From the NCBI GenBank assembly GCA_043822705.1, contig JBDRBK010000211.1, positions 1 to 38,126 on the forward strand: a stretch of 38,126 bases of DNA. The letters are read 5' to 3'. A program made the translations under genes and the position numbers. This DNA is from Fidelibacterota bacterium (lineage in GTDB: Bacteria > Fidelibacterota > Marinisomatia > Marinisomatales > TCS56). The notes beneath the pieces were generated by a model that saw nothing but the letters and a program-made list of their open reading frames with translations, did no database searches and was not told the DNA's origin. Shown here piece by piece: positions 1 to 38,126 of this stretch (positions are counted from its first letter, which is position 1; each line of letters starts with the position of its first letter).

Positions 1-114
1 CCGCGCTGGTCCGGCGATACCAACTTCATGCCGGTGCTGGGTCATACCAAGGTTATGGTTCAGGGCCTGCTGGAAACCTATGATCAAATCAAGCCGGAGT
101 TTGATCTGATTTGA
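1..114 (+). CDS. 3' end of an unidentified CDS (partial, runs off the window)
   Basis: Frame 1 is open from base 1: PRWSGDTNFMPVLGHTKVMVQGLLETYDQIKPEFDLI, with TGA at 112-114. Too short to assign. Confidence 0.6.
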   Translation, partial: PRWSGDTNFMPVLGHTKVMVQGLLETYDQIKPEFDLI

Positions 115-183
115 AAACTGGTGGTTGTGGTTTGCCTGAGAGTTTTGTAATCTTTGGTTCATCATTAAACAAGTGAGTATGCT

Positions 184-396
184 ATGCCGACATTTTTTAA
201 CACCTGGCTACCCTACCTCTATTTATATATCGTAGGTGGTATTTTCTTTTTTTTGGGGATGGTGATTATCCGGAAAAGCGGTGCGATTGATCTGAATAAA
301 AGACGCCATCGTTTCTGGAATCGAGTGTTGTACTTCGGGTTTTTCTGGTTTGTTATATTACATGGTATTTTCACTTACGCCGCGCTGAACTGGTAA
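184..396 (+). CDS. Small two-TM membrane protein, probable partner of the downstream symporter
   Basis: 70 aa with two hydrophobic stretches and a basic loop. Its stop overlaps the TAAGGAGG RBS of the next gene (9 bp gap). Confidence 0.75.
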   Translation: MPTFFNTWLPYLYLYIVGGIFFFLGMVIIRKSGAIDLNKRRHRFWNRVLYFGFFWFVILHGIFTYAALNW

Positions 397-405
397 GGAG
401 GCCCC

Positions 406-2502
406 ATGGAGACTTTTCATAATATTGGTACTTCTACCGACTGGGTAGTAATGATTCTTTATTTCCTGATCATCATGCTGTTCGGAAGTTATTTCGGGCG
501 CTACACCAGAAATACGGCGGATTTCTTTTTCGGCGGCCGCCGGTTCTCCTGGTGGTTGATTGCCATGTCGATCGTGGCCACCGGTGTCGGCAGCCACAGT
601 TTCGTCAAATATTCGGCGAAAGCATTCGAACACGGTTTTTCATCGACGATGACATATATAAACGACTGGTTTTTTGTGCCGTTTTTCATGTTTGGCTGGC
701 TGCCGATCATAGTTTATTCGAAAGTGCGGTCGATCCCGGAATATTTTGAGAAACGTTTCAGTCCTTCCGCCCGGTTTCTGGCGACAATTCTATTAATGCT
801 TTACATGGTCGGTTATATCGGAATCGGTTTTCTGACACTCGGCAAAGCCGCCCTGCCGATGCTGCCGGAAGCGTTCAACATCATGGGCGCCTCGGTGGAT
901 GTAACCCTGATGGGGGTGGTCATCCTGATTGCCGTAATCACCGGTATTTATATTACTTTCGGCGGTCAGACGGCGGTTATTTTCACCGACCTGTTGCAGG
1001 GTTTTATTCTGATATTTGCGGGTATTTTGCTGTTCGCACTGGGTGTGGATTACCTCGGCGGCTGGGGTATTTTCTGGCGAATACTGCCGGTGGACTGGAA
1101 ACTACCACTGGCGCATTTCAACGATCCCTCCAGTTTCAATTTCGTCGGTATTTTCTGGCAGGATGGAGTGGCCGGGTCGATCGGGTTTCTGTTCATGAAC
1201 CAGGGCCTGATCATGCGTTTCATGGCCACCCGCAGCGTCCACGAGGGACGGAAAGCGGCGGCCTTCAACATTCTGTTTATGCTGCCGATATCGGCGATTG
1301 TAGTCGGCAATGCCGGTTGGGTCGGGAAAGCCATATCAGTCATCAATCCGGCCACCGTGCCGCCCAACACATCACCGGATCAGATATTCGTGGTTGTGGC
1401 CAGTATCGTGTCACATCCGGGCGTTTTCGGATTCATCATGGCCGCACTCACGGCGGCGCTGATGTCTACCGTGGACACGCTGATCAATGCCTCCGCCGCG
1501 ATATTCATCAATGATATTTACCGGCCTATTAAGAAATTCCTTAAATCGGTGGTCAAATCCGACAGAGAAACCGATCGGGATGAACTGGCGGCCGCCCGTT
1601 GGGCATCGATCGTGATTACTGCCTGCGGTGTAATGGCCGTGCTGGCCTTTAAAAATTTCCCGACAGTTTATGAAGCGCACGGTTTCTTCCATTCCACACT
1701 GACGCCGCCGCTGGTGGTGGCGATATTTTTAGGTGTTTTCTGGAAACGCTTTACACCGGCGGCCGTTATCACCACTTTCGTCGCCGGAGTGGCATTGATG
1801 ATCCTGGGTGCCCGGCACCCGGGCGTTTTGATTGCACCGTTCGATCACGGTATTGCCATGGACCCGGTGCATCCCTATTCCTATATCCGGGCCCTGTACA
1901 ATACGTTTGTCTGCTTCGGCGTCGGTGTTCTGGTCACTTTCACTACTGGTTTTCAAAAGCGGATCACCAATCAACTCAAGGCCGGAGATGGATCCTATAC
2001 ACTGATTTATGGATTGATTGGCATCGATGTGCTACTGTTCATCCTGATCGTGGCTAATCTGTTTAACCTGCCGGTCCTGCTGCTGGCAGCTCTCATACTG
2101 ATTATCACGATTCCGGTGATAACCAATTATTTTGTCGACTATGACGAGGAACGGAATACGATAGGATTGACATCCGGGTCCTTAGAGTTTGCCCGCGAGC
2201 GTTTCAAGGGCAGCAAACTGAACGATGCCGAAGGGCAAAAAGTATTGGTCAACTGGAAACAGGTCCCCGGCGAACAGACAACGGTCAATTTTTCAAAACA
2301 TGATATGGAGAAAATGCAGGCGAATGTGGGTGATCTGCTGTATCTCTGTGATAAGCGTAAATGGCTGGGTGGGTTAAAATCGATTCACACCGTTTATGGT
2401 GAACCACATGACGAAGATGGCGTCGTTCTGGTTACCGAAGAGCATAAGAAAAGCGGCATGTTTGTTAAAGGGAAAAGATTGGAGGCCGAAAAGGAAATGT
2501 AG
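406..2502 (+). CDS. Sodium:solute symporter (SSF/SLC5) family transporter with soluble C-terminal extension
   Basis: Motifs DFFFGGRR..WW, SIPEYFEKRF, GGQTAVIFTDLLQ and AALMSTVDT; many TM helices; AAGGAGG RBS. Confidence 0.93.
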   Translation: METFHNIGTSTDWVVMILYFLIIMLFGSYFGRYTRNTADFFFGGRRFSWWLIAMSIVATGVGSHSFVKYSAKAFEHGFSSTMTYINDWFFVPFFMFGWLPIIVYSKVRSIPEYFEKRFSPSARFLATILLMLYMVGYIGIGFLTLGKAALPMLPEAFNIMGASVDVTLMGVVILIAVITGIYITFGGQTAVIFTDLLQGFILIFAGILLFALGVDYLGGWGIFWRILPVDWKLPLAHFNDPSSFNFVGIFWQDGVAGSIGFLFMNQGLIMRFMATRSVHEGRKAAAFNILFMLPISAIVVGNAGWVGKAISVINPATVPPNTSPDQIFVVVASIVSHPGVFGFIMAALTAALMSTVDTLINASAAIFINDIYRPIKKFLKSVVKSDRETDRDELAAARWASIVITACGVMAVLAFKNFPTVYEAHGFFHSTLTPPLVVAIFLGVFWKRFTPAAVITTFVAGVALMILGARHPGVLIAPFDHGIAMDPVHPYSYIRALYNTFVCFGVGVLVTFTTGFQKRITNQLKAGDGSYTLIYGLIGIDVLLFILIVANLFNLPVLLLAALILIITIPVITNYFVDYDEERNTIGLTSGSLEFARERFKGSKLNDAEGQKVLVNWKQVPGEQTTVNFSKHDMEKMQANVGDLLYLCDKRKWLGGLKSIHTVYGEPHDEDGVVLVTEEHKKSGMFVKGKRLEAEKEM

Positions 2503-2599
2503 TCCTTTTAAGGGCTGGGATTTATACCTAAATTCGCCCCGCTTTTTAAGTGACTCCTGGACACGGAGTCGCAGAGAAATCAGAGGTAATTTTAAGAAT

Positions 2600-2671
2600 T
2601 CCGGAGTAGCTCAATGGTAGAGCGGGTGGCTGTTAACCACTAGGTTGGGGGTTCGAGCCCCTCCTCCGGAG
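2600..2671 (+). tRNA. tRNA-Asn (GTT), CCA not encoded
   Basis: Acceptor stem TCCGGAG/CTCCGGA, D-arm GCTC-AATGGTA-GAGC, anticodon arm GTGG-CTGTTAA-CCAC, T-loop TTCGAGC. Confidence 0.96.
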
Positions 2672-2677
2672 CGATAT

Positions 2678-2703
2678 GGAAGCCTCGCGCAAGCGGGGTT
2701 TTC
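2678..2703 (+). terminator. Probable intrinsic terminator after tRNA-Asn
   Basis: GAAGCCTCGC-GCAA-GCGGGGTTTTC hairpin with a GNRA loop and short T-run. Confidence 0.6.
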
Positions 2704-2737
2704 TGCATTTATAAGTGCTGAACGAGTTCGGTTGATT

Positions 2738-2791
2738 GGGTTCGAGGTTTACCCGCCGAAGCATTAGCGCAGGCAGGCTCTCCTCCGGAGC
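2738..2791 (+). repeat. Duplicated tRNA-Asn 3' end interrupted in the T-loop by a 31-nt REP-like hairpin
   Basis: GGGTTCGAG (2738-2746) and CTCCTCCGGAGC (2780-2791) match tRNA positions 2649-2657 and 2661-2672. The insert GTTTACCCGCCGAAGCATTAGCGCAGGCAGG spans 2747-2777. Confidence 0.75.
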
Positions 2792-2792
2792 A

Positions 2793-3041
2793 ATGTACCG
2801 GGTATATGTTTTATACAGTAAGGAGATCGACTTTCTTTATATTGAACAGACACAAGATCTGAAGAAGCGCCTTCGTGAACACCGCGAAGGCGCTTCTTTT
2901 TATACCAGACGAGCCCGTGGCTGGAGGTTGTTGTATTCGGAGGAATTCAGTATACGTTCTCAAACCTTGCGCCGGGATAAAGAATTGAAGACGTACCGAG
3001 GTAGAGAATTCATTGGAGCTACATATCTGAGTAACTGTTAA
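2793..3041 (+). CDS. Stand-alone GIY-YIG nuclease family protein (UPF0213-like), probably degenerate
   Basis: MYRVYVLYS...LYIEQTQDLKKRLREH..G..FYTR...W.LLYSEEF pattern. YIG reads YIE and the usual A..RE..LK reads TLRRDKELK. ATG 2793 is preferred over the track's TTG 2736. Confidence 0.85.
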   Translation: MYRVYVLYSKEIDFLYIEQTQDLKKRLREHREGASFYTRRARGWRLLYSEEFSIRSQTLRRDKELKTYRGREFIGATYLSNC

Positions 3042-3240
3042 TTAGCAAGCTGGCGGATATCTGCCCGACTGACAGTGTCAGCGGTCAGGCCGGGTCGCAG
3101 CACGTGGCTTTAGCGTCGACCGGCATTATATCGTTTCCTCGTCTCAGAGAAAGATAAATCATCAAACAGAATATATGATCAGTCGTGTTGAATGTCAGTA
3201 TTAGATCACGATATATTCCGCCTTTAAAATTCACGATGAC

Positions 3241-4323
3241 TTGAAGAAAATTAACCGGATTTCGATAATATTGCTGGCAGTCGCTATATTTAATTGCGAC
3301 CAGCCGACGGAAGATCTGTTGACCGATGGGGATTACCAGGTCGTATTCAGTTCGAAGCGGGAAGGGGGGTGGGGCGGCTGGGATATCTATGCCTTGAATC
3401 TGAGTGGTATCGGACTGCAGCGGCTGACCGAAGAAAATGGAGATGATATCGTTTACACTGGAGGTTTATCCGTTGGGACCCAAAAAATTGTCTTTTCCTC
3501 AACCAGGGATAATTCCAGATATCAGATATATATAATGGATAGCGACGGAAGCAACCAAACCTTACTTTCCACCGATCCGAATGTGGATGATAATTATCCC
3601 CGGTTCACGCCGGACGGTCTGCGGATTGTCTTTGCCTCCAATCGCGAGGGGCGCTATGATATTTTCAGCATGGATGTCGCCGGCAATAATCTAGTTAATT
3701 TGACCGCCAGCCCCGCTTACCACGAAAAAAATCCGATGGTTTCGCCGGATGGCACCAAAATTCTGTTCACCCGCAGTATTCTGGATACCATCAGGCACAA
3801 AAACATGTATCTGGACCAGCCCTATCTGATGAACATCGATGGCAGCAATCTGGTGGATTTGGGCCGGGCCGAGTATTTCGGACCGGCGATCCGTTTTGCC
3901 CCTAATATGGAGTACATCATTTTTCACGGCGGCCTGATCGGGTACCGCAACACTGATATTTACCGGGTAGATTTAGCGACGTTGGAGATAACGCAGTTGA
4001 GCAATTCATCGTTCAGTGAATATGCCACGGACATATCACCAGATAGCAGGAAAATCGCCTATCACCGTGCTGATGAATACGGTGGTCATATGGTTTATAT
4101 TATCGATGCCGATGGTAGCAACCGTAAAATATTGACATACGGACTTGACAGCCGCGACGCTTATTTCACACCGAAAGGCGATAAACTAATCTACTCGACC
4201 AATATCGAAGGTCCCTATAATATTTATAAAATGGATATCGACGGATCGGCACCCGAGCGGATATCAAACCATCGTGCCGAGGCGGATTATCGGGTGGTCG
4301 GTAATTTTATCGGCGTTCAATAA
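3241..4323 (+). CDS. TolB-like (PD40 repeat) beta-propeller lipoprotein
   Basis: Lipoprotein signal ending AIFNC. Repeated P.FTPDG.RIVFAS, SPDGTKILF and IYIMD.DGSN motifs. Confidence 0.88.
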   Translation: MKKINRISIILLAVAIFNCDQPTEDLLTDGDYQVVFSSKREGGWGGWDIYALNLSGIGLQRLTEENGDDIVYTGGLSVGTQKIVFSSTRDNSRYQIYIMDSDGSNQTLLSTDPNVDDNYPRFTPDGLRIVFASNREGRYDIFSMDVAGNNLVNLTASPAYHEKNPMVSPDGTKILFTRSILDTIRHKNMYLDQPYLMNIDGSNLVDLGRAEYFGPAIRFAPNMEYIIFHGGLIGYRNTDIYRVDLATLEITQLSNSSFSEYATDISPDSRKIAYHRADEYGGHMVYIIDADGSNRKILTYGLDSRDAYFTPKGDKLIYSTNIEGPYNIYKMDIDGSAPERISNHRAEADYRVVGNFIGVQ

Positions 4324-4324
4324 T

Positions 4325-4756
4325 TCACTTCTTTGTACCGGACTGCTCCAGAAACGCCTTGAATTTCAAATCCTCCTCCAGGATATGATTGACCAGCCAG
4401 CTTTTTAAAAATTCGAACAGTTCATCCGATAAATCTGCGGTTTTGCCCTCGGCGATTATTTTTTTACTCACATCCAGAACCTGCTGAATTAATTGCCGAT
4501 GCTGGATTTTATGCTCTTCTAACTCGGGGAAACCGTGCTTATTGTATATTTCTTCCTCACGATTAAAATGATAGCGGGTATAATCGATCAATTCGAAGAA
4601 AATATTCTGGATATGTTCGGCGCCCTGGTTGGTGATCAGGGCCCCGAAGAGATGTTGAATCATTGAAACCAGTTTTTTATGGTCGGCATCGATCTCGGCA
4701 ACGTTGATGTTCCATTCGTCGTCCCAACTGATTATTGGGTTTAGCTTTACTGTCAT
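4325..4756 (-). CDS. Bacteriohemerythrin (single domain)
   Basis: W...NVAEIDADH, YTRYHFNREE, EHKIQH and WLVNHILEED di-iron ligand motifs are all present. Confidence 0.93.
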   Translation of the reverse strand: MTVKLNPIISWDDEWNINVAEIDADHKKLVSMIQHLFGALITNQGAEHIQNIFFELIDYTRYHFNREEEIYNKHGFPELEEHKIQHRQLIQQVLDVSKKIIAEGKTADLSDELFEFLKSWLVNHILEEDLKFKAFLEQSGTKK

Positions 4757-4777
4757 TACTCGACCCCTTTGTCAGCG

Positions 4778-6805
4778 TTATTTCAATAAAAGCACTTTGC
4801 TTATCAGCGTCTGATCGCCGGCCTGCAGTTTGATAAAATAAAGTCCGGTGCCCGCGGTATTGCCATTTGCAGCGGAAGCATCCCAGGTTACCTGATGCAG
4901 CCCGGACGTTTCCGGTTGGTTGCATAGAATTAAAATTTCACGGCCCTGCAAGTCCAGTACTGCGACCCGTACTGTCGCATCCTGAGTTAATCGGTAATTA
5001 ATCGTTGTCCTGGGATTGAAGGGATTGGGGAAGGCCGGGTAAACCTGAAACGCTTCCGGTAATACGGACTGTTCCCGGAGCGGAATTGAGATGCTGATCG
5101 GGTCATGGTACTTGACCTTGCCGGAATAATCCACATCGGCGAGTCGATATTGATACGTCATGCCGGGGAAAACGGACCGGTCGACATATTCATACCTGGT
5201 CCGGTGACTGACACTCCCCTGGCCGGCGAGTGCGGGGTTGGTCTTGTAGCCGGCCAACTCCTGCCAGCCGCTGTCATCGTCGCCATGCCGTTCAACAATA
5301 AAGCCCAGATTTTCAGACTCCGACTCGGTTGCCCAGTCAAGATAAACGAGACCGTTTTTAACATTCCCGGAAAATGCCGTGAGCTCCACCGGCAGGCTGC
5401 CGTCATGACTGCCCTCCACGAATCGATGCAACGACAACCGTGATTTTCTTACGGTCAAGTCATTGGTATTGGTAACATTCTTAATTTTTACACTGATTGT
5501 GGAATCAACGCTGGCAATATTCAGAATGCCGGTGCCGCCCATCGCGCCCACATCTGTGCTACTGGAAAGAACGCGTTTCAGTGTCAATTCACTATGTTCA
5601 TGAGAACCCACAAAAACACCTACCAATATAGTCTCCGAACCGGAGGCGCTGGGTGAATTAATCGACAGTGAATAATCGATTATGTACTTGCCGGCGCTAG
5701 TTGTTCCGGTTGTGGGATTCAGTGTGTTTGCTGAACATGCCCAATCGCTCAAGGAAGCAGGAGTGTAAGTGCCAACCGGGGTCCAAGTATCGCTGGTGTT
5801 GATCGCCACCGATTGGTTCGTGGTGATTTTCATACCGGCGTAAGGAGCGGAAGCATTGCCCGAGATTTTGTATAGAGCCAATGACGCGTATTGAATCGTA
5901 ATCGGCACATTGGTCTTAACCGCTTTGGCCTCGATACTTATTGTGTTTGTAGCGCTGATTGACATAATGCCGCACATCACCACATTTCCAATGTCCGTTG
6001 CGCTGGTTTTCCGATTGGCAATAATCGATGTTGGATCAGCACCGGCACCATTTTTGGCGATACCAATTGTATAATTGCCAGGGCTGGCATCAGTTCCGTT
6101 TCCACTGAAACAGGCGGAAAAGGTCAATAGATAGGTCCCGGCCGAATTGGCACCGGCGGTTAAAAGACTTGATGCAATTGACCAATCGTTAGATTCTGAT
6201 ATCTGGTTGAATCCAGTTATTGCGTAATAAGTAGCAGAGGACGCAAGGCTTTGGGCAGTCGAATTATTGTAAATGGACATTCCTGTGTAATAATTGGTAG
6301 AATTATCGGTCAGTTCAACTAAAGTCACTTGGGCCTGAATAGGCGTAACGGTAGCGCTGATGGCCGGTTTAATCTGCAGCTCAACATAACCGGAATTTGC
6401 TAATGTTAAATTCGCAGAACCGGAGACATTACCGGCATCTTTATTGACGTTGGAGATCGTGCGCTGATAAAGGATTTCCGACGGAGGGTTCCCATTGATT
6501 GAGATGCCGACATCATAGGTAGTGATAGCTGATCCGGCGAAACTCAGTGAAAATTTAACCAGGTATGTGCCGCCGCCGCTGGCACTGGCAATCAGACTAT
6601 TGCTGGCATAGCTCCAATTGGTGGATACCGCTCCAACCGTGAAATCAGCATCGTCGCTGCTGCCAATAACATGCCAGGTTCCGCCAGTTATAGAGGCGGA
6701 GGCGGTGCTACCGTTGGCTATATACATAAAGCCAAACTCCTGAGCAAAAAGCGCCGAGAAAGAAAGTATAATCAGTGTGACTGTTGAAATCCTGAGCTTG
6801 ACCAT
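4778..6805 (-). CDS. Secreted T9SS type A sorting-domain protein with three tandem C1q/BclA-C-like domains
   Basis: Start reassigned to ATG 6805 (GAGGT RBS, signal peptide MVKLRISTVTLIILSFSALFA-Q). LPVELTAF Ig-like module, then a PNPFNPRT...KVLLLK CTD. Confidence 0.85.
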   Translation of the reverse strand: MVKLRISTVTLIILSFSALFAQEFGFMYIANGSTASASITGGTWHVIGSSDDADFTVGAVSTNWSYASNSLIASASGGGTYLVKFSLSFAGSAITTYDVGISINGNPPSEILYQRTISNVNKDAGNVSGSANLTLANSGYVELQIKPAISATVTPIQAQVTLVELTDNSTNYYTGMSIYNNSTAQSLASSATYYAITGFNQISESNDWSIASSLLTAGANSAGTYLLTFSACFSGNGTDASPGNYTIGIAKNGAGADPTSIIANRKTSATDIGNVVMCGIMSISATNTISIEAKAVKTNVPITIQYASLALYKISGNASAPYAGMKITTNQSVAINTSDTWTPVGTYTPASLSDWACSANTLNPTTGTTSAGKYIIDYSLSINSPSASGSETILVGVFVGSHEHSELTLKRVLSSSTDVGAMGGTGILNIASVDSTISVKIKNVTNTNDLTVRKSRLSLHRFVEGSHDGSLPVELTAFSGNVKNGLVYLDWATESESENLGFIVERHGDDDSGWQELAGYKTNPALAGQGSVSHRTRYEYVDRSVFPGMTYQYRLADVDYSGKVKYHDPISISIPLREQSVLPEAFQVYPAFPNPFNPRTTINYRLTQDATVRVAVLDLQGREILILCNQPETSGLHQVTWDASAANGNTAGTGLYFIKLQAGDQTLISKVLLLK

Positions 6806-7396
6806 ATTGACCTCGATTTGTTGCTCCGGCATTTTGCTTTTTTGAGTATCCGATGAATGACTGAAAGTTGCAAAAATGCCGATAGCGGATAAGCAGATAT
6901 GCAGATACTCAAGTTCTAATATACAGTCTGTTGGCACACAAAACAACCATAAGGCATTAATATTCTTTTGAATAATCGACCAGGAATAACCGGTTATCCA
7001 GATTGTGCGCAGCCCCACAAATGTCTGTATATTTGACTTTAACTACTGATTTATTTTTTAAAATAAATTAAATTCACTTGAGTAATTGTTGGATTACTGG
7101 TCCGACACCGGAATTAATCGATTGATCGAGTAAATAATTGCGCTTGATTCCCGTAGCTCTGTTTACAAATCCGTTCGCAGTGTTCACGATTTCCAATTTG
7201 GCAGCTAAAAAATTGGAATACCTGCTGGTAACAGGCCCAATGGAACAATGGGCAGGCCAACGATTTTGTCGACAAATGAACAAACTATGACTATGCGCAA
7301 AACCGGTAAAAATTTTAAAGTAAATAACAATTATCGGAACTATAAAATCATCCGGTGTATTGTTGTGTTTTTGGAAAAATGCTAATGGAGGCAAAT

Positions 7397-10300
7397 ATGC
7401 AAAACCGTAAATGGTCGTTGTTGACAATTCTGTTATTGATGACGTTTATCTGGGCGCAACCGGATATTTCCGTTGCCCCGCTACAGTTTGATATCGCTCT
7501 TTCGCACTACACCAATGATCTGGTAGCCGACTGCACCCTGTCGATTACCGATAACGGTGACGGCCTGGAGTTTGGCTGGCAAGAAATTGATTCCAATCCG
7601 ACATTGACCTTTACCAAGGCTGATTATGCCGATTGGACCCTGCCGCAAAACCAGGATCGCATAAGCAGCAGCGTCTGGATCGCCCGCAAGGATAACCAGT
7701 CACTGTATAATGCCGCGAGTGAAGTTGGTTATAATAATCCCTATTATAATGATCCGATTTCACCGGCTGGCACCTTATGGCATTTTGATGGGATTGTTCC
7801 GGTACGGGGAATTTCTACCGGCCCCGCGGGTTACTGGTCTTTCGTGCAGGCCAACAACTACGATCCCCAATCGATAATCGGTGTCCCCGGATCGCTGTTT
7901 CTGGTTGCCGACTCGGTTTTTCTGGACATTGTCTTTCACAGTTTTTCCGGTGGCAATACCGGCGGAGGTTTCTCGTATACCCGTGAATCCTACGGTGTCC
8001 CCTGGATGACAGTCGAGGATATGAGCGTGCGTGCCGGGAGTTGGGCGCTGAACGTGAATTTTGATGCGACGAATCTTGTCAAAGGCAACTATGCGGCCAG
8101 TATCGTGATCACCTCCAACGATGCCGATACACCGGAAATTACCATTCCGGTGTCCCTGACGGTTGATGGGCCGGTTCCGGTTGTTAGCGTTACACCGGTT
8201 GCGATCGATGCCGGAACGCTGGTGCAGGGTGAATCGGATTCGACCACCCATAAAATTGTTATCACTAATACCGGCGATGCCGATCTGTACTGGAACCTGA
8301 GTTTTGAAGATCTTACCCCCGGAGAAGAGATTTATTTTGAGAAGCAAGACTATGCTAATTGGAATCTGCCGGAAAACCAGGATCGAATCACCGACGATGT
8401 TTGGCTGACGCGTCAGAATAATAACGGATTATTCAATATTGCTGTTGAAGGTTCTTGTGATGATTATACCTCACCATCCGGGACCGAGTGGTGGTGGGGA
8501 CCGACTAACCAGTTCGACCCGACGGAAGATTCCTATGAGGCCTTTAAACCGGCAGCAAATTTTGAGCTATCGGATTTGCCGGAATCCGTCATGTCCCTGC
8601 ATTTGATCGATGAAGATCGTTATTACGATGTCTATTTCCACGATTGGTCCTGCTGCGATAATGGCGGTTTTGCTTACACCCGCATGACACCGGACTATAA
8701 ATGGATTGGCGGTTCAAAAATCGATGGCATCGTACCGGGCACGAGCACGGAAACTGTGCGGGTCCTCAGTGTAGGCCAATCAGACACCGTCGACGTATAT
8801 TTCATGTCTGGCCGGATTCCCGGCGGTGATTACTCAGGTAACCTGACGCTGCAAACCAACGACCCGCTCAACCCGGAAATCGTAATTCCCGTCCAACTGA
8901 ATATTTTTGTACCGCCACCGATTGCCGCAGTTAATGTGGAAAGTATCGATGCCGGAACGTTGATACAGGGCGAATCGGACGTGACAACGCATAAAATCAT
9001 TCTCACCAATACCGGAGAGGGTGATCTGAACTGGCGGGCGAAGTTCATCGATAACAGCCCGGTGGCAGTCTATTTTGAAAAAGCTAATTACGCCGATAGG
9101 ATGCTTCCGGAGAATCAGGACTTCATCACTGAAAATGTGATTTTAACCAGGGCCGATGAAGAAGGACTGTTCAATATTGCTCAGGAGTATTATTACACCG
9201 ACAATAATTCACCATACGGCACCGAATGGTCTTCGTACCCGACCAGCGAATCGAGCCCGGAGGATTATGGTTCCTGGCGCAATAACGCCCATCCCTATAA
9301 TGGCGGCCCCGGACTCGGCGCGCCGACATCGCTGCATTTAATCGATGAAGATATCTACTTTGATGTGATATTCCATACCTGGACCTCAGGCGAAGATGAG
9401 GGTGGCGGCGGTTTCTCCTATACCCGCAGCACACCGCAGTACCACTGGATTGACGCTGAGATGAATTCCGGTGTGATCCCGGGTTACGGAAGTTTACGGA
9501 CACTCAGCGTGGGGCAATCCGATACGATCGATCTTTACTTCTACTCTGAGGATATTCCCGGCGGTGATTACTGGGGTGACATCATCATTAAAACCAATGA
9601 TCCGGTGAATCCTGAATTTGTGATTCCGGTAACGTTGAATATCTACGAACCACTACCGGTGATCAGTGTGGATGTGACTGCAATCAACGGTACCGCATCG
9701 CTTTACGATGAAATCGCCACCGATACCGAGCAGATTACGATCACCAACAGCGGCGATGCCGACCTGATCATCGAGATGACGCTGGAAGGTGGCGGCATCC
9801 CGGTAACCTTTACGAAGATGGATTATGCCGACTATACCAATCCCGCCAATCAGGATTACATCACCGAAAATGTGATCATCACCCGTCAAACCTACCAGGG
9901 CATTTTCAATATTGCCGTGGAAGCCAGTTATGACCGGAATTATGGCCGTTATGCTCCCACCGGTACTTTATGGGCACGGGGCGCCACCAAGTTTGCACAC
10001 CCGGAAAGTTATACCACCTGGTACAACGCCACCAACCGCCTGTACCAGAACGGTATGAACGAAGTCTTCTCAATGTACTTAACGGAAGACGACCTGTATT
10101 TTGATGTGGTATTTCACCAATGGACTGCCGGTGGGCAGGGTGGCGGTTTTTCCTACACCCGCACACCGGCTTACCCGGGCTGGGTCTGGCTACCGGTTGC
10201 TAACGATACAATTACCTATGATCAACCTGATCGGGCAGCGGAAACCTATGCCGTCGAATTCGACGCCACTGGTTTGGAACCGGGCTATTATCATTCCGAA

Positions 10301-12034
10301 TTGATAATCCGCTCCAATGATCCCCTCCAACGGAAAATTGTGCTTCCGGTGGAATTTTTTGTGGATGGGCCGATGCCGACCGTGGATTTGCTGCCGGCAA
10401 ATATCGATCTATCGTTGAAGGCCAACGAAATCGACACCAGCCTGAGCGTCAACATCGCTAACAACGGTGACGCGGATCTGTTGTGGTCCTTGCGGATCGA
10501 TAACCCCAATCCCGAGACTGTAACTTTCACGAAGGAAGACTGGGCGGACTGGTATCTGCCGCAAAACCAGGACCGGATTACTAACAGTGTCTGGATTACC
10601 CGGGCCGATTTCCGCGGTATATTTAACATGGCCCGTGAATCAAGCTACAGCGATGGAGATCGTGCCCTTGCACCGCCCTTGGGCGGCGATGGTGCTTCTC
10701 CGATTGGCACTGTTTGGGCTCCGGGACCCACCAACAATGTACGTCCTGAGATGTACACCAGTTGGGAAAATGCTGTCAATGAAAATCCGCCGGCTTCGGT
10801 AGGCAGGACCTATTCGATGTACCTGTACTGGGATAACCTGTACTTCGATGTCACCTTCAATCATTGGACGATCGGTGAATATGGTGGCGGCGGTGGTTTC
10901 TCCTACACCCGTACCCAGGTTGGTGCGCCATGGTTGGAAACCGCATCCCGTGATGGGCAGGTACCATTCGGTACGGCCCAGGACGTGAAACTGAAGTTTG
11001 ATACCTACAACATGCCCGGCGGTGATTATTACGCCAATATTTTTGTGCGCAGTAACGGCTACGACGGCGCCGAAGGTATGATTCCGATCCACTTGTTCGT
11101 GGATGGTCCCGTCCATACTCCGGTGATCACCGGGGTTGTCGATGTGCCAGCCGATCAGGGCGGTTGGGTCCGCGTTTTCTTTAATCGCAGTTTCTTCGAT
11201 ACCGATGTGCCTGCCGACCCAACCCGGGCGGCCGAAGCCTACACGGTTGAGATAAACGATGGCAGCGGCTGGACCGCCGCCACGACAACTGTGGCATATG
11301 GTCAGGAAAGCTATTCCGTACTGGTGCCGACCACCCGAGACTCGATCAATGCCGAACAGAATGGCATCATCGGATTCAGGGTCGTAGCCGGACTGGAAGA
11401 AGGCAACTGGATCAGTGCCGCAATGGAAGGTTATTCCGTTGATAATATCGCGCCTATGGCACCGACCGGTTTATTGGCAGCTGTGTCCGAAGGGGCGGTT
11501 AACCTGACCTGGGATGAATCCGCAGCCGAAGATCTGGGCTATTTCAAGGTTTATCGCAGCGCGGTCGATAATTTCGTTCCGTCAACAGAAAATCTGATTG
11601 GCACTACCGAAACGACCCTGTTTGTCGATACGGAGATATCGCAGGTTGGCCAGTACTATTACCGGGTATCGGCCATGGACGCCAACGGCAATGAGAGTGA
11701 GTATTCGACGGTGACGATGGTTGTGTTGTCCGCCGAAGATGGTTTTGGTCTGCCGCGGAAATTCGCCCTGCACCATAACTATCCGAATCCGTTTAACCCG
11801 GTTACCAGCATCCGTTACGACCTGCCTGCGCAGGCTTTTGTACGGATCAGGGTTTTCGACCTGTTGGGCAAGGAAATCGCCACGCTGGTGAACGGAACCC
11901 AGGAAGCCGGTTACCAGTCGGTCCGCTGGAACGCCACCGACCGTTTCGGACAACCGGTCAGCGCCGGTGTCTATCTGTACCAGATTCAGGCTGGTGAATT
12001 CAGTCAGACCTATAAAATGGTACTGTTGAAATAA
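7397..12034 (+). CDS. Large secreted repeat protein: 5x (Ig-like + inserted unknown domain), FN3, T9SS/FlgD CTD
   Basis: ATG 7397 follows GGAGG; signal peptide ends IWA-Q. Five ~243-aa repeats, an FN3-like APMAPTGL...YYYRVSAMDANGNESEYS module, and a YPNPFNP CTD. Confidence 0.9.
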   Translation: MQNRKWSLLTILLLMTFIWAQPDISVAPLQFDIALSHYTNDLVADCTLSITDNGDGLEFGWQEIDSNPTLTFTKADYADWTLPQNQDRISSSVWIARKDNQSLYNAASEVGYNNPYYNDPISPAGTLWHFDGIVPVRGISTGPAGYWSFVQANNYDPQSIIGVPGSLFLVADSVFLDIVFHSFSGGNTGGGFSYTRESYGVPWMTVEDMSVRAGSWALNVNFDATNLVKGNYAASIVITSNDADTPEITIPVSLTVDGPVPVVSVTPVAIDAGTLVQGESDSTTHKIVITNTGDADLYWNLSFEDLTPGEEIYFEKQDYANWNLPENQDRITDDVWLTRQNNNGLFNIAVEGSCDDYTSPSGTEWWWGPTNQFDPTEDSYEAFKPAANFELSDLPESVMSLHLIDEDRYYDVYFHDWSCCDNGGFAYTRMTPDYKWIGGSKIDGIVPGTSTETVRVLSVGQSDTVDVYFMSGRIPGGDYSGNLTLQTNDPLNPEIVIPVQLNIFVPPPIAAVNVESIDAGTLIQGESDVTTHKIILTNTGEGDLNWRAKFIDNSPVAVYFEKANYADRMLPENQDFITENVILTRADEEGLFNIAQEYYYTDNNSPYGTEWSSYPTSESSPEDYGSWRNNAHPYNGGPGLGAPTSLHLIDEDIYFDVIFHTWTSGEDEGGGGFSYTRSTPQYHWIDAEMNSGVIPGYGSLRTLSVGQSDTIDLYFYSEDIPGGDYWGDIIIKTNDPVNPEFVIPVTLNIYEPLPVISVDVTAINGTASLYDEIATDTEQITITNSGDADLIIEMTLEGGGIPVTFTKMDYADYTNPANQDYITENVIITRQTYQGIFNIAVEASYDRNYGRYAPTGTLWARGATKFAHPESYTTWYNATNRLYQNGMNEVFSMYLTEDDLYFDVVFHQWTAGGQGGGFSYTRTPAYPGWVWLPVANDTITYDQPDRAAETYAVEFDATGLEPGYYHSELIIRSNDPLQRKIVLPVEFFVDGPMPTVDLLPANIDLSLKANEIDTSLSVNIANNGDADLLWSLRIDNPNPETVTFTKEDWADWYLPQNQDRITNSVWITRADFRGIFNMARESSYSDGDRALAPPLGGDGASPIGTVWAPGPTNNVRPEMYTSWENAVNENPPASVGRTYSMYLYWDNLYFDVTFNHWTIGEYGGGGGFSYTRTQVGAPWLETASRDGQVPFGTAQDVKLKFDTYNMPGGDYYANIFVRSNGYDGAEGMIPIHLFVDGPVHTPVITGVVDVPADQGGWVRVFFNRSFFDTDVPADPTRAAEAYTVEINDGSGWTAATTTVAYGQESYSVLVPTTRDSINAEQNGIIGFRVVAGLEEGNWISAAMEGYSVDNIAPMAPTGLLAAVSEGAVNLTWDESAAEDLGYFKVYRSAVDNFVPSTENLIGTTETTLFVDTEISQVGQYYYRVSAMDANGNESEYSTVTMVVLSAEDGFGLPRKFALHHNYPNPFNPVTSIRYDLPAQAFVRIRVFDLLGKEIATLVNGTQEAGYQSVRWNATDRFGQPVSAGVYLYQIQAGEFSQTYKMVLLK
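11752..12034 (+). repeat. 283-bp direct repeat copy 1 (encodes the T9SS CTD)
   Basis: Matches 13565-13847 except for 5 substitutions found by manual comparison. Confidence 0.95.
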
Positions 12035-12056
12035 CCACGGATTTACTAACAGGTGT

Positions 12057-12091
12057 AAAAGCGCCGGTCAGTGATGACCGGCGCTTTTTTT
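12057..12091 (+). terminator. Intrinsic terminator
   Basis: AAAAGCGCCGGTCA-GTGA-TGACCGGCGCTTTTTTT perfect stem with T-tract. Confidence 0.9.
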
Positions 12092-12173
12092 ATTTCAGGA
12101 AAGGATCACAAATCAAGTTGAACTTTTGGGCGGAGACTTGCTAAACTGCACCATTGTCAGAAGGAGTGTAATT

Positions 12174-13847
12174 TTGCGCGTATATCAAATGTCATCCGGT
12201 TATTATTCAGTGATTTTCATTTCATGGTTGGTGATTGCCGCTAATTTCATTTCTGCTACTGATCCGACTGTGGGTTTATTGCAGAATGAGCCGGACTCAT
12301 TTATTGGTTATACTCTTTATACACCGAAATTATGCACTGGTACCTACCTGATAGATAATAATGGTTTGCTGATAAATCAGTGGCAGTCTGATTACACTCC
12401 GTCGGCTTGTGTATATTTACTGGAGAATGGGAACATCTTTCGAGCCACCGGCTTACCGGACCCGGCAGGCGGGGGCGGCGGATTTCAGGAAATAAGCTGG
12501 ACGGGCGAGGTGCTCTGGGAATACGTTTACGGAACCCAGCATCATGACATCGAACCAATGCCAAATGGCAACGTGCTCTTGATTACCAACGATATTAAGG
12601 AATATGATGAATTAATCGCCGCTGGTCGCGATTCGACCCTGATTGATGATGTTATCAGATCATTGACAATTCTTGAGATCGCCAGGAATGACACCGGGGG
12701 CGGGGACATTGTCTGGGCCTGGAATGCCTGGGATCATTTAATTCAGGATTATGATTCCACCAAGCCCGATTATGGTGTAGTTGCCGACCATCCGGAATTG
12801 ATCGACTTAAATTTTGCTGAAGATGGCAACAGTGACTGGATTCATCCCAATTCGATTGATTATAATCCGGATTTCGACCAAGTGATGGTCAGTTGCCGAG
12901 GTTTCAGTGAATTATGGGTGATCGATCACAGCACTACCACCGATGACGCGGCGAAGCATAGTGGTGGTAATAGCGGAAAGGGTGGTGATATTTTATATCG
13001 CTGGGGCAATCCGCGCAGTTATAGTGCCGGTGACTTAGAGGATCAACAGCTTTTTTCCCAGCACAGTGTATGCTGGATTGAACCTGGTATGCCGGGTGCG
13101 GGGAATATTCTAATCTTTAACAATGGACTTGACCGGCCGGCCGGTGTGTTTTCCTCAGTGGTGGAAATAACTACACCAGTGGATGCCCAGGGTAATTACC
13201 CTCTACTACCAGATTCAGCATTCGCTCCGCTGGAACCGGTCTGGATTTATATAGCTGAGACACCAGAGGATTTTTATTCACCCAAATTTTCCAGTGCCCA
13301 AAGATTTCCCAATGGTAATACACTGATCTGTTCCGGCGTCGGTGGTAAGTTCTTTGAGATTGACAGTCTGGGCAATACGGTCTGGCAATATATTAGCCCG
13401 GTCACGCCCTCCGGTCCGGTCTACCAGGGAGCGACGGTTAAAAAGAACGATGTTTATAGTTGTATTCGATATGCGCCTGATTATCCGGGATTAGCAGGGA
13501 AGGATCTTACGCCGGGTGACCCAATCGAATTATATGTTGTCGGTTTAACCGAAAGTTTACCGGCGCCGCGGAAATTCGCCCTGCACCATAACTATCCGAA
13601 TCCGTTTAACCCGGTTACCAGCATCCGTTACGACCTGCCTGCGCAGGCTTTTGTACGGATCAGGGTTTTCGACCTGTTGGGCAAGGAAATCGCCGTACTG
13701 GTGAACGGAACCCAGGAAGCCGGTTACCAGTCGGTCCGCTGGTACGCCACCGACCGTTTCGGACAACCGGTCAGCGCCGGTGTCTATCTGTACCAGATTC
13801 AGGCCGGTGAATTCAGTCAGACCTATAAAATGGTACTGTTGAAATAA
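12174..13847 (+). CDS. Arylsulfotransferase (ASST) family protein with T9SS CTD
   Basis: Motifs QHHDIEPMPNGNVL, DWIHPNSIDY, ILYRWGNP, QHSVCWI, FNNG and SSAQRFPNGNTLI. Start is uncertain: TTG 12174 follows AAGGAG; ATG 12189 is an alternative. Confidence 0.85.
   Translation: MRVYQMSSGYYSVIFISWLVIAANFISATDPTVGLLQNEPDSFIGYTLYTPKLCTGTYLIDNNGLLINQWQSDYTPSACVYLLENGNIFRATGLPDPAGGGGGFQEISWTGEVLWEYVYGTQHHDIEPMPNGNVLLITNDIKEYDELIAAGRDSTLIDDVIRSLTILEIARNDTGGGDIVWAWNAWDHLIQDYDSTKPDYGVVADHPELIDLNFAEDGNSDWIHPNSIDYNPDFDQVMVSCRGFSELWVIDHSTTTDDAAKHSGGNSGKGGDILYRWGNPRSYSAGDLEDQQLFSQHSVCWIEPGMPGAGNILIFNNGLDRPAGVFSSVVEITTPVDAQGNYPLLPDSAFAPLEPVWIYIAETPEDFYSPKFSSAQRFPNGNTLICSGVGGKFFEIDSLGNTVWQYISPVTPSGPVYQGATVKKNDVYSCIRYAPDYPGLAGKDLTPGDPIELYVVGLTESLPAPRKFALHHNYPNPFNPVTSIRYDLPAQAFVRIRVFDLLGKEIAVLVNGTQEAGYQSVRWYATDRFGQPVSAGVYLYQIQAGEFSQTYKMVLLK
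13565..13847 (+). repeat. 283-bp direct repeat copy 2 (encodes the T9SS CTD)
   Basis: Near-identical to 11752-12034; identity ends at the stop codon. Confidence 0.95.
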
Positions 13848-13870
13848 TTCCGCCAAATTGTTGATTAATG

Positions 13871-13906
13871 AAAAGCCACGGGGTTTAACTACCCGGGGCT
13901 TTTTTT
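13871..13906 (+). terminator. Intrinsic terminator
   Basis: AAAAGCCACGGGG...CCCGGGGCTTTTTTT imperfect stem with T-tract. Confidence 0.75.
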
Positions 13907-14012
13907 GTCTTCAACCTGTTCGGTTTATTTGATATTCCGGTTTATTTTCAGCATCGCTGGGAATTGATAAATTGTTAAAAATATCCGTGATGAATAACAG
14001 GTTGGCAGACAA

Positions 14013-16733
14013 TTGAAGCAGCAAACACCGGAACGATCATTGCAACTGCTGACAACTAAAATCTGGTTGCCTCCGGTTCGCGACGGTCTGATTGGGCGCC
14101 CGCAGCTTCTGACCCTGATTGCACAGGCCGGCCAGTATCCGCTCACTCTGGTCTCGGCACCGGCCGGATTCGGTAAAACAGCCTTGATCAGTAGTTGGTT
14201 ACAAGCCACCGGAATCAGCAGCGCCTGGTATTCTTTGGATGACGGCGACAACGATACTGCGCTGTTTCTGACTTACCTGATTGCGGCCCTTAAAAGTATT
14301 TCAGACGTTATCGGCCAGGGTGCCCTGGCTGCCCTGACCGTCCCACGCAAGGCAGCAGTTGAGTCAATCATCATTCCCCTGATCAACGATCTGACAAAAT
14401 TCGGCCGGGACCTGGTGCTGGTCCTGGATGATTATCATATGATCGATAATCAGGAAATTCACCGGGCGCTGGAATTTCTGCTGGACCATGCGCCACCCAA
14501 CCTGCATCTGGTTCTTTCGACCAGGGTGGATCCGCCGCTGCCCCTGGCGCGCTACCGCGGCCGACGGCAATTGCTGGAATTACGGACTGCCGCCCTGCGC
14601 TTCAGCGATAATGAAGTAGATGCCTTGTTCCGAAAAGCTACTGGAAACCGGCTGCCGATTGAGGATATCGCCCTGATAACGCAAACCACCGAAGGCTGGA
14701 TCACCGGGCTGCAGATGGTGATTATGGCAATCGAGGGCCGGTCGGATATTAGTGGCTATTTGCGGACTTTTATCCGGTCCAATCGTTACATACTGGATTA
14801 TCTGTTCGAGGAAGTATTCCGGCAGCAGCCGGAGGAAATCAGATTGTTTTTACTGCGTACGGCCGTGCTGGAAAGTCTGACGCCACCACTCTGTGATTTC
14901 CTGCTGGAAGCCGACGGCAGCGCCGTAATCCTGCGGCAACTGGAACGTTCCAACCTGTTTATTATCCCGTTGGATAACCAGCAGACCTGGTACCGCTACC
15001 ATCACCTTTTCTCCAGCCTGTTGCAGCAACGCCTGCTGCAGGAGCAACCGGATAGTGTCCCCGCATTGCACCTGCGGGCCAGCGAATGGTTCCAGCGGAA
15101 CGGCCTGCCGCAGGTGGCGATCCGGCACGCCCTGGCGGCCGGCAGCTACGATCGGGCCGCGGAGCTGATTGAGAATGAAGTTGAGGCCGCCATCTGTCGC
15201 AGTGAAGTCAGTACGGTGATGCATTGGATCGACCCTATTCCGACCGAGTATCTGCGGGACTACCCGCGTTTACTGGTCTTTCATGCGATGGCACGGTTGA
15301 TGGGCGGCAAACCGCTGGAGGATGTGGAGCAGCGCCTGCGGGAAGTCGAAACCTTGCCGCTGGCGGACAAGGTGGAGGGTGAGTTGACGCTGGTGAAGGC
15401 GCTGATCGCCGCTTACCAGCAGCGCATTCACGACAGCATCCGGCTATCCGAAAGGGCGCTGGAATTATTGCCCGATGAAAGTATTTTTCTGAAAAGTGTA
15501 ATTGCGGGTAATCTGGGATTGGCTCATCTGTATACCGGGAACTGGGCAGTCGCCACCAGGGCACTGGAGCAGGCGGTAGAAATCGGTTTACAAGCCGGCA
15601 ACAAGATGAACACCGTGCTGGCAATGGTCCACCTGGCGGAACTGGCCATGCTGCGAATGGAATTACTGGAGTCGGAGCGGATCTATCGCCAGGCGATTGA
15701 ATTGGTTACCGATGAGCAGGGCCAGATGCTGCCGGTGGCCGGTTTCGGACTGCTCGGGCTGGGGTTTTTATGCCTGGAATGGAACCAACTCCGGCAGGCT
15801 GAAAGCTATTTCCGGCAGGGCGTGGAACTGGTCCGTGGCTGGGGTGAAATCGGCACGTTACAGGGATACATCGGTCTGGCGCAAGTCGCCCAGTTTCACC
15901 ATGATTACCGGTCCGCCGCCGTTTATCTGGATGAGGCCGACCGGATCGCCCGGCAATTTGACGCCATGGTGATTGACGATATATCCGTTGGACTACGTAA
16001 GGCGCAGTTGGCGCTGGCGGAAGGAGAACTGGCGGCGGTGGAAAAATGGGCGGCCGAACGCGAGTTAGGCCCGGAAATTGAACCGGAACTGTTGCAAGGT
16101 GTCCGGACCGGTTCTACCTGGGCGACATTCCTGCGCCAGGCCGAATACATTACGCTGGCCCGGCTATATCGTTATCGTGGGCGCCCGGACTTGGCTCTGA
16201 TGGTGCTGGAATCGTTGGAAACGGCGGCCCGCACAGGAAATAATCATTGGACGCTGGCGGAAATACTGGTTCAGAAGGCGCTGGCCGGTCATTCTCTGAA
16301 AAATTATTCGCTGGCCGTCGATCAATTCATCGCGGCCCTGAAAGTGGCGGCTCCGGCGGGGGTCATTCGCATTTTTCTGGTTGAAGCCGCTCTGGCGGCC
16401 GACCTGTTACAGCTGGCCCGGCGGCAGCTTGCAATTGGTTCCGACGGTCGACCGAAAATCGACGGCGTGTATCTGGATAAGCTGTCCGCGGCGCTGACTG
16501 AACAGGTTTCCGTTGGTCCTGACACAGATTTGAGTCTGCGGGAAATGGAAGTTCTGCGGCAGGCTGCCCGGGGCCTTTCAAACCGCCAGATCGCCGACAG
16601 TTTATTCATATCTCTGAACACCGTGAAAACCCATATGAAAAATATCCACGGCAAGCTGGGGGTCGGTAAACGAATCCAGGCCATCGAGCGGGCCAAAGAG
16701 CTGGGATTATTGAAAAAAGATATTGCATCGTAA
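14013..16733 (+). CDS. MalT-like ATP-dependent (STAND) LuxR-family transcriptional regulator
   Basis: LLTTK..PP...RP.L N-terminus, Walker A APAGFGKT, Walker B VLVLDDYH, TEGW..GL, WYRYHHLF, TPR-like sensor region, C-terminal LuxR HTH (LSLRE.EVL...GLSNRQIA..LFISLNTVKTH). Confidence 0.93.
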   Translation: MKQQTPERSLQLLTTKIWLPPVRDGLIGRPQLLTLIAQAGQYPLTLVSAPAGFGKTALISSWLQATGISSAWYSLDDGDNDTALFLTYLIAALKSISDVIGQGALAALTVPRKAAVESIIIPLINDLTKFGRDLVLVLDDYHMIDNQEIHRALEFLLDHAPPNLHLVLSTRVDPPLPLARYRGRRQLLELRTAALRFSDNEVDALFRKATGNRLPIEDIALITQTTEGWITGLQMVIMAIEGRSDISGYLRTFIRSNRYILDYLFEEVFRQQPEEIRLFLLRTAVLESLTPPLCDFLLEADGSAVILRQLERSNLFIIPLDNQQTWYRYHHLFSSLLQQRLLQEQPDSVPALHLRASEWFQRNGLPQVAIRHALAAGSYDRAAELIENEVEAAICRSEVSTVMHWIDPIPTEYLRDYPRLLVFHAMARLMGGKPLEDVEQRLREVETLPLADKVEGELTLVKALIAAYQQRIHDSIRLSERALELLPDESIFLKSVIAGNLGLAHLYTGNWAVATRALEQAVEIGLQAGNKMNTVLAMVHLAELAMLRMELLESERIYRQAIELVTDEQGQMLPVAGFGLLGLGFLCLEWNQLRQAESYFRQGVELVRGWGEIGTLQGYIGLAQVAQFHHDYRSAAVYLDEADRIARQFDAMVIDDISVGLRKAQLALAEGELAAVEKWAAERELGPEIEPELLQGVRTGSTWATFLRQAEYITLARLYRYRGRPDLALMVLESLETAARTGNNHWTLAEILVQKALAGHSLKNYSLAVDQFIAALKVAAPAGVIRIFLVEAALAADLLQLARRQLAIGSDGRPKIDGVYLDKLSAALTEQVSVGPDTDLSLREMEVLRQAARGLSNRQIADSLFISLNTVKTHMKNIHGKLGVGKRIQAIERAKELGLLKKDIAS

Positions 16734-16768
16734 TTTGAATTGTTTTAATATTAGTTAAGGCCAACTAA
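16723..16768 (+). promoter_or_regulatory. Sigma70-like promoter and MarR operator 1
   Basis: TTGCAT(16723)-17 bp-TAATAT(16746), then the palindrome TTAGTT-aaggcc-AACTAA (16751-16768). Confidence 0.75.
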
Positions 16769-16774
16769 ACAAAG

Positions 16775-17200
16775 ATGAAAAAATACCGTCTGGAGCAACT
16801 GATTGAAATCTTCTCCCAGAACATGGAGCAGTATGAAACCGCCCTGTTTCGGCGCGGGGAATTCGCCAATCTGACTCTGGCCCAGATTCATTACCTGGAT
16901 ACGATCGCCCATCTGGGAAATCCGACGGTCAGCGAATTGGCGCTGGCCATGAAGGTCAGCAAGCCGACGGCGACCCAGACGATGGATAAATTAGTCGCAA
17001 AAGGTTTTGTACGGCGAGTATCGTCGGAAACCGACCGCCGCGTACGTAATCTGCATTTGACAGCAGCCGGTCAAAAACTTACCAACGAACACGATTCCAT
17101 GCACCGCGAGTATGCCGAGTTTTTCCGCCAGGCTTTAAACAGCGAGGAGGTTGAAATGCTGGAAAATCTGCTCGATAAAGTAGTTGATCGATCGGGATAA
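16775..17200 (+). CDS. MarR family transcriptional regulator
   Basis: LTLAQIHYL, TVSELA..MKVSKPTATQ..DKL..KGFV.R, DRRV..L.LT..G. Confidence 0.92.
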   Translation: MKKYRLEQLIEIFSQNMEQYETALFRRGEFANLTLAQIHYLDTIAHLGNPTVSELALAMKVSKPTATQTMDKLVAKGFVRRVSSETDRRVRNLHLTAAGQKLTNEHDSMHREYAEFFRQALNSEEVEMLENLLDKVVDRSG

Positions 17201-17218
17201 ATTTTTTTAAACTAATAA

Positions 17219-17236
17219 TTAGTTAAGACAAACTAA
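17219..17236 (+). promoter_or_regulatory. MarR operator 2
   Basis: TTAGTT-aagaca-AACTAA, the same 6-6-6 palindrome as 16751-16768, just upstream of the RBS of the next gene. Confidence 0.75.
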
Positions 17237-17250
17237 GATAGGAGCTGAAG

Positions 17251-17856
17251 ATGACCTTGCTTAATTGGTTTCAATTAATCGTTTTGATACTGTTTTATAC
17301 GATTTTTCTTGGCCGGACGGTGCTACTTTATCGCCGGGGCGAGCGGGTGTTGGTATTGGGACGGGGAAAAACCGGCTTGGCCGGGATGCGGGAGTTGGTT
17401 TTTATACCGGGCCTGGCACTTTGGTCGCTGGCGGTCTTGACCCGTTCGCTGGGCAGATCGGGGACTGGTGTCGCTGACTGGCTGGCTGCCGATTTGCATT
17501 GTAATTATCTAATTCAGATAATCGGCGTCGGATTGATTACCGGCGGGTTAGGCATATTTATTCTGGCGCTGATTGCCTTTCGAAATTCCTGGCGGATCGG
17601 CATTGACCGGGAAGCCCCCGGAGTGCTGGTGACGGACGGCATCTTTGCCGTTTGCCGGAACCCGGTCTTTCTGTTCATGGATTTGTATTTCATCGGCACC
17701 TGGCTGATTTACCCCAACTGGTTCTTTCTGGCCTGTGCGATTGTCTTTACCCTGGGTATTCACTGGCAGATTCGCGATGAGGAGTGGTTCCTGTCGGACC
17801 ATTACGGTGCTGAATACCGACGATATCTGGAAACAACTCCCCGCTACCTGTTCTGA
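17251..17856 (+). CDS. Isoprenylcysteine carboxylmethyltransferase/PEMT family membrane protein
   Basis: SWRIGID....LVTDGIFA.CRNP.F, EE.FL...YG.EY..Y...TPRY. Confidence 0.88.
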   Translation: MTLLNWFQLIVLILFYTIFLGRTVLLYRRGERVLVLGRGKTGLAGMRELVFIPGLALWSLAVLTRSLGRSGTGVADWLAADLHCNYLIQIIGVGLITGGLGIFILALIAFRNSWRIGIDREAPGVLVTDGIFAVCRNPVFLFMDLYFIGTWLIYPNWFFLACAIVFTLGIHWQIRDEEWFLSDHYGAEYRRYLETTPRYLF

Positions 17857-17905
17857 AACACACAGATTTACCCACGTTGATCAACGATGAAAGAAGAGTA
17901 ATTAA

Positions 17906-18886
17906 ATGAAAATACTAACTATTGGCGTCGGTGTAATCGGTACTACCTATTCCTGGCAATTACAGAATGCCGGATACGACCTGACTCACTATGTAAGAGG
18001 GGATAAGATTGGTGAGTATCGAAAAAATGGAATAACAATCCGCTGCCTTGATTTAAGAATATCCGGTGGCATAGAATATGAGGAAGTCTACCGTCCCGGC
18101 TTTGTCGACGATTTTTCGGCTGCTGACAACTACGATTATATTTTAGTCTCGGTAAACAGCAACCAGTTAGTTGACCTGCTGCCGGAGTTAAGCCGGAAGT
18201 CCGGAAAGGCCACAATAGTATTCCTGCAAAACCTTAGAATCGGTGACGATGAAATCATCGATCAATATCTGGACCGGGCGCAGTATTTCATTGCTTATCC
18301 ATTTAAAGTTGGTGGCGGTCGCCGGGGGAACACCATCGAAATGGTGATATTTGGATTTATACTTTCAAATACTGTCATTGGGGAGAAGGACGGGCGAACA
18401 ACGGCAAGAGTCAAGACCTTCAGTAACATGCTCAAGAAAGCCAATATGAACCCCAAAATCATACCCGATATCATCGCGTATGTCAGGACGCACTATGTTT
18501 GGGCGGCCGGTTGCGTGGCTACCTATATAAAAGCCGGTACTTACGAGCGCTTCAAAACGGACGACGCAATCAGAGAATCGTACCTGGCCATGAGAGAGGG
18601 TTGGGAAATCTGCATAAAGCAGGGCATCAATCCGCGGAGAGTAGCCCCAACGAAATACTATTATCTGCCGTTCTTTCTGCTGGTGCCTTTTACCAGATGG
18701 TTGTACAACAAAAAAGGAATGCGCGAAATGCTGGAAGGGCATGTCAAACATTCGCCTGACGAAATGAAGGATATGTACTTTACGGTATTGTCGCTGGCCA
18801 GGCAGTATGATATTGCCATGCCTGTTTATGAAGGGTATCAAAAACATGTTGAAGAGTGTTTTGAAAAACAGTGCCGACCGAAGTGA
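17906..18886 (+). CDS. Ketopantoate reductase (PanE/ApbA)-like oxidoreductase
   Basis: N-terminal Rossmann motif KILTIGVGVIG, YDYILVSV, IVFLQN; divergent C-terminal domain. Confidence 0.75.
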   Translation: MKILTIGVGVIGTTYSWQLQNAGYDLTHYVRGDKIGEYRKNGITIRCLDLRISGGIEYEEVYRPGFVDDFSAADNYDYILVSVNSNQLVDLLPELSRKSGKATIVFLQNLRIGDDEIIDQYLDRAQYFIAYPFKVGGGRRGNTIEMVIFGFILSNTVIGEKDGRTTARVKTFSNMLKKANMNPKIIPDIIAYVRTHYVWAAGCVATYIKAGTYERFKTDDAIRESYLAMREGWEICIKQGINPRRVAPTKYYYLPFFLLVPFTRWLYNKKGMREMLEGHVKHSPDEMKDMYFTVLSLARQYDIAMPVYEGYQKHVEECFEKQCRPK

Positions 18887-18900
18887 CAGTTATTTTTCAC

Positions 18901-18940
18901 CACCGGAAATCACCCCTTCGGGTGATTCCTTTACCCGGTG
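18901..18940. promoter_or_regulatory. Palindrome, candidate operator for the MalT-like regulator
   Basis: Core AATCACCC-cttc-GGGTGATT (18908-18927) inside CACCGG...CCGGTG. It could instead be a terminator. Confidence 0.5.
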
Positions 18941-18964
18941 GATAAGGGTAAAATCGGACAGGTT

Positions 18965-19222
18965 ATGAATAGCAGACAACACCTCCGGAAACAGAATCTA
19001 CCCGAGCCCCGGCAGTATCGAATTGAAGTGGAAGGGCTGGTCGGGAAAAAATGGCAGGACTGGTTTGATGGATTCCAAATATCCTACAACGGCGTTAATA
19101 CGATCATTGCCGGTAATGTCAAAGACCAGCCCGAGCTTCATGGAATACTGACCAGAATCCGTGATCTGAACCTGACCCTGGTGGCTGTGCAGCGCCAAGG
19201 TCCAGCAAATGTGGAGAAATAA
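18965..19222 (+). CDS. Small conserved hypothetical protein (ferredoxin/ACT-like pattern), of the type seen next to MalT-like regulators
   Basis: YRIEVEG.....WQDWFDG......TII.G.V.DQ.ELHGIL.RIRDL.L.LV.V pattern. Start is ATG 18965 or GTG 18938. Confidence 0.75.
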   Translation: MNSRQHLRKQNLPEPRQYRIEVEGLVGKKWQDWFDGFQISYNGVNTIIAGNVKDQPELHGILTRIRDLNLTLVAVQRQGPANVEK

Positions 19223-19223
19223 A

Positions 19224-19982
19224 ATGCGACGTCTTATAGCAATCAATCTGGCGTTAATAATCGCCCTGCCGCTTTTCGGACAGGAACTGACCGGACCGGA
19301 AATTATCCGCAAGGTGAATGATTTGTTCAACCCTCAAACCAGTTATGGTGTGTCCAAAATGACGATCGTCACCACCGGTGGCGATACGCGAACCCTGGTC
19401 AGCGAATCCTGGTCCAAAGGCGCCGGTGAAAAGACCCTGGTGCGCTATCTGGAACCAGCCCGGGTCAAAGGCCAGGCGGTGCTGATGCTGAACAACGCCG
19501 ATGATATCTGGGCCTATTTCCCCCGCACCGGCCGGGTTCGCAAGCTGGCTTCCCACGCCAAGAAGCAGAAAATGCAGGGTAGCGATTTCTCCTATGAAGA
19601 CATGGGCGGAGGCGATGCTTTTATCGATGAATACCTCGCCAGGCGCTTGGAGGATGAAAAAATCGACGCTCAGAACTGCTACACCGTGGAGTTAACCCGC
19701 AAGCCGGACAGTGACCAGACCTACTCACGCCTGATTCTCCGGGTAGTGAAAGAAAATTTTGTGCCAATCGCGATCGATTATTACAGTGAAAATGATCCGA
19801 CGCTCAATGAAAAGCAACTGGTTCAAAGCGATATTCGGGAGATTGACGGGTTGCCAACGGCCTTTAAGATTGTGATGTACAATAAGCTGGACAATACCAG
19901 CACCATGATGGAAATGCTGGAAGTGCAGTACAATCTGGAACTGGATGATGAAATGTTTACCGAAAGGAACCTGAAAAAATGA
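19224..19982 (+). CDS. Outer membrane lipoprotein-sorting protein (LolA-like)
   Basis: Signal peptide; YLEPARVKG..VL....DDIWAYFP..GRVRKL.......MQGSDFSYEDM; ends FTERNL. Confidence 0.88.
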   Translation: MRRLIAINLALIIALPLFGQELTGPEIIRKVNDLFNPQTSYGVSKMTIVTTGGDTRTLVSESWSKGAGEKTLVRYLEPARVKGQAVLMLNNADDIWAYFPRTGRVRKLASHAKKQKMQGSDFSYEDMGGGDAFIDEYLARRLEDEKIDAQNCYTVELTRKPDSDQTYSRLILRVVKENFVPIAIDYYSENDPTLNEKQLVQSDIREIDGLPTAFKIVMYNKLDNTSTMMEMLEVQYNLELDDEMFTERNLKK

Positions 19983-21157
19983 GATGCCTGCTAATCATCT
20001 TAACCCTGGTAGGAATGACGACACTACAGGCCGGGGATGCAGAACTGTTCGGCTATTACGAATCCCAGTATATGGGCAGTGAAATCGGTGAAACCTATTA
20101 TCAGGTTTATTCCAACAAGTTGCGGATTGACCTGTCGGGCGGGTTGTCGGAACGGATTACCTTTGCCGCCAATTTCGATTACATCACCTACAACGGGAAA
20201 ACTGTCTGGAATATCCTGGACCTGCTGGACGCAACGATTGCGGCCCAGGTTCCGGCCGGCGCCGAAGGATTCTTCGTGTTTCCGTTTCAGGATCGGAATT
20301 TCCTGGACAATGCCTACCTCAAACTGGCGTTCGATCGCTTTGATCTGACGGTTGGTAAACAGCAGCTGGCTCTGGGAACCGGTTATGCCTGGAATCCCCT
20401 GGATGTCTTCAATGTGAAGGACCTGCTGGATCCGTCCTACGAACAACCGGGGCATAATGCTGTGCGGATTGATTTCCCCATTTCCCGCTCTTTTAATCTA
20501 ACGGTGTTGGTAAGTCCTGAGGATACCTGGGATAATTCCGATAAAATGGTTGAGCTGAAAGGTCGCTTGGGCCGTTTCGATTTCAGTGTCAATGCCATCG
20601 AAAAACTGTGGTCGTACACTGATTTCATGACGCTCGATCCGGTTATCGGCTTCCCGGCGACAGCGGAGCGTCGTCGCCTGGCCGGTTTCAGCACCGCTGG
20701 CGAACTGTTGGGCCTCGGTCTCTGGGCTGAGTATGGCTACAACGACCTGTCCGTGAGCGAAGATTTCTATGAGCTGGCGGCCGGAATCGATTATACCCTG
20801 GATTGGGGCACCTATCTGATGGCTGAATATTTTTGTTATTCCGCCGGGAAAACTGCGGTGACCGATTATACGCTCAATGACTGGATGCGCGTTTACGCCA
20901 ATGAACAGAAAGCGCTGTCGCGGGACCAACTCTATCTGTTTGCCATGCATCCGCTGACCGATTTGACTGTGGCCAGCCTGTCCACGATTATCAACATTTC
21001 CGATGGCAGTACGGCGCTGGTGCCGGCCCTGGAATACAGCTTTTCCGACAATGTTGAAATCACCGCCTACGCCAGTTTCAATCTGGGTAAAGCCGGTACG
21101 GTTTTCGATAGCGACCAGGGAAAAGGTGGAATTATCCGAGTACGGGTATATTTCTGA
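19979..21157 (+). CDS. Putative outer-membrane beta-barrel protein
   Basis: Signal peptide, LTVGKQQL..GTG..WNP.D motif, amphipathic strands, C-terminal RVRVYF BAM-type signal; ATGA overlap with the upstream gene. Confidence 0.75.
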   Translation: MRCLLIILTLVGMTTLQAGDAELFGYYESQYMGSEIGETYYQVYSNKLRIDLSGGLSERITFAANFDYITYNGKTVWNILDLLDATIAAQVPAGAEGFFVFPFQDRNFLDNAYLKLAFDRFDLTVGKQQLALGTGYAWNPLDVFNVKDLLDPSYEQPGHNAVRIDFPISRSFNLTVLVSPEDTWDNSDKMVELKGRLGRFDFSVNAIEKLWSYTDFMTLDPVIGFPATAERRRLAGFSTAGELLGLGLWAEYGYNDLSVSEDFYELAAGIDYTLDWGTYLMAEYFCYSAGKTAVTDYTLNDWMRVYANEQKALSRDQLYLFAMHPLTDLTVASLSTIINISDGSTALVPALEYSFSDNVEITAYASFNLGKAGTVFDSDQGKGGIIRVRVYF

Positions 21158-21178
21158 TGCGGGTAATAAACAAATATC

Positions 21179-21229
21179 ATGTCACCCTGAGCTTGTCGAA
21201 CGATGAATTATTCCGGTTCATGGTTCGAC
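21179..21229. repeat. REP-like element (truncated doublet)
   Basis: ATGTCACCCTGAGCTTGTCGAA followed by CGATGAA...TTCATGGTTCGAC, which folds back on it. Related to the reverse complement of 26969-26996. Confidence 0.65.
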
Positions 21230-21274
21230 GACTGCCAAGAGTGAATCCAAGAATTAACCAAACTGGAGTGAAAA

Positions 21275-24118
21275 ATGCGTGACCGAATTTTAAGCAAACT
21301 GGCCCACTGGCATAGCGGGCACCCTTGGCAGATTCTGGGGATTTCCCTGCTGATTACAATTATCATGATGATCCTGGCCGGGAACCTGACGATAACCATG
21401 CGGACGTCCGATGTCCTGCCGGAAGATGACCCCAAGGTGGCCCAGTTCAATAAAATCATCGATGAATTCGCCACCGCCACCAGCATGGTGGTGGTCGTAC
21501 AGGGCGAAGAACAGGCCATTAAAGATTTTGCCGACGATCTGGCGCCGAAAATGCTGGAACTGAAGGACCGCTCGCACAACGACCGGTACCGGGCCCAGAT
21601 TGCCGACCGGGAGGCCAAAATCGAGCGACTGCTCGAAAAACCGGGACGGGGCGACCAGATTGCCGGACTGCGAAAGGAAATTCGGGAATATGAGGGCCTG
21701 ATCGATTTTCCGCTGTACCAGCGTATCGATTACAAGATATCTAAGGAATTCATCGAAGATTACGGTTTGATGCTGATCAAATCCGCCGATCTGGAAACGT
21801 CCCGGGATATGTTTGCGGATCCCAATCTGTCCGGGTTGCTGACCAACCTGAATAATTCACTGGAAGCAGAATACGTAGGGCAGGAAGAATCGATTTCCAC
21901 CCGCGAAAAGGAAGATGGGGCGGTGAACTTTCTCGACGGCATCCAGAATCTCCTGATCCACCTGCAGAAAAGCGCCGCGGGGCAACCGCTGACTGAGGCC
22001 GAAATTCAGGCCGTGGCGGATAAACTGCTGTTCGGTGAACCCTATATGTTGAGTTACGATAAGACCGCCCTGATCCTGAACGGCATACCGTCATTCACAC
22101 TCTGGGATCGCGACCTGCTGATGAGTTGCACGATCGAGACTCAGCAACTGGTGGACGAGCTGCTGCCAAATCATCCCGGCGTTCGCGTCGGGCTGGCCGG
22201 TTCGATCGCCAAGGAACACGATGAACAGGTTTACGGCACTCAAACACTGGGTAGTTCGACATTGATTGCCATGGTCGTGATCCTGGCGCTGCTGATGGTT
22301 TCCTTCCGGATGTGGCTGGCGCCGGTGCTGGCGCTGGTGAACCTGATCGTCGGCATCATCTGGGCATCGGGACTAGCCTACCTGCTGGTAGAGCAGCTAA
22401 ACATGCTGACTTCGATTTTCTCGGTGATCCTGTTCGGACTGGGTATCGATTTCTCGATCCACCTGATCAGCGGTTTCACCGAACGGCGGGCCCGGGGCGA
22501 TTCGATCGAAAACGCCCTTGATGGCACATTCAAGAAAACCGGCAAGGGTATCCTGACCGGCGGACTGACCACGGCCTTCGCTTTTCTGGCGCTGCTGGTC
22601 AGCCAGTCCCGCGGGATGAAGGAGATGGGCATTGTCATCGGTGTGGGACTGTTGTCGGTGTTGTTGGCGACCTTGGTTTTCCTGCCGACCCTGCTGGTAT
22701 TCCGCGAGCGGCGGATCGACCGTCGGCAGGTCCGCTATCCGGAAAAAGGTAAAATCAACCGGCGCGATCTGTCCTTCAAATTCATGGGTGCTGCCGCCGA
22801 GTGGGCCAGCCGCCATTATATCCTGTCGATTTCCAGCTCGCTGGTAGTCACTGCCGTGCTGGTATTTTCGGCTTTCCAGATCAAATGGGATTACGACTAT
22901 CGCAGCATGGAACCGGAAGGACTGGTCTCGATCGCTTTGATCGATACGGTCATGGAAAAATTTGATCTTTCCATGGATTACGCCCTGGTGATTACCGACG
23001 ATATCGAGGAATCGCGGATGCTGGCGGAACAGTACCGTGAAATGCCGACGGTGGCTCTGACAGACGATATTTCTCAGTTTTTGCCATCCCCGGAAGAACA
23101 GGCCCGCCGCCGGCACCAGGTGGATGATATCCGCCTGGAGATGGCCGGCGCCACTTTGCGCCGGAGTATTACAGCGGATGAACTGGAAACCATCCGCACC
23201 GAGATCGGGCGGCTGGAGATGAATATCATTGAGATGCAGGATATGGCCTTCATCGGCGGTCAAGACAAGGTGGATGTGAAATGCAAATCCATTGTTGGCG
23301 ATCCCGATCGACCCACGGCCGGTAACCTGATGGCCGGACTGCTGGCGACCCTGGAATCCGGTGACCCGGCGCTAGTCACCGGCCTGAGCCGGTTCCAGCG
23401 CAGTTTCACGCCGCATTACCAGCAGGCTGTGGTCCGTATGGCGACAACCACACCATTCGCGCTCAGCGATTTGCCGGTCTGGGTTCTGGACCGCTATGCC
23501 AATAATGACCGCGACCAGTTCCTGATCACCGTTTATCCTTCCGGCAGTATTTATGACGGCGAATTCCTGAACCGCTTTGCTGCCGATGTGGAAAAGGTGA
23601 GTGAAAAAGGCACGGGACTGGCGCCGCTGATGGTCGCCCTGCTGGATATATTCGGCCGGGACGGCCGCAACGCCATTATACTGACGATGATGATCGTACT
23701 GTTACTGCTGCTGATCGATTTCAAACGATTCAGTCTGGCGCTGATGGCCTTCGTGCCCCTGATTCTGGGCTTTTTCTGGATGCTGGGGCTGATGTACCTG
23801 ACGAAAATCCCCCTTAATATCATGACAGTGATGGGCCTGCCGCTGATCATCGGCATCGGGATCGACGATGGCGTGCACATCATCCACCGCTGGGTGGCGG
23901 AGGGCCGGGGTCAGGTGCGGACGATATTTGCCAGTACCGGCAAGGCGATCTTCCTGACCTCGCTAACCACCATGTTCGCCTTCGGGTCGATGCTGTTCTC
24001 GGTCTTCCCGGCCTACGGTCAATTCGGCGGCGCGCTCTTCCTGGGCGTGCTGGCGTGCTTTCTGACCTCGGTGGTGATCCTGCCGGGCCTGATCGGCTGG
24101 ATGGAACGGAAGAAGTAA
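21275..24118 (+). CDS. MMPL/RND family transporter (HpnN-like architecture)
   Basis: Two halves, each with a large periplasmic loop and TM bundle; GLGIDFSIH and GIGIDDGVH motifs, TGK.I...LTT..AF. Confidence 0.92.
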   Translation: MRDRILSKLAHWHSGHPWQILGISLLITIIMMILAGNLTITMRTSDVLPEDDPKVAQFNKIIDEFATATSMVVVVQGEEQAIKDFADDLAPKMLELKDRSHNDRYRAQIADREAKIERLLEKPGRGDQIAGLRKEIREYEGLIDFPLYQRIDYKISKEFIEDYGLMLIKSADLETSRDMFADPNLSGLLTNLNNSLEAEYVGQEESISTREKEDGAVNFLDGIQNLLIHLQKSAAGQPLTEAEIQAVADKLLFGEPYMLSYDKTALILNGIPSFTLWDRDLLMSCTIETQQLVDELLPNHPGVRVGLAGSIAKEHDEQVYGTQTLGSSTLIAMVVILALLMVSFRMWLAPVLALVNLIVGIIWASGLAYLLVEQLNMLTSIFSVILFGLGIDFSIHLISGFTERRARGDSIENALDGTFKKTGKGILTGGLTTAFAFLALLVSQSRGMKEMGIVIGVGLLSVLLATLVFLPTLLVFRERRIDRRQVRYPEKGKINRRDLSFKFMGAAAEWASRHYILSISSSLVVTAVLVFSAFQIKWDYDYRSMEPEGLVSIALIDTVMEKFDLSMDYALVITDDIEESRMLAEQYREMPTVALTDDISQFLPSPEEQARRRHQVDDIRLEMAGATLRRSITADELETIRTEIGRLEMNIIEMQDMAFIGGQDKVDVKCKSIVGDPDRPTAGNLMAGLLATLESGDPALVTGLSRFQRSFTPHYQQAVVRMATTTPFALSDLPVWVLDRYANNDRDQFLITVYPSGSIYDGEFLNRFAADVEKVSEKGTGLAPLMVALLDIFGRDGRNAIILTMMIVLLLLLIDFKRFSLALMAFVPLILGFFWMLGLMYLTKIPLNIMTVMGLPLIIGIGIDDGVHIIHRWVAEGRGQVRTIFASTGKAIFLTSLTTMFAFGSMLFSVFPAYGQFGGALFLGVLACFLTSVVILPGLIGWMERKK

Positions 24119-24130
24119 CAAGTTCAAAAT

Positions 24131-24167
24131 GTTGAATGCTGATTTAACCTTTAAATCAGCATTCAAC
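24131..24167. terminator. Perfect 17-bp inverted repeat between convergent genes, probable bidirectional terminator
   Basis: GTTGAATGCTGATTTAA-cct-TTAAATCAGCATTCAAC. Confidence 0.65.
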
Positions 24168-24283
24168 TAATAAATCGGCTGAGTGAGCTCAGCGTGTCTG
24201 GTGTTACTGTGCTCAAAATGAGTGTCGGTTGTAGGGGAGCGGGATCTATGTTGTTCCGGATCTTCTCCGATTTAAAGCGGCAA

Positions 24284-24715
24284 TCAAATAGTAATCAGGT
24301 TATAATCACCTTTGATGTATTCCGTCAATTCACCGCCCATGTATTTGACTTCCACGCCCAACGTCGTCAGTTTGTCAGAGACGCCGTATTGATCGGAACA
24401 GGCCTTGCAGGCCTTGGCGACAATTCCGGCCTCCAGCATTTTCTTAAAGGACTCCTGCACTTCCGGGTCTTCGGATAGCAATTTGGAAGATGGTCCCCAG
24501 ACGATCAGCGTGATATCTTTCCACCATTCAAAACGCGGCGCATTGCCGGCATACATGAACACCATTTTCAGGGCCACGTCCCGGTCGCCGCTGGTCCAGA
24601 GGATTACCAGTTTTTCATTATTGGGAATGGCGCCGGCCGGTGTTTGCGCTCCAGCGAAATTTCCCCCCAGTAAAAGGATCGTGACGGTTGATAATATTAG
24701 GGCTTTCAGTTTCAT
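24284..24715 (-). CDS. DsrE family protein with N-terminal signal peptide
   Basis: KLVILWTSGD, LIVWGPS.KL, ACKACSDQYGV..KL..LGVEVKYMG..LT; GGAGG RBS on the minus strand. Confidence 0.85.
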   Translation of the reverse strand: MKLKALILSTVTILLLGGNFAGAQTPAGAIPNNEKLVILWTSGDRDVALKMVFMYAGNAPRFEWWKDITLIVWGPSSKLLSEDPEVQESFKKMLEAGIVAKACKACSDQYGVSDKLTTLGVEVKYMGGELTEYIKGDYNLITI

Positions 24716-24807
24716 TTTGAACCTCCCGATTCAAGGTGCTGATTAAGTCGATCCCTGAGTTGTGAACTATACCTGGCAATAATTTATCACGCGAACGGAA
24801 AAGAATG

Positions 24808-24838
24808 TTGCACTAAATATTATTATTGATATAATATT
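24808..24838 (+). promoter_or_regulatory. Promoter with overlapping palindrome (candidate PadR operator)
   Basis: TTGCAC-16 bp-TATAAT with extended TG; AATATTAT-N7-ATAATATT at 24816-24838. AT-rich, so chance is possible. Confidence 0.5.
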
Positions 24839-24878
24839 GTATCCATCCAATATCGTATAATAAATAACGAGGTGATTG

Positions 24879-25427
24879 ATGAGTGAAAATCAAATCAGTA
24901 ATGCCGAGGCCGCATTGATGGGTCTGCTAGCGGAAAGTCCAAAACATCCCTACCAGATCGAAAAAGACGTGGACTACCGAGATATGCGCAGTTGGACCGA
25001 CCTGTCCATGTCGTCGATCTACAAATTGCTCAACAAGCTGGAACAGGGTGGCCTGGTTAAGTCGGCAGTAGAATTATCGGAGGGCAACCGGGCCCGGAAG
25101 ACCTTTGAACTTACCGTTGCTGGCCTTGAGGCTCTGGAGATCAAACTGCGGGAACTGTTGCGTAAACCGGTTGTTCCCAAGGATCCTTTTCACGTCGGCA
25201 TTTACAACAGCGATCTGTTGCCTGCTGATGAGGTACTGGACTGCCTGAAGCAGTATCGTGAAAACGTGGTCGAGTTGATCGATTGCTACGGTCGACTGGA
25301 ACAATTCCTGAAAGACAGCAATTGTTCGGCGGCCCGCCTGGCGGTGGCCACCCGCCCCCGTTTTCAGTGGGAGGGTGAATTGCGCTGGCTGGATGAATAT
25401 CTGCAGGAACTACAGGCGACGGATTAA
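24879..25427 (+). CDS. PadR family transcriptional regulator
   Basis: LMGLLAESPKHPYQI, SSIY..L.KLE..GLV, RKTFELT.AG; helical C-terminal domain ending EL.WL. Confidence 0.9.
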   Translation: MSENQISNAEAALMGLLAESPKHPYQIEKDVDYRDMRSWTDLSMSSIYKLLNKLEQGGLVKSAVELSEGNRARKTFELTVAGLEALEIKLRELLRKPVVPKDPFHVGIYNSDLLPADEVLDCLKQYRENVVELIDCYGRLEQFLKDSNCSAARLAVATRPRFQWEGELRWLDEYLQELQATD

Positions 25428-25493
25428 TCTGTTGCACGATTCCGTGCTGACCTGGACGAACCAGCCAGATTCAATCGATAAAATAAAAGGTAT

Positions 25494-25552
25494 TTGAATT
25501 TTTACAGCGCCATACGTACTATATTACCTATTATTAGGCAATACATTACGTA
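25494..25552 (+). promoter_or_regulatory. Promoter with tandem candidate MarR operators
   Basis: TTGAAT-17 bp-TACTAT; boxes TACGTA-N6-TACCTA (25513-25530) and TAGGCA-N6-TACGTA (25535-25552). Confidence 0.6.
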
Positions 25553-25564
25553 ATTGAGAAAGAT

Positions 25565-26029
25565 ATGAGTGATCGCTTGACAAACATGGCTTCGATTTTC
25601 GGTTCGGTTTTTCTGCTGGCCCAGCGCTGGCAGTACCTGGGCGACCAGTTTTTAGCGGCTGACGGTCTGACTACCAAACAGTGGATGCTGCTGGCGGTGC
25701 TGGAGAAGTTATTCGATGCACCACCGACAATGACGGAAGCGGCGACTGCTTTCGGCACATCCCGGCAGAATGTGAAACAGATCGCCCTGAAACTGGAGCA
25801 GCGGGGATTTCTGAAACTGGCTCCAGACCACGCCGATCGGCGCATTTTGCGGCTGGTGGTAACAGAGCAAAGCCGTCAATACTGGACCGGGCGGGTCGAT
25901 CAAGACCAGGCCTATATGTCCAGCCTGTTTCTGGAACTTGAAGATGAAGATTTGAACGATTTTGCCCGGATCATTGCCAGTTTGTGTAACCGGGTGCAGG
26001 ACTTATTAGAACCGCCCACAGATAATTAA
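25565..26029 (+). CDS. MarR family transcriptional regulator
   Basis: GLTTKQWMLL, GTSRQNVKQIALKLEQRGFL, D.ADRR.LRL..T. Confidence 0.92.
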   Translation: MSDRLTNMASIFGSVFLLAQRWQYLGDQFLAADGLTTKQWMLLAVLEKLFDAPPTMTEAATAFGTSRQNVKQIALKLEQRGFLKLAPDHADRRILRLVVTEQSRQYWTGRVDQDQAYMSSLFLELEDEDLNDFARIIASLCNRVQDLLEPPTDN

Positions 26030-26045
26030 TACCGTTCTGACGGAG

Positions 26046-26852
26046 ATGAAAAAAATGAATATCCTGATTACTGTTCTGGGAACCCTATCGGCGCTAGGAT
26101 TTACCGGCTGGCTGGGTCTGCAGGTGCCACCGAAAATTGAACCTGCCGTGGCTGAATCCTGCGAGACCGAATACATCACCAAACTGCCGGATAACCTGCC
26201 GGCGCCGGTGCTGCGCTATTTGCAAACCGTGTTCGAAGACAAAATCCCGGTAGTTAAAACCGCCGTTTTCCATGGTGCACCACAGGCCCGGATCAACGGT
26301 ATTAAAATGCGGATCAACTACCAGGTATTTTACCGTTTCGGCGGTGATTATCGCCGCGACATGAAAGTGGGCTGGTTCGGCAAACAGTTGATCGAAGGCC
26401 ACGAGCTCTACATCAATGGCGTAGGTAAGGCCCTGATCGCCGGTGAGACTGAATCCGGTCCTGAATTCGAACAGGCCTTCAATATTTCGATCTGGTCCGA
26501 AGTGGTGCTGATGCCATCCCTGCTGATCCAGGACGAGCGCCTGCGCTGGGAGGTCGTCAGCGATAATCGCCTGAAATTATTTGTGCCGTTCCATGACCAG
26601 ACCGACAGCCTGCTGATCGATTTCGATCCCGCCACGGGACTGGTATCCCGGATCGAAGCACAACGACCCAAAAACGGTAAGTTGGTCGGCTGGGCGATCA
26701 CCCCCCAGGACTGGCAGTGGATCAATGGCATTTACCTGCCAACACGCAACCCGCTGCAATGGGCCGATGAAAAAACACCCTGGACGGTGTGGGCTATCGA
26801 CGATATCCGCTATAATTTGAAGGTGGATGAGAAATTCGTGCTGGATTTTTAA
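26046..26852 (+). CDS. Membrane-anchored conserved hypothetical protein (DUF6544-like)
   Basis: N-terminal TM, LPAPVLRYL, W.E....PS.L....LRWE.V motifs. Family name recalled, not verified. Confidence 0.6.
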   Translation: MKKMNILITVLGTLSALGFTGWLGLQVPPKIEPAVAESCETEYITKLPDNLPAPVLRYLQTVFEDKIPVVKTAVFHGAPQARINGIKMRINYQVFYRFGGDYRRDMKVGWFGKQLIEGHELYINGVGKALIAGETESGPEFEQAFNISIWSEVVLMPSLLIQDERLRWEVVSDNRLKLFVPFHDQTDSLLIDFDPATGLVSRIEAQRPKNGKLVGWAITPQDWQWINGIYLPTRNPLQWADEKTPWTVWAIDDIRYNLKVDEKFVLDF

Positions 26853-26901
26853 GTAGCCAAGAGGAAAGAGCGAGGAGCCGTGGGGCGGGGGAGCTTCCGT
26901 C

Positions 26902-27168
26902 GTCATGCTAAGCCAGCCTGTGCGTCGTAGTTGGAAGGAGGTGTATCGAAGCATGATTACTATTGCAGGTCACCCTTCGACGGCTCAGGGTGACATTGCT
27001 TGTGCTATTAATTAATAAAAGCACAGCACGCTATGCCGCGCAATGAATTAGAATTTTATCACTAGCCCAGCCCTTCAGGGCTGGGTATTCATTGAAATTA
27101 GACAGCCGAGGCGCTTCAGCGCCTTTTCAGATAATAAAAGCTGCCATTCCTGCGAGAGATGGCAGCTT
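26902..27168. repeat. Cluster of REP-like palindromes
   Basis: GTCATGCTAAGC...TCGAAGCATGA; GTCACCCT-TCGACGGCTC-AGGGTGAC (26969-26994); CCCAGCCC-TTCA-GGGCTGGG (27066-27085); AGGCGC-TTCA-GCGCCT; AAGCTGCCAT-N11-ATGGCAGCTT. Confidence 0.65.
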
Positions 27169-27220
27169 ACCAAAGACCTTATCGGAAAAATAGACTTATG
27201 GATAATAAGGTTCTTCTTTA

Positions 27221-27276
27221 TTGAAGCGCGATATAATTATTGTTAACTTGTGGCACACAATTAACATTCGTAACAC
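27221..27276 (+). promoter_or_regulatory. nikR promoter and NikR operator 1
   Basis: TTGAAG-17 bp-TAACTT, then GTGGCAC-N13-GTAACAC (27250-27276) abutting the ATG. Confidence 0.75.
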
Positions 27277-27693
27277 ATGCCCAACCTGATCAGATTCGGT
27301 GTCTCAATTGAAAACTCCCTGCTGGAGGAGTTCGACCAGTTCATCCGGGAGCGTAACTATACCAATCGCTCCGAGGCCCTGCGGGACCTGATCCGCGAGG
27401 CCCTGGTGGACGAGGAATGGTCCCAGAATGACATCATCGCCGGCGGGATCGCCTTCGTGTACGACCACCATCAGCGCGAATTGGTGAACAAGCTGCTTAA
27501 CATCCAGCATGATTACCACGATACGGTGATTTCATCCCAGCATGTCCATCTGGATCATGACAACTGCCTTGAAATCGTAGTGGTGAAAGGTCCGGCCGAA
27601 CAGGTGATGGCACTGTACCACGGACTGAAGTCGCTCAAGGGCGTCAAACACATCGATCTGATCAAATCAACCATTGGCGAACGTATTAAGTAA
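27277..27693 (+). CDS. nikR: Nickel-responsive transcriptional regulator NikR
   Basis: RHH motif RFGVSI...LL..FD......YTNRSEALRDLIR; Ni ligand region YDHH...IQH...HVHLDHDNCLE. Confidence 0.97.
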   Translation: MPNLIRFGVSIENSLLEEFDQFIRERNYTNRSEALRDLIREALVDEEWSQNDIIAGGIAFVYDHHQRELVNKLLNIQHDYHDTVISSQHVHLDHDNCLEIVVVKGPAEQVMALYHGLKSLKGVKHIDLIKSTIGERIK

Positions 27694-27710
27694 TATTTTT
27701 TTAAACCATC

Positions 27711-27737
27711 GTGTTACTAATACCAAAAACGTAATAT
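27711..27737 (+). promoter_or_regulatory. NikR operator 2
   Basis: GTGTTAC-N13-GTAATAT upstream of the TonB-dependent receptor. Confidence 0.8.
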
Positions 27738-27756
27738 TTGAAAGCTGGGGAATTGC

Positions 27757-29595
27757 ATGTCTGATAAAAAAACCATTTTAATTATCCTGTTATTTTTTAC
27801 GGTAATCTGGGGACAACACCTGCCACGGGGTTACTATTCCCAGCGCGACTCGGCCTGGATTCATGAAATGGATTCCGTGTTTGTGGAAGGCCTGCGTTCG
27901 GCTTCGCTTTCGACAACGACCCGGATCACCGTAGCACAGGAAAGAATCGAGGCAATGGCCTACCGGGACTTGAATGAGGTACTGGTCAACGAAGTACCCG
28001 GTGTTTTCGGTACCGAAAAAGGGGTTATGGGCTACGGTGTCTCCGGCGGATCGGCCGGCAAACTGACCCTGCGCGGCCAGGGCGGCGACCCCACTACCGG
28101 TGTTTTAATCGTTCAGAATGGCAAGCCGGAAATCATGGGTCTCATGGGGCACCCGGTGCCCGATGCCTATGCCGCTGACGTGATCAGCGAAGTCGAGATC
28201 ATCAAAGGCGCCGCCTCAATCCTCTATGGTACCAATGCCCTGGGCGGGGCCATCAATATGAAGACCCGGCGAGTGGCGGTCCAGGGGTTGGAAACCCGCC
28301 TGCGGCTGTCCGGCGGCAGTTATGGTGTCCGGCGAATGGTTTTCCAGCATGGCGGCCGACTGGGGCAATGGGATTATTTCGCCACCTATGGCAGTCGATC
28401 CACCAATGGTCACCGGCCACACAGCGCGTTTGATTCACAGGCCTGGCACCTGCGGGTAGGCTATGAAATTAATCCCGATTTTTACCTGGCGCTGGTCGGT
28501 AAATCGGTACCGTTTCATATGGAAGACCCCGGTCCTGAAGGCGGCGTCACGGGCCTGGAATATGATATTACGCGGTCTGACCTGACACTCACGGCCCGCA
28601 TCGATTTAACCACGATCAAGCTGGACTACCTGATTTTTCATAATCTCGGCGAACATGAAATCTCCGATGGCTTCCATTCCACGGATTTCTGCGATGGTCT
28701 GATCCTCAAACATCATTTTCATTTATTGAAGGGTAATTCGACCACAGTCGGATTGGACTATAAAAACTACGGTGGAAAATTAATTGCCGTATTTAAACCA
28801 GGTCTTGTCGGTGAAAAATTCACGGTGACTGAAACCGCCGGCTATCTGCTCAGCGAACAGAATCTGGGGCGACTGACGACATCGGCCGGATTGCGTCGGG
28901 AAATCCACAGTGAATTCGGAGCAGTGATCGTACCGTACTTGGGAGCTTCCTTCCGGATAAATGAACGGTTGATGCTAACCGGTTCCCAGGGCAGCGGTTT
29001 TCGCAGTCCGACCATCCGTGAACTGTACCTGTTTCCGGCCCCCAATACTGAACTCAAATCGGAACAGTCGAAGACCTCCGAGCTGGGCTTGAATTACCGG
29101 CCGGGACGCAGGTTGACGGTCGATCTGACGACTTATCGATCAAGTGGTCATGACCGGATCGAGACCGTCGGCATCTGGCCCAATCAGGAATTGCGTAATT
29201 CCGGGGAATTCGACTACCGCGGTCTCGACCTCGCCTTGAAACTGAACCCCCGGCGCGGCCTGCATCTGGGGCTGAATGCCGGCTGGTTCGGGTCCGACAA
29301 TCCGGTCGTCAACCAGCCCGAATGGCAACTGAGTTCGACGCTGGGCTATCATCGCCAGTATTTCACCATCCGTGGCAATCTGAAACAGGTGGTCGGCGTA
29401 AAATATTTTGACAGCGGCGCTTATCACCGGTTGCCGGCCTACAGTGTCGTTAACATGGGAATCGAGGTAACGCCGATTAAAACGCTGGCATTGAACCTGC
29501 AGGTTAAGAACCTGCTGAACAGCGATTACCAGTCGATGGTTGGCTTTCCCCTGCCGGGCCGGTCGCTGGAAGGGGGCGTCTTCTTTGATTTCTGA
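27757..29595 (+). CDS. TonB-dependent receptor, probably for nickel or a metal complex
   Basis: Signal peptide, TonB-box-like DSVFV, plug motif VEIIKGAASILYGTNALGGAIN, GFRSPTIRELY, NLLN..Y, PGRS...F C-terminus. Confidence 0.93.
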   Translation: MSDKKTILIILLFFTVIWGQHLPRGYYSQRDSAWIHEMDSVFVEGLRSASLSTTTRITVAQERIEAMAYRDLNEVLVNEVPGVFGTEKGVMGYGVSGGSAGKLTLRGQGGDPTTGVLIVQNGKPEIMGLMGHPVPDAYAADVISEVEIIKGAASILYGTNALGGAINMKTRRVAVQGLETRLRLSGGSYGVRRMVFQHGGRLGQWDYFATYGSRSTNGHRPHSAFDSQAWHLRVGYEINPDFYLALVGKSVPFHMEDPGPEGGVTGLEYDITRSDLTLTARIDLTTIKLDYLIFHNLGEHEISDGFHSTDFCDGLILKHHFHLLKGNSTTVGLDYKNYGGKLIAVFKPGLVGEKFTVTETAGYLLSEQNLGRLTTSAGLRREIHSEFGAVIVPYLGASFRINERLMLTGSQGSGFRSPTIRELYLFPAPNTELKSEQSKTSELGLNYRPGRRLTVDLTTYRSSGHDRIETVGIWPNQELRNSGEFDYRGLDLALKLNPRRGLHLGLNAGWFGSDNPVVNQPEWQLSSTLGYHRQYFTIRGNLKQVVGVKYFDSGAYHRLPAYSVVNMGIEVTPIKTLALNLQVKNLLNSDYQSMVGFPLPGRSLEGGVFFDF

Positions 29596-30121
29596 TAAAC
29601 CACGGCCGGTGACACCTGATCTGATACTGGGGGCGGTCTTTCTGGTCCTGGCGCTGACCTTTCCGGTGTTGTTTCATCTGGTCCATCTGGGATCAACCTT
29701 TTTACCGCTGTTTTTTCCGATTGCCCTGGCCGGCCTGCTGGTACGGCCGGGCGTGGCGGCTACAGTCGGTCTCTTGGCACCGATTCTATCCGGAGTACTG
29801 ACCGGGATGCCGCCGTTTTATCCACCGATAGCACCCCAGATGGCTGCCGAAGGCGCGGTACTTGGGGGGAGTATCGCCCTGTTAAGGCGGCACTGGGGCT
29901 TCGGTGTTGTGGGCAGTTTGGTCGGCGGAATCCTGGCTCAGCGTGTCGTACTGGCAGCACTGGTATTTTTGATTGCGCCGCTGTTTCATCTGCCGCCGGG
30001 AATTTATACCGGTGCCAAAATCGTGTCGGGTATTCCCGGTTTGATCCTCCAACTGGTCGGAATACCGCCACTGGTTAAATTACTGGAGCCGCGCATTCGA
30101 CAAATGTGGGAGGTGGCGTGA
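29585..30121 (+). CDS. ECF transporter S component
   Basis: Hydrophobic ~180 aa; P.LFH....G..FLP.F.P..LAG, P.LS..LTGMPP..P....M..E, PG..LQL..IP. Start uncertain (TTG 29585 or GTG 29609). Confidence 0.8.
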   Translation: MISDKPRPVTPDLILGAVFLVLALTFPVLFHLVHLGSTFLPLFFPIALAGLLVRPGVAATVGLLAPILSGVLTGMPPFYPPIAPQMAAEGAVLGGSIALLRRHWGFGVVGSLVGGILAQRVVLAALVFLIAPLFHLPPGIYTGAKIVSGIPGLILQLVGIPPLVKLLEPRIRQMWEVA

Positions 30122-30717
30122 GGACCGACCCGGATTTACGGAAGCACTTTTTTGATAAGCTGGCACCGACCTGGGAGAATTCAGCCAAATTCAAACCGGA
30201 GCAGCAACGCCTCGCCCGGATGATCGCCGATTTTCGAATTTATCCCGGCGACAGTGTCCTGGATGTTGGCACCGGCACCGGAATTGCGCTGCCGGCGCTG
30301 GTAAACGCAGTCGGCAAAACGGGTCGGGTCACCGGCCTGGATGTGTCGGAGAAAATGGTGACTGAAGCTCGGAAGATTCACCACGATGTGCAGGTTGGTG
30401 ATATCCGGAATCCGCCTTTTGCCGCCGCCAGTTTTAACCTGGTGCTGGCATTTGCCGTCCTGCCGCACCTGGATGATCCGGGCAGATTTTTTATGGCCGT
30501 CCAGCGGATATTAAAACCGGTCGGTCACCTGATTATCCTGCATTTCATGTCGCGGGTAATCTGCAACGATTTTCACCGCAACGCCGGTACGGCGGTGGAG
30601 CATGATCTGCTACCCCGACCCGAGGAATTGGACCGGCTGGCCAATAGCGCCGGTTTGACTCCGGTCTTATTTGAGGAAACGGACGATCTGTTTCTGTGGC
30701 AGGCGCAAAAACCTTGA
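30118..30717 (+). CDS. Class I SAM-dependent methyltransferase (UbiE/Methyltransf_11-like)
   Basis: FFDKLAPTW, VLDVGTGTG, GLDVSEKM, LKP.G.LII.H; GTGA overlap with the upstream stop. Confidence 0.9.
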   Translation: MRTDPDLRKHFFDKLAPTWENSAKFKPEQQRLARMIADFRIYPGDSVLDVGTGTGIALPALVNAVGKTGRVTGLDVSEKMVTEARKIHHDVQVGDIRNPPFAAASFNLVLAFAVLPHLDDPGRFFMAVQRILKPVGHLIILHFMSRVICNDFHRNAGTAVEHDLLPRPEELDRLANSAGLTPVLFEETDDLFLWQAQKP

Positions 30718-31427
30718 CTTCGTCCTGGTTGGATGTAACCGCGATCGACAGCCGCCTGCGGTTCATTTTGGCGGTCAGCGGTGTGGTGTCAATCGGTGTT
30801 TTTCCAGTAAACCATCCTGCCAGGCTGATCTGGTATCTGGTGGCTGCTATCCTGATATATTGTAACACGCCCGGCACCCGCGTTCCCCGAACTGTCGGCG
30901 GAATTTTATTATCCACGGTGCTGTTTTTCGGTCTGGCACCGGCGTTGAGCAGTCTGCTGGGGTGGTCGGATGCGGCGGTAATGTCCGAGTTGTATTTTGG
31001 TTTGAGCGTCACCGCCAAAACCGTGGCGATATTTTTCTGGATTTATTCAATGATCGGCCTGCCGGGAATCAGCCGGTTGTTGTTGACATTGAAGCAATTG
31101 CGGGTTCCGGATGAAGTCTTGTTCATGCTGATGATAGCCGTGCGTTATTTCCAACGTTTTGTCTACCTGGCCCGGCAAATGGGTGAGGCCCGCAGCCTGC
31201 GTCTGCACGGCGCGCCGCACTGGCGCGGCCTGTCCGCACTCACCAGCAAATTGGCCATAATCGCCGTGGACCATGCCGGAGCCGTGTATCAGTCCGTTTT
31301 GCTGCGCGGCGGCGGGGTTGTGCTGCCATTGATTCCGGAGCCGACCCGCACGCCGGTCCACGGGTGGGCGGGAATTGCCGGAGTCAGTGTTCTGATTATT
31401 CCCTGGTTGATCAGCGGAGTCGGGTAA
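30714..31427 (+). CDS. ECF transporter T component (CbiQ/NikQ-like)
   Basis: D.RL, LL..L.QLRVP.....M..IAVRY, AR.LR and V.LRG arginine motifs. Start TTG 30714 (overlap) or 30696. Confidence 0.82.
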   Translation: MTSSWLDVTAIDSRLRFILAVSGVVSIGVFPVNHPARLIWYLVAAILIYCNTPGTRVPRTVGGILLSTVLFFGLAPALSSLLGWSDAAVMSELYFGLSVTAKTVAIFFWIYSMIGLPGISRLLLTLKQLRVPDEVLFMLMIAVRYFQRFVYLARQMGEARSLRLHGAPHWRGLSALTSKLAIIAVDHAGAVYQSVLLRGGGVVLPLIPEPTRTPVHGWAGIAGVSVLIIPWLISGVG

Positions 31428-31428
31428 A

Positions 31429-32055
31429 ATGCCGGCGGCGATTGAAATCAGCAATTATTCATTCAGTTACACAGCAGACCAGCCGGTGCTGGACAAATTT
31501 TCATTGACGCTGCCGGCCGGTGAAAAAATGGCCTTGCTGGGGCGAAACGGTGCCGGCAAAAGTACGCTTTTGCGCTCCATTGTGGGATTGCTGAAAGGCA
31601 GCGGATCGATCCGCGTCAACGGAATGGAAGTGGAACGCCGAACGCTGAAACAGATTCGCCGGCAGGTGGGATTTTTATTTCAAGATCCCCAGGTGCAGTT
31701 GTTTTGTCCCACGGTGATCGAAGACGTCACCTTCGGTCCATTGAACATCCACGGACAATTTGAGCAAGCCCGGACCACAGCTAAAAAAGCTTTGGAACAG
31801 GTGGGATACGACGGCGGATACTACCGTCCTTGCCACAACCTGAGTCTGGGAGAAATGCGCAAAGTGGCCCTGGCGGGAGTGCTGGCCTGCCGGCCTCAAA
31901 TTCTTTTGCTGGATGAGCCGGATTCCTACCTGGATCGGGAGGGGCGCCGACAGTTGGTGAAAGTAATCCGCGGATTACGGAATGAAACGGTTTTGCTGGT
32001 GACCCATGACCGGCGTTTTGCCCGGCAGGTTTGCCAGGGAATGGTTTTGCTGTAA
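31429..32055 (+). CDS. ECF transporter ATPase (CbiO/NikO-like)
   Basis: GRNGAGKST, VGFLFQDP..QLFCPTV.EDV.FGP.N, LSLGE, LLLDEP, VTHD. Confidence 0.93.
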   Translation: MPAAIEISNYSFSYTADQPVLDKFSLTLPAGEKMALLGRNGAGKSTLLRSIVGLLKGSGSIRVNGMEVERRTLKQIRRQVGFLFQDPQVQLFCPTVIEDVTFGPLNIHGQFEQARTTAKKALEQVGYDGGYYRPCHNLSLGEMRKVALAGVLACRPQILLLDEPDSYLDREGRRQLVKVIRGLRNETVLLVTHDRRFARQVCQGMVLL

Positions 32056-32103
32056 ATAAATTATTTGCCGGGAAACGAAAAAAATGTAGCGATTGTTGAG
32101 ATA

Positions 32104-32130
32104 TAATCGTATAATTACGATATACGATTA
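32104..32130. promoter_or_regulatory. Candidate ArsR operator
   Basis: Perfect TAATCGTATA-N7-TATACGATTA, with an overlapping ATCGT-ataatt-ACGAT, 10 bp before arsR. Confidence 0.7.
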
Positions 32131-32140
32131 AGAGATTATT

Positions 32141-32470
32141 ATGGTTGTAGCAAAAACAAAGGGATTCGCGGCTGAGGATGTGGGACTGGCCGACGTAGCC
32201 AAGGCGTTGGGACATCCGGCGCGAATCCGAATTCTGAAAATCCTCACCGACGTGGACATTTGCATGTGCGGTGCTATCGTCGATCAGTTGCCCCTATCCC
32301 AGGCCACCGTTTCCCAGCATCTGAAGGAACTGAAACGGGTGGGACTGATCCAGGGTACGGTAGAAGGCCCTAAAACCTGCTATTGTATCGACCGAAAGCG
32401 AATCGAAGAAATTAAGGAAAACTTTGCGAATTTGTTTTCCAAAGTGGGTTGCGGCTGCGGCTGCAAATAA
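32141..32470 (+). CDS. arsR: ArsR/SmtB family regulator
   Basis: AKALGHPARIRIL, CMCG.IV..LPLSQATVSQHLKELK, CYC, C-terminal CGCGCK. Confidence 0.92.
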   Translation: MVVAKTKGFAAEDVGLADVAKALGHPARIRILKILTDVDICMCGAIVDQLPLSQATVSQHLKELKRVGLIQGTVEGPKTCYCIDRKRIEEIKENFANLFSKVGCGCGCK

Positions 32471-32479
32471 GGAGGTAGT

Positions 32480-33286
32480 ATGAATAATCAGGAACAGATT
32501 AAATCAATTGTAAAAGAAAAATACAGTGGTATTGCCCGTAAAAAAGTGGCGCCCTGTTGCGCCGCTGAACAATCCTGTTGCGGCTCGGTCGAGGACGGTG
32601 AATACACCTTCATGGGCGAGAAATATTCCAATATGGAGGGCTATGTGCCGGAAGCGGATTTGGGTCTGGGTTGCGGCCTGCCCACCGAGCATGCGGGAAT
32701 AAAGGCCGGTCACACCGTGGTTGATCTGGGCTCCGGGGCGGGCAATGACGTGTTCGTGGCCCGGTCGCTGGTGGGTGAAACCGGCCGGGTGATTGGCATT
32801 GATATGACCGAAGCCATGATTGACCTGGCCAAAAAGAATAACGCCAAACTGGGCTATGGAAATATTGAATTCTTACTGGGCGAAATTGAAAATCTGCCGG
32901 TCGCAGCGGAATTTGCCGATGTGGTTATCAGTAATTGCGTCCTGAATCTGGTGCCCGATAAGGGAAAGGCGTTTGCAGAGATATTTCGAGTGCTGAAATC
33001 CGGGGGACATTTCTGTATATCGGATATTGTTCTCAACGGTGAATTGCCGGAGAAGCTCAGGCAATCGGCGGAAATGTATGCCGGTTGCGTCGCCGGCGCC
33101 CTGCAGGAAGCTGACTACCTGCGGATCATCGCCGACAGCGGATTCAAGGGAGTGGAAATCAGGAAACGAACCCTGATCGAAATTCCCGATGATGTGCTGG
33201 AGGAATACCTGACTACTGATCAAATCGAAGCAATGAAAGTCCGTGATATTGGAATCATCAGTCTTACTGTTGTCGGGTATAAATAA
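32480..33286 (+). CDS. arsM: Arsenite S-adenosylmethionine methyltransferase
   Basis: VKEKY..IA, CC..CC, LGLGCGLP, VVDLGSGAGND, IGIDMT, ISNCVLNL.PDK, GCVAGAL; downstream of arsR. Confidence 0.93.
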   Translation: MNNQEQIKSIVKEKYSGIARKKVAPCCAAEQSCCGSVEDGEYTFMGEKYSNMEGYVPEADLGLGCGLPTEHAGIKAGHTVVDLGSGAGNDVFVARSLVGETGRVIGIDMTEAMIDLAKKNNAKLGYGNIEFLLGEIENLPVAAEFADVVISNCVLNLVPDKGKAFAEIFRVLKSGGHFCISDIVLNGELPEKLRQSAEMYAGCVAGALQEADYLRIIADSGFKGVEIRKRTLIEIPDDVLEEYLTTDQIEAMKVRDIGIISLTVVGYK

Positions 33287-33320
33287 GATAATCCGGAAAA
33301 AGATTTAATCTTCACCGGTC

Positions 33321-33345
33321 AAGCCCCCGGCACTGTCGGGGGCTT
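33321..33345 (+). terminator. Intrinsic terminator
   Basis: AAGCCCCCGGCA-C-TGTCGGGGGCTT followed by an AT-rich/T tract. Confidence 0.75.
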
Positions 33346-33419
33346 ATTATTTTGCTCAGTTTTCCAGACGGGGGAACCTAATTTGCTGAATCCATTTTAC
33401 TAAATTGCGGGTGAATTAG

Positions 33420-35495
33420 ATGCTGAAAACCGGACTTAAATTACTTTTCATCGGATTAATCCTGATCCCGATAACCATTAATTACAGCGGCTGCAACCGA
33501 ATCGGGGATCACTCCAGGTCGCAACAAGTTAAATCTCCCAATGGAATCAACCGGGTCGTCTTTGAACTTGTTGACGGTATTCCGTATTACACTATCGCCT
33601 ATGGCGATAAGGAAGTATTGGATCAATCCCGGCTGGGCATTGTATTGAAATCTGTGCCGGATTTCAGTCAGGGATTGAAAGTTATGAATACTGTGCGGAA
33701 TAAATTCGATGAAATCTGGGAACAGCCCTGGGGCGAGCAACGCCTGATTCGAAATTCCTATAATGAACTGGCGATTGAATTGACAACGGACGAGAAGCCG
33801 GCCCGGAATGTAAATATTATCTTCCGAGCCTTTGATGACGGGGTAGCCTTCCGTTATGAATTTCCGCGGCAGGCCAATTTGGGCGATTTTATCATCATGG
33901 ATGAGTTGACTGAGTTTGCTTTGCCGGGCGATCACCGGGCCTGGTGGATCGGCGCCTACCAGTGGAATCGCTATGAATATCTCTTTGAAAATACACCGGT
34001 CAGTCAGGTCGATACGGCCCATACGCCGTTTACAATGGCAACGGCCGATGGTCTGTTCCTGAGCATTCATGAAGCCGCTCTGACCGATTATGCCAGCATG
34101 ACGCTGGCGAACGCCGGCAATCATATCCTCAAATGTGATCTGGTGCCCTGGGCCGAAGGGGATAAAGTGCGGGCCGCGACGCCCCACGTATCGCCGTGGC
34201 GGATGATTATGATCGCCAAGACAGCGGGGGAATTGATAACCAATTACATGGCGCTGAATCTGAATGAACCCAGCCGCATCGAGGATGTTTCCTTGATCAA
34301 ACCCGGTAAATACGTGGGCATCTGGTGGGGAATGCATATCGGGAAATACACCTGGGGTTCCGGTGAAAAACACGGTGCCACCACCGCCAACGTCAAAAAA
34401 TATATCGATTTTGCCGCCGGACACGGTTTTGATGGTGTTTTGGTAGAAGGCTGGAATACCGGCTGGGATGGCGACTGGGTCGCTAATGGCAATCTTTTCA
34501 GTTTTACCGCGACTCACCCTGATTTCGATCTCCCGCAGCTAAGCGCTTACGCTGCCGAGAAAAGTGTGCAATTAATCGGGCATCACGAAACCAGCAAGGG
34601 CATCGGCAATTACGAGGCTCAACTTGAGGCTGCCTTTGAATTATGTAGAAAGCATGGAATTAAGACCGTCAAAACCGGCTATGTGGGGCATGGGCGGAAT
34701 ATTATCCGGTACGAGGAAGGTCGGCCCACGGAACACCGGGAATGGCACCATGGCCAGTACATGGTCAACCACTATCGGAAAGTGACAGAGACCGCTGCTC
34801 GTTATGGCATCATGCTGGATGTTCACGAACCGATCAAGGATACGGGAATCCGCCGGACCTGGCCCAACCTGATGACCCGCGAAGGCGCCCGCGGGCAGGA
34901 ATTCAATGCCTGGGGACCGGACGGCGGCAACCCGCCCGATTACACGACTATCATTCCATTCACCCGCTGTCTGAGTGGCCCCTTTGACTTTACACCGGGA
35001 ATTTTCGACCTGTTTTTCGAAGAAGCCGATCGTCCCGATAATCGCATCAATACAACGCTGGTAAAACAACTGGCGCTGTATGTGACGATTTACAGCCCCC
35101 TGCACATGGCCGCCGATCTGTCGGAGAATTATGCCGGTCACCCGGCTTTCAAATTCATTGAGGATGTACCGGTGGACTGGGAGGAAACCAGGGTGCTGAA
35201 TGCTGAAATCGGTGGATATCTGACAATCGTCCGCAAAGACCGTAACAGTGATGACTGGTATCTGGGCAGCATCACCAATGAAAACGGCCGGTCATTGGAA
35301 TTGGGTCTGGATTTCCTGGATTCGACCCGCCGTTACCGGGCTGAAATCTATGCCGACGCTACCGATGCGGATTGGCAGTCTAATCCGTATGCCTATTCGA
35401 TTTCAGACCGGAACGTTAGCAGTACCGACAAACTGAAAATCGACCTCGCGCCTGGTGGTGGTCAGGTCATCAGATTCGTTGTACTGGATCGATGA
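33420..35495 (+). CDS. Glycoside hydrolase family 97 (SusB-like, inverting alpha-glucosidase type)
   Basis: KPGKYVGIWWGMH, YIDFAA, VLVEGWN.GW, GHHET, DVHEP, REGARGQEFNAW, GPFDFTPGIF. Confidence 0.94.
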   Translation: MLKTGLKLLFIGLILIPITINYSGCNRIGDHSRSQQVKSPNGINRVVFELVDGIPYYTIAYGDKEVLDQSRLGIVLKSVPDFSQGLKVMNTVRNKFDEIWEQPWGEQRLIRNSYNELAIELTTDEKPARNVNIIFRAFDDGVAFRYEFPRQANLGDFIIMDELTEFALPGDHRAWWIGAYQWNRYEYLFENTPVSQVDTAHTPFTMATADGLFLSIHEAALTDYASMTLANAGNHILKCDLVPWAEGDKVRAATPHVSPWRMIMIAKTAGELITNYMALNLNEPSRIEDVSLIKPGKYVGIWWGMHIGKYTWGSGEKHGATTANVKKYIDFAAGHGFDGVLVEGWNTGWDGDWVANGNLFSFTATHPDFDLPQLSAYAAEKSVQLIGHHETSKGIGNYEAQLEAAFELCRKHGIKTVKTGYVGHGRNIIRYEEGRPTEHREWHHGQYMVNHYRKVTETAARYGIMLDVHEPIKDTGIRRTWPNLMTREGARGQEFNAWGPDGGNPPDYTTIIPFTRCLSGPFDFTPGIFDLFFEEADRPDNRINTTLVKQLALYVTIYSPLHMAADLSENYAGHPAFKFIEDVPVDWEETRVLNAEIGGYLTIVRKDRNSDDWYLGSITNENGRSLELGLDFLDSTRRYRAEIYADATDADWQSNPYAYSISDRNVSSTDKLKIDLAPGGGQVIRFVVLDR

Positions 35496-35583
35496 ATGCT
35501 CCGGCGAGAAATCCGTTTATTGTTAGAGTAAATAATTGGAATGATCAAATAATTTCATTTGTCTAACCAGCAGATGGAAAAAG

Positions 35584-36138
35584 TTGCGAATGAATCAAAG
35601 TCAACTGGTCAAAGCGGCACGAAGCGGCGACCATGATGCCTTTCAGAAATTAGTCCGAAATCTGGAGCCGCGGGTTGCGGCAACCGTGGTTGGCATGCTG
35701 GGCAGTTGCCAGGAAGCCGATGATGTCGGGCAGGAAACATTCATTCGATTATACCGCTCTTTGAATGATTTTCGCGGCGATGCCAGTATCGAAACCTATG
35801 TTACCCGTATTGCCATCAATCTTTCGTTGAATGAATTGAAGAGAAGGAAACGAGTGTTCGCAATTTTCAATTTGGATGAATGCCCGTCGGAACAACCGGT
35901 TTATGACGGCCGGGAAGACGTAGCCCGTCAGGAAATCAGGGTAATGGTACAAACGGCTTTAAAAAAACTGTCACCTCGTTATCGATCTGTGATTGTGTTA
36001 CGACTGATCGATGGCTATTCAACCCGGGAAACAGCGGAAATTCTGGCTTTGCCGGAGGGAACGGTTTTATCGCGGCTGGCGCGGGCCCAGAAAAAAATGA
36101 GAGAGCTCTTAAATCCAATGCTTGGAGTGAAAACATGA
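35584..36138 (+). CDS. ECF RNA polymerase sigma-70 factor
   Basis: GD.DAF..LV, A.DV.QETF, Y.TRIAIN, E.A.IL.LPEGTV.SRL.RA. Start TTG 35584 or ATG 35590. Confidence 0.93.
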   Translation: MRMNQSQLVKAARSGDHDAFQKLVRNLEPRVAATVVGMLGSCQEADDVGQETFIRLYRSLNDFRGDASIETYVTRIAINLSLNELKRRKRVFAIFNLDECPSEQPVYDGREDVARQEIRVMVQTALKKLSPRYRSVIVLRLIDGYSTRETAEILALPEGTVLSRLARAQKKMRELLNPMLGVKT

Positions 36139-36542
36139 AGCAATCGATTCAAAAATTATTGTATCGATCCTTGGACGTAAAATTATCACCAGCGGAGCAA
36201 AAGCTGCTGTCTGATGCCCTGACCGACTCGGAACAGTTATGCCTGGAAAAACAGGAGCTGGACCAGATCCGCATGATTATACAGGATGCAAAAACCGAGT
36301 CGTTTCAACCATTTTTTGCCGAGCGGGTTATGACCCGTTTAATGCAACCGGATAAGCCGGCAACCGAAGTCGATATGTTCACGGCCCTTACTACCTTTTT
36401 CAAGCCCCTGGGTATTGCCGCCACCCTGGTTCTGATTGGACTGTTGGTCTACAACGTAAGTAATGCCGGTTACCTGTCAATCGACACGATTATCGGCCTG
36501 CCGGAAGTAACCATCGACAATATTGCCTTGGCTATTCAATAA
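36135..36542 (+). CDS. Putative single-TM anti-sigma factor
   Basis: ATGA overlap with the sigma gene; LS..E...L..AL, PFFAERVM, one TM helix. No HxxxCxxC zinc motif. Confidence 0.65.
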   Translation: MKQSIQKLLYRSLDVKLSPAEQKLLSDALTDSEQLCLEKQELDQIRMIIQDAKTESFQPFFAERVMTRLMQPDKPATEVDMFTALTTFFKPLGIAATLVLIGLLVYNVSNAGYLSIDTIIGLPEVTIDNIALAIQ

Positions 36543-36556
36543 GAAAGGGTGATCAG

Positions 36557-36991
36557 ATGCTAAAAATAGAGACTAAATCGGCAATTATAATTTTCGTTAC
36601 ATTTTTTCTGGGCCTTGGCCTGGGGATGACATCCAGCCAGTATCTGATCGGGAAGCGCATCGATAAACTGTCCAATGTCCGTAATCGCCCGGGATTTGAG
36701 AATGTAATCAAATCGACTATAATTCCCTCTGACGAACAGCTTGATACATTGAATGTCATATTATATAAGCACTCAACTGAAATGCAGCAGATGCGCGAAC
36801 AGCAAATTTCTCAAACCATACAACTTTTTGAAAAATTGCTGGAGGAATTAAAACCAATTTTAACCGAAGAACAGCTCCGGCGACTGGATCGGATGAGTGG
36901 TGAAAGACTTAAGGGAAGATTCCCGTTCGAAGGTCGTCCTCCGGGGATGCATGAAAAGCCCAGGGAGCCAAGGAACCGTGAGAGTATATAA
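36557..36991 (+). CDS. Membrane-anchored periplasmic protein, Spy/CpxP-like helical pattern
   Basis: N-terminal TM; SDEQ and ILTEEQ motifs. Confidence 0.55.
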   Translation: MLKIETKSAIIIFVTFFLGLGLGMTSSQYLIGKRIDKLSNVRNRPGFENVIKSTIIPSDEQLDTLNVILYKHSTEMQQMREQQISQTIQLFEKLLEELKPILTEEQLRRLDRMSGERLKGRFPFEGRPPGMHEKPREPRNRESI

Positions 36992-37027
36992 AAAACCATT
37001 TGTGTTGATTAGGATTATAGAAAAAAA

Positions 37028-37879
37028 ATGAAATTAAATACTGTATTAGCATTAACAATTTTGGCTATCGGAATGACCGGATGCAATAACGGCCAAATCG
37101 ATAGTGGCTGGTCAGATGATGTTGTTGTCATTGATGGCAATGACCGGGAATGGCGCAATAACCAGTTTATCCCGAACAAGGAAAAGGTCGCCCTGGGGAT
37201 AATGAATGACGCTGATAATCTCTATATTTCATTTCGGACCGCCGACCAGGCAACGATTCTTCGGGCCCTGATTATGGGTTTTACCGTATGGATCGACCCC
37301 AGGGGTAGAAATAGTCAGGTGTTTGGAATTAAATATCCGGTAGGCTCCGGCCCGGGTGAAATGCGTGGAATGAAGCGTGGAGCCAGTGATTCCTACGAGG
37401 AAAGAGACCAACAGATTGAATTTCTGCTACAGAATCAGAATATTGTGGATATTTATGGCTCTGACGATTTTCTGGTCCGGCGTCTGCCGGTGTCAAATGA
37501 AAGTGGAATAATAGTAAAACCGGGATATATCCAGGGGCAATTCATCTATGAATTGCAGATACCACTGGCGGTTATCGAAGAACAAACCGGCAGTGTACGG
37601 ATCGAACCAGGCGCTACTGTGGGAGTCGGATTTCTGGCCGGCGAAATTGACAGGGAAGTAATGCGTGAGCAGGGTAATGGTGACATGTCCGATGCCGGTG
37701 GCGGCAAGGGTGGTGGCCGCGGTGGTGGCCGCGGCGGTGGTATGGACGGTGGCATGGGTGGTGGTCGTGGTGGTGGTGGTAAAGGCGGGCCGTCCGGCGG
37801 CGGAGCGCAGGCAAGCAGCCGTGAACAGCCTAAATCAATGAAACTGTGGTTCAGGGTAAAACTGGCTATCAGACCATAG
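37028..37879 (+). CDS. Hypothetical lipoprotein with Gly-rich low-complexity segment
   Basis: Lipobox MTGC; IDG...EW, ND..NLY, YEL.IPL motifs (DOMON-like pattern); GGGRGGGRGGG tract at ~37697-37805. Confidence 0.75.
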   Translation: MKLNTVLALTILAIGMTGCNNGQIDSGWSDDVVVIDGNDREWRNNQFIPNKEKVALGIMNDADNLYISFRTADQATILRALIMGFTVWIDPRGRNSQVFGIKYPVGSGPGEMRGMKRGASDSYEERDQQIEFLLQNQNIVDIYGSDDFLVRRLPVSNESGIIVKPGYIQGQFIYELQIPLAVIEEQTGSVRIEPGATVGVGFLAGEIDREVMREQGNGDMSDAGGGKGGGRGGGRGGGMDGGMGGGRGGGGKGGPSGGGAQASSREQPKSMKLWFRVKLAIRP

Positions 37880-38126
37880 TTTTGTATTTAATGAATGGGT
37901 AACGAATTACCCCGTCGAGAAGAAGTTCCCAGAAACTTCCGTTCAAACTCCCGGTATTCATTATAATTGAACAGTACCTGCCTCACGGCCGGTGCTGTTT
38001 TTTTTCGCTTGAATCTAAAATGCATCAGGGAAAATCAGGAAGTAATCAGAGAAATTATTTTTCGGGTGGAATGGTTCGGGATAGTTAATTGTCTAACCTG
38101 TAAAACATCATATGCGACAGATAATT

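Follow-up and report, generated by a model that had tools for sequence, protein, structure and literature searches.

We report an operon, at positions 27277..32055 of the window (the whole stretch of 38,126 nucleotides analysed here), in which a nickel-responsive repressor, a TonB-dependent receptor (TBDR) and an ECF importer are encoded together with a class I SAM-dependent methyltransferase (MT). That this operon imports nickel is well supported and, in our estimation, very probable. Across its relatives the MT, and not the ECF importer, is the constant part of the system, and the inner-membrane step is exchangeable: an ECF importer, a CPGH-type ZnuABC system, or neither is seen beside it. 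As the MT accompanies such uptake genes also in loci with a different importer or none, the module is likely to represent an undescribed route of nickel acquisition. We found no description of the operon in the literature searched, which covered few subscription papers. How anaerobes acquire nickel where sulfide or organic matter binds it is poorly known, and the module is a candidate nickel route across many phyla.

Operon layout and probable nickel regulation

The six ORFs, for nikR, the TBDR, the S component, the MT, the T component and the ATPase, all lie on the + strand and abut or overlap (Table 1). An earlier note on this DNA had described the genes from receptor to ATPase as overlapping or abutting and had remarked on the absence of NikN, NikL or CbiN; the ORF coordinates bear out both points, there being no ORF for any of these subunits in the operon and no space for one between the six genes. 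Likewise, no small neighbour recurs inside the operon in the related loci as an auxiliary N, K or L subunit. A dedicated T component and a single ATPase, as in NikMNQO and CbiMNQO, are present within the operon, and the Walker A/B, LSxG and His features of the ATPase are conserved across relatives. The MT start codon, GTG at 30118, overlaps the stop codon of the S gene, whose own start is most likely the GTG at 29609 rather than the TTG at 29540 chosen by the ORF finder, since the resulting 170-aa product is recorded at 100% identity. An arsR-arsM pair downstream was considered as a part of the system and rejected, as it is missing from the 80 related loci save for isolated unrelated matches. 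A promoter scan returned nothing above chance. Among public contigs there is a relative with about 93% identity over most of the operon, and in public sequencing runs at most 0.15 of the words are present; the contigs also include two short RNA-library pieces, which are not evidence of transcription.

Table 1. Features of the operon, in window coordinates
Feature	Position	Strand	Basis or remark
NikR operator 1, GTGGCAC-N13-GTAACAC	27250..27276		2 mismatches; abuts nikR start codon
nikR, nickel-responsive repressor	27277..27693	+	NF003381, 177 bits (cut-off 105)
NikR operator 2, GTGTTAC-N13-GTAATAT	27711..27737		2 mismatches; 19 nt upstream of TBDR start
TBDR, 612 aa	27757..29595	+	PF00593/PF07715; plug and barrel
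ECF S component, 170 aa, group-II fold	29609..30121	+	PF12822 below cut-off, fold model, conservation
Class I SAM-dependent MT, 199 aa	30118..30717	+	PF08241, 72 bits
ECF T component, start uncertain	30696..31427	+	PF02361, 32.5 bits; TIGR02454, 36.5 bits, under cut-off
Single ECF ATPase, 208 aa	31429..32055	+	PF00005; TIGR04521/TIGR01166 under cut-off

Judged by the delta-type NikR consensus GTGTTAC-N13/14-GTAACAC (excerpts of PMC545781), two N13 operator sequences, which the earlier note had not picked up, flank nikR, where 0.05 would be expected by chance; in a genome-wide PWM scan operator 2 ranks first, at 24.2 bits, and operator 1 third. The latter is likely to mediate autoregulation of nikR, and an operator directly before nikR is found at the same place in locus L004. 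The NikR residues H78, H89, H91 and C97 are invariant in 23 aligned rows. With up to 2 mismatches allowed, 19 of 66 loci have an N13 site upstream; five alternative spacers give 0-2 such loci and local shuffles 0.2, and a PWM operator precedes 14 of the 44 loci that have no nikR nearby. Read by eye, a two-heptamer N13 site with half-sites of varying orientation lies immediately upstream of nikR in all 23 of the ECF-less loci that show this gene, and nikR genes or operators are found in all three uptake architectures. No B12 riboswitch lies upstream of the operon in the window, nor did 35 loci picked for weak NikR evidence and 18 further loci show a cobalamin riboswitch on the operon strand. 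The two cobalamin riboswitches of locus L019 were rejected as operon controls, as both face a divergent receptor gene. The NikR control proposed in the earlier note thus appears supported by operator sequences in the window and its relatives and by a NikR with conserved nickel-site residues. That note had also held that operons under a B12 riboswitch or Fur with no link to NikR would speak against its reading; no such riboswitch was found on the operon strand in the 53 loci scanned. The TBDR-less loci do have a Fur-family, Nur-like regulator, which bears in part on this condition.

The methyltransferase and its partners

The MT displays the Rossmann-like fold of class I, carrying GxGxG and, after strand 2, an acidic residue, and is devoid of a signal peptide. 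A cultured organism, Thermohalobacter berrensis, is named among the putative carriers of the MT. Its SAM-motif residues G51, G53 and D75 are invariant in 76 of 76 MT rows, and W19, P116-H117, H142, N150, H153 and D163 are specific to the family. It falls far short of the named equivalogs searched (UbiE/MenG, ArsM, BioC, CpaM and DVU_1556; best 67 bits against a cut-off of 155), and fold searches return generic class I enzymes at Z 18-22, with no substrate indicated. In 79 of the 80 related loci the MT comes after S, and in one (L077) it is fused to the S C-terminus, in keeping with the earlier expectation of its conservation in the operon. The earlier picture of a methyltransferase embedded in an ECF importer needs recasting, the MT being no ECF accessory and instead the constant partner of three uptake architectures. 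Among 129 family MTs (loci not deduplicated), 87 lie by an S component, 13 by an ABC-3 permease and 24 by a TBDR, with 5 unplaced; in 27 relatives the MT occurs without any S or CbiM, mostly as nikR-TBDR-MT. A metagenome scan over 1/64 parts gave 80 loci, of which only about 14 belong to the family. A FastTree phylogeny of 95 thinned MT rows contains a clade (0.98) made up of ECF-less copies and places the ABC-linked copies at two positions; deep support in this tree is weak and the family is not cleanly split from the outgroup, and we claim no order of events from it.

The MT copies linked to ABC systems follow a CPGH-type ZnuABC (PF01297, PF00950), sometimes under the Nur-like regulator. In its ZnuA-like SBP, CPGH, HGxE, GNWM and NLQ replace the usual ligands, with the loss of three canonical free-ion ligands, and CPGH, H78 and M103 are conserved soft-metal residues. 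Against the PDB, the Fur-family regulator in TBDR-less loci matches Nur 3eyy best (E 1e-34; next 9e-26). It keeps equivalents of His33, 81, 88, 90 and 126 and lacks His70/His72, and its box is 6-4-6 (N4) rather than the 6-5-6 (N5) of Nur, with half-sites that also match a box labelled Zur.

NikM and CbiM possess an N-terminal Met-His metal site and an extra N-terminal helix. The S component here begins with MTPDLIL, with the Met-His site not present, and aligns to 4m5c, which we take to be NikM, from residue 36 and to 5x3x_M from residue 39, such that the first ~35 residues of NikM/CbiM are missing. None of 62 S homologs matches PF01891 (CbiM) at E<=0.05, and no CbiM is found in the 93%-complete genome to which the window belongs (G000). 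The S model (pLDDT 93) has a six-helix vitamin-type fold, recovering PanT 4rfs at Z 16.6 (rmsd 2.8 over 164 residues) and RibU 5kbw at Z 16.5, against 8.9 for BtuM and 6.6 for CbrT; the top Foldseek rows are all S components, with E-values of 7.5e-3 or weaker, and the S profile has no match to PDB sequences at E<=10. Hence, the earlier assignment of a non-NikM S component without an N-terminal Met-His stands. Classification by HMM gives no PF01891 match; PF12822 matches 51 of the 62 homologs (best E 4e-11) and is weak in the window copy, at 26-27 bits against a gathering cut-off of 30.7. The family is marked by the motifs FH-LG-F-PM and GMPP-YPP-M-E, with H23 (82/82), M34 (81/82), M67 (81/81) and M78 (79/81) essentially invariant in relatives; these His/Met residues could bind a bare ion.

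The TBDR is a subfamily of its own, conserving H132, H300, D304 and M599 among others and falling far under every NCBIfam cut-off. By profile its nearest solved relatives are BtuB (4e-56) and PqqU (4.5e-51), nearer than CntO or OprC; as these two scores are close, the match to BtuB is generic, and the BtuB equivalog is not reached (TIGR01779 84.8 bits against a cut-off of 599.7; no riboswitch). TBDR and MT occur together in 31 of the 32 TBDR genomes in a 151-genome sample. Of the co-occurrence suggested in the earlier note, the pairings of TBDR with MT and of MT with S are seen, and nikR is present in 22 of the 80 related loci, a count in favour of the nickel link.

G000 encodes two [NiFe]-hydrogenases, and NikM/CbiM, NiCoT and HupE importers were not found in it at its 93% completeness. 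Next to 10 of the 27 ECF-less loci lies an Mrp-type hydrogenase cluster that includes HycI, with L1/L2 motifs confirmed in 3/3 ECF-less regions that reach the large subunit. PF00374 is present in 30 of 31 MT genomes and the MT in only 1 of 57 PF00374-negative genomes, counts that include kin and are not independent. The named hosts belong to lineages mostly known from anoxic habitats.

A proposed nickel carrier and its possible fate

As the best mechanism, put forward tentatively and as somewhat short of probable, we posit that nickel is imported on a small organic carrier, a putative cargo already proposed in the earlier note, which the MT would methylate in the cytoplasm, releasing the metal. 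Nickel-loaded NikR would bind the observed sites and repress nikR and the receptor operon, and the TBDR would move the nickel-ligand complex across the outer membrane. The S component may grip the complex with His23/Met34/Met67/Met78/Glu81/Arg112, a pocket role suggested by homology, and S-T-A2 would flip it inward. The MT, translationally coupled to S, would then bind the complex at a site formed by His117/His142/His153/Asn150/Asp163 and transfer a methyl group to one of the metal-donor atoms, whether thiolate, carboxylate or ring N, with a consequent lowering of affinity for which the pyochelin methyltransferase Spm offers a precedent. The freed nickel would supply the two [NiFe]-hydrogenases of the genome. 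Genes for biosynthesis or export are not conserved next to the operon, so the carrier is probably scavenged rather than made. Nickel release from a chelator cannot use reduction, unlike iron release, and siderophore users rely on reduction or hydrolysis; hence methylation, if true, would be a new solution. More doubtful is the broader proposal that many anaerobic lineages share one undescribed organic nickel carrier, with a dedicated receptor family, two unrelated inner-membrane binding proteins and release of this redox-inert metal by SAM-dependent methylation.

An organic carrier is favoured by the involvement of a TBDR whose closest solved relatives carry organic cofactors, the vitamin-type fold of S and its missing NikM/CbiM N-terminus, the retention of an MT with an intact SAM motif across three architectures, the joint occurrence of TBDR and MT, the lost free-ion ligands of the ZnuA-like partner and the Spm precedent; against it, the His/Met of S, Cys/His/Met of the SBP and His/Asp of the TBDR suit a bare ion equally. 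Also counted against the proposed mechanism are the 39 of 66 loci without a PWM site of at least 12 bits, 30 of which have neither nikR nor such a site; loci L105/L106, where the operon lacks nikR and operator and nikR sits elsewhere beside a cbiM/nikM-type operon; the relatives with an MT and no S or CbiM; the deviations of the Nur-like regulator; the apparent Leu at the otherwise invariant Met34 in the window copy of S; and the absence of the MT from 64 of 94 hydrogenase-positive genomes.

The main rival, unlikely though to be taken seriously, is that bare Ni2+ enters, or a loose complex stripped at S or the SBP, with the MT-fold protein acting as a cytoplasmic nickel acceptor or chaperone, or as a nickel-dependent methyltransferase on another substrate. 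ZnuABC-type and ABC-3 permeases usually move bare ions, and an ABC-3 permease is among the MT partners. Invariant soft-metal residues in S, the SBP and the MT (three His) and the existence of nickel-specific TBDRs (excerpts of PMC11247825) also fit this rival; however, a pure chaperone need not keep the SAM motifs G51, G53 and D75, and S is without the NikM N-terminus and the NikN/CbiN partner called minimal for group-I ion transport (excerpts of PMC7689651).

It appears improbable that the MT instead turns a common metabolite into a nickelophore in a single step (e.g. by methylating histidine or a thiol), the product being then secreted and recaptured by the TBDR. Many metallophores are built by methyltransferases (excerpts of PMC10080011), the minimal nikR-TBDR-MT unit would amount to synthase plus receptor, and TBDR and MT track one to one; nevertheless, the neighbours show no recurring exporter or further biosynthetic gene, nicotianamine synthase (PF03059) is found in 0/5 genomes, including G000 at 93% completeness, and L077 carries the MT as a fusion with an importer subunit.

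Import of Zn, Co or a complex of mixed metals in place of nickel, with NikR control secondary in some lineages, is very improbable: the ZnuABC-type partner, the regulator without the Nur His70/His72 and with Zur-like half-sites, and the loci without NikR evidence (30/66) point to it, but each of the three architectures includes loci with NikR genes or operators, the riboswitch search of 35 + 18 loci was negative on the operon strand, and the Fur-family regulator matches Nur best (E 1e-34 against 9e-26). Least credible is a nickel tetrapyrrole cargo, for instance coenzyme F430 of methanogen origin that is salvaged for its nickel, an option of the earlier note that is now weakened: the TBDR profile nearest to BtuB, the His/Met residues as potential axial ligands and the mostly anoxic habitats of the host lineages would suit it, yet S resembles BtuM (Z 8.9) and CbrT (Z 6.6) far less than PanT/RibU (Z 16.5-16.6), the ABC variant has a ZnuA-class rather than a BtuF/HmuT-class protein, and the closeness of the BtuB and PqqU scores makes the TBDR match generic. 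The MT, which is small (199 aa), soluble and confidently modelled, offers a direct handle on the carrier mechanism, as its substrate should reveal the nickel carrier.

Relationship to known systems

NikMNQO/NikKLMQO and CbiMNQO are ECF importers of group I that take up Ni2+ and Co2+ and are regulated by NikR in delta-proteobacteria (excerpts of PMC545781, PMC7689651 and PMC11247825). The operon shares with them a dedicated S, T and single ATPase, the same GTGTTAC-N13-GTAACAC operator and a probable supply of nickel to [NiFe]-hydrogenases; it differs in an S without a PF01891 match and the first ~35 residues, in having no N, K or L, and in the TBDR and MT of the operon. Its S would be the first nickel-linked one outside NikM/CbiM in the literature searched. 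With group-II vitamin S components (PanT 4rfs, RibU 5kbw, ThiT 3rlb; PF12822) it shares the six-helix fold and a weak PF12822 match, and it differs from them in its 11-21% identity, its own T and A, the invariant His/Met set and nickel regulation.

Nickel-specific TBDRs are known in FrpB4, FecA3, NikH, and CntO with pseudopaline (excerpts of PMC11247825). The present receptor resembles them in energised transport across the outer membrane, be it nickel-controlled or with a metal-metallophore complex as cargo, and stands apart as a separate subfamily without nicotianamine-synthase genes and coupled to an MT. In other bacteria the alternative partners of the MT family recall ZnuABC/MntABC and Streptomyces Nur (excerpts of PMC2691836), with an SBP of altered ligands and a regulator that lacks His70/His72 and has a 4-nt box spacer, against the M-site His33/86/88/90, Ni-site His70/72/126 and 6-5-6 box of Nur. 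Finally, in Spm, the staphylococcal pyochelin methyltransferase, methylation abolishes metallophore chelation (excerpts of PMC10592502). Spm differs in being TcmP-like and defensive, and the likeness drawn here is one of chemistry: a SAM enzyme that ends metallophore chelation by methylation, as is proposed for the MT.

Gene order and probable nickel regulation in the window

The ORF calls bear out the compact operon described in the earlier note, with six abutting or overlapping genes on one strand (table). The NikR consensus of delta-proteobacteria is GTGTTAC-N13/14-GTAACAC (PMC545781), and the window holds two matches to it with two mismatches each, immediately 5' of nikR and immediately 5' of the receptor, against 0.05 expected by chance. 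The host genome (93% complete) encodes two [NiFe]-hydrogenase large subunits with both L1 and L2 motifs, and no CbiM, NiCoT, HupE or nicotianamine synthase was found in it.

Features of the window, the host genome (G000) and related loci (L numbers), with their coordinates
Feature	Coordinates	Strand	Observation
Six-gene operon	27277-32055	+	ORFs overlap or abut
nikR		+	Passes NCBIfam cut-off
TonB-dependent receptor (TBDR)		+	Plug and barrel domains; below cut-off of every named family
ECF S component	from 29609	+	Most likely start GTG
S codon 34	29708-29710	+	CTG (Leu), Met in 81/82 aligned rows; natural variant or assembly error
Class I SAM methyltransferase (MT)	from 30118	+	Start overlaps S stop codon
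T component and single ATPase		+	Downstream of MT
arsR-type gene and arsenite methyltransferase	32141-33286		NF008823, 331 bits (cut-off 263); outside the conserved module
Strong hairpin	33321-33345		Follows the arsR-type/arsenite methyltransferase pair
tRNA	2600-2671		Sole Rfam match in the window
Three proteins (746, 1559, 573 aa); LolA-like plus MMPL-type cluster	4778-13847 and 19209-24118		FlgD/Por-secretion C-terminal domains in the three proteins
NikR-type site	G000:C70:81429		Second-best of the genome (18 bits)
Two small Pfam-less families	L049:3853-4434, L025:4566-5099 etc.		Before TBDR in Myxococcota-type loci (14 loci each)
MT-ATPase intervening gene	L061:8139-8813		Also in 9 similar spirochaete loci; matches neither Pfam nor T profile
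TBDR plus S fragment	L059:1996-7059		Tandem duplication

The S component and the methyltransferase

The S component had been proposed to be something other than NikM, and the HMM classification agrees: none of 62 homologs matches PF01891 and 51 match PF12822. Its model (pLDDT 93) is structurally closest to PanT (Z 16.6) and RibU (Z 16.5), followed by the group-I chains 4m5c (Z 11.4) and 5x3x_M (Z 10.4), whose alignments begin only at residues 36 and 39, and BtuM (Z 8.9) and CbrT (Z 6.6). The S component thus falls outside NikM/CbiM. The residues it conserves, namely H23 (82/82), M34 (81/82), M67 (81/81), M78 (79/81), E81 (72/81) and R112 (81/81), along with Y71, are in turn atypical of a vitamin pocket. 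Homology would put them in the outer loops and on helix 4, and they fit ligation of a metal, either as a bare or as a partly chelated ion.

The MT model (pLDDT 97) has an ordinary class I fold with intact SAM motifs, and no signal peptide was detected. In the related locus L077 the enzyme is attached to the C-terminus of the S component. In S components of solved structure that terminus is cytoplasmic. Across 129 family rows, H117 (129), H142 (126), N150 (120), H153 (129), D163 (117) and W19 (126) are conserved, and H142, N150, H153 and D163 are not common to 41 other methyltransferases from the same loci. Judging from their position in the fold, these residues should line the acceptor pocket, and the three histidines with the asparagine and aspartate suggest that the substrate is, or carries, a metal.

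Conservation of the operon and its architectures

A scan of species-representative genomes recovered 248 relatives, the best 80 of which, close kin and one duplicated pair included, were kept; by record titles they span Spirochaetota, Myxococcota, Aminicenantes, Verrucomicrobiota, Bacteroidota, Calditrichota, Planctomycetota, Sumerlaeota and others. The conservation of the MT in the operon, on which the earlier note had staked its proposal, is evident in these best 80: in 78 it and the S stop codon are about 200 nt apart or less, in L077 the two genes are fused, and L046 lacks it. nikR occurs in 22/80 and a TBDR in 64/80, a figure that includes at least one unrelated receptor. In 66 loci the upstream sequence reaches 500 nt or more; 19 of these carry the N13 site with up to two mismatches, against 0-2 loci for control spacers of 11, 12, 14, 15 and 16 and 0.2 for local shuffles. 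A leave-one-out matrix (at least 12 bits) recovers a site in 27/66, 14 of which belong to the 44 lacking nikR; it recovers none in 81 coding controls, which were not composition-matched. No cobalamin riboswitch occurs on the operon strand in 35 loci picked for weak NikR evidence, the sole two lying on the opposite strand in L019, and none was found in 18 further loci. Neither nikR nor a matrix site is seen in 30/66 loci.

Several variants were encountered. Two genomes (L105, L106, L152, L153) have the operon without nikR or operator and with a gap after the MT, and carry nikR elsewhere, before a cbiM/nikM-QO operon. The two small Pfam-less families, which have the operator upstream in L044 and L078, are possibly lipoprotein partners of the receptor. 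In the ten spirochaete loci, where the TBDR is downstream and convergent, the intervening gene might be a very divergent T. In L007-L009, L036, L056, L074 and L075 (Sumerlaeota, Calditrichaceae, KSB1), S-MT or TBDR-S-MT occurs with T and ATPase not adjacent, and these S components are possibly solitary. A single contig carries the operon twice, almost identically, as L012 and L017.

The constant component of the module is the MT. In 151 genomes of the host phylum, its profile hits 31 and that of the TBDR 32, with 31 common to both. An S component is found in only 3, and CbiM in 2, of the 30 MT genomes besides G000; in the other 27 the MT directly follows the TBDR in 26, the remaining one being at a contig start. 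In 23 of these 27 ECF-less loci nikR precedes the pair, and a two-heptamer N13 site, read by eye and of variable half-site orientation, precedes nikR in 23/23. A Mrp-type hydrogenase cluster with HycI adjoins 10/27, and all three regions reaching its large subunit encode RICGIC and DPCYCC. The hydrogenase marker PF00374 is found in 30/31 MT genomes and 94/151 overall, kin not being independent, so 64 hydrogenase genomes manage without the MT. In a second phylum (MT in 14/151 genomes), 6 of 13 fetched loci are ECF-type and in 7 the MT follows an ABC-3 permease; five of these 7 have a TBDR in view, mostly with nikR or an operator. In a third phylum (12/201), 12/12 are ECF-type. Six metagenomic loci, some partial, display the TBDR-less order binding protein-ATPase-permease-MT and, from their likeness to P0172, are probably from Dehalococcoidia.

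The binding protein of the ABC-type loci is ZnuA-class, with CPGH, NxQ and NF invariant and HGxE and GNWM near-invariant over 52 rows; it lacks three of the usual ZnuA ligands. Upstream of it in 4 loci is a Fur-family gene, whose best PDB match is 3eyy (E 1e-34; next 9e-26), the Streptomyces Nur (PMC7055735). Unlike Nur, this regulator has neither His70 nor His72; its box, TTGCAA-N4-TTGCAA, contrasts with the N5 spacer of the Nur box (PMC2691836). TTGCAA-type half-sites also form a box labelled Zur in PMC545781, and this commonality makes zinc possible in the TBDR-less loci. The Desulfovibrio Zur-labelled box ATGCAAC-nnn-GTTGCAT (PMC545781 Table 11) follows the same 6-5-6 pattern as the Nur box (PMC2691836), and the metal of that regulator may deserve a second look.

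Probable nickel import and relationship to known systems

We consider it highly probable that the module imports nickel. As to how, we tentatively favor a scheme wherein a small nickel-ligand complex would be taken up through the TBDR and inner-membrane importer, after which the MT would methylate the ligand and release the metal. This would account for the TBDR requirement, the vitamin-type S fold without NikN, the incomplete ligand set of the binding protein, and a single enzyme shared by three architectures and two regulator families. Such chemistry has a precedent in Spm, which methylates pyochelin and abolishes its chelation (PMC10592502). Uptake of the bare ion, with the MT binding nickel, is compatible with the His/Met set of the S component and is the leading alternative, which we consider less likely. 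One-step nickelophore synthesis by the MT is a more doubtful proposition. Cargo other than nickel, for which the half-sites of the Nur-like regulator speak in the TBDR-less loci, appears very improbable, and F430 salvage we rate lowest. All four alternatives are compatible with the sequences.

Nickel uptake systems on record include NikMNQO/KLMQO, NikABCDE, NiCoT and several nickel TBDRs (PMC545781, PMC2667541, PMC7689651, PMC11247825). The module is absent from the inventories in the accessible portions of these sources, and the words 'methyltransferase' and 'ECF' do not occur in that of the 2024 survey (PMC11247825). Our literature search, in main articles, recovered no description of it, although a regulon prediction might stand in a supplement. 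The module is real and widespread, and represents known kinds of transporter in a new form, with an enzymatic step that is possibly new. It resembles NikMNQO in its regulation and probably its purpose, and differs from it in lacking three of the four defining features tested.
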